The notes under the pieces are model-generated. The model was not told where the DNA came from and searched no databases. It was given only the letters and a program-made list of their open reading frames with translations. Source: Candidatus Stammera capleta (GTDB lineage Bacteria > Pseudomonadota > Gammaproteobacteria > Enterobacterales > Enterobacteriaceae). From it: 64,000 nt of DNA. Every line of letters begins with the position of its first letter. The first letter of the stretch is position 1. Positions 1-64,000 of this stretch are shown here, piece after piece. The stretch lies in NCBI GenBank assembly GCA_015134375.1, contig CP043980.1:96384-160383 (forward strand), written 5' to 3'. The position numbers were made by a program, and so were the translations under genes.

Positions 1-1123
1 AGATTTTGTTGAAATGTTTGTAGGAGTAGGTGCATCAAGAGTAAGAAACATGTTTAAAGAAGCTAAAAAAAAATCACCTTGTATAATATTTATAGATGAA
101 ATAGATGCTGTAGGAAGAAAAAGAAGTATAGGAATAAGTGGAGGACATGATGAAAGAGAACAAACTTTAAATCAAATATTAGTTGAAATGGATGGATTTA
201 ATACTAAACAAACAATAATAATAATAGCCGCAACAAATAGACCAGATGTTTTAGATCCAGCATTATTAAGATCAGGAAGATTTGACAGAAGAGTAAATAT
301 AGATTTACCTGATATAAAAGGAAGAAAAGAAATTATTAAAATTCATTTAAAAAAAAAACCTATAAAAAATATTAACATAGATATAATTGCAAAAACAACT
401 CCAGGATTTTCAGGAGCAGATTTAGCTAATTTAATTAATGAATCAGCTTTAATATCTGCACAAAAAAATTTAAAAAAAATATCTATGAAAGAAATAGAAA
501 AAGCTAAAGATAAAATAATAATGGGAGTAAAAAAAAAATCTTTAATAATTACAAAAAAACAAAAAGAATCTATAGCATATCATGAATCAGGACATACAAT
601 AATAGGAAAATTATTACCAGAAAATGATCCAATACATAAAGTAACAATAATACCTAGAGGACAATCATTAGGAACAACATATTTTATTCCAGAAAACGAT
701 AATATTTTAACAAATAAAATTAAATTAGAAACTAAAATATCAACATTATATGGAGGTAGGATAGCAGAAGAAATAATATATGGAAAAGAATATATATCTA
801 CAGGATCTAGTAATGATATTAAAATAGCAACATTAATAGCTAAAAATATGGTAACAAAATGAGGATATTCAAAAAAAATAGGTCCATTATTATATAATAA
901 TGATGAAGAAAATGAAAATATAAATAATATATATAATAAAAATTATTCTGAATATATTCAAAAAAATATAGATATAGAAATAAGAAATATAATATATAAA
1001 AATTATAAAATAGCAAAAAAAATATTAAAAAAAAATATAAATATATTACATAAAATGAAAAATAAATTAATTAAATATGAAACTTTAAATAATAAAGAAA
1101 TTAATAAAATAATATTTGATTAA
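1..1123 (+). CDS. ftsH: ATP-dependent zinc metalloprotease FtsH, C-terminal part (5' end outside window)
   Basis: The frame from nt 2 reads [27 protein letters not shown] (Walker B), [21 protein letters not shown] (SRH) and AYHESGHT (HEXXH). Track ORF 14..862 continues in frame through TGA 860-862 (Trp) to TAA 1121-1123. Confidence 0.95.
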
Positions 1124-1176
1124 AAAAAAATATAAATATAAAATAAATATAATTATAATAAAATTAATTAAAAAAA

Positions 1177-1407
1177 ATGTATATTTTATTTATAACAACA
1201 TTTTTTATTATTTCAATATCCTTAATTATATTAATAATAATATCACCTAGTAAAAATAATATAATAGAATCTTCAAAAAATATAAATATAAATAATACAA
1301 ATTTAATATTTATAAAAAAAACACTAAATCATATAATAATAATTTTATCAACATTATTTTTTTTAATTTCAATAATATTAAATAAAATTAATAATAAAAA
1401 AAAATAA
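1177..1407 (+). CDS. secG: preprotein translocase subunit SecG
   Basis: A 76-aa hydrophobic protein. Its C-terminus LSTLFFLISIILNKINNKKK resembles the E. coli SecG end (..ATLFFIISLVLGNINSNK). It lies directly upstream of tRNA-Leu(GAG), as in E. coli secG-leuU. Confidence 0.75.
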   Translation: MYILFITTFFIISISLIILIIISPSKNNIIESSKNININNTNLIFIKKTLNHIIIILSTLFFLISIILNKINNKKK

Positions 1408-1431
1408 AAATAATAATATAAAAAATAATAA

Positions 1432-1515
1432 ACCGGGATGGTGAAATAGGTAAACACACTACTTTGAGGAAGTAGCTTCTTAATGAAATTACGGGTTCAA
1501 ATCCCGTTCCCGGGA
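1432..1515 (+). tRNA. tRNA-Leu (anticodon GAG)
   Basis: Cloverleaf: acceptor CCGGGA/TCCCGG, anticodon stem CTACT/AGTAG with loop TTGAGGA, long variable arm, T-arm ACGGG-TTCAAAT-CCCGT. No encoded CCA. It resembles E. coli leuU. The 5' end is uncertain by 1 nt (A1-G72 mismatch). Confidence 0.85.
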
Positions 1516-1640
1516 TTAATTATATTTTTAAAAATTAAAATAAAATATAAAAATTTATATATTTTTATTTAAAATACATTAATATAAAAATAAAAAATAA
1601 TATTTTTTATTTTAATATAAAAAAGATAAATTTTAAAAAT

Positions 1641-2669
1641 ATGAATAAAGAAATAATAGAAGTAACTGAAGCAGTATCTAATGAAAAATCATTACCTAAA
1701 GAAAAAATATTCAAAGCATTAGAAATAGCAATAGAAACAGCAATAAAAAAAAAATATAATAAAGAAATAAATATTAAAGTTTATATAAATAGAAAAAATG
1801 GAAGATTTAATATATATAGAAAATGAACAATAGTTAAAAAAGTTAAAAATTACAACAAAGAAATAAATATAAAAAAAATAAAAAAAAAAAACCTAAAAAT
1901 AGGAGATTATATTAAAAAAAAAATAAAATTAATAAAATTTGATAGAATAGCTACTCAAACAGCAAAACAAGTCATAATTCAAAAAATGAAAGAAGCTGAA
2001 AAACAAATGATATTAAAAAAAATAAAAAAAAAAAAAGGTAAAATAATATCAGGATTTATAAAAAAAATAAAAAAAAATTATATTACCATAGATATAGGTT
2101 ATAATTTAGAAGCTATTTTATTAAAAAAAGATATGATTATAAAAGAAAAATTTAAAATAGGAAAAAAAATAACAGGATTAATATATAAATTTAATCAAAA
2201 AAAAAATGAATACCAAATACTAATTACTAGATCTAAAAATAACATATTAATTGAATTATTAAAAAAAGAAATACCAGAAATTAAAAAAAAAATAATAAAA
2301 ATAAAATCAATATCTAGATACCCAGGATATAGATCAAAAATAGCTGTTAAAACTAAAGATAAAAGAATAGATCCTATTGGTGCTTGTATAGGAATAAAAG
2401 GATTAAGAATAAAAAAAATATCTAAAGAATTATGCGGAGAAAAAATAGATATAATATTATGAAATAAAAATCCTAAAAAATTTATAATAAATTCAATGTT
2501 ACCAGCTAAAATTATAAAAATATCATTAAAAAAATTAAAAAAAACTGTAAAAATAAAAGTTAAAAATATAGCAAATGCAATAGGAAAAAAAGGAAAAAAC
2601 ATAAAATTAGCATCAAAATTAACAGGATGAAACATAAATATAACAAACAATATAAAAAAAAAAAAATAA
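1641..2669 (+). CDS. nusA: transcription termination/antitermination factor NusA (short form, about 342 aa)
   Basis: N-terminus [34 protein letters not shown] and KH region [22 protein letters not shown]. The track pieces 1641..1826 and 1986..2462 share one frame and are joined through TGA at 1824-1826, 2460-2462 and 2628-2630. The gene ends at TAA 2667-2669. No rimP or initiator tRNA lies upstream. Confidence 0.9.
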
Positions 2670-2683
2670 ATATATAAATATAT

Positions 2684-4378
2684 ATGTATAAAAAAAATAA
2701 AAACAGAAAATTTAAAAATATAATCTTTAAAAAAAAAATAAATAAAAAAAAAATAAATTTAAAAAAAAATAATAAAATAAAAAAAAAATATAAGAAAAAA
2801 AAAATACAAAAGATAAAAAAAATAAAAAATAAAAAAAATATAAAAATAAAATATAAAAATTTAAAAAAAAAATTAATAATTAAAATCAAAAAAAATAAAA
2901 AAAAAACAAGACCACCAATAATTACAATTATGGGACATGTAAATCATGGAAAAACATCACTAGTAGACTGTATTAGAAAATCAAAAAAAAAAATAATTAA
3001 TAACGAAGAAGGAAATATAACACAAAATATAAATTCATATAATATAAAAACTAAATTAGGTAAATTAACAATATTAGATACACCTGGACATTCAACTTTT
3101 ATAAATATGAGAAAAAGAGGTATAAATATATCTGATATAATAATATTAGTAATAGCTATAGATGATGGAATAATGCCTCAAACAAAAGAAATAATAAAAT
3201 ATTCAAAAAAATATAATATACCTACAATAATATCATTAAATAAAATAGATAAAACTAATTATTTAAATAATATAAAAAATATAAAAAAAAAATTAAAAAA
3301 ATACAATAATAAATATAAATTTGTAAAAATATCTACAAAAAATAAAAAAGGAATAAACAATTTAATAAAAAAAATATTTAAAATATCAAAAAAACTAAAA
3401 TTAAAAACATATACAGATATAATGGCTTCAGGAATAATAATAGATTCAAGTATAAATAAAAATATTGGACCAACAGCTAAAATTTTAATTAAAAAAGGCA
3501 TATTAAAACAAGGAGATATTTTATTATGTGATGAAATATATGGAAAAATAAAATCTATATATAATGACAAAAACAAAATAATAAAAAAAGCTAAAACTTC
3601 TATGTCTGTAGAAATATCAGGAATATCTAATATTGCCAAATTAGGTAAAAAATTTATTACTAATAATAATATAAAATTATCAAAAAAAATAGCAAACTTA
3701 AAAAAAATAATAAATAAAGAAAAAAAACTTAAAAAAAAAAAAAATATATATAAAAAAAATATTTTTAATACAAAAAAATGTAATAAAATAAATATAATAA
3801 TAAAAACAAACTCATTAAGTATAATAAAAACAATAAAATATTTTATAAAAAAAAATATATCAAAAAAAATAAATATTATTTATTATAATATAGGCAATAT
3901 AAATAAAAATGATTTAATAACTGCTAAAAATACAAATTCATCAATATTTATATTTAACGAAAAAAAAAAATATAATTATAATTATAATAATATAAAAAAT
4001 AATTATAAATATAATAATATTAAAATATATCATTTTAATTTAATTTATAAATTAATAGAAAAATTTAAAAAAATATATAACAAAAAATTTAAAAAAAATA
4101 TAGAAAAAAAAATAATAGGAAAATCAATAGTACATAATATATTTAAAATATCAAAAAAAAATATAATAGCAGGATGTAAAATAATATTAGGAAATATAAA
4201 TATAAAAAATAAAATAAAAATAATAAGAAAAAAAATAACAATATATAAAGGATATATTAAATCAATTAAAAGATTTAAAAATAAAATAAATATAGCAAAT
4301 AAAAATACAGAATGTGGAATACAAATAAAAAACTTTAACAATATAAAAATAGGAGATAAAATAATATCAATTAAATAA
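2684..4378 (+). CDS. infB: translation initiation factor IF-2
   Basis: G domain GHVNHGKTSLVD, DTPGH, NKID. The N-terminal ~70 aa are almost pure Lys/Asn/Ile low complexity. It follows nusA. Confidence 0.9.
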   Translation: MYKKNKNRKFKNIIFKKKINKKKINLKKNNKIKKKYKKKKIQKIKKIKNKKNIKIKYKNLKKKLIIKIKKNKKKTRPPIITIMGHVNHGKTSLVDCIRKSKKKIINNEEGNITQNINSYNIKTKLGKLTILDTPGHSTFINMRKRGINISDIIILVIAIDDGIMPQTKEIIKYSKKYNIPTIISLNKIDKTNYLNNIKNIKKKLKKYNNKYKFVKISTKNKKGINNLIKKIFKISKKLKLKTYTDIMASGIIIDSSINKNIGPTAKILIKKGILKQGDILLCDEIYGKIKSIYNDKNKIIKKAKTSMSVEISGISNIAKLGKKFITNNNIKLSKKIANLKKIINKEKKLKKKKNIYKKNIFNTKKCNKINIIIKTNSLSIIKTIKYFIKKNISKKINIIYYNIGNINKNDLITAKNTNSSIFIFNEKKKYNYNYNNIKNNYKYNNIKIYHFNLIYKLIEKFKKIYNKKFKKNIEKKIIGKSIVHNIFKISKKNIIAGCKIILGNINIKNKIKIIRKKITIYKGYIKSIKRFKNKINIANKNTECGIQIKNFNNIKIGDKIISIK

Positions 4379-4380
4379 AA

Positions 4381-4728
4381 ATGAAAAAAAATATAAAACT
4401 TAATAAAATAAAAAACGAAATACAAAAAAAAATAATTTTTATAATAAATAAAAAATTAAATTATATTTTTAAAAAAAATATAATTAATATAAATCATATA
4501 GAATTAAATAAAAATTATAAATTTATAAAAATATATATTAATACAAATAAAAAAAAAAAAAAAGAAAAAAAAATAATAAATATATTACAAAAAAAAGAAA
4601 AATATATAATAAAAATATTAAAAAAAATAACATATTTAAAATATATACCAAAAATTTTATTTAAAAAAGATAAATTTTATAAAAAAAATAAAAAATTATT
4701 TAATTTATTAAACAAAATAAATAAATAA
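4381..4728 (+). CDS. rbfA: ribosome-binding factor A
   Basis: A 115-aa ORF between infB and truB. The segment INHIELNKNYKFIKIYINT is comparable to E. coli RbfA ..VEMSRDLAYAKVYVTF. The call rests mainly on conserved position. Confidence 0.7.
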   Translation: MKKNIKLNKIKNEIQKKIIFIINKKLNYIFKKNIININHIELNKNYKFIKIYINTNKKKKKEKKIINILQKKEKYIIKILKKITYLKYIPKILFKKDKFYKKNKKLFNLLNKINK

Positions 4729-4729
4729 A

Positions 4730-5455
4730 ATGAAAAAAAAAAAAATAAATGGATTATTAATATTCAATAAACCTTCCGGAATAACATCTAATGATGCATT
4801 AAATAAAATAAAAAAAATATTTAAAAATAAAAATAAAACAGGTTTTATAGGGACATTAGATCCACTTTGTTCAGGAATATTATTAATATGTTTTGGAAAA
4901 ACAACTAAATTATTTAAATATATAATAAAAGAAAAAAAAACATATTTAGTAACAGCATTATTAGGAATAAAAACTAATACATACGATTCATATGGATATA
5001 TAACTAAAAAAAAAAAAGTTAAATATAATAAAAAAAAATTAATTAAAATAATAAAAAAATATATAGGAAAAATAAAACAAAAAATACCTATATATTCATC
5101 ATGTAAATATAAAAATAAACCTCTATATAAATATGCTATTAAAGGTATAAAAATTATAAAATTTAATAAAATTAAAATATATAAAATAAAAATATTATCT
5201 ATAAAAAAAAATATATTAAAATTAAAAATAAAATGTTCTAAAGGAACATATATAAGAAATATAATAAATCAAATAGGAAAAAAAATAAAAACATATGCAC
5301 ATATAATATCATTAAAAAGAACAAAAATAGGAAAATTTTATATAAAAAATTCATATAAATTAAAAAATTTAATTTACAATAAAAAAAAATATAAATATAT
5401 AATAAAACATAAAATATTAATAAATAAATATAAAAACAAAATATGAAAAAATTAG
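4730..5455 (+). CDS. truB: tRNA pseudouridine-55 synthase TruB
   Basis: NKPSGITSND..GFIGTLDPLCSGILLICFGKTTK (catalytic Asp motif). The track ORF stops at TGA 5444-5446. Under code 4 it runs 3 more codons to TAG 5453-5455 and overlaps gpmA. Confidence 0.85.
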
Positions 5456-6150
5456 TAATTATAAGACATGGTGAAAGTATTTGAAATAAAAAAAATATAT
5501 TTACTGGATGAAGAGATATTAAGTTATCAAAAAAAGGAATAAAAGAGGCTAGAAAAGTAGGAAAAATACTTAAAAAAAAAAAATTTAATTTTGATATAGC
5601 ATACACATCTCTATTAAATAGAGCTATACATACTACATGAGAAATATTATATAAACTAAACTTAATTTGAATAAAAATAAAAAAAACATGACATTTAAAT
5701 GAAAGACATTATGGAAAATTACAAGGATGTAAAAAAAATGAAATATTAAAAAAATATGGCAAAAAAAAATTTCAAGAATGAAGAAGAAGTTATAAAATAA
5801 ATCCACCTAAAATAAATAAAAATGATAAATGATTTCCAGGAAAAGAAAAAAAATATTTAAATATAAAAAAATATAAAATACCTAAAGGAGAAAGTTTGTT
5901 AGATACTTACAATAGAGTAATACCTTATTTTAAAAAAAAAATATATAAAAATATTATAAAAAAAAAAAAAATATTAATTGTAGCACATGGAAATTCAATT
6001 AGAGCTTTAATGAAATATATAGAAAATATATCAGATAATAATATTGAAAATTATGAAATTGATACTACTGTTCCTTTAATATACGAATATAATATAAACT
6101 ATAATAATAATAAAATAAATATAATAAATAAATATTATTTAAAAAAATAA
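5443..6150 (+). CDS. gpmA: 2,3-bisphosphoglycerate-dependent phosphoglycerate mutase
   Basis: [46 protein letters not shown] are all GpmA hallmarks. Several Trp positions are encoded by TGA (e.g. 5482-5484). Track ORF 5896..6150 is its in-frame 3' piece. Confidence 0.9.
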
Positions 6151-6159
6151 TAAATAATA

Positions 6160-6231
6160 TGGCCCCTATTGGATTCGAACCAACGACCAAGCGATTATGA
6201 GTCGCCTGCTCTACCACTGAGCTAAAGGGCC
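6160..6231 (-). tRNA. tRNA with anticodon CAU, most like tRNA-Ile2 (lysidine type, ileX-like)
   Basis: The reverse complement reads GGCCCTTTAGCTCAGTGGTAGAGCAGGCGACTCATAATCGCTTGGTCGTTGGTTCGAATCCAATAGGGGCCA. The body is almost the same as E. coli ileX as I remember it. tilS is present in the window. No encoded CCA. Confidence 0.75.
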
Positions 6232-6288
6232 ATTAAATTTTAATAATATCAAAAATAAAATATAAAAACAACATAAAAATAAAAATCT

Positions 6289-6930
6289 TTATTTTTTTTT
6301 ATATTTTAAAACTTTAACCATAGCAGGTCTTAATAATCTATCATTAATTAAATAACCATCTTGTAAAATTTCTAATATATTATTATCTTTGTTTTTATCT
6401 TTAGTATCCACTATAGAAATAGCTTGATGATAATTAGGATCAAATATTTTTAAATTATTCAAAGGAATTATACCAAACTTTTTTAATATACATAAAAAAT
6501 TTTTTAATGTTAAAACTAATCCTTTATAATTAATTTTATTAATTGATAATTTATTTTTTATAGAACATTTTAAACTATCTAATATTACTAATAATTCTTT
6601 TGAAAAATTTTCTAAAGAATATTTATATACTTTATTAATATTAATTTCATTTAATTTATGTATATTTTCTAAATTAGCTTTATAACGTAAATTTAAATCA
6701 TCTTGATTTTTTTTTAAATTTAATAAATTTTTATTTAAATTTTTAATAATTTTATTTTTTTTTTTTACTTTTTTTTTTAAACAAATAATATTTTTATTTA
6801 AATTATTAATAATATTATTATCACAACAAAAATTATATTTTTTTAAATTACAAATATTATTATCATCATTTTTATTAAAATTATTATTTTTTATATCAAT
6901 ATTTTTTTTATAATATTTTTTATTACACAT
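6289..6930 (-). CDS. grpE: nucleotide exchange factor GrpE
   Basis: C-terminal half ..FDPNYHQAISIVDTKDK..ILEILQDGYLINDRLLRPAMVKV is typical GrpE. The N-terminal coiled-coil region is low complexity. Confidence 0.85.
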   Translation of the reverse strand: MCNKKYYKKNIDIKNNNFNKNDDNNICNLKKYNFCCDNNIINNLNKNIICLKKKVKKKNKIIKNLNKNLLNLKKNQDDLNLRYKANLENIHKLNEININKVYKYSLENFSKELLVILDSLKCSIKNKLSINKINYKGLVLTLKNFLCILKKFGIIPLNNLKIFDPNYHQAISIVDTKDKNKDNNILEILQDGYLINDRLLRPAMVKVLKYKKK

Positions 6931-7066
6931 AATTATCCTTAATAAAATTTTTATAAATAAAATCTAATTAAAATAAAATTATATAATTAAATTATATAAT
7001 AATACAAATATAAAATAAATTATATAAAATAATAATAAATAAAAAAAATTATAAAAAAAATATAAT

Positions 7067-7489
7067 ATGAAAAAAATAATATATAATAAATTAATAAAAA
7101 AAAATTATATAATAAAAAAAAAATTTAAAGCTGGTTTAATTCTAAAAGGATGAGAAGTAAAATCAATTTTTAATAAAAAAATAGAAATAAAAAATAGTTA
7201 TATAAAAATAATTAATAAAAAAGAAATATTTTTAATAAATTTAAATATTAATCCTATAAATAATATAAATAAAAATTTAATAAAAAAAAAAAATAGAAAT
7301 ATAAAATTATTATTAAAAAAAAAAGAAATAAATTATTTATATAAAAAATCAAATATAAAAGGGAATACAATAATAATATTTTCAATAATAATAAAAAAAC
7401 CATGATTTAAAACTATAATAGCTTTATGTAAAGGTAAAAAAAAATATGATAAAAGAGAAAAAATAAAATATAAATTATGAAAAAAATAA
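7067..7489 (+). CDS. smpB: SsrA-binding protein SmpB
   Basis: Not in the ORF track because it is broken by three TGA codons. With TGA=Trp it translates as MKKIIYNKLIKKNYIIKKKFKAGLILKGWEVKSIF..KLLLKKKEINYL..GNTIIIFSIIIKKPWFKTIIALCKGKKKYDKREKIKYKLWKK. It lies immediately upstream of tmRNA. Confidence 0.85.
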
Positions 7490-7567
7490 AAAAAAATATT
7501 ATAAAAAATATTGACTTTAAATAAAACTAAAATAAAATATAATTATAATATAAATTTTAAAAAAAAA

Positions 7568-7924
7568 GGGGTTGTATAGGATTTGACAAAATATATAAAT
7601 TCTAATGTGCATGTCGAGGTAACGATAGGCCGCGTTAAAAATCGTAATTTTTAATTGCAAATAATAATAAAAATTATGCTTTAGCAGCCTAAAAACTGTA
7701 AAAGCCATTTTTATGTATATTTTTTCTCTTTATAAACATAAAAATGTTATACAAAAGAGAATAAATTATAGAGGCTTATATCTATAATCATATATAAAAA
7801 AAATAAGCTAAGTTATTTATAATTTTTTTTATTTATAATAAATAATTAAAACAAAAATAAAATAAACATGTAGTAACAAAAGAATGAATTATTTTGGAAG
7901 CGGGTTCGAATCCCGCCAACTCCA
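7568..7924 (+). ncRNA. ssrA: tmRNA (ssrA), one-piece
   Basis: 5' GGGGTTGTATAGGATTTGAC.. and 3' ..GGAAGCGGGTTCGAATCCCGCCAACTCCA form a tRNA-Ala-like domain with G3-U70. The tag ORF starts at resume codon GCA 7657 and ends at TAA 7690-7692, encoding ANNNKNYALAA. Blocks homologous to E. coli ssrA are present (TGTGCATGTCGAGG, GGCCGCGTTAAAAA). No encoded CCA. Confidence 0.9.
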
Positions 7925-7933
7925 TAAAATTAT

Positions 7934-8005
7934 AGGTGATTAACTCAGTGGTAGAGTTTCTCTTTTACAAGGAGAATGTCGATGGTTCAATTCCATCATC
8001 ACCTA
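7934..8005 (+). tRNA. tRNA-Val (anticodon UAC)
   Basis: Acceptor AGGTGAT/ATCACCT, anticodon loop TTTACAA, T-arm GATGG-TTCAATT-CCATC. It is close to E. coli tRNA-Val(UAC). The 3' end overlaps the deaD stop codon by 3 nt. Confidence 0.85.
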
Positions 8006-9352
8006 TTTTTTTTCTTTAACTAAAAATCTTAAATCATTAAAAGATAATTTAGAGAAATTTTTTTCATAAAAATAAATTAAAAAAGATAAAGTAATTTCAA
8101 ATAAATCCTTTTTAGATAAAATTTTAATTTTATTTAAAAAATTTTTATAAAAATTAATAAATTTAATATTTTTATTTAAATTTAAATCAATTAACAAAAT
8201 TATTTTTTTTAATCTAAAATTTATAAGATCATTAAAATTTGGAATTTTAATATAATTTATACTATATAATTTTTTTATTTTATATAAAAATTTTATATTT
8301 TTTCTATCTAAAAACAATATTGTTTTACCTATTTTTCCAGCTCTACCAGTTCTACCTATTCTATGTATATAAACATTTAAATCATAAGGAATATTATAAT
8401 TTATTATTAAATCTATATCATTAATATCTAAACCTCTAGAAGCTATATCTGTAGCAATTAATATATTTATTATACCATTTCTAAAATTCAATATTATTTT
8501 TTCTCTTAAATATTGATTCATATCTCCATTTAATGGAGAAGAATTATATCCTTTTTTTTCCAATAAAGATGATAACTTTAAACAACAATTTTTAGTTTTA
8601 ACAAAAATTATTAATCTTTTAAAAATTTCAATTTCTAAAAACTTTAATAAACAATCAATTTTATTATTTTCATTAATTAAACAATAATATTGTTTGATAT
8701 TTAAATTAACATCATTTATAATAATTTCAATTGGATTATTCATTATATTATTAATAATTCTTTTAATAGAAAAAGGCATAGTAGCTGAAAATAATGCAGT
8801 TTGATGATTACTTTTAATCATTGAAATAATACTTTTAACATCTTTTATAAAACCCATATGTAACATTTCATCAGCTTCATCTATTACTAATATATTAATA
8901 TTATTTATAAACAAAGTTTTTCTATTTAAATGATCTAATAATCTACCTGGAGTAGCAATTATAATATTAGGAAATTTTTTTAAATTAAAAAATTGAATAT
9001 TATAATTTTGACCACCATATAAAGGTAATATTTTAATATTAATAAAATATTTAGAAAATAATTTAAAAAAATTAGAAATTTGTATTACTAATTCTCTTGT
9101 AGGTGATAAAACTAAAACTTGCAAATTATTATTATTTTTAATAACATTTAATATAGGTATAACAAAAGCTGCAGTTTTACCACTACCCGTTTTAGCTATA
9201 GCTAAAACATCTTTTCCTTTTAAAAATAAAGGAATACATTTATATTGTATTTTTGTAGGATTTGAATATCCTAATTCATAAATAACTTTTAATAATTTAT
9301 CTTTTAAACCAAAATTATTAAAATTAATCTTATTATTAAAAATATTATCCAT
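8003..9352 (-). CDS. deaD: DEAD-box ATP-dependent RNA helicase (DeaD/CsdA-like)
   Basis: Q motif GYSNPTKIQYKCIP, AKTGSGKTAAF, VIDEADEM, SAT, HRIGRTGRAG. The N-terminus aligns best with E. coli DeaD, and the gene sits next to pnp as in E. coli. Stop codon is TAG. Confidence 0.85.
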   Translation of the reverse strand: MDNIFNNKINFNNFGLKDKLLKVIYELGYSNPTKIQYKCIPLFLKGKDVLAIAKTGSGKTAAFVIPILNVIKNNNNLQVLVLSPTRELVIQISNFFKLFSKYFINIKILPLYGGQNYNIQFFNLKKFPNIIIATPGRLLDHLNRKTLFINNINILVIDEADEMLHMGFIKDVKSIISMIKSNHQTALFSATMPFSIKRIINNIMNNPIEIIINDVNLNIKQYYCLINENNKIDCLLKFLEIEIFKRLIIFVKTKNCCLKLSSLLEKKGYNSSPLNGDMNQYLREKIILNFRNGIINILIATDIASRGLDINDIDLIINYNIPYDLNVYIHRIGRTGRAGKIGKTILFLDRKNIKFLYKIKKLYSINYIKIPNFNDLINFRLKKIILLIDLNLNKNIKFINFYKNFLNKIKILSKKDLFEITLSFLIYFYEKNFSKLSFNDLRFLVKEKK

Positions 9353-9404
9353 ATATTTAATTCCATAAAAAAAATATATATTAAAATTATATATACAATT
9401 TTAA

Positions 9405-11510
9405 TTAATATTTATATAAACTCAATCTCATTTTTTTTGTATTAATATCTATATTTAAAATTTTTACAAATATAAATTGACCAATTTTAAAAAATTTTAA
9501 ATTAATATTTATATTTCTTTTTAAAATTTCAGATTTATGTAATAAACTTTCCTTACCATTATCAAATAAAACAAAAATACCAAAATCTACTATCTTAATT
9601 ATTTTAACTTTATATATATTACCAATTTCTAAATCTTTAACTATATTTTTTATACTTTTTTTAACATTGTTAATATCAGTTTTTTTATTACAAATAACTT
9701 TTATAATACCATTATCTTCAACTTCAATTAAACAATTATTATCTTCTGTTAATTTTTTTATTACACAACCACGTTTACCTATAATATATTTTATTTTATT
9801 TACATCTACTTTAATATTAAATATTTTAGGTGCAAAAGGAGAAATTTTAATTTTTATATTTTTAATATATTCTTTCATTTTATCTAAAATATAAAATCTA
9901 GCTTTTTTTGATTTATATAAAGAATATTTTATAATATTTATATCTATATTTTTTATTTTCATATCCATTTGAAGAGCTGTAATTCCATTATAAGTACCTA
10001 TTACTTTTAAATCCATATCACCTAATCTATCTTCATCACCTATTATATCAGATAAAATAAAATTTTTTTTATTATGTCTAAATAAACCCATAGCTACACC
10101 AGAAACTAAATTTTTTATAGGGACACCAGCATCAATTAAAGATAAAGATGCTCCACAAACAGAAGCCATAGATGAAGAACCATTTGATTCTAAAATATCA
10201 GAAACTATTCTAATAGTATAAGGAAATTTATTAAAATCTGGTAAAATAGGTAATAAACCTTTTTTAGCTAAATAACCATGACCTATTTCTCTACGTTTAG
10301 GAACACCAATATTACCTACTTCACCTACAGAATAAGGAGGAAAATTATAATGAAAAATAAACTTATCTAATCTATCTCCTAAATATAAATCATTAAAATT
10401 TTGAGCATCTTTATTTGTACCTAATGTAACTGTAACTAATGCTTGAGTTTCACCTCTAGTAAATAAAGAAGAACCATGCACCCTTTTAGGTAAAAAACCT
10501 ATTTTAATATCTATATTTCTAATATCATCCTTTTTTCTCTTATCAATTCTAATACCACTATTAAATAAATTAAAAGTTACAATATTTTTTTCAAGTTTAT
10601 AAAATCTTTTTAAAACTAAATTTTCGTTAAAATCATATTTACAAAAAATTAAATCATTTAATAAATCATTTTTAATAATATTTAACTTTTTATTTCTATT
10701 ATTTTTAGATAAAAACAAAGAATATATATTTTCAATTTTATTTATACAAAAATTATCTATATGAAATTTTAAATCATTAGATATTTTATTATTTAAATAA
10801 GAAAAATCAAAATTAAATATTTTTTTATTTATATTAATACTAGAAAATAATTTTATATTATTAATAACTTTTAAATATTCTAAATAACCAAATTCTATAG
10901 AATTTAAAATAATATTTTCTTCTAAAACATCAGAAGAAGAATCTATTACAGTAATACCACTTTCTGTACCTGCTATTATTAAATTTAATTTACTAATATT
11001 CATTTCAGATAAAGTAGGATTCAAAACAAATTTATTATTTATATAACCTACTTTAGATGCACCTAAAATTTCAATATTAGGTATTCCTGATATACTTAAA
11101 ACAGCAGAAACAGCTATAATAGACAAAATATCTGCTGAAATTTGAGGATCAACTGAAATAACATTAACAACAATTTGAATTTCATTTAAAATATTTTTAT
11201 TAAATAATGGTCTAATAGATCTATCAATTAATCTTGAAATAATAATTTCAATATCACTAGATCTTCCTTCTCTTCTAAAAAAACTACCAGGAATTTTACC
11301 TATAGAATAAAACTTTTCTTGATAATAAACACTTAAAGGTAAAAATTGATTATCATTATTTAATTCATCATTACAAACTAACGTAACTATTACAACAGTA
11401 TCACCTATACTTGCTATAACAGAAGCAGTAGATTGTCTAGCAATTATATTTGTTTCTAATTTTATAATATAATTACCATATTTAAATTTAAAAACATTTT
11501 TATTCAACAA
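9405..11510 (-). CDS. pnp: polyribonucleotide nucleotidyltransferase (PNPase)
   Basis: A 701-aa intact ORF with two RNase PH domains (..FFRREGRSS.., ..SNGSSSMASVCGASLSLIDAGVP..) and C-terminal KH/S1 regions. It lies downstream of rpsO. Confidence 0.95.
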   Translation of the reverse strand: MLNKNVFKFKYGNYIIKLETNIIARQSTASVIASIGDTVVIVTLVCNDELNNDNQFLPLSVYYQEKFYSIGKIPGSFFRREGRSSDIEIIISRLIDRSIRPLFNKNILNEIQIVVNVISVDPQISADILSIIAVSAVLSISGIPNIEILGASKVGYINNKFVLNPTLSEMNISKLNLIIAGTESGITVIDSSSDVLEENIILNSIEFGYLEYLKVINNIKLFSSININKKIFNFDFSYLNNKISNDLKFHIDNFCINKIENIYSLFLSKNNRNKKLNIIKNDLLNDLIFCKYDFNENLVLKRFYKLEKNIVTFNLFNSGIRIDKRKKDDIRNIDIKIGFLPKRVHGSSLFTRGETQALVTVTLGTNKDAQNFNDLYLGDRLDKFIFHYNFPPYSVGEVGNIGVPKRREIGHGYLAKKGLLPILPDFNKFPYTIRIVSDILESNGSSSMASVCGASLSLIDAGVPIKNLVSGVAMGLFRHNKKNFILSDIIGDEDRLGDMDLKVIGTYNGITALQMDMKIKNIDINIIKYSLYKSKKARFYILDKMKEYIKNIKIKISPFAPKIFNIKVDVNKIKYIIGKRGCVIKKLTEDNNCLIEVEDNGIIKVICNKKTDINNVKKSIKNIVKDLEIGNIYKVKIIKIVDFGIFVLFDNGKESLLHKSEILKRNININLKFFKIGQFIFVKILNIDINTKKMRLSLYKY

Positions 11511-11540
11511 AATAAATTACCTTTTAAATTAATTATATTA

Positions 11541-11807
11541 TTAATTTCTAATTTTTAATTTATATAATAAATTATTATAACTTTTAAAATTTTTAATTTT
11601 TAAATAATTTAATAATCTACGCCTTTTAAAAATTAAATTTAATAAATTTTTTTTATTATGTAAATCTTTTTTATAAACTGAAAAATGAAATTTTAATTTA
11701 TTAATTTTAAAAGTTAAAAAAATAATTTGAAATTCTGTACAACCAATATTATTTAATTTATTATAATAATTAAAAACTTCTTTTTTATTATTAATATTAA
11801 AATTCAT
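11541..11807 (-). CDS. rpsO: 30S ribosomal protein S15
   Basis: ..HFSVYKKDLHNKKNLLNLIFKRRRLLNYLKIKNFKSYNNLLYKLKIRN aligns with E. coli S15 ..[33 protein letters not shown].. Confidence 0.9.
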   Translation of the reverse strand: MNFNINNKKEVFNYYNKLNNIGCTEFQIIFLTFKINKLKFHFSVYKKDLHNKKNLLNLIFKRRRLLNYLKIKNFKSYNNLLYKLKIRN

Positions 11808-11836
11808 AAAAAAATTCCTTAAATAAAATATTTTAT

Positions 11837-11864
11837 TATATAGCCTTTAAAAAAAGGCTATATA
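11837..11864 (-). terminator. hairpin just downstream of groEL (candidate terminator)
   Basis: Perfect 12-bp inverted repeat TATATAGCCTTT / AAAGGCTATATA with a 4-nt loop, starting 8 nt after the groEL stop. It is one of the few G/C-containing intergenic elements. There is no clean U-tract directly after the stem. Confidence 0.4.
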
Positions 11865-11871
11865 CAGAAAT

Positions 11872-13539
<1,668 letters not shown>

Positions 13540-13550
13540 TTATAAAAAAA

Positions 13551-13841
13551 TTAATCTATTATTGCTAATACATCACTTTCAGACATTATTAAAATTTCTT
13601 TATTATCTAATTTTTCTGTTTTAATATTATAACCATCATTAAAAATAATTAAATCACCTACTTTAACATCTAAAGGCTTAACTTTACCATTATCTAATAT
13701 ACGACCTTTTCCTACATATAAAACTTTTCCTTTATTTGATTTACCTGCGGCTGAACCAGTAAGAACTATACCACCTGATGATTTAGATTCAACACTTTTA
13801 CGTTTTACAATAATACGATCATGTAATGGACGAATTTTCAT
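13551..13841 (-). CDS. groES: co-chaperonin GroES
   Basis: [41 protein letters not shown] Shine-Dalgarno sequence upstream. Confidence 0.95.
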
Positions 13842-13950
13842 TTATAAATACCTCTAAATTAATATTAATATTATTAATATTTTATAATAAATAATTATTA
13901 AATATTATAATAATAATAAATATATTTTAAAATTACAAATATGTTAATTA

Positions 13951-13979
13951 TTGACAAAATATATACAATAAATTAATAT
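13951..13979 (+). promoter_or_regulatory. candidate sigma70-type promoter upstream of cutA
   Basis: Perfect -35 TTGACA (13951-13956), a 17-nt spacer, then TAATAT (13974-13979), about 32 nt before the cutA ATG. -10-like hexamers are ubiquitous at this AT content, so only the TTGACA carries information. Confidence 0.3.
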
Positions 13980-14011
13980 GTAAATGTTTTAGATATAAAT
14001 AATAATTATAA

Positions 14012-14341
14012 ATGAATAAAAAAAAAAATAAAGTTATATTAATAATAACAAATATAATAAATAAAAAAAATAACATAAAAAAAATAAATAAAAAAATTAT
14101 AAAAAAAAAACTATCATGTTGTATTAATTATAATAATATTAAATCATATTTTATATGAAAAAATAAAATTAATAAAATAAAAGAAACACAAATTATAATT
14201 AAAACTTTTAAATATTTAAAAAATAAAATAATTAATATAATTAAAAAAAATCATACATATAAAATACCAATTATTTATACAATTAATATAAAATATATAA
14301 ATAAAAAATATTTAAATTGAATGAAAAATATATTAAAATAA
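14012..14341 (+). CDS. cutA: divalent-cation tolerance protein CutA
   Basis: Not in the ORF track (two in-frame TGA). The translation ..KKLSCCINYNNIKSYFIWKNKINKIKETQIIIKTFKYLKNKIINIIKKNHTYKIPIIYTINIKYINKKYLNWMKNILK aligns with E. coli CutA (..[46 protein letters not shown]..YLSWL). Both TGAs fall on the conserved Trp residues. Confidence 0.75.
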
Positions 14342-14348
14342 TCTTAAA

Positions 14349-14421
14349 GCCCAGATAGCTCAGTAGGTAGAGCAAAGGACTGAAAATCCTTGTGTCGGTG
14401 GTTCAATTCCGCCTCTGGGCA
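14349..14421 (+). tRNA. tRNA-Phe (anticodon GAA)
   Basis: GCCCAGATAGCTCAGTAGGTAGAGCAAAGGACTGAAAATCCTTGTGTCGGTGGTTCAATTCCGCCTCTGGGCA. Anticodon stem AAGGA/TCCTT, loop CTGAAAA. No encoded CCA. Confidence 0.9.
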
Positions 14422-14472
14422 ATAAATAATAAATAAAATAATAAATTAAATTAATAACAATTTATTTATTAA

Positions 14473-16191
14473 TTAATATTTAAAATTTTTATTTAAAATA
14501 TATTTAATTTCATTAATAGTTTTTTTATTTAAAACTTTATCAACTAATTTTTTACAAGAAGACATATAAGAACTACGTATTATATTTTTAACACTTGGAA
14601 TATAACTTACATTCATACTTAATTCATCTAAACCTAATCCTAATAATAATCTTGTTGATTTTAAATCACTTGCTAATTCACCACACATACCTATTTTTTT
14701 GTTTTTTTCATGAACAGAATTAATAGTATATTTTATTAAATTTAAAACAGAAGGAGATAAAGGATTATATAAATTAGAAACTTTAAGATTATTTCTATCA
14801 ACAGCTAAAATAAATTGAGTTAAATCATTAGTTCCAATACTAAAAAAATCCATTTCATCAGCAATATGACTAGATATAACACAAGAAGATGGTGTTTCTA
14901 TCATAGCTCCTATTTTTATCTTATTATCATAATTAATATTATTTTTATTAAAATAAAATTTAATTTTATTAATTTGATCTTTAATAAAATATACTTCTTC
15001 CATAGAAATAATCATAGGAAATAAAATTCTAACTTTACCATATATAGAAGCTCTAAATATAGCTTTTAATTGAGTTTCTAATATATCTTTTCTATCTTTA
15101 TATATTCTTATAGATCTTCATCCTAAAAATGGTACATTTTCTTTAGGAAAATCCATATAAGATAAAAACTTATCACCTCCTAAATCTACGGTCCTTATAG
15201 TAACTACTTTATTGTTCATTGATTTAATTATTTTTTTATATGATAAAAATTGTTCATTTTCATTAGGAAAATTATTTCTATCCATAAATAAAAATTCAGT
15301 TCTATATAAACCTATACCTTCAGATCCATATTTAAATATATTACTAATATCATTATTATTACTTATATTAGATAATAATTTAATTTTATAACCATCATAA
15401 GTAATTGCAGATAAATTTTTTAGTTTTAATAAATTTTTTTTATTTTTTTTTAATATATTATATTTTTTTTTTAATTTATATAAAATATTTTCTTTAGGAT
15501 TTACATATATTAAATTCTTAACACCATCTATAATAATATAATCATTATTTTTAATATATTTTGTTGCTTTTTTTACACCTAAAACTGATACTAATTCCAT
15601 AGATTTAGATATTATAGAACTATGAGATGTAATACTTCCTTTTTCTATAATAAACCCTGATATTTTATTTAAATCAAATTGTATAATTTGAGAAGGAGAT
15701 AAATCATTAGAAACTATAATAGTTTTATCTTTAAAAATAAATGAATTTAAATCTACTAATTCTATATTTTTAACATTATATATCAATCTTTTACTTATAT
15801 CTAAAAGATCATTTATTCTTTCTTTAATATAAGAATTATTAGAATTATTAATATCATTTATTTGTTTTTTAATAACTTTATGTATAGCTAATTCAGATTT
15901 AAATAAATTATTTTTAATTAAATTAATAATATTTTTTTTAAAAATATCATCTTTTAATATTAATATATAACCTTCAAATAATAATTTTCTATCTTTATTA
16001 TTAGAAGATAATTTTTTTATTTTATTTAATTGATTTAAAGTTTTTTTATAAGAATCATTAAAACAATCTATTTCTTTATCTATATCATCTGATTTTATTA
16101 ACTTCTTACTAATTTTAATTTTTTTTTCTTTTAATAAAAATGCTTTACCAAATGAATAACCGTTATATATAGTAACACCATTTAATAACAT
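14473..16191 (-). CDS. ptsI: phosphoenolpyruvate-protein phosphotransferase (PTS Enzyme I)
   Basis: Track ORFs 15118..16191 and 14473..15015 share one frame (1719 nt total). They join through TGA 15118-15120 in ..ENVPFLG-W-RSIRIY.., the conserved EI NPFLGWR motif. Also present: GSITSHSSIISKS (active-site His region), GLYRTEFLF, MIETPS, FFSIGTNDLTQ. Confidence 0.9.
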
Positions 16192-16257
16192 AAATATACC
16201 TTTAACTTAAAAATTAAGTTTAAATATTTAAAAAAATTAATTTAAATAATAAAACTA

Positions 16258-16515
16258 TTAATTTAATTTATTCATTAATTTATATAATTTATTTATAGCA
16301 TACAATTCATCTTTACCATTAGCTTTTATATAAATAATGTCATTTTTAGAAATCCCTAATGTTTGAATTTGTAATAAACTTTTAGCATCTACTTCCTTAT
16401 TTTTAAATTTAATTTTTATTTCAGAATTAAATTTTTTAGCTAATTTTACAAATTTAGTTGCAGGTCTTATATGAAAACCATTATCTAAATTTATTAAAAT
16501 TTTTTTCTTAATCAT
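16258..16515 (-). CDS. ptsH: phosphocarrier protein HPr
   Basis: An 85-aa ORF with NGFHIRPATKFV (His15 site) and VDAKSLLQIQTLGI (Ser46 region). It lies directly upstream of ptsI. Confidence 0.9.
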   Translation of the reverse strand: MIKKKILINLDNGFHIRPATKFVKLAKKFNSEIKIKFKNKEVDAKSLLQIQTLGISKNDIIYIKANGKDELYAINKLYKLMNKLN

Positions 16516-16719
16516 TTATATAAACCTCTATAATAATATATTATATTTAAATAATAAAAAAATAATTTAAATTAACAAAAATTAACTTTACGTAACATAA
16601 AATATATTCTAACATAATAAAAAAATTATTAATTATTATTTTTTTAATATAATAATATTAATATTTAAAATACAATACTAAATATATCTAATAAATAAAA
16701 TTATTAATAGAGAAATAAA

Positions 16720-17751
16720 ATGATAAAAAAAATATTTTTAATAATAATAACATTTTTTACAATAAATAAAAATTTATATTCAAAAGAAATAATAACAAAA
16801 AATTATTTATTAAATTATAATAATAATATATATTTAGGTGCAAAAATAGGATTATCTAATTTCATGAATTTAAAAAATTTAGATAATAATTTTAAAATAA
16901 TAAATACAAAAATAGATAGAAATAAAATAGGATTTGAAAATTTCATAGGTTATAAAATAAATAATATTTTAAATTTTGAATTAGGATACCAAAATTTAGG
17001 TAAAGCATTAAAAAAAGGAAAATTTATAAATGGATATTTTAAAACTAAAGGAATAACATTATCTAATAAAATAAATTACAATTTATCACCTAAAATTAAT
17101 ATTTATAGTAAATTAGGATGAATAATATTAAAATCTACATCTGAAAAAATAAATATTATTAATAATACTAAAGATTATATTTCTTATAAAAAAATATCAC
17201 CTTTAACTTCTATAGGAATGGAATATAAATTAAATAATAATTTTAATACTAGATTAGATTATCAATTTATATATAATTTAGGTCAAAAAAATATATTTCA
17301 TGAAGAACCTAATAATAATTTACTAACAATAAGTTTAATTTATAATTTAAATAAAGAAAATTCAGATATAATTGTTAAAAATAATAATAATTTTAATAAT
17401 TTTAATAAAACAAAAAATATTAATTTTGGTATAAATTATTTTAAAAATATTTTTTATTTTATAAAAAAAAAAAATTCAATAATTAAATATATAAAAATTA
17501 AAAATATCAATAAAAATAATAAAATTTTATATAAAAGTAATATTATATATTTAAATATAAAAAATATAATTAAAAAAATAGCTAATAAAAAAAAATATTT
17601 AAATTTAATTAAATTTAATTATAATATAAATAATTATAAAAAATTTAAATGTAATAAATTTAAAAATAAAAATAATAAATTATATAATAAATGTTTAAAT
17701 TATTTAGATAATAAAATATTTATAAAAATTTATATTAAAAGAAATATATAA
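16720..17751 (+). CDS. ompA: OmpA-like outer membrane protein (8-strand barrel plus degenerate C-terminal domain)
   Basis: Track ORFs 16720..17121 and 17218..17751 share one frame and join via TGA 17119-17121 and intervening sense codons. Signal-like N-terminus. Barrel strands align to E. coli OmpA (YLGAKIGLSNF / GFENFIGYKINNILNFELGYQNLGK / SPLTSIGMEYKLNNNFNTRLDYQFI / NNNLLTISLIYNL). The C-terminus keeps a Cys..Cys pair (KCNKFKNKNNKLYNKCLNYLDNKIFIKIYIK versus E. coli [27 protein letters not shown]). Confidence 0.7.
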
Positions 17752-17778
17752 TTAATTTAAAATTAATTTATTTATTTT

Positions 17779-17825
17779 AAACCACTTACTTATATTTATT
17801 TATAATAAAAAAAATTAAGTGGTTT
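17779..17825. terminator. inverted repeat between convergent ompA-like and exonuclease genes
   Basis: AAACCACTTA (17779-17788) pairs perfectly with TAAGTGGTTT (17816-17825). The loop is long (27 nt, all A/T), so a terminator function is uncertain. It overlaps the code-4 3' end of the exonuclease gene. Confidence 0.3.
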
Positions 17826-18642
17826 TTAATATTTTTATTAATAAATTTTTATTAATAATAAATTTATTAATATTTAATTTAATTTTAAAATTATCAATAA
17901 AACTTACTAATCTATATCATATTCTTATATTTTTGTAATTATTTTTTAAATTATCTATAATTTTTGATTTTATTCCTAAATTATATAATTTTTCTATATT
18001 AGAATATATATTATATATATCTCCTATATTTCTTAATATTTTTAATGCTATCTTATTACCTATTCCTTTTATACCTGGTATATTATCACTTTTATCACCA
18101 CATAAAACTAAAAAATCTTTTAACATATATGGATATATTCCATATTTTTTATATACATTTTTAGTATTAAATATTTTATTTATTGAAGTATATAAAAATA
18201 CATTATTCGATATTAATTGTATATAATCTTTATCATATGATAATATATATATGTTAATAAATTTGAATAATTTATTTAACTTTTTTATTATATAACTTAT
18301 CACATCATCACATTCAAATTTTTGTAAACATATAAATTTTATATTAAATTTTTTAAGTTTATTTATTATATAATTAATATATAATAAAAAATTTTTAGAA
18401 CATTTTTTTCTATTAGACTTATATTTATGAAATATTTTTTTTCTATAATTATTTTTATTCTTATCGTCAAAAACAAATATAATATAATTAGGAAATATTT
18501 TTAAGTATCTAAAATATATCATTTTTATAAAAACATTAAATGATTTTTTTAAATTTTTTATTTTTTTTTTATAATTTATAACATAATATGATTTATAAGC
18601 AAATAATGTAGAATCAATTATAAATACTTTTTCATATTTCAT
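17815..18642 (-). CDS. stand-alone 5'-3' exonuclease (Pol I N-terminal / FEN-like domain)
   Basis: FIIDSTLFAYKSYY, VFDDKNKNNYRKKIFHKYKSNRKK, ECDDVISY, ILSYDKDYIQL, LCGDKSDNIPGIKGIGNKIALKIL (H3TH). The track ORF ends at TGA 17917-17919. With code 4 it extends 34 codons (that Trp plus 33 more) to TAA 17815-17817. No polymerase domain follows. Confidence 0.8.
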
Positions 18643-19039
<397 letters not shown>

Positions 19040-20947
19040 ATGTTTAATATAAAATATGATTTTGAAGTTATAATAATTGGAGGAGGTCATGCGGGTGTAG
19101 AAGCATCTTATATTCTTTCTAAAAAAAAATGTAATATTTTATTGATTACTTTTAGTAAAGATAAGATTTCTGAATTATCTTGTAATCCTTCTATAGGAGG
19201 TTTAGGTAAAAGTATTTTAGTAAAAGAAATAGATGTTTTAGGTGGTTTAATGGGTAAAGTAGTGGATTTATCAGGTATAAATTATAAAACTTTAAATAAG
19301 AGTAAAGGTTATTCTGTAAGAGCTACTAGAGTTCAAGTAGATAAGGATATATATAAATTTAATATTATTAAATATTTAAAAAATCAATGTAAATATTTAA
19401 CTATATTAGAAGATGAAGTTGTATCTTTAATTATTAGGAATAAAATTGTATATGGAGTTAAATGTATTAAGTTTGGTAATATTTATTCTAAATATGTTAT
19501 TTTATGTACTGGAACTTTTTTGGATTCTAAAATATTTATAGGTAATAATATATATGAGGGGGGTAGGTTAAATGATTTTAATTCTAAAGAATTGTCTATA
19601 TTTTTAAAAAAATATTTTAAATATGGTTATTTAAAAACTGGTACACCTCCTAGATTATTAAAGAAATCTATAGATTTTAATTTTTTTGAAAAACAAGTTA
19701 GTGATTTAAATTTAGTTTCTAAATTTTCTTTTTTTAGTAGTTTAAGGAATATATCTTCGTTATTACAAAAAAATTGTTATTTATCTAAAACTAGTAATAA
19801 TACATATAAAATAATTAATAAATATTTAATTAAAAGTCCTTTATTTAAAATTAATATAAATTCTAAAGGTCCTAGATATTGTCCTTCTTTAGAAGAAAAA
19901 ATAGTAAGATTTAAAGATAAAAAAAAACATAATATTTTTTTAGAACCTGAAAAAATAGATGGAGATTTAATATATCCTAATGGATTATCTATGTGTTTTT
20001 CTTTAAATATTCAAAAAAAAATTATTAATTCTATAAAAGGTATGTATAATACTAAAATAATTTTTCCAGCTTATGCAGTAAAATATATGTATTTAGATCC
20101 TATATTTTTAAATAAAAATTTAGAAAGTAAAATTATTAAAAATTTATTTATAGCTGGTCAAATAAATGGTACAACAGGTTATGAAGAAGCTGCAGCTCAA
20201 GGTTTGTTATCTGGTATTTTTTGTTATTTAAAAATAAAAAAGAAAAATATTAGTTTTTTTAATTTAAATAGATTAAATTCTTATATTGGTGTTTTAATTG
20301 ATGATATATGTACTAAGGGTATTAATGAACCTTATAGAATATTTAATTCTAGATCTGAATATAGTTTATTTATTAGGGAGGATAATACTGATATTAGATT
20401 ATTTTCTATATCTAATAATATAAAGTTAATTAGTTCAAAAAAATTAAAATTTTTAAAAAATAAAAAAAAGGAAATAAAAAATATATTTTTTTATTTAAAA
20501 AATAAAAAAATTAATTTTAAGAGTTTACCTTTATTTATAAAAAAAAAATTTAAAAAAAATAAGAAAATTAATATTAAATCTTTAATTTGTAATAAATTAA
20601 TAAGTTTTAATAAATTGAAATATTATTTATTTAAAAATAAAAATAAATTTTTATATAGTAAGTTTTTAAAAGAAGTTAAAATTTTATTTATATATGAAGG
20701 TTATTTAAAGAAACAAAAATTAGATTTATTAAAATATAAAATTTATGAAAATATATTTTTACCTAAAAATATAGATTATAATAAAATATATGGTTTGTCT
20801 AAAGAAGTTATTGAAATATTAAATTATTATAAGCCAAATTTTTTAGGTCAGATATTAAGGATTTCTGGAATTACACCTATATCTTTAATAATAATTTATT
20901 TTTATTTAAAAAAAAATAATTTATTATTTAAAAAATATATAAAATAA
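19040..20947 (+). CDS. mnmG: tRNA uridine 5-carboxymethylaminomethyl modification enzyme MnmG (GidA)
   Basis: A 635-aa intact ORF with FEVIIIGGGHAGVEAS (FAD site), SCNPSIGGLGKS, GPRYCPSLEEK, AGQINGTTGYEEAAAQGL. Confidence 0.95.
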   Translation: MFNIKYDFEVIIIGGGHAGVEASYILSKKKCNILLITFSKDKISELSCNPSIGGLGKSILVKEIDVLGGLMGKVVDLSGINYKTLNKSKGYSVRATRVQVDKDIYKFNIIKYLKNQCKYLTILEDEVVSLIIRNKIVYGVKCIKFGNIYSKYVILCTGTFLDSKIFIGNNIYEGGRLNDFNSKELSIFLKKYFKYGYLKTGTPPRLLKKSIDFNFFEKQVSDLNLVSKFSFFSSLRNISSLLQKNCYLSKTSNNTYKIINKYLIKSPLFKININSKGPRYCPSLEEKIVRFKDKKKHNIFLEPEKIDGDLIYPNGLSMCFSLNIQKKIINSIKGMYNTKIIFPAYAVKYMYLDPIFLNKNLESKIIKNLFIAGQINGTTGYEEAAAQGLLSGIFCYLKIKKKNISFFNLNRLNSYIGVLIDDICTKGINEPYRIFNSRSEYSLFIREDNTDIRLFSISNNIKLISSKKLKFLKNKKKEIKNIFFYLKNKKINFKSLPLFIKKKFKKNKKINIKSLICNKLISFNKLKYYLFKNKNKFLYSKFLKEVKILFIYEGYLKKQKLDLLKYKIYENIFLPKNIDYNKIYGLSKEVIEILNYYKPNFLGQILRISGITPISLIIIYFYLKKNNLLFKKYIK

Positions 20948-20993
20948 AATTATTTTATATATTTTTTAATATTTTTTTATAATTTTAGTATTT

Positions 20994-21770
20994 ATGAATA
21001 TAATTAGTAATCATTTAAAACATTTTTGTTTTAATTTATTTTATTTTAAATTATTAAATAATAATAATTATGTAAATTCATTTTTTAATATTAATATAGA
21101 TTCTTTATTAATATCTTTTTTATTATATATTTTAATTTTATTTGTATTTATATATTTTTTATTTGAAGTTAAATATTATAAATTACCTAATAAGATTGTT
21201 ATTTTTTTAGAATTAATTTTATTATTTGTATTAAAAAATATAAAAAAAATTAATGGTAAAAAAGATAAATATATATTTTCTTTATCTTTTTTAGTTTTTA
21301 ATTGAATATTTTTAATGAATTTGATGGGTTTATTTCCTATTAATATTATTAATTATTTTTTAAAAATATTTTTTAATATAGATAATTTTAAAATTGTACC
21401 TTCTTCTGATATAAATATTACTTTATCTATATCATTTTGTGTATTATTATATATATTTATATATAAAATTTTTAAAAAAGGTTTTATGAATATATTAGAA
21501 GATATTTTATTTAGTCCATTTAATAATAAATTATTTATATTTTTTAATATTTTATTAGAAGTAATAAATATTTTTTCTAAGTTGTTATCTTTATCATTAA
21601 GGTTATTTGGTAATATTTATTCTGGTGAAATAATATTTATTATATTATTATTTATTTCTCCATTATGATTACAATTCTTTTTTTTATTACCTTGATCTTT
21701 TTTACATATATTTATATCTTTTTTACAATCTTATATATATATGATATTAACTATAATATATTTTAACTAA
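20994..21770 (+). CDS. atpB: F0F1 ATP synthase subunit a
   Basis: Track ORFs 20994..21305 and 21315..21668 share one frame and join by TGA. The frame continues through TGA 21666-21668 to TAA 21768-21770. It contains LSLRLFGNIYSGE (the conserved a-subunit Arg motif). No atpI or rsmG lies between mnmG and atpB. Confidence 0.85.
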
Positions 21771-21797
21771 TTTGTTTTTATTTAAATATTTTGGTGA

Positions 21798-22037
<240 letters not shown>

Positions 22038-22054
22038 TTTTAATATAATATTTT

Positions 22055-22534
22055 ATGAAAATTAATATTACTTTTTTAATACAAACAATATTATTTATTT
22101 TTTATATATATCTTTGTATTAAATTTATTTGACCATATATAAATAATGTTATAGAAAAGAGAAAGAAAAAATTATATTTTGAATTAAAAAAAATTAAAAA
22201 TGCTAAATTTAAAATTTTAAAATTAAATAAAGAAATAGAAATAAAAAAAATAATTAGAAAAAATATATTTTTAAAGATAGAAAATGAAATTAAACAATCA
22301 AAATTAAATTTATTTAATAAATATAAAAAAAAAGCTAAATTTAAATATAATAAAATTATTAATGAAGCTAAATTAAAAATAAATTTAGAAAAAATTTATA
22401 TGTATAATAATTTTAATAAAAATATATATAAAATTATATATTTAATATTAAAGAAAACTACTTATAATACTTTTAATGAAAAATTAGACAATAAATTTAT
22501 TAGTAAAATTTTAAATAAATATAAATCATGTTAA
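22055..22534 (+). CDS. atpF: F0F1 ATP synthase subunit b
   Basis: Not in the track (TGA at codon 24). N-terminal TM MKINITFLIQTILFIFYIYLCIKFIWPYINNVIEKRKKK is followed by a long charged helix. The call also rests on position between atpE and atpH. Confidence 0.7.
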
Positions 22535-23079
22535 AAAAAAAATTGTGTTATTCTTATTCTTTATGTATTATAAATATAGTTAAAAAAAAAAAAATAAAAT
22601 ATTATAATAATTGAATAAAATTTTTAAAAATTTTATGTATTTTATCTAAAAATAATAGTATTAATAAATATTGAAATTATAAGTATTTAGTAAATAAAAA
22701 AATTATTTTAATATATAAATATTTTATATTTATAGATAATTTAATGATTAATTTTTTAACTTTAATATTAAAAGATAATTTATTTATTTATATTAAAATT
22801 ATATATAATATTTTTATTAATATTTTTAATTGTATAAATAATATTAAAAATATATATATATATTCTAGGAATTATATAAGTAAAATTAATTTTATTTTTA
22901 TTAAAAAAATTATTTTATGTAAATTTAAGGGTAAAATAAATTTTTTTTTTATTAAAAAAAAAAATATTATAGCTGGTTTTAAAATATTTATTAATGATTT
23001 TGTAATTGATTATAGTTTATTAAATATTTTTAAAAAAATTAAATTATTAAGTTATAATGGATTTAAAAATGTATTTTAA
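22528..23079 (+). CDS. atpH: F0F1 ATP synthase subunit delta
   Basis: ATG 22528 overlaps the atpF end by 7 nt and is in the same frame as track ORF 22744..23079 (joined via TGA codons). The C-terminus NIIAGFKIFINDFVIDYSLLNIFKKIK aligns with E. coli delta [26 protein letters not shown]. The rest is very degenerate. Confidence 0.65.
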
Positions 23080-24610
23080 ATTTGATGATATAAGTGAAAT
23101 AATTAAATCTAGATTAGATAAATTAAATAATATAAATTATTATTATGAAGGTAAAATTATTTCTATAATAGATGGAATAATTAATATTACTGGATTATCT
23201 AATGTTTTTTTAAATGAATTATTAGAATTTGATAATATTGGTTATGGTTTAACTTTAGAGTTAAATAGAGATTTTGTAAGTGCTGTTTATTTAGGTTTTA
23301 GTAGTAAATTAAAACCTGGTGTTAAAGTTAAAAGTACAGGAAAAACATTAAAAGTACCAGTTGGTAATAGTTTATTAGGTAGGATTGTTAATCCTTTAGG
23401 TAAATGTATAGATGGTAAAAATAATATTATAGAAGATAAGTTTTATTCAATAGAAAGAAAATCACCTTCAATAATAAATAGAAGGTATATAAATAGACCA
23501 TTATGTACTGGATATAAATCTATTGATAGTATGATACCTATAGGTTTAGGACAGAGAGAATTAATAATAGGTGATAGAAAGACAGGTAAAACTAGTTTAG
23601 TATTAGATATTATTATTAATCAAAAAAATTTAAATGTTAAATGTGTTTATGTTTCTATTGGACAAAAATTATCTAGTGTTTTTAATTTAATAGAAAAGTT
23701 AGATTATTTTGATGCATTAGATTATACTATATTTGTTGTTTCTACTTCTTCTGATGAAGCTATTATGCAGTATATAGCACCTTATTCAGGATGTTCAATA
23801 GCTGAATATTTTAGAGACAAAGGAGAAGATGTTTTAATTATATATGATGATTTATCTAAGCATGCTATAGCTTATAGACAAATATCTTTATTATTACGTA
23901 GATCTCCAGGAAGAGAAGCTTATCCAGGTGATATATTTTATTTACATTCTAGGTTATTAGAAAGATCTGCTTATGTTAATTATAATTTCATAAAAAATTA
24001 TAATAAAAATTATAAAGTTGAAGATATTACAGGTTCTTTAACATCTTTACCTATTGTAGAAACATATGAAGGTGATATATCTTCTTTTGTAGCAACTAAT
24101 ATAATTTCTATAACTGATGGTCAAATATTTTTAGAATATGATTTATTTAATTCTGGTATAAAACCAGCAATAAATCCTGGTATATCTGTTTCAAGAGTAG
24201 GTTCTTCTGCTCAAACTAAAATTATGAAATATTTATCTAGTTCTTTAAGAACTTCTTTATCTCAATATTATGAATTATCAAATTTTTCTCAATTTTCTTC
24301 TAATTTAGATGATAATACTATAAATCAATTAAATTATGGTAAAAAAATTGTTGAAATATTAAAACAGAATCAATATAGTCCTTGTTGTTTATTTAGGCAA
24401 GTATTAATATTATTTTCTTTAAAATATGGATATTTAGATAATGTAGATACAGAAAATATTTCTTTATATGAAGAAGAATTATATAATTATGCTTCTAAAA
24501 ATTTTATTAAATTTAAAAATAATATAAATAGTTTCGGTTTAATAGATAAAGATATAATTAAATTTTTAAAAAAAATTATTATTATATTTAAGAAAAAAAT
24601 ATTTATTTAA
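23057..24610 (+). CDS. atpA: F0F1 ATP synthase subunit alpha
   Basis: GDRKTGKTSL (P-loop), ..YDDLSKHAIAYRQISLLLRRSPGREAYPGDIFYLHSRLLER.. The start may instead be ATG 23069 (MYFKFDDISEIIKSRL, versus E. coli MQLNSTEISELIKQRI). Confidence 0.95.
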   Translation: MDLKMYFKFDDISEIIKSRLDKLNNINYYYEGKIISIIDGIINITGLSNVFLNELLEFDNIGYGLTLELNRDFVSAVYLGFSSKLKPGVKVKSTGKTLKVPVGNSLLGRIVNPLGKCIDGKNNIIEDKFYSIERKSPSIINRRYINRPLCTGYKSIDSMIPIGLGQRELIIGDRKTGKTSLVLDIIINQKNLNVKCVYVSIGQKLSSVFNLIEKLDYFDALDYTIFVVSTSSDEAIMQYIAPYSGCSIAEYFRDKGEDVLIIYDDLSKHAIAYRQISLLLRRSPGREAYPGDIFYLHSRLLERSAYVNYNFIKNYNKNYKVEDITGSLTSLPIVETYEGDISSFVATNIISITDGQIFLEYDLFNSGIKPAINPGISVSRVGSSAQTKIMKYLSSSLRTSLSQYYELSNFSQFSSNLDDNTINQLNYGKKIVEILKQNQYSPCCLFRQVLILFSLKYGYLDNVDTENISLYEEELYNYASKNFIKFKNNINSFGLIDKDIIKFLKKIIIIFKKKIFI

Positions 24611-24619
24611 GGGGTTATT

Positions 24620-25486
24620 TTGATAAATAAAAAATATTTAAAAAATAGAATTAATATTACTAAGTATGCTTTTAAAATAACTAAATCTATTGAAACTATA
24701 TCAATATCTAAATTAAAAAATTTAGAAAATAAATTGGTTAATAACAATTTATATAATAATTTTTTATTAAAAATTATAAATAATATAAAATTTTTAGATA
24801 ACTATTTATTTTATTTTAATAAAAATTTGAATTCAAGTAAGATTTTTTATTTAATTATTTTTACTGATCAAGGTTTATGTGGTAATTTAAATATTAATTT
24901 ATTTAATAAAGTTAAATTAGATATAATAAATAAAAAATATAATAATAATAAAAAAGTTTATTTTTTATTATTAGGAAATAAATCTATCTTTTTAAAAAAA
25001 TATATTATTAATAATTTAAATTTTAAAGTTAAAATTATTAATTATAAAATTTCTAATGAAATGTTATTTAATAATAAATTTAAATTTATATTTTTAATAA
25101 ATAAAGTAATTAGTATTTATAATATTAATAAATCTAATATTTATATAGTTTTTAATGTTTTAAAAAAATTTAAAATTATTAATAATATAAATAAGTTATT
25201 ACCTATTAATTGTTATAAAAATAAATATAATATTAATTATATTTATGAAAATATTAATTATTTTAATATTAAAAATATATTTTATAAATATATTGAATCT
25301 TTAATATTTAATGGTGTTTTAAATAATTTGATTTCTGAAAATTTTTCTAGAATAATTATAATGAAAAATGCTTCTAAAAATTCAGAAAATTTATATTATA
25401 AATTAAATATTATGTATAATAAATTACGTCAATTTAATGTTACTAAAGAAATAATAGAATTGATTTCTAATTTAGATATTTTGTAA
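24620..25486 (+). CDS. atpG: F0F1 ATP synthase subunit gamma
   Basis: TTG start preceded by AAGGGG (24609-24614). N-terminus ..RINITKYAFKITKSIETISISKLKN and C-terminus NKLRQFNVTKEIIELISN align to the conserved ends of gamma. Confidence 0.85.
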   Translation: MINKKYLKNRINITKYAFKITKSIETISISKLKNLENKLVNNNLYNNFLLKIINNIKFLDNYLFYFNKNLNSSKIFYLIIFTDQGLCGNLNINLFNKVKLDIINKKYNNNKKVYFLLLGNKSIFLKKYIINNLNFKVKIINYKISNEMLFNNKFKFIFLINKVISIYNINKSNIYIVFNVLKKFKIINNINKLLPINCYKNKYNINYIYENINYFNIKNIFYKYIESLIFNGVLNNLISENFSRIIIMKNASKNSENLYYKLNIMYNKLRQFNVTKEIIELISNLDIL

Positions 25487-25510
25487 AATTTTTATTTTAT
25501 GGTTATTTAA

Positions 25511-26890
<1,380 letters not shown>

Positions 26891-26899
26891 TTTTATATT

Positions 26900-27316
26900 A
26901 TGAATAAATTTAAAATTTGTATTTTAAATAAATTTTATATATTATTTGAATTATATATATATAATTTAAAGTTACTAAATATTGGATTAGAAATATATTA
27001 TAATCATACTCCATTATTATGTTATATTGATAAAAGTATTTTGTTATTAAATTATAAAAAAAAATATAAATTTTTTTTTATAATTAATGGTTTATTAGAA
27101 TTTAAAAATAATAAAATTATGTTAGTTACTGATAAATTAATAAATTATAGAGATATAAATAAAAATTTAATAAAAAAAAAAAAAAAAAAAATTGAAAAAA
27201 AAATATTAAAATATAAAAATTTAAATATTTTAGATAAATATTTATTCTATATTAATAAGAGAAATATATATATAGATTATTTAAATATTTTAAAATTTAA
27301 AAAATATTATAAATAA
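26900..27316 (+). CDS. atpC: F0F1 ATP synthase subunit epsilon
   Basis: A 138-aa ORF directly after atpD. The sequence is highly degenerate, so the call is mainly positional. It contains an in-frame A20 tract (27172-27191). Confidence 0.65.
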   Translation: MNKFKICILNKFYILFELYIYNLKLLNIGLEIYYNHTPLLCYIDKSILLLNYKKKYKFFFIINGLLEFKNNKIMLVTDKLINYRDINKNLIKKKKKKIEKKILKYKNLNILDKYLFYINKRNIYIDYLNILKFKKYYK

Positions 27317-27399
27317 ATTTTTATTATAAATAGTTTTTATATATTTTTTATAGTATAATAATTTTTATAATATTTTATTTTTTTTTTTTATTTATATTT

Positions 27400-27472
27400 G
27401 GGGTTATAGCTCAATTGGTAGAGTTTCTGCTTTGCAAGCAGAAGGTTAGCGGTTCAATTCCGCTTAACTCCA
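27400..27472 (+). tRNA. tRNA-Ala (anticodon UGC)
   Basis: Acceptor GGGGTTA/TAACTCC with the G3-U70 identity pair. Anticodon stem TCTGC/GCAGA, loop TTTGCAA. No encoded CCA. Confidence 0.9.
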
Positions 27473-27483
27473 TTAATTTTTAT

Positions 27484-27556
<73 letters not shown>

Positions 27557-27576
27557 TTTTAATTAATATAGATATA

Positions 27577-27658
27577 GGTGGGATTCCTGAGTGGTTAAAA
27601 GGGACAGACTGTAAATCTGTTGTCATTGACTTCGAAGGTTCAAATCCTTCTCCCACCA
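27577..27658 (+). tRNA. tRNA-Tyr (anticodon GUA)
   Basis: Acceptor GGTGGGA/TCCCACC. Anticodon stem ACAGA/TCTGT, loop CTGTAAA. Long variable arm (bacterial type II). Confidence 0.9.
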
Positions 27659-27676
27659 TTAATTATTATTGTTATT

Positions 27677-27749
27677 GCGAATATTGTATAAAGGTTTATT
27701 ATATTAGCCTTCCAAGCTAAAGATACGGGTTCGAATCCCGTTATTCGCT
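27677..27749 (+). tRNA. tRNA-Gly (anticodon UCC)
   Basis: Acceptor GCGAATA/TATTCGC. Anticodon stem TTAGC/GCTAA, loop CTTCCAA. T-arm ACGGG-TTCGAAT-CCCGT. Confidence 0.85.
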
Positions 27750-30326
27750 TTTTAATATTTTGATTTTTAAATTTATATTTTTATATAAATTAAATATATT
27801 TTTATTTTTTATAATATTTTTATAATTTTTAAATTTTATTTTATTTAAATTATTATTATTATTATTTTTAATTAAATAAATATTATTAATAATATTTTTT
27901 TTTATTTCTATTTTACTATTATATATATATATATTAAATTTTTTTTTTAAATTTAATTTTCTTATTAATATAATTATTTTTTTTATAATTTTAAAATAAA
28001 TTATATATTTTTTTTTATTATATAATTTTTTTATTTTTGGTAATTTACTTAAAAGTATAGATTTATTATTTTTATTTTTTTTATTTAAATTATTAAATTT
28101 TTTTCATAAATATTCTGTTATAAAAGGTATAATTGGATGTGAAAATTTTAGTATATTTTTATATATTTTTTTTAAAGTTTTAATATTTTTTTTATTAATT
28201 TTTTTATTTTTTATAGTTAATTTAAATAATTCAATATATCAATCACAAAATTTATTTTTTAAGAAATTTTTTAATAAAATATATATTTTATTAAATTTAT
28301 AATTATTTATATATTTATTATATTTTTTTATAAATTTATTTAATTTATTAATTATTCAATAGTCAATTAAATTATTTTTATTTTTTTTTATAGTTTTTAT
28401 TTTATTTTTTATATTTAAAAATATAAATTTTGATATATTTCATAATTTATTACAATAATTATAACTTTCGTTTAATTTTTTTATATTAAATTTTATTTTT
28501 AATTTTGAATTTGATATTGATATTAAATTTAATCTTAAAATATCTGTATTATGTTTTTTTATACCATTAGGAAAAAATTTTTTTGTTAATTTTATAATTT
28601 TTTTTTTTTTATTTTTTTTAATTAAATTTTTAGTTCTTTTTTTTATTAAATTTTTTATTGATATTCCATTAATAACATCTTTAGGATCTATTATATTTCC
28701 AATAGATTTAGACATTTTATTTCCTTTTTCATCTGTTATTAAACCAGTTATAAAAATTTTTTTAAATGGTATTATTGATTTTTTTTTTTTTTTTATTATT
28801 GATAATGTTATCATTATCATTTTAGATATTCAGAAAAATATTATATCAAATCCACTTACTATTAAATTTATAGGGTAAAAATTATTAAATATTTTATTTT
28901 TTTTAGGTCAACCTAAACTTGAAAAAGTTCATAATGAAGATGAAAATCAAGTATCTAATATATTTTTATCTTGTTTTAAATTTATATTTTTATTTATATT
29001 ATATTTTTTAATAATATATTTTTTATTTTTACCTAAATATATTTTATTATTATTATCATATCAAATAGGTATTTTATGTCCTCATTTTATTTGTCTAGAT
29101 ATACATCAATCTTTAATATTTTTCATTCAATAAAAATATAAATTTTTATATTTTTTTGGAATAAATTTTATTTTTTTTTCTTTAACATATTTTATTGCTT
29201 TTTTAGAAAGTGTTTTTGTTTTAATAAATCATTGTTTTTTTAATATTTTAATAATTTTTGTTTTTGTTTTAATACTGTAATTTATTTTTTTTTTTATTTT
29301 TTTTATTTTATAAATATTTTTTTTTATATTTAATATTTTTATTATTTTATTTTTATTTAAATTTTTATATTTATTTTTAATTTTTTTTATTTTTTTAAAT
29401 TTATAATTGAAAATATTAAATATGTTTGATATTTTTCCTTTTTTATTAAAAATATTTATTATATTTAATTTTAGTTTTTTTATTAACTTTATATTTTTTG
29501 AATTTATTTTATTTGTATTTAATATATATATATTTTTTTTTAAATTTAAATTTTTATTAAATATAAAAATTTTAATTTTTTTTTTATTTATAGGATTAAT
29601 TATATATTTATGTTTGTTAACTAATTTTATAAAAGGTTTATAATTACTTTTAATAAATATAGCTATATTAGATAATATATATTTTATATTTGTTGTTGGT
29701 ATTATTAATATAATATTAGAATTTATAAGTTTATATTTAATATAATATTTATTAATTTTTTTTTTTTTTTTATATATTTCTAAATCAGAAATAGTAGTTT
29801 TTAATTTTTTATCTCAATTTATTATTTTATATTTTTGATATATTAATTTTTTTTTATATAATTTTATAAAAGCTTTATTAACTGAATTAGAAAAATTATT
29901 ATTTAATGTAAAATTTTTTATTTTTCAAAAAATACTACATCCTAATTTTTTTTTTTGTTTATTTATTTTTTTTTCATATTTTTTTTTTCATTTTCATAAT
30001 TCTTTAATTAATTTTTTTTTATTATATTTTATTTTTTTTTTTTTTAAATATTTTTCTACTACTATTTGAGTTGATATTCCTGCATGATCTGTACCTGTTA
30101 TTCATAATGTATTATATCCTGACATTTTTTTATATCTTATAATTATATCCATAATTGTTTGTTGATATGCATGTCCTATATGAAGATTTCCAGTTATATT
30201 TGGAGGAGGCATAATTATTGAAAAATTTTTATTATTTTTATTTTTATTTGGATTAAATAATTTTTTTTTTAATCAAAATTTGTATATTTTTTTTTCTTTT
30301 TTAATTAGATCTAATATATTTTTCAT
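27741..30326 (-). CDS. valS: valyl-tRNA synthetase
   Basis: Only one fragment (28440..28820, with [12 protein letters not shown]) appears in the track. Read with TGA=Trp, one frame runs from ATG 30326 ([69 protein letters not shown]) through [58 protein letters not shown] and [13 protein letters not shown] to TAA 27741-27743. I checked every codon from 28440 downward. The 3' end overlaps tRNA-Gly by 9 nt (convergent). Confidence 0.92.
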
Positions 30327-30333
30327 ATATTTT

Positions 30334-31763
30334 TTAATTATAATATTTTTTTATAAATTTTGTTATTAAATAAATTGTTCTACCAGTAGAACCTTTGTTA
30401 TTTGATGCTGTGCCAGCTATATCTAAATGTGCTCATTTGTTTTTTTTAATAAATTTATTTAAAAAACATGCTGATATAATTGTGTCAGCATAATTTTTAT
30501 TACTACAATTTTTTATATCAGCTATATTTGATTTTATATATTTATTATATTTTTTAAACAAAGGTAATTCTCAAATATAGTCTTTTATTTTTTTACTTAT
30601 TTTAATTAATCTTTTTGATATTTTTTTATTATTAGTAATTAATGCACTTATCTTTTTTCCTAATGTATATATACATGATCCTGTTAATGTAGCTATAGTT
30701 ATTATTAATTTAGGTTTATATTTATTTGAGTATGATATTGCATCACATAATAATAATCTACCTTCAGCATCAGTATTTATTATTTCTATAGTTTTCTTTG
30801 ATAATGTTTTTATTATATCTCCTGGTTTAGTAGAATTATTATTTATCATATTTTCTGCACAGCATAATATTCCAATTATATTTATATTATATTTAAGTTT
30901 ATTAATAATATATATTATTGATAAAACTATTGCTGCTCCAGACATATCAAATTTCATTTCATTCATTTTAATATATGGTTTAAGACATAATCCTCCTGTA
31001 TCAAATGTTATACCTTTACCTATTATTATTATTGGTTTTTTTTTTTTTTTTTTATATTTTATTTTAATTAATTTAGATTTATTTAAAGATCCTTTATTTA
31101 CAGATAAATATGAATTCATACCTAATTTTTTCATTTTTTTTTCATTTAGATATGAAATTTTAATATTTTTACCTTTAATTAATTTTTTTGCTTTTTTTAG
31201 TATATAGTTTGTATTACAAATATTTGGTGGCATGTTACAAATATTTCTATTTATTTTAATAGCTTTTGATATTATTTTAGATTTATATATTGTATTTAAT
31301 ATTTTTTTTTTTTTTTTTTTTTAATGTTAAAATAAAAATGTGTTTTTATTTTTTTTTTATTTTTTTTAAATTTATTGAATTTATATGTATTATATTCAAT
31401 AATTTTTATTAAATTAAATATTTTTCAGTATATATTTTTTATTTTTAAATTTTTTAATAAAAATATTAAATTTTTATATTTATTATTATTTATTATTTTT
31501 AATATTTTTTTAACTAATATTTTAAATATATTAAAATTTATTTTATTAATTTTATATTTAATTATTATAATTTTTATTTTATTTTTTTTTTTATTTATTT
31601 TATATATATTATATTTTTTAATATTATTATTATTTTTAATTTTTTTATATATAATATTTTTATATTTTTTTAATTCTATTTTATTATTTTTATTTATAAA
31701 AATAATTATACAATCATATTTATTTATATTTTTATTTATATTTGTTTCTATTTTGTATTTCAT
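30334..31763 (-). CDS. pepA: leucyl aminopeptidase PepA, reading frame interrupted inside an A21 tract (needs +1/-2 nt to be read through)
   Basis: The N-terminal domain is in the frame of track ORF 31425..31763 (MKYKIETNINKNINKYDCIIIFINKNN..IEYNTYKFNKFKK..). The catalytic domain is in the frame of track ORF 30571..31233 and continues to TAA 30334-30336 (..AIKINRNICNMPPNICNTNYL..GKGITFDTGG..MKFDMSGAA..NTDAEGRLLLCD..WAHLDIAGTA). The two frames differ by one nt and meet only within the homopolymer 31302-31322. Confidence 0.85.
31302..31322 (-). repeat. A21 homopolymer on the pepA coding strand (T21 on + strand)
   Basis: Counted directly: 9 + 10 + 2 consecutive T on the + strand. This is the longest homopolymer seen in the window and the site of the pepA frame change. 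Confidence 0.9.
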
Positions 31764-31849
31764 ATATATATTTTATATAATTTATATATTTTATTTTTTA
31801 TATTATAATATTTTAATATTATGTTTTGTATTAAATTATAAAAATTATT

Positions 31850-32389
31850 ATGGTAAATATAAAAAATAATCTTTTTATAGGAAATAAAATTATATATTTA
31901 AATGAACCTTATTTAATTGAATTTGTAGAATTTATTAAACCAGGTAAATGTAAACCTTTTGTAAGATTAAAAATAAGAAATTTAATAAATTTTAAGTTAA
32001 TTGATAAAACTTTTAAATTTTTGAATAATATAAAAATTGCTAATATATTTTATTATAAATATAATTTTATATATAAAACTAAAGAAAATTTTTATTTTAT
32101 TAATAAAAATTTTAAACAAATTGTTATAGATAAAAAAATTATAAGTAATAATAAATATTTTTTACATAATAATAATAAGTATAATATAATTTTTTGAAAT
32201 AATAAACCTATAAATGTTATTATACCTAATATTATAAATGTTAAAGTATATTCAATAATTTCAAATAAAAATAATAAATTAAATTTAGTTAAGTTATATA
32301 ATAATTTAATTATTAAAGTACCTTATTTTATCAAAAAAAATGATTGAATAAAAATTAATATTAATAAAATTTATATTTCTAGATTATAA
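31850..32389 (+). CDS. efp: elongation factor P
   Basis: ..LNEPYLIEFVEFIKPGKCKPFVRLKIRNL.. (KPGKG loop with the modified Lys). Track ORF 31850..32197 continues through TGA 32195-32197 (the conserved Trp of ..TLWNG..) and a second TGA to TAA 32387-32389. Confidence 0.88.
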
Positions 32390-32400
32390 AAAATAAATAA

Positions 32401-32474
32401 CAGGGGCAGAAGGAATTGAACCCTCAACCTATGGTTTTGGAGACCATCGTTCTACCTAATTAAACTATACCCCT
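32401..32474 (-). tRNA. tRNA-Trp (anticodon CCA)
   Basis: The reverse complement reads AGGGGTATAGTTTAATTAGGTAGAACGATGGTCTCCAAAACCATAGGTTGAGGGTTCAATTCCTTCTGCCCCTG. Anticodon stem ATGGT/ACCAT, loop CTCCAAA. It is collinear with E. coli tRNA-Trp. The D-stem is GTTT/GAAC, i.e. A at position 24. Confidence 0.9.
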
Positions 32475-32485
32475 ATTTAATTTAT

Positions 32486-32558
32486 TAGGTCTAAGTGGAA
32501 TTGAACCACTGACCTCACCCTTATCAGGGGTGTGCTCTATCCTCTGAGCTATAGACCT
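32486..32558 (-). tRNA. tRNA-Ile (anticodon GAU)
   Basis: The reverse complement reads AGGTCTATAGCTCAGAGGATAGAGCACACCCCTGATAAGGGTGAGGTCAGTGGTTCAATTCCACTTAGACCTA. Loop CTGATAA. It is close to E. coli tRNA-Ile1. Confidence 0.9.
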
Positions 32559-32662
32559 TTAATTTTAATTAAAAATTAAATTAATAATATATTATCAAAT
32601 AATTGTTTTTATGTCATTATTAAAATATAATTAATTTAAAAAATTTAATTAAAAAAAAAATT

Positions 32663-33016
32663 ATGGATAAAATTAATATATTTAAAGAAATTTTAAAAAG
32701 AAAAATTAAATCAGATATAATTTATAGAGATTTTTTTGTTACAGCATTTAATGATATTAATCCTGTGGCACCTATTCATATAATATTAATACCTAATAAT
32801 TATATTAAAAATATTAATAATGTTAATAATTCTGATATATTTATTTTAGGTAAAATGTTATTAGTTTGTTCTAAAATTGCAAAATATAAAAATATTGATA
32901 TTAGTGGTTATAGATTAGTAATTAATTGTAATAAAGATTCAGGTCAAGAAATTGATTATTTTCATATTCATATTTTAGGTGGTAAATTTTTAGGTAATTT
33001 TATTTGTAATATTTAA
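32663..33016 (+). CDS. hinT: HIT-family purine nucleoside phosphoramidase (HinT-like)
   Basis: It aligns along its whole length to E. coli HinT: IFKEILKRKIKSDIIYRD..VTAFNDINPVAPIHIILIP..GYRLVINCNKDSGQEIDYFHIHILGG (histidine triad). Confidence 0.88.
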   Translation: MDKINIFKEILKRKIKSDIIYRDFFVTAFNDINPVAPIHIILIPNNYIKNINNVNNSDIFILGKMLLVCSKIAKYKNIDISGYRLVINCNKDSGQEIDYFHIHILGGKFLGNFICNI

Positions 33017-33031
33017 TAATTTTATATATTT

Positions 33032-34693
33032 ATGAAAACAAAAAATTATTGTTTATTTACTAATAAAAATAAAAAATTTGATAATAATATATATAATATA
33101 TTAATTAATGGTGGTTTTATTAGAAAATTATGTTCAGGTATTTTTATTATATTACCTAATGGTTTAAGGATTATTAATAATATTATTAATATAATAAAAT
33201 TAGAAATGAATAATTTTAATTGTTTAGAAATAAAATTACCTTCTATCATACCTTCAATATTATGAAAAAAAAGTGGTAGATTAAAAAGTTATGGTGATGA
33301 ATTATATAAAATATATGATAGGAATAATAAATTATTTTTAATTTCTCCTACTAATGAAGAAGTTATTACTAATTTTTTTTTTAAAGAAAAATATTTATTA
33401 AATAATTTCCCTTATATTTTTTATCAAATTAATGATAAATTTAGAGATGAAATTAGACCTAGATTTTCATTAGTTAGATGTAAAGAATTTATTATGAAGG
33501 ATGCTTATTCATTTCATAAATCATTAAATTGTTTAAATAATATTTATTATAAAATGATTGATATTTATAAAAAAATATTTAATTTACTTGGTTTAAATAT
33601 TTTTTATAAAAAAGCTAAATGTGGTAAAATAGGTGGTAGTTATTCACATGAATTTCATGTTTTATCTAATTATGGTGAAAATAATATATTAATTAATAAA
33701 ATTATATATAATAAAATATTTTATAAATTTAAAAATAAAAATATTTATTTAAATAATTTAAAGTATTTATATATAAATAAAAAAGATAGTTTTATTAATA
33801 AAGTTAATTTTTTTAATTTTGTTAAAACTTATATATTGAAAATTTTTTTTAGAAGTAAAATAATTTTTTTAATATTATTAATTGCTTATTATAATAAAAT
33901 AGATTTAAATAAAGTTAAAAAATTATATCCTTTATGCATTAAAATAAAAATTTTAGATAAAAAGGATATTTTAAATATTTTTAATATAAATTATATATTT
34001 TTAGGACCATTTGGTTTTAATTTTAGAATAATAGCAGATAATTTTTTAATAAATTATAAAAATTTTTTAATAGGTTCTAATTTAAATAATTATATTTTTA
34101 AAAATGTTAATTGAATTTTACATATTAATGTTTCAAATTTTGTTGATATAAAAAAAAATTATAGTTTTTTTGTAGATAAATGTAAATATTTAGATTTATT
34201 TAAAGAAAAAAAATCAATGGAAATTGCACATGTTTTTAAATTATCTAATTATTATTCAAATTTTTTTAATAATAATAATAATGATATATTTATGGGATGT
34301 TATGGTATAGGTGTTTTTCGTATTTTTATTAGTTTAATTGAGAGTTATAGTATTTCAGGAAAATTAATATTACCTTTATCTATATCTAATTTTAAAATAG
34401 GTATTATACCAATTAATATGTATAATATTAAAATTGTTTATAATTTATCTTTTAAAATATATAGATTTTTAATTAAAAATAAAATTGAAGTATTAATAGA
34501 AAATAGAGATATATATTTTGGTAATATGATAAATGATTTTGAATATATAGGTATTCCTAATATTATAATTATTAGTGAAAGATTATTGTTAAATAACTTA
34601 ATTGAATTTAGAGATAGATTTAATAAATTAAATCAATTTATAAATATAAATAAAATTTTTGATTTTTTATTATTTAAATATATTAAAAATTAA
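33032..34693 (+). CDS. proS: prolyl-tRNA synthetase (bacterial type with INS domain)
   Basis: Track ORFs 33032..33265, 33494..34114 and 34217..34693 are all in one frame and bridged by TGA codons. Motifs: W-KKSGRLKSYGDELY, FRDEIRPRFSLVRCKEFIMKDAYSFH, GGSYSHEFHV, MGCYGIGVFRI. Confidence 0.9.
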
Positions 34694-36000
34694 TAATTTT
34701 TTTTAAATATTATATTTCAATTTTTTTTTTTATATTTACCATATTTAGTTACAAATAAATTTGGACTTAATATAGGTTTTTTATTATAAAATATTATTGG
34801 AGTAAATTCTCTTTCTCAAGGTAATATATTATATTCTTGTCATATTTTTTTAATTTTTTTTTTTTTTTTTTTATATATTTGTATTTTTTTTTTTATTTTA
34901 AATTTTATATATATTTTTTCATTTTTATAAGGTTTTCTTATTTTATTTTTATATTTATATTTTTTTTTGTTTTTTTTATTTATATATAATATTCCAATTT
35001 TATTAGGTAATTTTATATATTTATTTTTTTTATTTCATAAAATTTTTTTATTTTTTAATTTATTTATTTTTTTACTTAAATAAAGTTTATTTTTATATTT
35101 ATTTATATTAAATTTTTTAAAGTTTAATTGAAAATATTCTTTTTTTTTATTTTTTTTAATATTTTTTATAAGTAAATTAATTAATTTATATGAAAGTACT
35201 TTTTGTTTATTTAAATTTATAAATTTTCTTAATATTATTATAATTTCTTCTTTTTTTAATTTTATTATTTTTTTTATGTTAATTATTTTATTTTTTATTA
35301 TTTTTTTAATTTTTTTTTTCATTAAGTATTTTATTAATTTATTTTGATTTTTACATATTTTTGAATTTCTTATTATTGATGATATAAAAAATGGTCATCT
35401 TTTATTTATTATTGGTAATATTTTAATTCTTAGAAAGTTTCTATCTAATTTTAGATTTTTGTTTTCTATATCTTCTATTCATTTAATTTTTTTTTTTATA
35501 GCATATCTTTTAATTTCTTTTTTATCTATATTAATTAATGGTCTTATAATGTTTAAATTATTTATTTTTTTTTTTTTTTTTATTCCTGTTAATCCTTTAA
35601 TTCCACATCCTCTTATTAAATATAAAATAATAGTTTCTAAATTATCATTTTTATGATGTGCAGTTAGTAATATTTCTTTTTTTTTTATGTATTTTTTATA
35701 ATAACTATATCTTTTTTTTCTTAAATTATTTTCTAAATTTTTTTTATATTTTTTATATATTTTTTTAATTATTAATTGTATTTTTAATTTTTTACAAAAA
35801 TTTATACAATGTTTTTCTATTTTTATAGATTTATTATTTAAATTATGATTTATATGTATTGCTCTTACATTTTTTTTTTTAATTTTTTTTATTATATAAA
35901 GTAATACTGTTGAATCTAATCCTCCACTATATCCTATTAAAAAATTTTTTTTTTTTTTTATTAAATTTTTAACTTTATTTTTTATTGAAAGTTTATTCAT
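34690..36000 (-). CDS. tilS: tRNA(Ile)-lysidine synthase TilS
   Basis: PP-loop LIGYSGGLDSTVLL. The frame of track ORFs 35479..36000 and 35035..35322 continues through TGA codons (WIEDIENKNLKLDRNFLR.., RWPFF..) and an in-frame T19 tract to the TilS C-terminal motif KKIWQEYNILPWEREFTPIIFYNKKPI and TAA 34690-34692. I checked codon by codon from 35035 to the stop. Total 436 aa. The stop overlaps the proS stop. Confidence 0.85.
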
Positions 36001-36093
36001 TTAAATTTTTTTATTATTTATTTAAATTATTTATATTTTATTGATTTTATTTATATATAATTATATAATAATATTTATATTTTTTATTAAACT

Positions 36094-36166
36094 GGGTCGT
36101 TAGCTCAGTAGGTAGAGCAGTTGACTTTTAATCAATTGGTCACAGGTTCGAATCCTGTACGACCCA
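36094..36166 (+). tRNA. tRNA-Lys (anticodon UUU)
   Basis: GGGTCGTTAGCTCAGTAGGTAGAGCAGTTGACTTTTAATCAATTGGTCACAGGTTCGAATCCTGTACGACCCA, nearly the same as E. coli tRNA-Lys. Confidence 0.92.
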
Positions 36167-36167
36167 T

Positions 36168-36458
36168 TTATCTTATGAAATCTATATGTAATATTTTATT
36201 TTTAAATGGATGTTTTTGTATTTCTTTTATTTTACATATAATTTTTTTTTTTTTTATATCAATAATTATTATTATATTTTTAATTTTTTTTTTGTTTTTA
36301 ATTATATTTCATATTGAATTATATTTAATTTTTATGTTTATATTTTTTTTATTTTTATTATATATTATTGATGGTATATAATTTTTTTTTCTTATTTTTT
36401 TACTATTTTGTGTTCCTAATTTATATCTATATTTTGCTTTTATTATAAATTTTTTCAT
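36168..36458 (-). CDS. rplY: 50S ribosomal protein L25
   Basis: Not in the track (one TGA). The translation is MKKFIIKAKYRYKLGTQNSKKIRKKNYIPSIIYNK..IKEIQKHPFKNKILHIDFIR, versus E. coli L25 ..[49 protein letters not shown]. I checked it codon by codon. Confidence 0.85.
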
Positions 36459-36490
36459 TTTTTATTTAAATATTGTAAATAATGTATTTT

Positions 36491-36784
36491 TTAATTTTTA
36501 TTAATTTTATTTTTATTTATAATTTTATAAATATTATTTAAAGATGATTTTTCATATTTTTCTATTTTTTTTCAATATAATTGATATTCTTCTAAATATA
36601 TATGTATATAATTACCGTTATTATCTTCTATTAATACATGATATCATGGATTATTTTTTTTATTATTTTTTATATTTTTATTTTTAAATGAATATATTGG
36701 ATCTATATCTATAATTATTCCTAAAAATCCTAATAATTTATGTACAACAATTTGTCCTATATTAAATTTGCTATTTATTATCAT
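36491..36784 (-). CDS. hspQ: heat-shock protein HspQ (YccV / hemimethylated-DNA-binding family)
   Basis: Not in the track. [59 protein letters not shown] aligns with E. coli HspQ [58 protein letters not shown]. The Trp is TGA-encoded. Confidence 0.85.
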
Positions 36785-37791
36785 TATATTTTTCGAAATT
36801 TATTTTTATTAATATTTTTATTATCATTTATTCAAATTAATTTTTTCATTTTAATATATATATATGGTATTAATCCAGATATAAATATCATTAAAATTGT
36901 TATTGGATATCCATAATGTCAGTTTAATTCTGGTATGTATTTAAAATTCATTCCATATATTGATGATATTAAAGTAGGTGGTAAAAATATTACAGATATT
37001 ATTGAAAATATTTTTAATATATTATTTTGTTCTATATTTAGAAATCCCATTGCAGCTTGTATTAAAAAATTTATTTTTTGAAATAATGATTCATTGTAAG
37101 ATAGTAAAGATTCTATATCTGTTATTATTTCTTTAATTATTTTTATTTGTATATCATTAAAATTTATTTTACGTATTAGAAATTTTAATGCTCTTTTTGT
37201 ATCTATTAAACATATTCTAATTTTAGAAGTTATATCTTCTTTTTTAAATAAAATTAATATTGATACATTAAATTCATTATTATTTTTATCTATTGATATT
37301 ATTGAAGTTAAAGTTTCTAGATCTTTTGATATAATTTCTATTTCATTAGCTAATTGTTCTATTTTTATTTCAAATATATCTAATAATAATTTATATATAT
37401 TTTTACATATTATTTTTTGATTTAATATTCTATTTTCATATATATTAAATATTTTTAAATTTTTTTCTCTTAATGAATATAATTTATTATTTTTTAATGT
37501 AAAAGCAACTGTATGTATTTTCATATAGTCTTCTTTATTTTTTTCAAAAAAAAATGAATGTATATGTAATCCATTTTTGTCTTCGAAAAATCTTGCTGAA
37601 GACTCAATATTAATTAATTTTAAATTATTAATTATTTTTTGATTAAATATTTTTTTTATATTTAATTTTTCTATTTCAGTTGGATTTATAATATCTACTC
37701 AAAAATATTTTTTATTTTTTTTTTTTTTTAATTTATTTATATTTATTATTTTTTTTAAAATTTTTTTTTTAAATTTAAATATATTTAACAT
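36784..37791 (-). CDS. corA: magnesium/cobalt transport protein CorA
   Basis: Track ORF 36919..37524 (..[20 protein letters not shown], the GMN motif) extends upstream in the same frame through TGA codons to ATG 37791 ([23 protein letters not shown]). Downstream it extends through TGA 36919-36921 (..ELNWHYGYP..) to TAA 36784-36786. Its stop shares 1 nt with the hspQ start. Confidence 0.85.
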
Positions 37792-37944
37792 TTTTATTTT
37801 GCATTTATTTTTTGTTATTTTAAATATTTATTTTACATTAATTTTTTTATTTTTATATTTTTATTTATATTAAATATTTTATTTATTTAAAAAAAAATTA
37901 AAATATAGTAAAATAATTATTATTTATTTTGAGGAATTTTTTTT

Positions 37945-38274
37945 ATGAATAAAATTTTAGATATAACTGATAGTTTATTTAATAAAGAAGTTATAAAATA
38001 TAATGGATATGTTTTAGTAGATTTTTGAGCAAAATGATGTGGTCCTTGTAAATTGTTTTCTAATATTTTTAAAGATGTTTTTAATATTTATGTTAATAAA
38101 ATTAAATTTATTAAAATAAATATAGATAAAAATAATATAGTAATTAATAAATATAATATTACTAGTGTACCTACTTTAATATTATTTAAAAATGGTATAT
38201 TATTAAGTAAAAAAATAGGTCTTTTAAGTAAATTAGATATAATAAATTTTTTAAATTCTAATGGAATAAATTAA
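37945..38274 (+). CDS. trxA: thioredoxin
   Basis: GAGGA Shine-Dalgarno sequence at 37931. ..GYVLVDFWAKWCGPCKLF..: both Trp residues of the active-site region are TGA (38026-38028, 38035-38037). Also VPTLILFKNG. Confidence 0.92.
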
Positions 38275-38329
38275 TTATATTTTTAAATTTTATTAAAATT
38301 TTAATTGATAGTTAGTTATAATATATATT

Positions 38330-39592
38330 ATGAATTTTACGCAATTAAAAAGTATGTCTATTTCTGAATTAATTAATTTAGGAAAAAAAATTGGATTAGA
38401 AAATTTAATTAGAATGCGTAAACAAGATATAATTTTTTCTATTTTAAAACAACATACTAAAAGTGGTGAAAATATTTTTGGAAATGGAGTTCTAGAAATT
38501 TTACAAGATGGTTTTGGTTTTTTAAGATCTTCTGATAGTTCATATTTAGCTGGACCTGATGATATATATGTTTCTCCTAGTCAAATACGTAGATTTCATT
38601 TAAGAACTGGTGATACTATAACTGGTAAAATTAGACCACCTAAAGAAATAGAACGTTATTTTGCTTTATTAAAAGTTAATAAAATTAATTATGATAAACC
38701 AGAAAATTCTATTAATAAAATATTATTTGAAAATTTAACACCTTTACATGCTAATAATAGATTATATATGGAAATAGGTGATGGATCTTATGAAGATATT
38801 ACTGCTAGAGTTTTAGATTTATCTGCTCCTATAGGTAAAGGACAAAGAGGTTTAATAGTAGCACCTCCTAAAGCTGGTAAAACTATATTATTACAAAATA
38901 TAGCTAGAAGTATAAATAATAATTATCCTGATTGTATTTTAATAATATTATTAATTGATGAAAGACCAGAAGAAGTTACAGAAATGAATCGTTTAGTAAA
39001 AAAAAGTGAGGTTATAGCTTCTACTTTTGATGAACCTCCATCTAGACATGTTCAGGTTGCTGAAATGGTTATAGAAAAAGCTAAAAGATTAGTAGAACAT
39101 AAAAAAGATGTTATTATATTATTAGATTCTATTACTAGATTAGCTAGAGCGTATAATACTGTTGTTCCTGCATCTGGTAAGATTTTAACTGGAGGTATTG
39201 ATTCTAATGCATTACATAGACCAAAAAGATTTTTTGGTGCTGCTAGAAATATTGAAGAAGGAGGTAGTTTAACAATAATAGCTACTGCTTTAATAGATAC
39301 TGGATCTAAAATGGATGAAGTTATTTATGAAGAATTTAAAGGTACTGGTAATATGGAATTACATTTATCAAGAAAAATATCTGAAAAAAGAATATTTCCT
39401 GCGATAGATTATAATAGGTCAGGTACTAGAAAAGAAGAGTTATTAACATCTTCAAATGAGTTAAAGAAAATATGAATTTTAAGAAGAATTATTCAACCAA
39501 TGAATGAAATAGATTCTATGGAATTTTTAATAAAAAAGTTATTAATGACTAAAACTAATAATCAATTTTTTGAAATGATGAAAGGATCTTAA
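38330..39592 (+). CDS. rho: transcription termination factor Rho
   Basis: Highly conserved: [66 protein letters not shown]. The track ORF continues through TGA 39473-39475 to TAA 39590-39592 (420 aa). It follows trxA as in E. coli. Confidence 0.97.
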
Positions 39593-39667
39593 TTATTTAA
39601 ATAATTTATTATATATAATTTAGTAGTTTTTTTTTTAAAATTTTTATATAATATTTAATTAATATAT

Positions 39668-39741
39668 GGTGGTTATAGCTTAGTAGGTAGAGCACTGGAT
39701 TGTGGTTCCAGTTGTCATGGGTTCGATTCCCATTAACCACC
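39668..39741 (+). tRNA. tRNA-His (anticodon GUG)
   Basis: An extra 5' G(-1) pairs with C73 (GGTGGTTA../..TAACCACC). Anticodon stem CTGGA/TCCAG, loop TTGTGGT. Confidence 0.9.
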
Positions 39742-39745
39742 TTTT

Positions 39746-39819
39746 CGGTGAGTAGCGCAGTTTGGTAGCGCAACTGGTTTGGGACCAGTAGGTCGGAGGT
39801 TCAAATCCTCCCTTGCCGA
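39746..39819 (+). tRNA. tRNA-Pro (anticodon UGG)
   Basis: CGGTGAGTAGCGCAGTTTGGTAGCGCAACTGGTTTGGGACCAGTAGGTCGGAGGTTCAAATCCTCCCTTGCCGA. It is collinear with E. coli proM. Confidence 0.9.
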
Positions 39820-39850
39820 TATTTAAATTATTGAATAATTTTTTTTTTAA

Positions 39851-41482
39851 ATGAAAAAAAATATATTAGTTACATGTGCTTTTCCTTATTCTAATGGTCC
39901 TATTCATTTAGGTCATATTTTAGAACATATACAGGCAGATATATGAGTTAAGTATCAAAGATTATTAGGTAATAATGTTTATTTTATGTCTTCTGATGAT
40001 TCTCATGGTACTGCTGTTTTATTAAAATCTAAAGAATTAAATATTAATATAAAAAATATGATATATGAAAATTTTATTTCTCATAAAAATCAATTTTTTA
40101 AATTTAATATTATTCATGATATTTATTATAATACTAATAGTAAATATAATAAGTTATTTTTAATCAATTTAATAAAAAAATGTAATAAAAATAATTTATT
40201 ATATATTAAAAATATATTACAGTATTATGATATTAAAAAGAAAATTTTTTTACCTGATAGATATTTAATAGGAATATGTCCTAAATGTAAAAGTAATAAC
40301 CAGTATGGTGATAATTGTAATATATGTGGTGGATTTTATAATTCTTTAAATTTATTAAAACCTAAATCTATAATTAGTAATAGTATTCCTATATTACGTA
40401 ATTCAAAAAATTTATTTTTAAATATTACTAGATTTAAAAATAATATTTTAGATTGATTAAAAAATATAAAATTAAATGAATGTATTTTAAATCAATTAAT
40501 TAATTTTTTAAGTACTGATAATTTATTTGATTGAAATATTTCTAGAGATAAGCCTTATTTTGGTTTTAGAATTCCTAGTAATATTATAAATGAAAAATAT
40601 TTTTATGTTTGATTTGATGCTTTATTAGGTTATATAAGTTTATTTTATAAATTTTGTATTAAAAATAATAATAAAATATTATTTTATAATTTTTGAAATT
40701 TAAATAGTAATTATGAAATATATAATTTTATTGGTAAAGATGTATTATATTTTCATGGTATATTATGACCTTGTATTTTAGAAATTTTTAATTATAGAAA
40801 ACCTACTAATATAATAGTTCATGGTCATATTTTAGTAAATAATATTAAAATGTCTAAATCTTATGGAAATTTTATTACTATTTGTAAATGGTTAAATTAT
40901 TTTGATTCAGATAGTTTAAGATATTATTTTGCTAGTTTATTGTCTAGTAATGTATGTGATATTAATTTTTGTTTTAGAAATTTTATTAATAAAATAAATT
41001 CAGATTTAGTTAATAAATTTGTAAATATTGCTTCTAGAAACTCAACTTTTTTAGAAAATAAATTTAATAATATTTTATCTAATAAGTTATGAGATTATAA
41101 ATTTTATTATTTATTTTTAAATAAAAAAAATAAAATAAATGATTTGTATTTAAATTTTAATTATTCTAAAATATTGTTAGAAATAAATATATTATTTGAT
41201 ATTGTTAATAAATATATTAATGATAATAAACCTTGATATTTTTTTAATAATAATTTTAATAAATTACATATGTTTTGTACTACAATAATTAATATTTTTA
41301 GAGTTATATCTATTTATTTATATCCTATTATACCTAATATAATTAAAAAAGTAGAAATATATTTAAATGAAGTTTTAAGTTGAGATTCTTTAAATAATAT
41401 TTTATTAAATCATAAATTGTCAAAATATAATGTTTTATATTCAAAAATATTTTATAATAATGTTTTTGATTTAAATAAATAA
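39851..41482 (+). CDS. metG: methionyl-tRNA synthetase (core enzyme, no C-terminal tRNA-binding domain)
   Basis: [37 protein letters not shown].., zinc knuckle [39 protein letters not shown]. The track ORFs 39986.. and 40850.. are in this frame. The gene ends at TAA 41480-41482. Confidence 0.92.
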
Positions 41483-41544
41483 ATATTTTAAAATTATTAA
41501 TTTTAATATAATATATATGTATATATAAATATAGGGTTTTATTA

Positions 41545-41751
41545 ATGATTTATTTAAATATGAAAAAATCTATTAAAAATGTAAATAATAAGTTTGATTT
41601 GATTTTAATTACATCTTTTTTATCAAGACATATACAATTATATAATAAAAAATTTAATATAAAAAAATTAGATAAACCAATTATATTGGCTTTAAAAAAA
41701 ATTAGAAATAGAATTTTAAATAAAAATTTAATATTAAATATTATTATTTAA
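41545..41751 (+). CDS. hypothetical small basic protein (68 aa; alternative start 41560)
   Basis: An uninterrupted ORF in an otherwise unassigned 279-bp gap between metG and cca, on the same strand as both. I recognise no motif. An open frame of this length is unusual by chance at this AT content but not impossible. Confidence 0.3.
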   Translation: MIYLNMKKSIKNVNNKFDLILITSFLSRHIQLYNKKFNIKKLDKPIILALKKIRNRILNKNLILNIII

Positions 41752-41761
41752 AATATAAAAA

Positions 41762-42961
41762 ATGAAAATATATTTAGTAGGGGGATTTGTTAGAGATAAG
41801 TTATTAAAAATAAAAAGTTCTACAGATAAAGATTGAGTAGTTGTAGGTTCTAGTTATAATAAAATGATTAATTTAGGTTATAAATCTGTAGGAAAAATTT
41901 TTCCAGTTTTTATTCATCCTATTACTAAAGAAGAATATGCTTTAGCACGTAAAGAAAAGAAAATTGGTTTAGGATATAAAGGATTTAAATGTAATTATTC
42001 AAATAAAATTTCTTTAAAAGATGATTTATATAGAAGAGATTTAACTATAAATGCAATTGCTATGGATTGTTATGGAAATTATTATGATCCTTTTAAAGGT
42101 ATTTTAGATATAAAAAATAGAATTATTAGACATGTTTCTATTTATTTTCAAGATGATCCTTTAAGATTAATAAGAATAGCTAGATTTTATTCTTATTTAT
42201 TTGATTATAAATTTAGGATTAATTTTGATACTTTCATATTAATGAAGAAAATAGTTTTTAATAATGAATTAGTTAATATTTCTCCTGAAAGAATATGAAT
42301 AGAATTGAAAAAAGTTTTATCTTATAAATATTGTTTTTTTTTTTTTGTTATATTAAATGATTGTAATGCTTTAAATATAATTTTTCCTGAATTATTTTTT
42401 GTTTTTAATAATTTTAAATATAAATTTTATTTTTATTTATTTTTTAAAAAAGTTGATTTTTTTAAATATAATTTAGATTTAAATTTTGTTTTTTTATGTT
42501 TTTTTTTTTATAAAACTATTTTTTCAGATGAATATTTTATATATTATAAATTTACATTTAATAAAATAAGAAATTTTTGTTTAAGATTTCATTTACCTAG
42601 TAAATATTTTGTTTTATTTAGTAGAATTTTTTTTATATTAAAAGATATTTTTTTTTATAAAAAAAAAAAAAAATCTATTTTTATATTAGATATTTTTTAT
42701 AAAGCAAATATATTTAATAATTTAAGTATTTTGTTTAATATTTTAAAAGTAATTGATATTTTAATTAAATTTAATTTTAAAAATAAAAATATTTTAATTT
42801 TTTTACAAAATAATTTATATAAAATATTTAATTTATTAAATAATATCAATTATTATAAATTTATTAATTTTGTTAATAAAAAAAATATAAAAAAAAATAT
42901 ATATAATTTACGTTTAATTAAAATAAATAATTTTTTAAAAAAAATTAAAATTTTTCATTAA
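41762..42961 (+). CDS. cca: CCA-adding tRNA nucleotidyltransferase
   Basis: MKIYLVGGFVRDKLL..DKDWVVVGSS..VGKIFPVFIHPITKEEYALARKEKK..RRDLTINA..DPLRLIRIARF..ISPERIW-IELKK aligns residue for residue with the E. coli Cca head domain. Track ORFs 41864.. and 42305.. are in frame. Confidence 0.9.
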
Positions 42962-43940
42962 TTTTTCATTTTGGTTTTATAATTATTTTTAATGTTTTTT
43001 TTATTTTTTTTATATTTTTTTTTGATGCTGTATATGCTATCATTGTTGCATTATCAGTACAAAATTTTTTATTACATAAATATATATTTATTTTTTTTTT
43101 TTTTAAATTTTTTATTTTTTTTCTTAATTTTTTATTTTTACTTACACCCCCAACAATACTTATTTTATTAATATTATATTTTTTACATGCATTTTTTATT
43201 TTATATATAAATATATCTGTTATACATTCTTCTAATGATAAAGCTATATTAGATTTTTTTTTAAAATTTATTTTGTTATTATTAATATAATTTTTTATAT
43301 GTGTTTTTAATCCAGAAAAACTAAAATTTAAATTATTTTTTTTTATTAATGGTTTAGGAAAATTTAAGTTTATTTTTCCATATTTGGCTATTTTAGATAT
43401 ATATTTACCACCTATTTTTTTTAATTTAAGAAATTTAGATATTTTATCAAATACTTCTCCTGCTGAATCATCTAAACATTTTCCAATAATTTTATATTTA
43501 TTAAAATTTTTAATTATACATAGTAAAGTATTTGCGCCTGATGTTATTAATGATATAAAAGGAAATTTAGGTTTTTTTTTTTTTAGCATTATTGACATAA
43601 TATGTCCTTCAATATGATTTATAGGTATAGATGGTATTTTATAAATTAAAGATAAAGTTTTAGCCAAAGTTGTACCTATTATTAATGAATTTGGTAATCC
43701 TGGACCTGCAGTATATGCAATTAATTTTATATTTTTAATTTTTATTTTTGATTTTTTTATTATTTTTTTAAATAAGTATATTATTTTTTTATAATGGTAT
43801 TTTGATGCTATTTCAGGTATTATTCCTTTATATTTATTATTTATTTTATTTTGACTAAATATTTTGTTTATTATTTTATTTTTTTTATATATACATAATG
43901 CTGTTTCATCGCATGAAGTTTCTATTCCTAGTATTATCAT
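42918..43940 (-). CDS. tsaD: tRNA N6-adenosine threonylcarbamoyltransferase TsaD
   Basis: MIILGIETSCDETALCIY.., INHIEGHI, GGVSKN. The track ORF ends at TGA 42966-42968, which aligns with the conserved C-terminal Trp (..PRW..). With code 4 it continues to TAA 42918-42920 and overlaps the cca 3' end by 44 nt. It is divergent from rpsU, as in E. coli. Confidence 0.9.
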
Positions 43941-44040
43941 ATATTTATTTTTTTTTTAAATTATTATATAATAATAATATTATATATTTAAAATTTTTAA
44001 TTTATTTAAATTTAATTTTTTATTATAGGAATCTTAATTT

Positions 44041-44247
44041 ATGCCTTTTATTAAAATTAAAGATAATGAACCTTTTGATATGGCTTTAAGAAGATTTAAA
44101 AGATCTTGTGAGAAATCTGGTATTTTAACTGAAATTCGTAAAAGAGAATTTTATGAAAAACCAACTACTAAAAGAAAAAGAGCTAAAGCTTCGGCTATAA
44201 AAAGACGTATAAAGAAAAATTTTAATGATAGAATTTATAAAAGATAA
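44041..44247 (+). CDS. rpsU: 30S ribosomal protein S21
   Basis: [47 protein letters not shown]. Confidence 0.95.
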
Positions 44248-44277
44248 AATTTTAAAATATTTTATTTTTATTTTTTT

Positions 44278-46020
44278 ATGTCATATATTTCTCGTTTGTT
44301 TATTGATAAATTATTATCTATAACAGATATTGTCAATATTATTTCATCTAAAATATCTATTTTTAGAATAGGTAATTATTATAAATCATTTTGTCCTTTT
44401 CATGAAGAAAAAAATCCTTCTTTTATTATTAATAAACATAAACAATATTTTTATTGTTTTGGGTGTAAATCATATGGTAATGTAATTAGTTTTTTAATGA
44501 AAATTAATAATTATAATTTTATTGATGCTATAAAAGAATTATGTAATATTAATAATATATCTATTGAAAATTATAATTTTAATTGTAATATTAATTATGA
44601 TAAAAAAAGAGAATTATATTTTAAATTAACTTTAAATTTTAATAAAATTTATATTAAGTCTTTATTTTTTAATTTAAATATTAATTATATTAAAAAATTT
44701 TTTATAAGTAGAAATATAGATTATAAAAGTATACATAATTTTTCTATAGGTTTTTCATGAAATATTTTAGTTAATAAATTTATATATAATTTAAATAAAA
44801 AATATAAAAAATTTTTATTCAAATTAGGTTTTTTAATTAAAGATAAAAATGGTAATTTTTTAGATAGGTTATATAATAGAATAGTATTTCCTATTTATGA
44901 TTTAAAAGGTAATATTATAGCTTTTGGTGGAAGATGTTTATTTAATAATAAATTTTTTTGTAAGTATATAAATTCTAGTAATAATATTTATTTTACTAAA
45001 AGTAAATGTTTATTTAATTTATTTAATATTATTAAAAATAATAATAAATTAGATAAAATTTTAGTTGTTGAAGGTTATATAGATGTTATTATGTTATCTA
45101 AATATGGAATTAATTATAGTGTAGCTTTATTAGGTTCTAATATATCTAAATATCAAATAGATATTTTATATTTTTATACTAATAAAATAATATTTTGTTT
45201 TGATGGTGATAAATCTGATTATTCATTTATAAAAAATATAATTTATTTATTAATTTCTTATGTAAATGAAAATAAAATGTTTTTTTTTATTTTTTTACCT
45301 ATAGGTGAAGATCCAGATTCTTTAATTAGAAAAGAAGGTAAAATATTATTTGAAAATAGAATTAATAATGCGTTATCTATTTTTGATGTAATATTTAAAG
45401 TTTTTTCAGTTAATAATTTATATACATATACTGAACAAATTCATTTTATATCTTCTTTGATGCCTATTATATATAAAATAAATTGTCCTATAATAAAAAA
45501 TTATTTTAGATTAAAAATTAGTAATAAAATAGGAATATTAAATGATAAATTTTTAGAAAAGTATTTATTATTAAAAACAAATAAAAAAAATAAAAAAGTT
45601 AAAATTACTATAATAAGATGTTTAATAAGTTTATTATTAAAATATCCTTATTTATCTTATAATGTTAATTTATATGATAAATTGTTTATAAATAAAAATA
45701 TTATTCCAGGTTTATTATTATTTTTGGATATTGTTAATTTATGTATTAATAATAAAAATATTACTATATATGAAATTTTATATAAGTATAAAAATTCTAA
45801 TATAAAAATTTATTTAATTAAATTATTTTTATGAAATTATTTTCCTAAAAAAATTAATTGTAATTTAATATTTAATGATGCTTTAATTAAATTAAAATTA
45901 TTTATTATTAAAAATATATTAAAAAAATTATTAATTAATAATAATAATTTATATGAATTAAGTTTAAATCAAAAAATAAAAATATGAAATTTAATTAAAT
46001 TAAAAAAATTAAATTTTTAA
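44278..46020 (+). CDS. dnaG: DNA primase
   Basis: Zinc finger CPFHEEKNPSFIIN..FYCFGCKSYGN. RNAP/Toprim region DRLYNRIVFPIYDLKGNIIAFGGR, LVVEGYIDVIML, CFDGDKSD. Track ORFs 44278.. and 45091.. are in one frame. The gene ends at TAA 46018-46020 (580 aa). Confidence 0.92.
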
Positions 46021-46054
46021 TTTTTTTTATTTATTTATAATTATTTATTTTAAT

Positions 46055-47869
46055 ATGAAAAAAAAAATAAAATCTCAAATATATTTATTAGTTTCTGAAA
46101 ATAAAAAAAATGGATATATAACTTATTCTCAAATTAATAAAAAATTATCATTTTTAAAAAAAATAAGTACTAATAAATATTTAAAAATAGTTAAAACAAT
46201 AAATAATTTAGGTGTTACTGTAATAGATGATTATGATAATTATAAATTAAATAATTTATTGTTAAATAAAAATATTAATAATTCTGAAAATAAGATAATT
46301 AATTTATCTAAAAAAAATATTGATAATAAAAATATTGATACAATAAAAATGTATATGAAAGAAATGGGTAATATTGAATTATTAACTAGAGAAGATGAAA
46401 TTAATATTTCTAAAGAAATAGAGTTTAATATTAATAATATACAATTTAATTTATCTAAAAATTTATATTTAATAAAATATTTTCTAAATGAATATAATTT
46501 AGTAAAAAAAAAAAAAAAGAAAATATCTGATTTAATTATTGGTTATATTGATTATAAAAGAAATTATAATATTATATTTAATAATAAATATTATAATAAT
46601 TTTAATTTATATTTAAAGAATTTTAATAATTTTGATATTATAAGTGTTGATATTAATAAAATTAATGAATTTTTAATAGATAAAAAATTTGAATATTTAA
46701 TTTATCAAAATAATAAAGTTAATAGATTTATTAAAAAATATAATTTTGAACATCCTTATACTAAATTTGAAATTAATAAATTAATTAGTATTTTTATGAC
46801 TTTTAAATTATCTCCTAAAATATTTAATTTATTATTATTGAAATTTAAAGATATATTAAAAAAAATATTTATATTAAAAGATAATATAATTAATATTTGT
46901 ATTAAAAAAAGTTTTATGCCTGAAAATATTTTTATTAGTTTATTTTCTAAGTATTATTTTAATAATATTTGATTATTTAAAGCTATTAAAATGAATAAAT
47001 TTTGATCTTTAAATTTAATAAAATTTAAATTAAATATTTTAAATATAATTAAATGTTTAAATAATTTGGAGATAAAAAATGGATTAAATATTAATAATAT
47101 ATTAAGAATTAATAAATTAATAAATAAAAGTAAATTAAATATTAAAAATTCTAAAAAAAAAATGGTAGAAGCTAATTTAAGATTAGTAATATCTATAGCT
47201 AAAAAATATACTAATAGAGGATTACAATTTTTAGATTTAATTCAAGAAGGTAATATAGGATTAATGAAAGCTGTTGATAAATTTGAATATAAAAGAGGTT
47301 ATAAATTTTCTACTTATGCTACTTGGTGAATACGTCAGGCTATTACTAGATCAATAGCAGATCAAGCTAGAACTATAAGAATACCTGTTCATATGATTGA
47401 AACAATTAATAAATTAAATAGAATTTCTAGACAAATTTTACAAGAAATAGGTAGGGAACCTACTACAGAAGAATTATCTAATAGAATGTTAATTTCTGAG
47501 GATAAAATACGTAAAATATTAAAAATTTCTAAAGAACCAATATCTATGGAAACTCCTATTAATGATGATGATGATTTGCATTTAGGAGATTTTATTGAAG
47601 ATTCTTCTTTAGAATTACCATTAGATTCTGCTACTTCAGATAGTTTAAAATCTGTTACTAATAATATATTATCTAGCCTAACTCCTAGGGAAGCTAAGGT
47701 GTTAAGAATGCGTTTTGGTATAGATATGAATAGTGATCATACTTTAGAAGAAGTTGGAAAACAATTTGATGTTACTAGAGAACGTATTAGACAAATTGAA
47801 GCTAAAGCTTTGAGAAAATTACGTCATCCTAGTAGATCTGATATATTACGTGGTTTTTTAGATGATTAA
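46055..47869 (+). CDS. rpoD: RNA polymerase sigma factor RpoD
   Basis: Track ORFs 46055.., 47066.. and 47393.. share one frame. Regions 2-4 closely match E. coli sigma70 ([83 protein letters not shown]). WW is encoded as TGG TGA (47324-47329). The N-terminal ~330 aa are highly degenerate. Confidence 0.96.
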
Positions 47870-47874
47870 TTAAT

Positions 47875-48450
47875 ATGGAGTGTATAAATTATATGTTAAA
47901 TGATTTTTTAAATGATATAAATAATAAGATGAATGATTGTTTGGTTAATTTTAATAATAAAATATCTGATTTTAATGTAAATAATAATATTAATTTAAAT
48001 TTAATTTATAATTTATGTATTAATTATTATGGTAATAATATTAAATTAAATAAATTAATTAATATAGTAGTAAATGATAATAATAGTTTAAAAATTTCTT
48101 TATTTGATAAAAATATTAAAAATAAAGTTAGAAATGTAATTGAAAGTTTAAATTTAAATATAACCTCTAATTTAGATGGTGATGACATAATAATTAATTT
48201 ACCTATTATTACTGAAGATTATAGAAGAAATATATTAAATTTATTAAAAAAACAATTAGAGTTATTTAAAATAAATATTAGAAATATTAGGTGTTTTTTT
48301 AGAAAAAAGTTTATTAATTTATTAAAAAGTAATATATTAAGTAAAAATGATAATAATATTTTAATTAATAAATTAGATAAAATTACTTTAAATTATATTA
48401 ATTTATTAATATTAAATTTTAACAAAAAAAAAAAAAATATTTTAAATTAA
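47875..48450 (+). CDS. frr: ribosome recycling factor
   Basis: It is collinear with E. coli RRF: ..INYYGNNIKLNKLINIVVNDNNSLKISLFDKN.., LNLNITSNLDGDDIIINLPIITEDYRRNILNLLKKQLE..KINIRNIR. Confidence 0.8.
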   Translation: MECINYMLNDFLNDINNKMNDCLVNFNNKISDFNVNNNINLNLIYNLCINYYGNNIKLNKLINIVVNDNNSLKISLFDKNIKNKVRNVIESLNLNITSNLDGDDIIINLPIITEDYRRNILNLLKKQLELFKINIRNIRCFFRKKFINLLKSNILSKNDNNILINKLDKITLNYINLLILNFNKKKKNILN

Positions 48451-48490
48451 TTTATATTTTATTTAAAATATATATATGTATTAAATTTTT

Positions 48491-50716
48491 ATGATTATTA
48501 ATATATTTATTATACTATTATTTTTTTTTAATTTAAATTTTGTTTTTTCTAAAAATTTAATATATAAAAAATTATATATATTTTCTAATTATAATAATAA
48601 TTCTATATATTTTAATTTATTAAATAGTAAATTTAAAAATAATTTATTTTTAATTAATATTAAAAATATATTTAATTTTTTATATAACATAAATATTTTT
48701 TCTTTTATTAAAGTTTTTAAATATAAATATAATTTATATATTTTTCTTAAAAAAAAATATATTATAAATAATATATTTTTAAAAGATAATTTTTTATATT
48801 ATGATAAAAAATATATATTAAGTTTATTAAATTATTTTTATATTAAAAAAAATTACTATTTTAATAATATTTTTTTGTTAAATTTAAGAAAATTTTTAAT
48901 TAAAAAATATAAATTTTACTATATAAATATATATATAAATAAAATTATATTTAATAATTTTATTAATTTAAATATTTATATTAATAAAAATTATATTTAT
49001 ATTAATAAATTAAATATATATGGTGGTAAATTTTTTAATAATAATAATTTTTTATTTTCATATGTATTAAAAAATTTATATTTATGTAAAGTTTTAAATA
49101 AAAAAAAATTTTTATTTAATTTAAATTATATTAAAAATATATATTTTAATTATGGTTTTTTTAATGTTAATATAATAATAAAAAAAAAATTAATATATAA
49201 AAATTTTTTTAATATAAATATATATATTAAAGAATATGATAGGTATTTTTTTAAAGATTTATTAATATTAAGTAATATACCAAAATTTAATTTTTTATTA
49301 AATAAATTTAGGTATAAATTTTTAGAAAATAATTTATATTTTAATAATATATCATTGAGATCTTTAATATATAAAATTAATTTTTATTTTAAAAAAAAAG
49401 GATATTTAAATATTATTATTAATTTAAAAATGGAAAAAATTTATAAAAATAAATTATTTGTTTTAATTTATTTTAAATTTAAAAAAATTTTTAATATTAA
49501 AAATATTATATTAAATAATTTATATTATTATGATTTATTAAATTTTAATATATTAAATGTTAATAAAAATATTTTTAATAAATATTTATATGATAAGTTA
49601 TTTTTTAATATTAAAAATATTAATTTTATAGATAATATAAATAAATATATTTATTTTTATAAAAATAATTTAAATATTATTTTTGATTTAAAATATAAAA
49701 ACAATATTTTTAATTTTGATTTTAGTCTTAATAAATTAGGTAGTTTTAATTATCAATTTATTTTATCTAAAAGAAATATTTTAAAATTAAATAATAAAAT
49801 TTTTTTAAATATTTCTAAAGAAAATGAAATTAATTATAGTAGTTTAAATTTAGTTTTTAATTTATTTAAAAATATTTGTTTAAATAATAAGTTTTTTTAT
49901 AATATTATTAAAATAAATAAAAAAATATTATTTAATAATTTATTTTATAAAAATTTTTATGGTATTAATACATTTATATTATTTAATTTAAAAAATATTA
50001 TTTATAAATTTAGTATTAAATATATTAATAAAATGTATAGTTATAATTTTTTAAATTTAAGAAATTTTTTTAATTTAAATAATAATAGCATTTTATATTT
50101 AAATAATAATTTTATAATTAATAAATTAAATAATTTTTATTTAAAAAAAAATTTTTATATTTATTTAAAAAGCAAAATTTCTTTATCTTTATTTAATAAA
50201 TATAATTATTTTTATAATTTTATATTTAAAAAAAATTTAAATTTTTTAAAAAATAATAATATATTTTTTTTTATAAATATTTTTTATCAAATATTTAATA
50301 ATGTTGATAATAAATATTTTTATTTAAAATTAAACAATAATTATTTAAAAGGTTTTAATTTTAAAAATTTATTTGAATTAAATAATAATAATAATTTTAA
50401 TTTTAAAAATATATTTAATAATTTTAATAATAATAGTTTATTTTTTTTTAATATTGATTTAGATATTAATAAAATTATTTTTAAAAATATTTTTTATAAT
50501 TATTTTAAAATTTTATTTTATTTAAATTTTGGTTTTTTAAATAAGAATTTTAATTTTTATAATAATATTAATTTTTTTAAAATTTCTTCAGGAATTTTAT
50601 TTAAAATTTTAACACCTTTAGGATATTTAAATTTATCTTATAATTTACCTATAATAAAAAGTTTAGATGATAATTTTAATTATTTTAAATTCTATATAAA
50701 TAATAATATTTATTAA
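48491..50716 (+). CDS. bamA: outer membrane protein assembly factor BamA (extremely degenerate)
   Basis: A 741-codon uninterrupted ORF with a signal-peptide-like N-terminus (MIINIFIILLFFFNLNFVFSKN) and an aromatic C-terminal residue (..FYINNNIY). Its size and its position between frr and dnaE match the E. coli map. The sequence is almost entirely N/I/K/F/L/Y, so homology could not be verified by eye. Confidence 0.55.
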   Translation: MIINIFIILLFFFNLNFVFSKNLIYKKLYIFSNYNNNSIYFNLLNSKFKNNLFLINIKNIFNFLYNINIFSFIKVFKYKYNLYIFLKKKYIINNIFLKDNFLYYDKKYILSLLNYFYIKKNYYFNNIFLLNLRKFLIKKYKFYYINIYINKIIFNNFINLNIYINKNYIYINKLNIYGGKFFNNNNFLFSYVLKNLYLCKVLNKKKFLFNLNYIKNIYFNYGFFNVNIIIKKKLIYKNFFNINIYIKEYDRYFFKDLLILSNIPKFNFLLNKFRYKFLENNLYFNNISLRSLIYKINFYFKKKGYLNIIINLKMEKIYKNKLFVLIYFKFKKIFNIKNIILNNLYYYDLLNFNILNVNKNIFNKYLYDKLFFNIKNINFIDNINKYIYFYKNNLNIIFDLKYKNNIFNFDFSLNKLGSFNYQFILSKRNILKLNNKIFLNISKENEINYSSLNLVFNLFKNICLNNKFFYNIIKINKKILFNNLFYKNFYGINTFILFNLKNIIYKFSIKYINKMYSYNFLNLRNFFNLNNNSILYLNNNFIINKLNNFYLKKNFYIYLKSKISLSLFNKYNYFYNFIFKKNLNFLKNNNIFFFINIFYQIFNNVDNKYFYLKLNNNYLKGFNFKNLFELNNNNNFNFKNIFNNFNNNSLFFFNIDLDINKIIFKNIFYNYFKILFYLNFGFLNKNFNFYNNINFFKISSGILFKILTPLGYLNLSYNLPIIKSLDDNFNYFKFYINNNIY

Positions 50717-50770
50717 AAAAAATTTATATTTATTTTTTATTTTATTATTTTAATTTAACTATTTTATTTT

Positions 50771-53700
50771 ATGAGTCCTAAATTTATACATTTAAATTTA
50801 CATAGTGATTATTCTATAAGAGATGGATTATGTAAAATTGATTTATTATTAAAAAAAGTTTTAAAATTTAAAATTTGTTGTATTTCTTTAACAGATTTTT
50901 ATAGTCTTTCAGGTACAATAAAATTTGTAAATAAATGTTATTTTAATGGAATAAAACCTTTAATAGGTATAGATATTTATATATATTATAAAAAAGGTAT
51001 CAATAAAGAATCTCATTTAGTTACTATATTGGTAATGAATAAAAAAGGTTATAAAAATTTAATGAAATTAACTTCTAAATTTTTTATTTTGAATAATATA
51101 TCTAATTTAGAGAAAAATTTTATTTATTATAAATATTTGATAAAATATAATAAAGGTTTAATATTTTTATTTTATTTTGATAAATATAGTTGTATAGGTA
51201 AATATTATATTTTTAATAATTTTAATTTAATAAAAAAAATTATTTTATTTTGAAAAAAAATTTTAAATGATAGAATTTATTTTAGTATATATAGAGTATT
51301 AAATTTTAATGAAAATAATTATATTAATGATATTTTAAATTTATCTTATTATATTAAAGTACCTGTAGTTGCTACTAATAAAGTTTTATTTATTAACAAA
51401 AAAGATTATTATTTACATAAAATACGTTCATCTATATTTTATAATTGTAATTTAAAGAAAGTAGCAAATTATATTAATTATACTGAACATCAGTATTTAA
51501 AAACAGAAAATGAAATGTTAAATATATTTTCTGATATTCCTGAAGTTTTGTATAATAGTGTTCAAATTGCTAAAAGATGTAATTTAATTATTAAAAAAAA
51601 AAAATTAATATTACCTATTTTTAATATTAAAAATAATTTAAATTCTAATATATATATTAAAAATTTAACTATTAATAGTTTAAAAAAATTAAAATTAAGT
51701 AAAATTTTATTTAAAAAATATTTACTTAGATTAAAAAAAGAATTATATGTAATTAAAAAAGTTAATTTATCAAATTATTTTTTAATAGTTATGGAGTTTG
51801 TTAAATGAGCTAAATATAATAAAATACCTGTTGGTCCAGGTAGAGGTTCAGGAGCTGGTTCTTTAATAGCTTATTTATTAAATATAACAGAAATTGATCC
51901 TATAAAATATGATTTAATTTTTGAAAGATTTATAAATTTAGAAAGAATATCTATTCCTGATTTTGATATAGATTTTTGTATGAATAAAAGAGATAAAGTT
52001 ATTTGTCATATTGAAAAGTTATATGGAGAAAAATGTGTAGCTAAAATTATTACTTTTAATACTTTAACTGCAAAATCTGTTATAAGAGATGTAGGTAGAG
52101 TATTAGGATTTTCTTATTCTTTTGTAGATTATATAGCAAAATTAATACCTAATAATATAGGTATTACAATTAATAAAGCTATTTTAAAAGAAATAAAATT
52201 AAAAAAATTATATAATAGTAATTTAAATGTTAAAAAATTAATTAATATATCTAAAAAATTAGAAGGTATAATTAAAGGTATAGGTAAACATGCTGGAGGT
52301 ATAGTAATTTCTCCCAAAAATATTAATAATTATTGTCCTATATTTATAGATATAGATAATAAAAAATTAATAACTCAATTTGATAAATATGATATTGAAT
52401 ATATAGGTTTAGTTAAATTTGATCTTTTAGGTTTAAGAACATTAACAGTGATAGATAGTTGTTTAAATTTAATTTATAATCGTTATAAATTAAATATAGA
52501 TATAAATAATATATATTTAAAAGATAAATTAAGTTTTTCTTTATTAAAAAATGCTAATACTGTAGCTGTATTTCAATTAGAATCTAAAGGAATTAGAAAT
52601 TTAATTAGAAAATTAAAACCTGATAATTTTGAAGATATAATAGCATTATTAGCTTTGTATAGACCTGGACCTTTAAAATCTGGTATGGTAGAAAATTTTA
52701 TAAATAGAAAAAATGGTATGGAATTAATATATTATCCTAATAAAAAATTACATCATAAGCTTCTTAAACCTATATTAAAATGTACTTATGGAATAATTTT
52801 ATATCAAGAGCAAATTATGGAAATATCTAGAATTTTGGCTAATTATAATTTAGGTTTAGCTGATATTTTAAGAAGAGTAATAAGTTCTAAAGATAATAAA
52901 AGAGAAATAAAATATCATAAAAAAATGTTTAAAAAAGGTTCAAAAATTTTAGGAATAAATGTTAATTTTTCTTTAGAAATATTTTCTTTAATAAAAAAAT
53001 CTTCAGGTTATGGTTTTAATAAATCACATTCTGTTTCTTATGCTTTTATAGCATATCAAACTCTTTGATTAAAATCTAATTATTTATGTGAATTTATTGT
53101 TTCTGTAATTAATACAGATATAGATAATATTAATAAAGTTAAATTAATGATATTAGAATCTAAAAAAAATAATATTAATATTATATATCCTAATATTAAT
53201 TATAGTGATTATTATTTTAAAATATATAAAAATTCTATTGTTTATGGTTTAGGTGCAATTAAAGGTTTAGGAAAAAATTCAATTAAGAATATAATTAAAA
53301 TTAGAAATAAATTTGGTTTATTTAAAGATTTTATTAATTTTTGTATTTTAAATTTTAAAAATAAATTATCTAAATTAACTTTAGAAAGTTTAATTTTTTC
53401 TGGTTGTTTTGATTTATTTAAAATTAATAGATATGTTTTAAATAAAAATATTAAAAATATTTTAAAGATTGTTGATTTTGAAAATAATAAGTTTTTATTA
53501 AAGCAAATGAGTTTATTTAATATTAATTATTTAAGTAATATTAAATTTTTTAAAAAAAAATATGATAAATTTTATAAAAAAGATTTTATTTTAAAAAAAG
53601 AAAAAGATGTTTTGGGTTTTTATTTAACTGATAATCCTATAAATAAATATTTAAATTTTGTAAAATCTAAATATAATATTATTAATATTAATGATATTTA

Positions 53701-53974
53701 TTTATTTAAATTAAAAAAAAATTTAATTATTTATGTTATTGTAAATAGTATTAAATCTATAATAACTAAAAACAATAATATATTTTATATAGTTAATGTA
53801 AGTGATAATACTGATGAGTTAGATATTTTTATATTTAATGATTTATATTTAAAATTATCTAATTCTATTAAAATTAATGATATAATTATTGTTTATGGTT
53901 ATTTAAAAAGTTATTTAAATAATTATAATAATTTATTTATAGTTAATAAAATTATTTATTTAAATAATAAGTAA
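50771..53974 (+). CDS. dnaE: DNA polymerase III subunit alpha
   Basis: Four track ORFs (50771.., 51515.., 51980.., 53147..) share one frame and are bridged by TGA codons. Motifs: PHP N-terminus FIHLNLHSDYSIRDG, VGPGRGSGAGSLIAYLLNITEIDP, PDFDIDFC, GKHAGGIVIS, KFDLLGLRTL, LYRPGP, NKSHSVSYA. Confidence 0.95.
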
Positions 53975-54039
53975 TTTTTTAAATTTTAATTTGTTTATAA
54001 TATTATATATTATAATTTATTTTAATTTTAATAAAGTTA

Positions 54040-54255
54040 ATGTCTAGAAAATGTTTTTTAACAAATAAAAGATCTATTTTTGGTAAAAGAAGATCTCACT
54101 CAATGAATTCTTCTAATAGAAAATTTTTAACTAATTTACATTATCATAGATTTTGATTATCTGATAAAAAAAAATTTATTAGATTAAGAGTTAGTTCTAA
54201 AGCTATTAGAATTATTGATAAAAAGGGTATACAATATTTTATAAAAAAAAATTAA
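54040..54255 (+). CDS. rpmB: 50S ribosomal protein L28
   Basis: Not in the track (TGA). MSRKCFLTNKRSIFGKRRSHSMNSSNRKFLTNLHYHRFWLSDKKKFIRLRVSSKAIRIIDKKGI aligns with E. coli L28. Confidence 0.9.
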
Positions 54256-54258
54256 TAT

Positions 54259-54417
54259 ATGATTAAAAGTAAAAGAATTATAATTAAACTAATTTCTAGT
54301 TCTGGTAGTAATCATTATTATACTACTACTAAAAATAAAAATAATAATAAAATATCTATTAAAAAATATGATCCTATTATTAGAAAACATATAATTTATA
54401 ATGAATTTAAAAAATAA
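54259..54417 (+). CDS. rpmG: 50S ribosomal protein L33
   Basis: [52 protein letters not shown] aligns with E. coli L33 (..[34 protein letters not shown]). Confidence 0.9.
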
Positions 54418-54454
54418 ATATTCTTCTTCTTTATTAAAAGAAGAAGAATATTTA
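54415..54454. terminator. perfect 18-bp hairpin between convergent rpmG and peroxiredoxin genes (bidirectional terminator candidate)
   Basis: TAAATATTCTTCTTCTTT (54415-54432), loop ATTA, AAAGAAGAAGAATATTTA (54437-54454). It begins in the rpmG stop codon, is followed by TTATTTT, and ends 5 nt before the stop of the minus-strand gene. Confidence 0.55.
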
Positions 54455-54459
54455 TTATT

Positions 54460-55059
54460 TTAATATAAATCTTTTATATTATTTTTTAAATAATTTTTTA
54501 TACTTTTATTATTTGGTGTAATAGTTTTTTTATTTTCTTTTCATTGTGCTGGACATAATTCTTTTTTTTCTGAATATAAATTTATAGCATCAATTAATCT
54601 TATAATTTCATTTATATTTCTTCCTATAGGTAAATCATTTATTGATATATGTCTTATTATTCTTTTTTTATCAATCAAAAAAGTTGATCTTAAAGAGAAA
54701 CTATTTTTATATCCTACTTTATATTTTTTTTGTATTTTTTTTTCTATATCAGAAATTATATCAAAATTAATATTTCCTATACCACCTTTATTTATTGGTG
54801 TTCTTTTTCAAGCCAAATGTGTATATATAGAATCTATTGAAATTCCTATTATTTTAGTATTTTTTTTTTTTAATTCTTTATATTTAAAATTTAAAGATAA
54901 TATTTCAGTTGGACATATAAATGAAAAATCTAATGGTCAAAAAAATAATATACAATTTTTGTTTTTTATTTTTTTTTTAAAATTATAATTTTTAATTATT
55001 TTATTATTTTTTGAAATTGCTTTTGAAATGAAGTTTGGAGCTTTTTTTTTTATTAACAT
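54460..55059 (-). CDS. ahpC: typical 2-Cys peroxiredoxin (AhpC/Tsa family)
   Basis: Not in the track. ..CILFFWPLDFSFICPTEIL.., IGISIDSIYTHLAW, STFLIDKKRIIRHISINDLPIGRNINEIIRLIDA, resolving Cys in ELCPAQWKE. Four TGA codons are read as Trp. Confidence 0.88.
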
Positions 55060-55162
55060 TTTATTTTATTATATTAAATTAATTTATTTATTATATTATA
55101 ATTATAATATTATTTTATATAAATTTTTTATTATTAATTATTTTTTTAATAATTATTTTTTT

Positions 55163-56152
55163 ATGAGTTATAAATTATATCCTTGGTTGAAAAATTTTTA
55201 TAATAAAATTATTTATTCTAATATTTTTGTTAATAAAAATTTTGGTTTATTAATTAATTATGATTGTTATTTAGGTGTAAATATTTTAGTTATTAATATA
55301 ATTAAATGATTATTTTGTAATTATAAATATAACAATAAATTTTGTAATAATTGTTTAAATTGTAATTTATTAAATAAAAATAATCATCCAAATTTTTTTT
55401 ATTTAAATTTTAAAAAAAATATAAAATTTGTTGATATTTTAAATATAAATGATAAATTTTATAATAATTTATATATTTCTAATTATAAAGTTATATATTT
55501 TTTAAATTTTAAATTTAACAATAAATATATAAATAATTTTTTATTAAAAATTTTAGAAGAATCTTATTATAAAGTAATAATAATTTTTACTTATTTAAGT
55601 AGTTTTAAAATACCTTTAACAATTTTAAGTAGATGTTATAAATTTAAGTTAAAAACTCCTAGTGAAAGTTATATATTAAATTTTATTTTAAATTATAAAA
55701 ATTTATATATTAATTTTAATAAAAATCAAATAATTTCTTCTATTAGATTAAGTAATTATTCACCTATATTATCTATATTTTTTTTAAATAAATTATGATA
55801 TTTTAGAAAAAAATTTATAGATAATATTGATATTTTGTTGTCAAGTAATATAAATGATGTTTTTAATTTATTAAATAATAATAATTTTATTGTTTATAAT
55901 TTATATTGGCTTTATTATTTTTTTTTGGATATTTTAAAATATTTTAAAAATAATGTTAATTTTATTTATAATATAGATTATTTATATAAAATTAAGTATT
56001 TTAAAAATTTAATTAATTATAATAAAATTTTTTTAATTTTAGATAAAATTTTATTATTTTATAATGATTTTAATAATTTTATTAATATTAATAAAAAAAT
56101 TTTAATTTTTAAAATTGTATATGATATATTTTATATATTAAATTTTAAATAA
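55163..56152 (+). CDS. holB: DNA polymerase III subunit delta'
   Basis: MSYKLYPWLKNFYNKI.. (E. coli MRWYPWLRPDFEKL), Cys cluster CNNCLNCNLLNKNNHPNF, LLKILEES, TILSRCYKF. It shares the frame of track ORFs 55028..55309 and 55835..56152. ATG 55163 was chosen because upstream codons overlap the ahpC start region. Confidence 0.8.
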
Positions 56153-56203
56153 GTTATTTATTTTATATTTTATTTTTCTTTTAAATAATAAAAAAAAAAT
56201 TAT

Positions 56204-57040
56204 TTAATATTTTTTTATATAAAAAACATTATTTTCTAATCATTTAAATTTTATATTTTTATATTTTTTTATAATTTTTTTTTTTTGGTTACCTACTTCA
56301 CATATTAAAATACCTTTTTTATTTAAATAATTTTTAAAATTATTTATAATTTTATTTATTATATATAATCCATTATTTTTTGTAAAAAGTGATATTTTAG
56401 GTTCATAAGAATATTCTTTAGGTAAAAAATTTATTTCTTTATATGATATATAAGGTGGATTAGTTATAATTAAATCATATTTTTTTCTAATATTTTTAAA
56501 AATATTTGATATAATTAATTTTATATTTTTACGTTTATGTATTTTAATATTTATTTTAGCAATTTTTAATGCTTTTTTACATATATCTGATGCGTCTATC
56601 TTTGATTTTGGGTACATATATGAACATATTATAGCTATACTTCCATTTCCAGTACATAAATCTAATATTTTTTTTGGATTTATATTATTTTTTATAATTT
56701 TTTTTTTTATTATTATATGTCCTATAGGACTTCTAGGTATTATTGATCTTTTATCTATATAAAATTTTTTATTGCAATATCATATATTTTTAGTAATATA
56801 TGCTATAGGTATTTTTTTATTTATTCTTATTTTTATATACTTTATAATTTTTTTATTTATTTTTTTATTTATATAAATATATTTATATTTTTTATTTATA
56901 TTTAATTTTAATATTGAATATATTAATAATATTGATTCAGAATATTCATTATATGTTCCATGTCCATAAAATAATTTATTTTTTTTAAATATTTTATATA
57001 TTTTTTTTATTAAATTAGATAATAATAATTTATTTTTCAT
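56204..57040 (-). CDS. prmB: ribosomal protein L3 glutamine N5-methyltransferase (PrmB-like)
   Basis: Track ORFs 56780..57040 and 56240..56617 share one frame. Motifs: LFYGHGTYNEYSESILLI, IPIAYITKNIW-YCNKKFYIDKRSIIPRSPIG, LDLCTGNGSIAI, DLIITNPPYI, GILICEVGN, FKW-LE. These match E. coli PrmB better than PrmC. The gene ends at TAA 56204-56206. Confidence 0.8.
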
Positions 57041-57095
57041 ATAAATAATAATATAATATATTTATTAAGTTTTATATTTTTTATTAAAATATTTA

Positions 57096-57178
57096 ACGGA
57101 AGTGGCGAAATTGGTAAACGCACTAGAATTAGAATCTAGTACTTATATAGTTTACGAGTTCAAATCTCGTCTTCCGTA
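57096..57178 (+). tRNA. tRNA-Leu (anticodon UAG)
   Basis: Acceptor ACGGAAG/CTTCCGT. Anticodon stem CTAGA/TCTAG, loop ATTAGAA. Long variable arm. T-arm ACGAG-TTCAAAT-CTCGT. Confidence 0.88.
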
Positions 57179-57187
57179 TTTTATTGG

Positions 57188-57259
57188 TGGGGTATAGCCA
57201 AGTTGGTAAGGCATCGGGTTTTGATCCCGAGATCCTAGGTTCGAATCCTAGTGCCCCTG
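57188..57259 (+). tRNA. tRNA-Gln (anticodon UUG)
   Basis: TGGGGTATAGCCAAGTTGGTAAGGCATCGGGTTTTGATCCCGAGATCCTAGGTTCGAATCCTAGTGCCCCTG. It is collinear with E. coli tRNA-Gln. Position 1-72 is unpaired (U-U) and G73 is present. Confidence 0.88.
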
Positions 57260-57267
57260 TAATTATT

Positions 57268-57341
57268 GGCTATGTAGCTTAATTGGTAATAGCGCAGCAT
57301 TCATAACGCTGAAGTTATAGGTTCAAATCCTATCATAGCTA
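57268..57341 (+). tRNA. tRNA-Met, elongator type (anticodon CAU)
   Basis: GGCTATGTAGCTTAATTGGTAATAGCGCAGCATTCATAACGCTGAAGTTATAGGTTCAAATCCTATCATAGCTA. It has no initiator features (no GGG/CCC anticodon stem, no C1-A72). The order Leu(UAG)-Gln-Met matches the E. coli leuW-glnU-metU region next to miaB. Confidence 0.8.
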
Positions 57342-57366
57342 TTTAAAATTAATATTATATATATAT

Positions 57367-58710
57367 ATGTATATAAAGATTTATTTAAAAACTTGAGGTT
57401 GTCAAATGAATCATTATGATTCTATGAAAATAATTAATCATTTAAATTATTTTAATAAATATAAATTTATTAAATCTTTTTATAATTCTGATATTATAAT
57501 ATTAAATATGTGTTCTGTAAGAAAAAAATCAGAAGATAAAGTTTTTAATTATTTAAAAAAAATAAATATTTTAAAATTAAATAATAATAATTTAATAGTA
57601 TGTATTTGTGGTTGTTTTTCTTTAAAAAGTAAAAATATTTTTTTAAAAGATTATGATATAATAAATATTATATTTAGTTCTAAATATATAAATAATTTAC
57701 ATTTTTTAATAAATGAATATAAAAAAAAAAAAAAAAAAATAATTTATATAAATAATTATAAAAATATTTATAAAAGTAATATAAAAGATTTATATATTAA
57801 AAAAAATTATTTTAAAAATGTTAAGGTATATTCTTATGTATCAATAATGCAAGGTTGTAATAAATATTGTTCTTATTGTATTGTTCCATTTACTAAAGGA
57901 AAAGAAATAAGTAGATCTCCAGAAGATATAATTAATGAAATATGTTATTTATCAAAAAATAATATCAAAGAAATAAATTTATTAGGACAAAATGTAAATT
58001 CTTATAATAGTTTTTTTAGTAATGGAAATATATGTAAATTTTCTGATTTATTATATTTGATATCAAATATTAAAGATATTGAAAGAATAAGATTTACTAC
58101 TAGTCATCCTATAGATTTTAAAGATGATATAATTAATTGTTATAAAAATATTAGTAAAATAGTTAATTATTTACATTTACCTGTTCAAAGTGGTTCTGAT
58201 AAAATTTTAAAATTAATGGGTAGAAAATATAATATATTATATTATAAAGAATTAGTTAATAAAATTTTAAGTGTAAGACCAAATTTAACTTTTAGTACAG
58301 ATTTTATAGTTGGTTTTCCTAATGAATCTGAAAATGATTTTATATTAACTTTAGATTTGATAAATGAAATAAAATTTGATCATAGTTATATATTTATGTA
58401 TTCTCCTAGACCTGGTACTAAATCTTATAATTATATTGATAATATAGATATGGTAGAAAAAAAACGTAGATTTTTTGAAATTAAAAAATTAATTGATAAA
58501 AATGTTTTATATTATAATAATAAAATGTTAGGTAATAAATATAAAATTTTAGTAGAAGGATTATCAAAAAAAAATAGAAAATATTTATATGGTCGTACAG
58601 AAAATAATAGAAAAATTTTTTTTTTAGGTAATATTAATTTATTAGGTAATTTAATTAATATTAAAATATATAAATTAAAAAATAATTATTTATATGGAAA
58701 ATTAATTTAA
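57367..58710 (+). CDS. miaB: tRNA-i6A37 methylthiotransferase MiaB
   Basis: The true start is ATG 57367: MYIKIYLKTWGCQMNHYDS (TGA 57394-57396 is the Trp of the conserved KTWGCQMN). Radical-SAM motif CNKYCSYCIVP. It contains an in-frame A19 tract (57721-57739). Confidence 0.92.
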
Positions 58711-58714
58711 TTTT

Positions 58715-59161
58715 ATGAGTAAAAAAATTTTTATATTAAATAGTTATTTAAATTTATTTTTTTATTCTTATAAATATTTTTATTTGGATTTATATATAGT
58801 GAATAAATTATTTATATATTTATATTCATTTTTTAATTTAAATAAATATATTAATATAATTTTTGTAAATAAAAATTATATTAAATTTTTAAATTTAAAA
58901 TATAGATGTATTAATAATTATACAAATGTTTTATCTTTTAATTATAATTATTTTAATAAAATAAATATTAAAAATGATTTATTAGGTGAAATTATAATAT
59001 GTACTGAAATAATATTTATAGAATATAAAAAAAATTATATATATAATTTTTTAAAATTATTAATACATAGTTTTTTACATTTAATTGGATTTAATCATAT
59101 TAATAAATTAGATTATAAAAAAATGAAATTTTATGAATTATTTTTTATTAAAAATTTTTAG
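58715..59161 (+). CDS. ybeY: endoribonuclease YbeY
   Basis: LLIHSFLHLIGFNH (the H..H.....H zinc site). It follows miaB. ybeZ/phoH is absent between them. Confidence 0.85.
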   Translation: MSKKIFILNSYLNLFFYSYKYFYLDLYIVNKLFIYLYSFFNLNKYINIIFVNKNYIKFLNLKYRCINNYTNVLSFNYNYFNKINIKNDLLGEIIICTEIIFIEYKKNYIYNFLKLLIHSFLHLIGFNHINKLDYKKMKFYELFFIKNF

Positions 59162-59260
59162 TTTATTTATTATTTTTTATTGTTTTAATTTTTAAATTAT
59201 ATATAATTAATGGTGTATGTTTAATTATTTATTTTTTTATATATATAAAGTTTTAATAAA

Positions 59261-59614
59261 ATGTGTATTTTATTTAAAAGGTTAAATTTTTTTTATAATA
59301 TTTTTTTGTTTTTATTTTCATCTTACTTATTATTAATAATAAATTTTTATTTAAATAAATTTATTTTTTTATATAAATTATTTTTTAATATTATTTTTTA
59401 TTATATTTTTTTTTCTGTTTTTAGATTAAATTTATTTTTTAAAAATTTTATATATTTTTTAAATAAATCTAAATATGAAATTTATAAAGTTAATTGACCT
59501 AATTTATTTGAAGTAATTAGAATTGTATTTGTTGTTTTTTTTATTAGTATTTTTATATCTTTAATTATTTGATTAATAGATATATCAATATTATATATAT
59601 TGACATTAATTTAA
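59261..59614 (+). CDS. secE: preprotein translocase subunit SecE
   Basis: Track ORF 59261..59497 continues through TGA. ..KSKYEIYKVNW-PNLFEVIRIVFVVFFISIFISLIIW-LIDISI matches the conserved SecE C-terminal segment (..E.KKV.WP.R.E....). It lies upstream of nusG. Confidence 0.8.
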
Positions 59615-59643
59615 AATATATTAATAATAATTTATATAAAATT

Positions 59644-60192
59644 ATGTTAAATTTAAATTATATAAAAAAATGGTATGTAATACAAGTGTTTTCTAATTCT
59701 GAAAATCAAGTTGTAGATAAATTAAAAAGTTATATAAAATTGAATAATTTAGAAAATTATTTTGGTGATATTTTAATTCCTACAGAAGAAGTATTAGAGA
59801 TTAAAAAAGGTATAAGAATTAAAAGTAATAGAAAAATTTATCCGGGTTATTTTTTTATTAATATGGTAATGAATGAAAAAAATTGATATTTAATAAAAAG
59901 TATACCTAAAACTATAGGATTTATAGGTGGTGATTATAAAAATTCTTTTCCAATTAATGATGAAGAAATTAATGTTATTAAAAAAAAATTAAATAATTTT
60001 AATAAACCTAAACCTAAAGTTTTATTTAAATTAGGTGAATTAGTTAGAATTAATAATGGACCTTTTTCTGATTTTACTGGAACTGTTGAAGAAATAGACT
60101 ATGATAGAAATAGATTAAAAGTTTTTGTGTTAATATTTGGTAGATCTACTCCTGTTGAATTAGATTTTTCTCAAGTAGAAAAGGATTATTAA
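59644..60192 (+). CDS. nusG: transcription termination/antitermination factor NusG
   Basis: MLNLNYIKKWYVIQVFSNSENQV.., YPGYFFINM, KOW region LGELVRINNGPFSDFTGTVEEIDYDRNRLKVFVLIFGRSTPVELDFSQVEK. It is in the frame of track ORF 59569..59886. Confidence 0.92.
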
Positions 60193-60213
60193 TTTTTATT
60201 ATATTTATTATTT

Positions 60214-60636
60214 ATGAAAAAAAAAGTATCATATATTAAAATGCAAGTTTTATCTGGTATGGCTAATCCTAGTCCACCTGTAGGACCAATATTGGGTCAA
60301 AGAGGTTTAAATATTATGAATTTTTGTAATGAATTTAACAAAAGAACTTCTAATTTAGATAAAGGTATACCTATACCTGTAATAATTAAGGTTTTTAATG
60401 ATCGTACTTTTAAATTTATAATTAAAAATCCTCCTGTATCTTATTTTTTAAAAAAACATTTATCTATAAGTAAAGGATCTAAAGATGCTAATAATATAAT
60501 TGCTAAAATAAATATTAAAGATATTATTAATATTGCTAAATTGAAAATTTTAGATACAAATTCACATAATGTTGATTCTGTTGTTAAATCTATAATAGGT
60601 ACAGCTAAATCTATGGGTATAAATATTTATAATTAA
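60214..60636 (+). CDS. rplK: 50S ribosomal protein L11
   Basis: IKMQVLSGMANPSPPVGPILGQRGLNIMNFCNEFN. Confidence 0.95.
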   Translation: MKKKVSYIKMQVLSGMANPSPPVGPILGQRGLNIMNFCNEFNKRTSNLDKGIPIPVIIKVFNDRTFKFIIKNPPVSYFLKKHLSISKGSKDANNIIAKINIKDIINIAKLKILDTNSHNVDSVVKSIIGTAKSMGINIYN

Positions 60637-60667
60637 TTAAATTTATAAATAAATAATAATATAAAAA

Positions 60668-61339
60668 ATGAAAAAATTTATAATTAAAGAAGATGAAAAA
60701 TTTTTAAATAATTTAATTAGTGTTTTAGATTTGTTAAAAAAAAATAATAAAAAAAGAAAATTTTTAGAATCTATAGATGTTTCTATTAATTTGGATATTG
60801 ATTATAAAGATATTAATCAATATATTTATGGCAATGTAGTTTTACCATATAATATTGGTAAAAAATATAAAATAGTTGTATTTGATGATAAATATAATAA
60901 AAATATTATTTGTTCTTGAGGAGCATGTTTAGCTGGTTCTAATAATTTGATAGAAAAAATAATTAATAAAGATATTAATTTTAATTTTAATTTAGTTATT
61001 ACTACACATAGTTTTTTTAACAAATTAAGTAATATAGGTTATATTTTAGGACCTAAAGGTTTAATGCCAAATATTAAATTTGGTACTATTACTAATGATT
61101 TAGAAAATACTGTTAAGGAATTTTCTAAAAATAAAATAATATATAAAAATGATAAATTTGGAATTATTAATACTAGTATTGGTAAAATTAATTTAAATAG
61201 TTTTAAATTAGCTAATAATTTAATGTGTTTGTTAAAATCAATAAAAAAAAATAAACCTATATTAATTAAAAAGTTATTATTTATAAAAAAAATATTTGTT
61301 TCTAGTACTATGGGTAGTAGTTATTTGGTTAATTTGTAA
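60668..61339 (+). CDS. rplA: 50S ribosomal protein L1
   Basis: Track ORFs 60668..60919 and 60947..61339 share one frame and join through TGA 60917-60919. Motifs FLESIDVSINL, GYILGPKGLMPN, and position in the rplKAJL cluster. Confidence 0.88.
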
Positions 61340-61386
61340 ATATATATTTATTAAAAATTTAAATAATTATAAATTAGGTAATATTA

Positions 61387-61881
61387 ATGTTGTTAAAAAT
61401 AAATTATAAAAAAAATATTGTTAATAAATTTAAAAAAGATTTAAATAAATCAGTATCTATATTTTTAATTGGTTTTAAAAATATATCTTGTAACAAATTA
61501 AACAATATTAGAAAAGAAGTTAGAAAAATTAATTCTTTTATTTTTGTATTAAAGAATAATTTATTTAAATTATCTATAAAAGATACTGATATTAGTTTTA
61601 TAAATAAATATTTAATTAATTCTAATATTATATGTTATTCTTTTGGTGATATTGTTAATATTATTAAATTATTGAATTTTTATTTAATTAAATATAAAAA
61701 AGAATTATTTTTAAAAATTTTGTTAATAAATAAAAAAAAAGTTAAAAAAAGATTAATTAATAATATAATAAAATTTAATACTTTTAAAAAATCTTTAATT
61801 TATTTATTATTTATTTTAAAAAATATTAGTGTATTAAGAATTATTAATGTTTTATTATATATAAAAAAAAAATTAAGTTAA
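61387..61881 (+). CDS. rplJ: 50S ribosomal protein L10
   Basis: A 164-aa ORF between rplA and rplL. The sequence is degenerate, so the call is mainly positional. Confidence 0.7.
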   Translation: MLLKINYKKNIVNKFKKDLNKSVSIFLIGFKNISCNKLNNIRKEVRKINSFIFVLKNNLFKLSIKDTDISFINKYLINSNIICYSFGDIVNIIKLLNFYLIKYKKELFLKILLINKKKVKKRLINNIIKFNTFKKSLIYLLFILKNISVLRIINVLLYIKKKLS

Positions 61882-61900
61882 ATTAATTAATGGTTAATAT

Positions 61901-62278
61901 ATGCAAATAACAAAAGAAGACATATTAGAAAAAATATCTTCAATGACTTTAGTTGAAATTATAGATTTAGTAGATGCTATTGAAAAAAAATTTGGAATAA
62001 ATTCTTCTTCTATTAATTTTAATGATAATAAAGATAATGTTGATTTATCAAAAGAAAAGATAAAAAAAAATAAATTTGATTTATATTTAAAATCTATAGG
62101 TAAAAATAAAATTGCAGTTATTAAAATTATAAGAAGTTATTTAAATTTAGGTTTAAAAGATTCTAAAGATTTAGTTGAATCTTGTCCTGTATTAATTAAA
62201 AAAGATGTTATTAAAGAAGATTTAGATGTTATAAAAAAATCTTTAGAAAAAGTAGGTGCTTTAGTAGAAATTAAATAA
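61901..62278 (+). CDS. rplL: 50S ribosomal protein L7/L12
   Basis: MQITKEDILEKISSMTLVEIIDLVDAIEKKFG.. and C-terminal domain KIAVIKIIRSYLNLGLKDSKDLVES.P..IKKDV.KEDLDVIKKSLEKVGALVEIK. Confidence 0.93.
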   Translation: MQITKEDILEKISSMTLVEIIDLVDAIEKKFGINSSSINFNDNKDNVDLSKEKIKKNKFDLYLKSIGKNKIAVIKIIRSYLNLGLKDSKDLVESCPVLIKKDVIKEDLDVIKKSLEKVGALVEIK

Positions 62279-62304
62279 AGAAAATTTTTAATAGGTATAA
62301 ATAT

Positions 62305-64000
62305 ATGTTTAGTAATACTGAAAAAAAACGTATACGTAAAAATTTTGGGAAAATTTCTAAAATATTAGATATACCTTATTTGCTTTCTATACAGATTTTT
62401 TCTTATAAAAGATTTTTATATAAAAAAAATAATTTTTCTGGGTTAGATTTAAGTTTTAAATCTATATTCCCTATATCTAATTATAATGGTAATGTTAAAT
62501 TATATTATAAAGATTATTTTTTAAAGAAATGTTTGTTTAGTAGTAGAGAATGTCAAATTAGGGGTTTGACTTATTCTGTTTCTTTGAAAGTTAAATTATG
62601 TTTAGTTTTTTATGAAAATAATTTAATTAAATATAAAAAAAAACAAATAGTTCATATGTGTGAAATACCATTAATGACTAAAAGAGGTACTTTTATAGTT
62701 AATGGTACTGAAAGAGTAGTAGTATCTCAATTACATAAAAGTCCTGGAGTTTTTTTTGATAGTGATAAAGGTAAAGGTAATTCTTTAGGTAAAATATTAT
62801 ATAATGCTAGAATAATACCTTATAGAGGTTCTTGGTTAGATTTTGAATTTGATTTAAAAGATTATTTATATTTAAGGATAGATAGAAAAAAAAAAATACC
62901 TGCAACTATTATTTTAAAAGCATTAGGATTAAGTAATAAAAAAATTTTAAGTAAGTTTTTTAATTATATAATTATAATATTTAAAAAAAAAAAAATATAT
63001 ATTAATATTAAACAATTAAAGGGTTATATATTAGATTTTGATATAATATTTAAAAATGAAATATATATTAAAAAAGGTATAAAAATCTCAAAAGATTATA
63101 TTAAAAAATTAACATATAAAGGAATAAAAAATATTATAGTACCTAAAAATTTTTTAATAAATAAAATTTTATTTAAAGATTATAATGTTTATATAGATAA
63201 ATATAAAATAAAAAAATTTTATTGTAATCAAAGATTGTATTTAGATAGTATTGATATTCTTTTAAATAGTAATGTTAAAAAAATAAAAATTTTAAATATT
63301 AATGAATTAAAAAATAATTATAAATGTATATCAGATACTTTAAATATAGATAATACTTTAGATAAAAATTCAGCTTTAATAGAAATATATAAAATGATAA
63401 GGCCAGGGGAGCCATCTTTATTAGATTCAGCTAAAATTTTATTTAAAAATTTATTTTTTTCTTTAGATAAATATGATTTATCTGATATTGGTAGAATGAA
63501 AATAAATAATTCTATAAATAGTAATATAAAAGTTAATTATTTAACTAAAATTGATATTTTGAATATTATAAAAAAATTAATAAGTATAAAAAATGGTAAT
63601 GGTAATATTGATGATATAGATAATTTAGGTAATAGAAGAGTTAGATGTGTAGGTGAAATGATAGAAAATCAATTTAGATTAGGTTTATATAGAATAGAAA
63701 AAACTATTAAAGATCGTTTATATTCTAATAATATTGATGATCTTTATCCTAAAGATTTAATAAATTCTAAACCTTTATCTGCTATGATAAAAGATTTTTT
63801 TTGTTCTAGTCAATTATCACAATTTATGGATCAAAATAATCCTTTATCTGAAATTACTCATAAGAGGAGAATATCAGCTTTAGGTCCTGGGGGTTTAACA
63901 AGAGATAGGGCAGGATTTGAAGTTAGAGATGTTCATACTAGTCATTATGGTAGAGTATGTCCTATAGAAACTCCAGAAGGTCCTAATATAGGTTTAATAA
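62305..64000 (+). CDS. rpoB: DNA-directed RNA polymerase subunit beta, N-terminal part (3' end outside window)
   Basis: MFSNTEKKRIRKNFGKISKILDIPYLLSIQ.., GTFIVNGTERVVVSQLHKSPGVFFD, RIIPYRGSWLDFEFD, NLGNRRVRCVGE, SQLSQFMDQNNPLSEITHKRRISALGPGGLTRDRAGFEVRDVH. The frame is open to the window end. Confidence 0.96.
   Translation, partial: MFSNTEKKRIRKNFGKISKILDIPYLLSIQIFSYKRFLYKKNNFSGLDLSFKSIFPISNYNGNVKLYYKDYFLKKCLFSSRECQIRGLTYSVSLKVKLCLVFYENNLIKYKKKQIVHMCEIPLMTKRGTFIVNGTERVVVSQLHKSPGVFFDSDKGKGNSLGKILYNARIIPYRGSWLDFEFDLKDYLYLRIDRKKKIPATIILKALGLSNKKILSKFFNYIIIIFKKKKIYINIKQLKGYILDFDIIFKNEIYIKKGIKISKDYIKKLTYKGIKNIIVPKNFLINKILFKDYNVYIDKYKIKKFYCNQRLYLDSIDILLNSNVKKIKILNINELKNNYKCISDTLNIDNTLDKNSALIEIYKMIRPGEPSLLDSAKILFKNLFFSLDKYDLSDIGRMKINNSINSNIKVNYLTKIDILNIIKKLISIKNGNGNIDDIDNLGNRRVRCVGEMIENQFRLGLYRIEKTIKDRLYSNNIDDLYPKDLINSKPLSAMIKDFFCSSQLSQFMDQNNPLSEITHKRRISALGPGGLTRDRAGFEVRDVHTSHYGRVCPIETPEGPNIGLI

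Follow-up and report, generated by a model that had tools for sequence, protein, structure and literature searches.

A frame change inside a long poly(A) tract of pepA in Candidatus Stammera capleta: length call or population variation weighed against rescue by slippage

Reading-frame disruptions located in poly(A) tracts and rescued by transcriptional slippage are described for the insect endosymbionts Buchnera aphidicola and Blochmannia (Tamas et al. 2008, as summarized in PMC5009743). Of 157 transcription insertions in Buchnera, 151 fell in homopolymeric runs, most of them being +1 events, with a rate that grows exponentially with run length; the same study came across no instance of the frame being restored (PMC5574713). 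Programmed slippage, on the other hand, operates at runs of approximately nine or more A or T residues, on which RNA polymerase realigns to yield mRNAs in another frame, and is exemplified by Thermus dnaX, IS transposases and Shigella mxiE (PMC1088944, PMC5009743). Candidatus Stammera capleta, which lives in tortoise beetles, is the only gammaproteobacterial symbiont reported to combine UGA read as tryptophan with a GC content of ≈15% (PMC10540940). Our literature search for Stammera itself in connection with slippage or frameshifts found no paper.

The window analyzed here, i.e., the whole stretch of 64 kb, uses genetic code 4, has 14.8% GC and carries a leucyl aminopeptidase gene, pepA, whose N-terminal and catalytic halves occupy two different frames (31763 − 31233 = 530, which is 2 mod 3). 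The relevant features, with positions counted from the first letter of the window, are the following:

30334..31763, minus strand: pepA (leucyl aminopeptidase, M17), whole locus; 476 aa once one A is added to the tract; matches NF002074
31296..31763, minus strand: upstream frame, starting at ATG 31763, covering the N-terminal domain and seven lysines and ending with TAT and TAA; 155 aa
31302..31322, minus strand: A21 tract of the coding strand (T21 on the plus strand); both frames are open here and nowhere else, and no homopolymer of the window is longer
31321..31323, minus strand: TAA at the 5′ border of the tract, closing the downstream frame (that of the catalytic domain), from the translation
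31296..31298, minus strand: TAA terminating the upstream frame two codons past the tract, from the translation
30334..31320, minus strand: downstream frame, encoding the linker helix and the M17 catalytic domain (PF00883), with stop TAA at 30336-30334
31231..31233, minus strand: internal ATG, Met178 of the repaired PepA, in the NMPPNICN motif; start of the 299-aa product P0002 of the protein collection
31036..31053, minus strand: A18 tract, the second long run of pepA, encoding six lysines in frame, from the homopolymer listing

The preliminary description had located the split of pepA inside the A21 tract, and the positions that it gave for the T21 run and for both TAA triplets flanking it, as well as the offset of 530 nt, all proved correct. 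Its statement that the frames can be joined nowhere but in the tract holds as well, both frames being open there alone and the 1-nt gap against the closest relative falling at the same place. The A21 is encoded as seven AAA codons in the upstream frame. Adding one A (A22) yields a protein of 476 aa and removing two (A19) yields one of 475 aa, as had been anticipated for full-length PepA, while wrong-frame products from the tract end within 2-6 codons. Under table 4 we found no stop within either half: the TGA at 31427-31425 in the upstream frame is a tryptophan codon, and two more TGA tryptophan codons lie in the C-terminal half, one of them encoding the conserved W of KWAHLDIAG / NKWAHLDIAG. 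Translation with table 11 makes the halves appear more broken up than they are with table 4.

The repaired protein is recognizable as PepA along its length. It matches the NCBIfam equivalog NF002074 with 450.4 bits (cut-off 415) in a single stretch over residues 1-471, a score that only the repaired A22 sequence reaches. That both halves are well conserved, as first described, is borne out for the catalytic half, where Pfam PF00883 (Peptidase_M17) matches residues 172-464 of the repaired PepA with E = 7.1e-109; the N-terminal half reaches just 18-20 bits with PF02789, under the gathering score of 23.4, in a weak match over residues 73-136. The repaired PepA aligns unbroken to residues 82-493 of E. 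coli PepA (1GYT), including the NTDAEGRL segment, and this alignment places the lysine run where the N-terminal domain meets the linker helix. Residues K250, D255, K262, D273, D332, E334 and R336 (repaired numbering) are invariant columns in an alignment of 31 sequences. We take these seven to be the M17 metal ligands and catalytic residues, as known from bovine LAP and E. coli PepA. The M17 pattern that we searched for (Lys, Asp, Lys, Asp, Asp, Glu, Arg, with spacing +5, +7, +11, +59, +2, +2) is complete in the repaired protein. The sequence around the tract, on the other hand, varies among the 31 aligned PepA; this part of the protein surface is variable and accommodates 6-8 lysines.

The closest genome available for comparison is a sister genome of 245,200 bp (GCA_036884335.1, CP145599.1), of which we compared a locus of 21.5 kb (L082) that is collinear with the window throughout and shares ≈90% DNA identity with it. 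Its PepA is intact, with 501 aa, and clusters at the 90% level with the 299-aa C-terminal product of the window. The orthologous site reads AATATT-A22-TATT and is in frame, the tract region encoding FNIKKKKKKKILKIIYKSK. Aligned to this locus, pepA of the window shows one 1-nt gap located exactly in the tract, which is the sole net frame-changing gap, and because gap and tract coincide the placement of the frame change is not a matter of chance. The remaining gaps (1 + 2 nt, 28 nt apart and net 3; 6 nt; 3 nt) keep the frame.

Beyond the sister, pepA is intact (478-499 aa) in all of the ≈30 relatives, whose genomes measure 250-313 kb. The closest PepA proteins all belong to genomes of 245-313 kb in a single contig; those further removed come from Buchnera, Donacia symbionts and similar bacteria, and a profile scan of genome contigs with the PepA alignment gave distant free-living proteobacteria alone among the matches listed. 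No out-of-frame pepA was found in the sister or in the ≈30 relatives and, since all of these are intact, the out-of-frame state is unique to this assembly. In the comparison of the tract among relatives, a check that the preliminary description had proposed for related strains, the out-of-frame state is not shared.

Across genomes the tract forms a series, from TDKINILKYKK (L088) through A9CATA8, encoding KKKHKKN (L086), and A12TA9, encoding KKKNKKK (L001), to the A22 of the sister and the A21 of the window. This series shows the tract lengthening through AT-biased loss of interrupting bases, and the site is recent. With 22 A's in the sister and 21 in this assembly, their common ancestor probably had A22. 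The clade of window and sister is richer in such tracts overall, with nine and seven runs reaching 15 nt or more per 21 kb, compared with two and two in relatives.

We estimated dN/dS between the window and the sister locus by the Nei-Gojobori method under code 4. The value for the whole of pepA is 0.148 (0.33 for the N-terminal half and 0.079 for the catalytic half), below those of four neighboring genes, which range from 0.19 to 0.51 (valS, 0.19; HIT, 0.34; proS, 0.37; efp, 0.51). With L001 as outgroup, 21 amino-acid changes in PepA map to the window branch and 20 to the sister branch; these counts are 7 and 9 for the catalytic half and 14 and 11 for the N-terminal half. There is, therefore, no excess of amino-acid change in PepA on the frameshifted branch (21 vs. 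20). The catalytic half has ≈778 non-synonymous sites and dS is ≈0.2 per branch, for which ≈150 replacements would be expected if the whole branch had been neutral. As a rough inference, a neutral phase of pepA would span at most a few per cent of the window branch. We found no sign of relaxed selection and no second lesion in pepA, the other indels being frame-neutral. By these substitution counts, pepA is still under purifying selection, and the earlier statement that the gene shows neither further stops nor decay and remains selected is upheld, under code 4, by both dN/dS and branch counts. An old pseudogene is ruled out by the dN/dS of 0.148, the lack of excess change and the lack of extra stops, and the lesion must consequently be of very recent date, tolerated by the cell or unreal.

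A second assembly bears on the last of these. Looking up window proteins encoded without TGA codons led us to four Logan contigs, all from run SRR10017627; the comparison was made on contigs, and the deposited window may derive from a run other than this one. The contigs match the window at 31302-34872, 18724-27182, 56253-64000 and 38504-51751, for a total of 33,026 nt with no mismatch or gap. The first of them, SRR10017627_158 (L083), covers window 31302-34872 (3571 nt) ungapped and at 100% identity, and the three others add 29.5 kb of the window with no difference. L083 starts with T22+AATGTTAAA, where the window at the same site reads A+T21+AATGTTAAA. This 22nd T is the sole disagreement between the two assemblies, and it is the very base that sets the pepA frame. 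All 13 homopolymers of 12-19 nt spanned by the contigs have the same lengths as in the window. For the preliminary description, resequencing that showed a genomic A22 would have meant a simple assembly error, and a T22 in a contig otherwise identical over 33 kb goes part of the way there.

The Logan contigs break within the A20, A21/22 and A19 tracts. The two ends of L083 fall precisely in the tracts of pepA and tilS; its tilS end has 19 T, the assembled length. The contig at the A20 of atpC ends after 11 A's. We considered reading the modal tract length from contig ends and rejected it, given that the atpC contig stops at 11 of 20 A's. In the Logan pipeline (k = 31), each k-mer of a contig is present in the reads at least twice. 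It follows that molecules or reads with at least 22 T exist in the SRR10017627 sample and that the k-mer with exactly 21 T was lost at that node. Taken together, the breaks and the extra base show that the longest tracts (A19-A22) are heterogeneous in length at the read level, a heterogeneity that may stem from real variation or from stutter.

The other homopolymers of the window give a scale for how well lengths were called. There are 38 runs of at least 12 nt, the A21 of pepA being the longest, and all of the other genic ones (36 of 36, 12-20 nt) sit in uninterrupted ORFs, including the A20 of atpC (27172-27191) and two A19 (34854-34872, in tilS, and 57721-57739). Pervasive homopolymer error was accordingly rejected as an explanation, the other long tracts being in frame and the 13 spanned tracts agreeing with Logan.

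One comparable lesion exists in the sister, in tilS. Its tract there is A18, one base under the in-frame A19 of the window (34854-34872); frame 0 stops straight after KKKKKK and the conserved C-terminal 55 residues go on in the shifted frame, whereas the window, L086 and L088 have an intact tilS. Window and sister thus carry one −1 lesion each in very long poly(A), within 21.5 kb, while tracts of longer or similar length are in frame (A25 and A22 in L082; A20 and A19 in the window). The pattern of pepA and tilS would be compatible either with stochastic error in length calling or with true tolerance of out-of-frame tracts. If an artefact depended on length alone, a lesion at A18 beside in-frame A22 and A25 would not be expected. 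Between window and sister, corA and yccV also differ by indels, which are confined to variable C-terminal tails or intergenic DNA.

The explanation that we favor, at about an even chance, is that A21 reflects an error in calling the homopolymer length or length variation within the population; such an effect is more likely than a fixed lesion requiring rescue. pepA would be functional and selected, with a poly(A) of ≈22 nt at the boundary between N-terminal domain and linker helix. The in-frame length is A22, and the deposited A21 would be either one base short or drawn from a population mix of A21, A22 and A23, as tracts this long are copied unfaithfully by short-read chemistry, PCR library preparation and the replicative polymerase alike. 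We infer that A22 is the true or the major allele, from which full-length PepA would be made directly, with no special rescue. Stutter in PCR and sequencing at mononucleotide runs longer than 15-20 nt is strong and biased toward contraction, in agreement with a −1 error at the pepA tract. Fifty Stammera genomes were assembled with MEGAHIT from PCR-based Illumina 2 × 150 libraries, 13 of the read sets being public ones that were re-used, and their authors describe the curation of local assembly errors (bioRxiv 10.1101/2023.12.12.571295). Other points weigh against a length-call error. The 36 other genic tracts in frame indicate that length calling is generally good here, and the T22 k-mer needs just two or more reads, so that +1 stutter on a true A21 could yield it.

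Rescue by transcriptional slippage, the interpretation originally put forward, is the strongest of the rival explanations, and we consider it possible though less than probable. A21 would be fixed or dominant, and RNA polymerase would slip back on T21 and add one A, so that PepA is rescued in the mRNA; less often it would produce −2 or +4 changes, with A22, A19 and A25 mRNAs encoding PepA with 6-8 lysines. The anatomy of pepA fits this exactly, and transcripts in the wrong frame would cost little, stopping within a few codons. The tract is more than double the ≈9-nt length at which bacterial RNA polymerase is reported to slip, and frameshifted endosymbiont genes give 12-50% corrected transcripts (PMC5009743). 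The dominant type of insertion at A/T runs, +1, is the correction that pepA requires (PMC5574713). The gene shows no decay, and the −1 lesion at the A18 of the sister's tilS, with its conserved downstream part, suggests tolerance in the clade. At such a length, transcripts would be expected to vary so widely that one nucleotide more or less in the DNA hardly shifts the in-frame fraction. Against slippage, the frameshift is absent from the sister and all relatives, giving no sign of a maintained out-of-frame state, and an independent assembly of the same strain has T22. What stands of the original interpretation is thus the selection on the gene, the joining of frames in the tract only and the in-frame A22; what counts against it is that the frameshift is unshared and that the Logan assembly reads T22. 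Slippage is plausible, yet not needed to account for the data.

A broader form of the same idea takes pepA and tilS together. We suggest, tentatively and as something we would not bet on, that poly(A) of at least 18 nt in the most AT-rich Stammera lineages is effectively frame-agnostic by way of an imprecise RNA polymerase, and perhaps the ribosome, with one-base changes drifting freely. With a similarly guarded expectation, pepA here and tilS in the sister would be its examples, conserved or essential genes that function whichever frame the DNA presents.

A genuine frameshift of very recent date that makes pepA a nascent pseudogene, expressing only the 155-aa N-terminal fragment while the catalytic half is not usefully expressed, is unlikely. 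An A22 tract is hypermutable through replication slippage, small symbiont populations may fix mildly deleterious lesions and the clade of window and sister is the one richer in long tracts (9 and 7 vs. 2 and 2). However, pepA is intact in all ≈30 relatives, the branch counts are even (21 vs. 20), the catalytic half has a dN/dS of 0.079, no second lesion is present and k-mers with 22 T occur in reads of the same strain.

More improbable still is a real frameshift handled in translation, either by ribosomes sliding on the 21 A's or by termination at TAA 31298-31296 and re-initiation at ATG 31233, 63 nt 3′ of that stop, which would release a free catalytic domain of 299 aa. Ribosomes of E. coli do pause, slide and shift frame on iterated AAA lysine codons (PMC4363877), and 70S ribosomes slide and re-initiate over short distances (PMC11194080). 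The ATG lies at NMPPNICN, and the product would begin 6 residues into the PF00883 match, retaining nearly all of the catalytic domain. There is no Shine-Dalgarno sequence ahead of this ATG, which is no obstacle because most genes of the window are likewise without one. Nevertheless, a split pepA occurs in no relative, and purifying selection on the N-terminal half (dN/dS 0.33; 14 vs. 11 changes) is unexpected for a useless fragment. Finally, a programmed slippage site with two products was rejected, the tract being young and the sister in frame.

The consequences depend on which account is right. If A21 is real, this would be the first tolerated poly(A) frameshift that our search found for Stammera, and the longest such tract; together with tilS of the sister, it would reveal the extent to which gene expression can become independent of the DNA frame in extremely AT-rich genomes. 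Even so, slippage is a mechanism already known and no new one is involved. Should the frame-agnostic reading be true, slippage rescue, described for Buchnera and Blochmannia, which are intracellular, would also operate in an extracellular symbiont with code 4 and ≈15% GC and on far longer tracts. If A21 is an artefact, the result is an annotation caveat: calls of pseudogenes and gene content (Pseudofinder, pangenome “core” lists) may err at tracts of at least 18 nt, and pepA counts as present in this strain.

Compared with known systems, pepA differs from programmed slippage sites, which are conserved, short and serve two products or regulation; the pepA site is recent, with nothing to suggest two products. 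Phase-variable contingency homopolymers are similar in being hypermutable coding runs with on/off switching at the DNA level, and a mix of A21 and A22 would resemble them. Unlike those, pepA gives no evidence of an adaptive on/off state and encodes a housekeeping peptidase kept in all relatives. The likeness to short-read homopolymer errors lies in a single −1 at the longest run of the region, in assemblies that differ there alone and in PCR libraries, the differences being the 36 other genic tracts in frame and the 13 spanned tracts that agree.

Blochmannia reportedly has conserved homopolymer frameshifts, from which comes the idea that selection maintains ancient frameshifts, an idea resting on their sharing across species. 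pepA resembles these cases in having its indel in a homopolymer and in being a selected gene, but the sister of the window is in frame. As for slippage-rescued genes of the Buchnera/Blochmannia type, pepA has intact halves under purifying selection and shows no retention across lineages, and a frameshift in long poly(A) is true of the deposited A21, with T22 in the Logan assembly. It departs from them in a tract about twice as long, in an extracellular gut symbiont with code 4 and ≈15% GC, in a genomic length placed in doubt by T22 and in a lesion shared with no relative. What it has in common with them is a tiny AT-rich insect-symbiont genome and a 1-nt frameshift in lysine-encoding poly(A), with both halves of the gene otherwise intact and one additional A needed to join them.

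The whole window uses genetic code 4, in which TGA is read as Trp, and many of its genes, pepA, efp, valS and atpB among them, appear split in an ORF list drawn up with translation table 11; any reasoning on open reading frames in the window requires table 4. Gene starts were surveyed at 21 positions in the window that could be placed with confidence (e.g., 13841, 13524, 16515 and 44041). GAGG was found only upstream of groES, groEL and ptsH, and AGGA upstream of rpsU, while the starts of rplJ and ybeY had a match of just 3 nt (AGG and GGA, respectively). The other 15 of the 21 had no such match and were preceded by pure A/T leaders.

Homopolymers were compared between positions 20231–41658 of the window and three loci from related genomes: the collinear locus of the sister genome CP145599.1 and two loci of more distant Stammera relatives. 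Runs of at least 15 nt numbered 9 per ~21 kb in the window, 7 in the sister genome and 2 in each of the two other genomes, i.e., the clade formed by the window and its sister genome is enriched in long homopolymers. Almost all of these long runs are coding-strand poly(A), which yields runs of lysine. An in-frame A20 tract in atpC (window 27172–27191) coincides with the end of a Logan contig from the same strain, which stops only 11 A's into the tract; the reads may be heterogeneous at this point, or part of the population may carry a tract-interrupting variant.

In the sister genome, pepA has an additional in-frame tract, A25 (K8, 10388–10412 of the locus), which is longer than its A22 tract and lies 20 nt upstream of it; the counterpart in the window (31349–31367) reads A8-T-A10-T-A5. 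The pepA stop codon of the sister genome is also gone (TAA to AAA, within locus positions 11431–11506; window counterpart 30334–30336), and the ORF, extended by 25 codons to 501 aa, overlaps the start of valS in a different frame.

The sister genome carries a −1 frameshift of its own, in an A18 tract of tilS (locus 5753–7062); the tract of the window ortholog (34690–36000) is A19 (34854–34872) and in frame. Frame 0 of the sister gene meets a stop immediately past KKKKKK, and the shifted frame is open through the conserved C-terminal 55 aa (KKIWQEYNIFPWKRQFTPIIFYNKKPILSPN...). The gene is annotated at 382 aa, compared with 437–444 aa in other genomes. This tilS lesion repeats the phenomenon seen in pepA of the window, here hitting an essential gene.

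Follow-up and report, generated by a model that had tools for sequence, protein, structure and literature searches.

The tRNA-Trp gene of the Stammera capleta clade, a group of Enterobacterales symbionts of tortoise beetles, raises the question of how UGA can be read as tryptophan by a tRNA that keeps the anticodon CCA. The original prediction for the 64,000-nucleotide stretch of Stammera DNA analysed here (hereafter the window) was that A24 in the D stem, the G24A change of the classical E. coli Hirsh suppressor, could provide a mechanistic route to the reassignment. The identification of G24A as the Hirsh change agrees with published accounts (PMC13092985, PMC11805395), and the question addressed here is what part this base plays in the altered code.

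The window genome uses code 4, with UGA as a Trp codon. At a G+C content of 14.8%, the open reading frames of the window add up to 19,961 aa under table 4 compared with 14,814 aa under table 11, and 47 of them together contain 92 in-frame TGA and 5 TGG codons, UGA accounting for ∼95% of Trp codons. The same 47 ORFs end in TAA (44) or TAG (3) and never in TGA. When five genes were compared with their orthologs in L260 (CP144793.1), a Stammera genome without UGA as a sense codon, 11 of 12 window TGA codons were found opposite TGG. The correspondence is visible position by position in the alignment of TilS, the tRNA(Ile)-lysidine synthase encoded at 34690–36000 on the minus strand (Pfam PF01171, PF11734), whose gene has six in-frame TGA codons, all six aligned to TGG in code-11 Stammera. 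Another ORF, for an 861-aa LeuRS-like class-I aminoacyl-tRNA synthetase (27741–30326, minus strand; assigned from the Pfam domains of its orthologs), contains 19 in-frame TGA codons and no TGG. The counts, the ortholog alignments and the missing TGA stops bear out the predicted abundance of UGA-Trp codons. Moreover, the TGG share of Trp codons (5.2%) equals the share of G-ending codons for Lys, Glu, Gln, Leu and Arg (3.8–6.8%), and there is thus no visible usage penalty on UGA.

The tRNA-Trp gene, as identified by ARAGORN and Rfam RF00005, lies on the minus strand at 32401–32474 (74 nt, with no encoded CCA tail). ARAGORN calls tRNA-Trp(cca) at 32400–32475 of the minus strand, and RF00005 matches 32401–32474 with 67 bits (E=2e-12), the gathering score being 29. 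Read along the minus strand the sequence is AGGGGTATAGTTTAATTAGGTAGAACGATGGTCTCCAAAACCATAGGTTGAGGGTTCAATTCCTTCTGCCCCTG, and the gene end ...CCCCTG is followed by TTATTT. Since the CCA tail is not encoded, a CCA-adding enzyme is needed, and a nucleotidyltransferase of this type is present in the window at 41762–42961 on the plus strand (Pfam PF01743, PF12627). The anticodon C34 C35 A36, in the loop CUCCAAA, occupies 32438–32440 of the minus strand (C34 is base 32440, A36 base 32438); ARAGORN and direct reading agree with the earlier statement that it is CCA and not UCA. The 5′ strand of the D stem, G10 U11 U12 U13, lies at 32462–32465 (minus strand; U11 is window base 32464) and the 3′ strand, G22 A23 A24 C25, at 32449–32452 (minus strand; A24 is window base 32450). 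The D stem is GUUU/GAAC, with a U11-A24 pair and a U-G wobble at 13-22, and the predicted pairing of A24 with U11 can therefore be read directly from the sequence. The E. coli tRNA-Trp used as its reference (GUUC/GAGC, U11-G24) is equally sound; it matches all 5426 complete E. coli genomes, with an identity of at least 99% in 5394 of the 5426, and the matches listed are 100% identical and annotated as tRNA-Trp.

Elsewhere in the molecule, position 9 is A, so that the A9C change is not present, and the anticodon stem consists of five pairs, AUGGU/ACCAU, all of them Watson-Crick and including a paired A27-U43. The discriminator is G73, and the A1-U72 end is as in E. coli trpT. The CCA anticodon, G73 and A1-U72 are identity elements for TrpRS. 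In an alignment of 17 tRNA-Trp sequences 99.2% of the cloverleaf cells were paired and 12 pairs covaried; pair 11-24 was UA in 14 sequences, UG in two and CG in one. In alignment column 25 all 12 distinct Stammera sequences have A, the base found in E. coli, Arsenophonus and Zinderia being G. Minimum free energy folding of the tRNA-Trp by itself gave no cloverleaf (z = -1.29); such folds are uninformative for AT-rich tRNAs, and the structure was taken from the covariance model.

The gene is embedded in an arrangement that is typical of the clade. A tRNA-Ile(GAU) gene at 32486–32558, likewise on the minus strand, precedes tRNA-Trp with a gap of 11 nt, the two are placed between efp and hinT-proS-tilS, and the order efp - trnW(CCA) - trnI(GAU) - hinT - proS - tilS is conserved throughout the Stammera clade. 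The neighbours of trnW are not conserved in Buchnera, Carsonella, Vidania and similar standard-code symbionts. The ProRS adjoining tRNA-Trp has homologs in ∼34 related genomes of 212–325 kb, followed by Buchnera at less than 40% identity, and L11 homologs were found only in Stammera and Buchnera. The window also carries an ATP synthase operon, which is missing from both Zinderia and Nasuia, and a GroEL that we take to be close to that of E. coli; an origin in Zinderia or Nasuia, suggested at first by the GC content and UGA=Trp, was rejected on these grounds. Its leucyl aminopeptidase gene (Peptidase_M17) is represented by two minus-strand ORFs of 299 and 155 aa (30334–31233 and 31296–31763) compared with a single ORF of 478–494 aa in relatives, and may be split or decaying.

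Sixteen tRNAs and one tmRNA were identified in the window by ARAGORN, and among the 16 there is neither a second tRNA-Trp nor a tRNA with a UCA anticodon. A complete sister chromosome, CP144833.1 (297,036 bp, 18.2% GC, 29 tRNAs and a tmRNA), gives the same picture, with one tRNA-Trp(CCA) and no UCA anticodon among all 29 tRNAs. The hidden tRNA-Trp(UCA) that would have refuted the original prediction was consequently found neither in the window nor on this chromosome, in agreement with the literature: Stammera has been described as having UGA=Trp with trnW(CCA) kept (PMC10540940), Table 2 of PMC13462651 gives CCA but not UCA for 49 Stammera genomes, with prfB in 15 of the 49, and the gTranslate preprint reports tRNA-Trp(UCA) absent from every Stammera genome. 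CP144833.1 (L263–L269) was deposited, and is indexed in PLSDB, as 'plasmid pStChz2'. The window tmRNA (7568–7924, plus strand; tag ANNNKNYALAA) is directly upstream of tRNA-Val, and CP144833.1 shows the same arrangement with the tag AKNNNYALAA.

With respect to release factors, CP144833.1 has only one class-I release-factor ORF, with the RF1-type motif GGQHVNTTDSA, and no release factor was seen among the scanned ORFs of the 64-kb window. According to the gTranslate preprint, five basal Stammera genomes use code 11 and all of them have prfB. However, ten code-4 Stammera genomes are also reported to have prfB (PMC13462651, gTranslate preprint), and RF2 loss is thus no clean correlate of the code. 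A small methyltransferase with an NPPY motif and an MTS domain, of the PrmC/PrmB type, is encoded in the window at 56204–57040 on the minus strand; if its product is PrmC, which methylates release factors, it would be of some interest beside the RF2 question.

In code-4 Stammera the combination of CCA and U11-A24 was found at 15 of 15 loci read. Pairs 10-25, 13-22, 27-43 and 30-40 vary among these tRNAs, and weakened anticodon stems occur in the form of G27.A43 (L123, a distant member of the clade, tRNA at 2254–2328), G27-U43 (L122, L190 and L228) and G30-U40 (L244, L245, L246, L252 and L259). In the alignment of the loci read, no position of tRNA-Trp separates code-4 from code-11 Stammera.

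Stammera genomes that still use the standard code provide the natural control. L260 and two further genomes, L261 (CP144787.1) and L262 (CP144774.1), do not use UGA as a sense codon and evidently belong to the basal code-11 lineage. Twelve genes of L260 contain no in-frame TGA and 29 TGG, Trp is encoded by TGG throughout in L261 and L262 with no TGA at Trp positions, and a histidine-kinase gene of L262 apparently ends in TGA at the expected C-terminus. The tRNA-Trp of all three has the anticodon CCA, the D stem GUUU/AAAU with U11-A24, and an anticodon stem in which all five pairs are Watson-Crick. In other words, A24 fails to tell the tRNA that reads UGA from its non-suppressing counterpart within one lineage, and because it is present in the closest standard-code relatives it cannot be what switched the code. 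The occurrence of A24 in close relatives with UGA as stop had been named beforehand as a finding that would refute A24 as the mechanism of the reassignment, and it is the one made here. As a route to UGA reading it retains partial support insofar as A24 may be a permissive factor, whereas it does not hold as a mark of recoded genomes.

One gene of the code-11 group deserves separate mention. The tilS gene of L261 (6675–7973) contains a single in-frame TGA at a position that is Cys in the other five Stammera TilS sequences, within an HC.N.C motif, and is otherwise intact with 10 TGG codons. Either an essential gene has recently acquired a nonsense mutation or become a pseudogene, or this UGA is read through despite RF2.

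Outside Stammera, E. coli and five reduced Arsenophonus genomes have U11-G24, and on the sequences compared A24 is a derived state when set against Enterobacterales that are free-living or have moderately reduced genomes. It is nevertheless not peculiar to the clade. When the tRNA-Trp was compared with PLSDB by BLAST, the best matches after the Stammera chromosome came from Bacilli, and ARAGORN on the PLSDB records showed the D stem GUUU/GAAC in Listeria monocytogenes (2.9-Mb record) and Bacillus sp. (5.5-Mb record), as well as in Paenibacillus, Priestia, Enterococcus, Latilactobacillus, Streptococcus and B. velezensis. The D stem is GUUU/AAAC in B. thuringiensis and GUUC/GAAC in Aeromonas caviae, so that A24 is native to the tRNA-Trp(CCA) of all these organisms, every one of which uses the standard code. 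Conversely, the Zinderia tRNA-Trp has C11-G24 together with an unpaired A27/C43 (PMC13092985, Supplementary Table 5). Given A24 in code-11 Stammera, Bacilli and Aeromonas, and C11-G24 in Zinderia, A24 is neither sufficient nor necessary for reading UGA with CCA only.

A genome scan in which positions 11 and 24 were left free initially suggested a narrower distribution. Among the 120 matches listed, CCA genes with U11-A24 came from seven Stammera only, and the other A24 gene among those 120 tRNA-Trp genes was a tRNA-Trp(UCA) of Metamycoplasmataceae. That scan was limited to one D-loop type (AATT-type), and a confinement of A24 to recoded lineages was rejected as an artefact of this requirement, since the PLSDB search found A24 in Bacilli. 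In viral-contig tRNA-Trp, the 11-24 pair was C-G in 89, U-G in 19, U-A in nine and another combination in three of the 120 matches listed. Two individual tRNAs are recorded here as observations in their own right. Aeromonas caviae L256 (NZ_AP026896.1, 4588186–4588379), free-living and on the standard code, has a tRNA-Trp(CCA) gene just downstream of EF-Tu that combines A24 with an unpaired G27.A43, two features that have each been linked to UGA reading. Mycoplasma sp. Bg1 (LSMX01000002.1, L211) has a tRNA-Trp(CCA) with C11-G24, G27.A43 and U28-G42, that is, the 4-bp-stem type in a Mollicute.

Several explanations for UGA reading by this tRNA have to be weighed against this distribution. That G24A itself enabled or caused the reassignment of UGA to Trp, and sets the lineage apart from its standard-code relatives, is in our judgment highly improbable. 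Hirsh genetics (PMC13092985, PMC11805395), the derived state of A24 relative to E. coli and Arsenophonus, and the restriction of U11-A24 CCA genes to seven Stammera among the 120 matches listed speak for it; yet that scan covered a single D-loop type, and among tRNAs with other D loops standard-code Bacilli normally have A24 and Aeromonas has it as well. Furthermore, all three code-11 Stammera examined carry A24, and A9C and/or G24A is present in 2414 of 3438 natural 4-bp-stem tRNA-Trp(CCA) genes (PMC13092985). At the other extreme, A24 could be functionally irrelevant, an AT-directed transition that, under extreme AT pressure, converted the ancestral U11-G24 wobble into a Watson-Crick pair, UGA being read by the low near-cognate activity intrinsic to any tRNA-Trp(CCA) in the absence of RF2. 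This would accord with A24 in code-11 Stammera, standard-code Bacilli and Aeromonas, with UGA reading by Zinderia without A24, with G to A as the direction of mutational bias at 14.8% GC, and with the low-efficiency reading of UGA reported for wild-type E. coli tRNA-Trp (PMC12213064). We nevertheless consider complete irrelevance unlikely. Despite the bias, C11-G24 is kept in 13 of the 16 window tRNAs, only Trp(CCA), Gly(UCC) and Leu(GAG) having U11-A24, which argues that D stems are not simply drifting; AT-rich reduced Arsenophonus symbionts keep U11-G24; and the effect of G24A on UGA reading in E. coli is large and well documented (PMC13092985, PMC11805395).

The mature tRNA might also differ from its gene, C34 being edited to U or changed to an A-pairing base, for instance lysidine introduced by a TilS of relaxed specificity, in which case UGA would be read as a cognate codon. 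If true, bacteria would have a counterpart of what is known from trypanosomatid mitochondria, where C-to-U editing of tRNA-Trp(CCA) lets UGA be read. The lack of a usage penalty on TGA relative to TGG would fit, as would the retention of tilS 2.2 kb away, TilS being the only C34-modifying enzyme seen near tRNA-Trp. However, tilS is required in any case for the 1559 ATA codons of the window and is also present in code-11 Stammera, and its proximity follows from the clade-wide synteny and has no link to the code. Moreover, the features that E. coli TilS recognizes in the acceptor stem and anticodon differ from those of tRNA-Trp. With RNA-seq of bacterial 4-bp-stem tRNA-Trp from other species showing no anticodon editing (PMC13092985), we regard a change at C34 as improbable. 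The chances are slimmer still that a weakened anticodon stem (the 4-bp-stem, Blastocrithidia-like type) lets CCA read UGA in this genome. Experiments in E. coli have demonstrated the effect, which has been put forward for Zinderia as well (PMC13092985), and some code-4 Stammera do have G27.A43, G27-U43 or G30-U40 while the three code-11 tRNAs are fully Watson-Crick. The window tRNA-Trp and its nearest relatives (L126, L129, L136, L167 and L208), on the other hand, have five Watson-Crick pairs in the anticodon stem; the window tRNA-Trp thereby falls outside the 4-bp-stem class as defined in PMC13092985 (27-43 unpaired, 7-nt loop, no A9C/G24A), the same survey puts Stammera in the 5-bp class, and Aeromonas combines G27.A43 and A24 with the standard code.

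We favor the explanation in which the sole tRNA-Trp(CCA), after the loss of RF2, accepts UGA as a near-cognate codon, with A24 as a permissive background at most, and give it a probability of about 0.5. According to this explanation a single tRNA-Trp would read UGA, C34 being near-cognate with the third-position A. Such reading would be workable since most code-4 Stammera no longer have RF2, which alone competes for UGA, and since a genome of ∼246 kb is under weak selection for rapid translation; we infer that C34 is unmodified and that the window genome is without prfB. In E. coli, A24 has been associated with faster forward rates and a stably bent A/T tRNA conformation (PMC11805395, PMC13092985). 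By analogy, U11-A24 would probably make UGA reading by the window tRNA-Trp more efficient, perhaps with help from ms2i6A37 made by a retained MiaB. A MiaB-type methylthiotransferase (UPF0004, radical SAM and TRAM domains by Pfam) is encoded at 57367–58710 on the plus strand, and its N-terminal 'KTWGCQMN.YDS' resembles E. coli MiaB. This enzyme probably makes ms2i6A37 on tRNAs for UNN codons, tRNA-Trp included, and may have a role in UGA reading.

As regards the order of events, the distribution of states across lineages places A24 before the code change. A24 was fixed in the common ancestor of all Stammera, either as a permissive background or possibly as a neutral, AT-directed repair of a G-U wobble, but not as the switch; the code would have switched when RF2 was lost or inactivated, after which UGG drifted to UGA. 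Near-cognate reading on such a background should be accepted with some caution. A24 is also found where UGA terminates normally, in code-11 Stammera, Bacilli and Aeromonas, and may contribute nothing; Zinderia manages to read UGA by CCA alone with C11-G24; and prfB is reported to be kept in the ten code-4 Stammera genomes mentioned above. In 2009 a model for Hodgkinia placed a distal, Hirsh-type change of the tRNA before RF2 loss (PMC2704378). That A24 was a true pre-adaptation, the extant code-11 Stammera being a surviving intermediate at 'step 1' of the ambiguous-decoding model, is a further reading to which we give less than even odds.

Much of the background to these results is already in the literature, which describes how Stammera decodes with CCA only, the model of a distal mutation, and 'G24A' tRNAs that occur in nature. 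We found no published statement of the Hirsh state in Stammera tRNA-Trp; the 2026 survey gives Stammera only as a 5-bp-stem case and, having explained Zinderia by its 4-bp anticodon stem, leaves Stammera unexplained (PMC13092985). Our results add complexity to this picture insofar as the Hirsh state predates the code change, and an attractive single-base explanation is thereby removed. At the same time, code-11 and code-4 Stammera form a natural pair with the same D-stem state in tRNA-Trp, RF2 being present on the code-11 side, and this pair could allow the contributions of tRNA background, RF2 loss and a possible C34 modification to be separated.

Among the known systems closest to the window tRNA is the E. 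coli Hirsh suppressor trpT(G24A) (Hirsh 1971), with which it shares the unchanged CCA, a U-A pair at 11-24 and A9; positions 1-5 of the acceptor stem and the anticodon loop are identical in the window tRNA-Trp and E. coli trpT. In contrast to the Hirsh mutant, A24 of Stammera is the wild-type state, fixed in the clade including those members that terminate at UGA. The hinge also differs, with G26, A27-U43 and A44 in the window compared with A26, C27-G43 and G44 in E. coli, and the D loop has 9 nt compared with 8 nt. The tRNA-Trp(CCA) genes with A24 in Bacilli have the same GUUU/GAAC D stem as the window, and that of Aeromonas has GUUC/GAAC. For B. subtilis, low-efficiency decoding of UGA as Trp is cited in PMC2704378 (Lovett 1991). 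Unlike Stammera, however, Bacilli and Aeromonas have kept the standard code and RF2, whereas in code-4 Stammera UGA makes up ∼95% of Trp codons.

Zinderia insecticola, XS4 and Blastocrithidia (PMC13092985, PMC12213064) resemble the window in having a sole tRNA-Trp(CCA) and UGA=Trp without a UCA tRNA, a likeness that in Zinderia extends to the tiny, AT-rich symbiont genome. The solutions differ in structure, Zinderia having C11-G24 and an unpaired A27/C43 and the window U11-A24 and a paired A27-U43. Mollicutes, Hodgkinia, Nasuia and mitochondria use the same UGA=Trp code, but there the anticodon of tRNA-Trp has been changed to UCA. Such an anticodon change is step 3 of the model of McCutcheon and co-workers from 2009 (PMC2704378, Fig. 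8), and it never happened in Stammera. Steps 1, 2 and 4 otherwise correspond to the order proposed for Stammera, which begins with a distal state of the tRNA and continues with the later loss of RF2 and then a drift from UGG to UGA.
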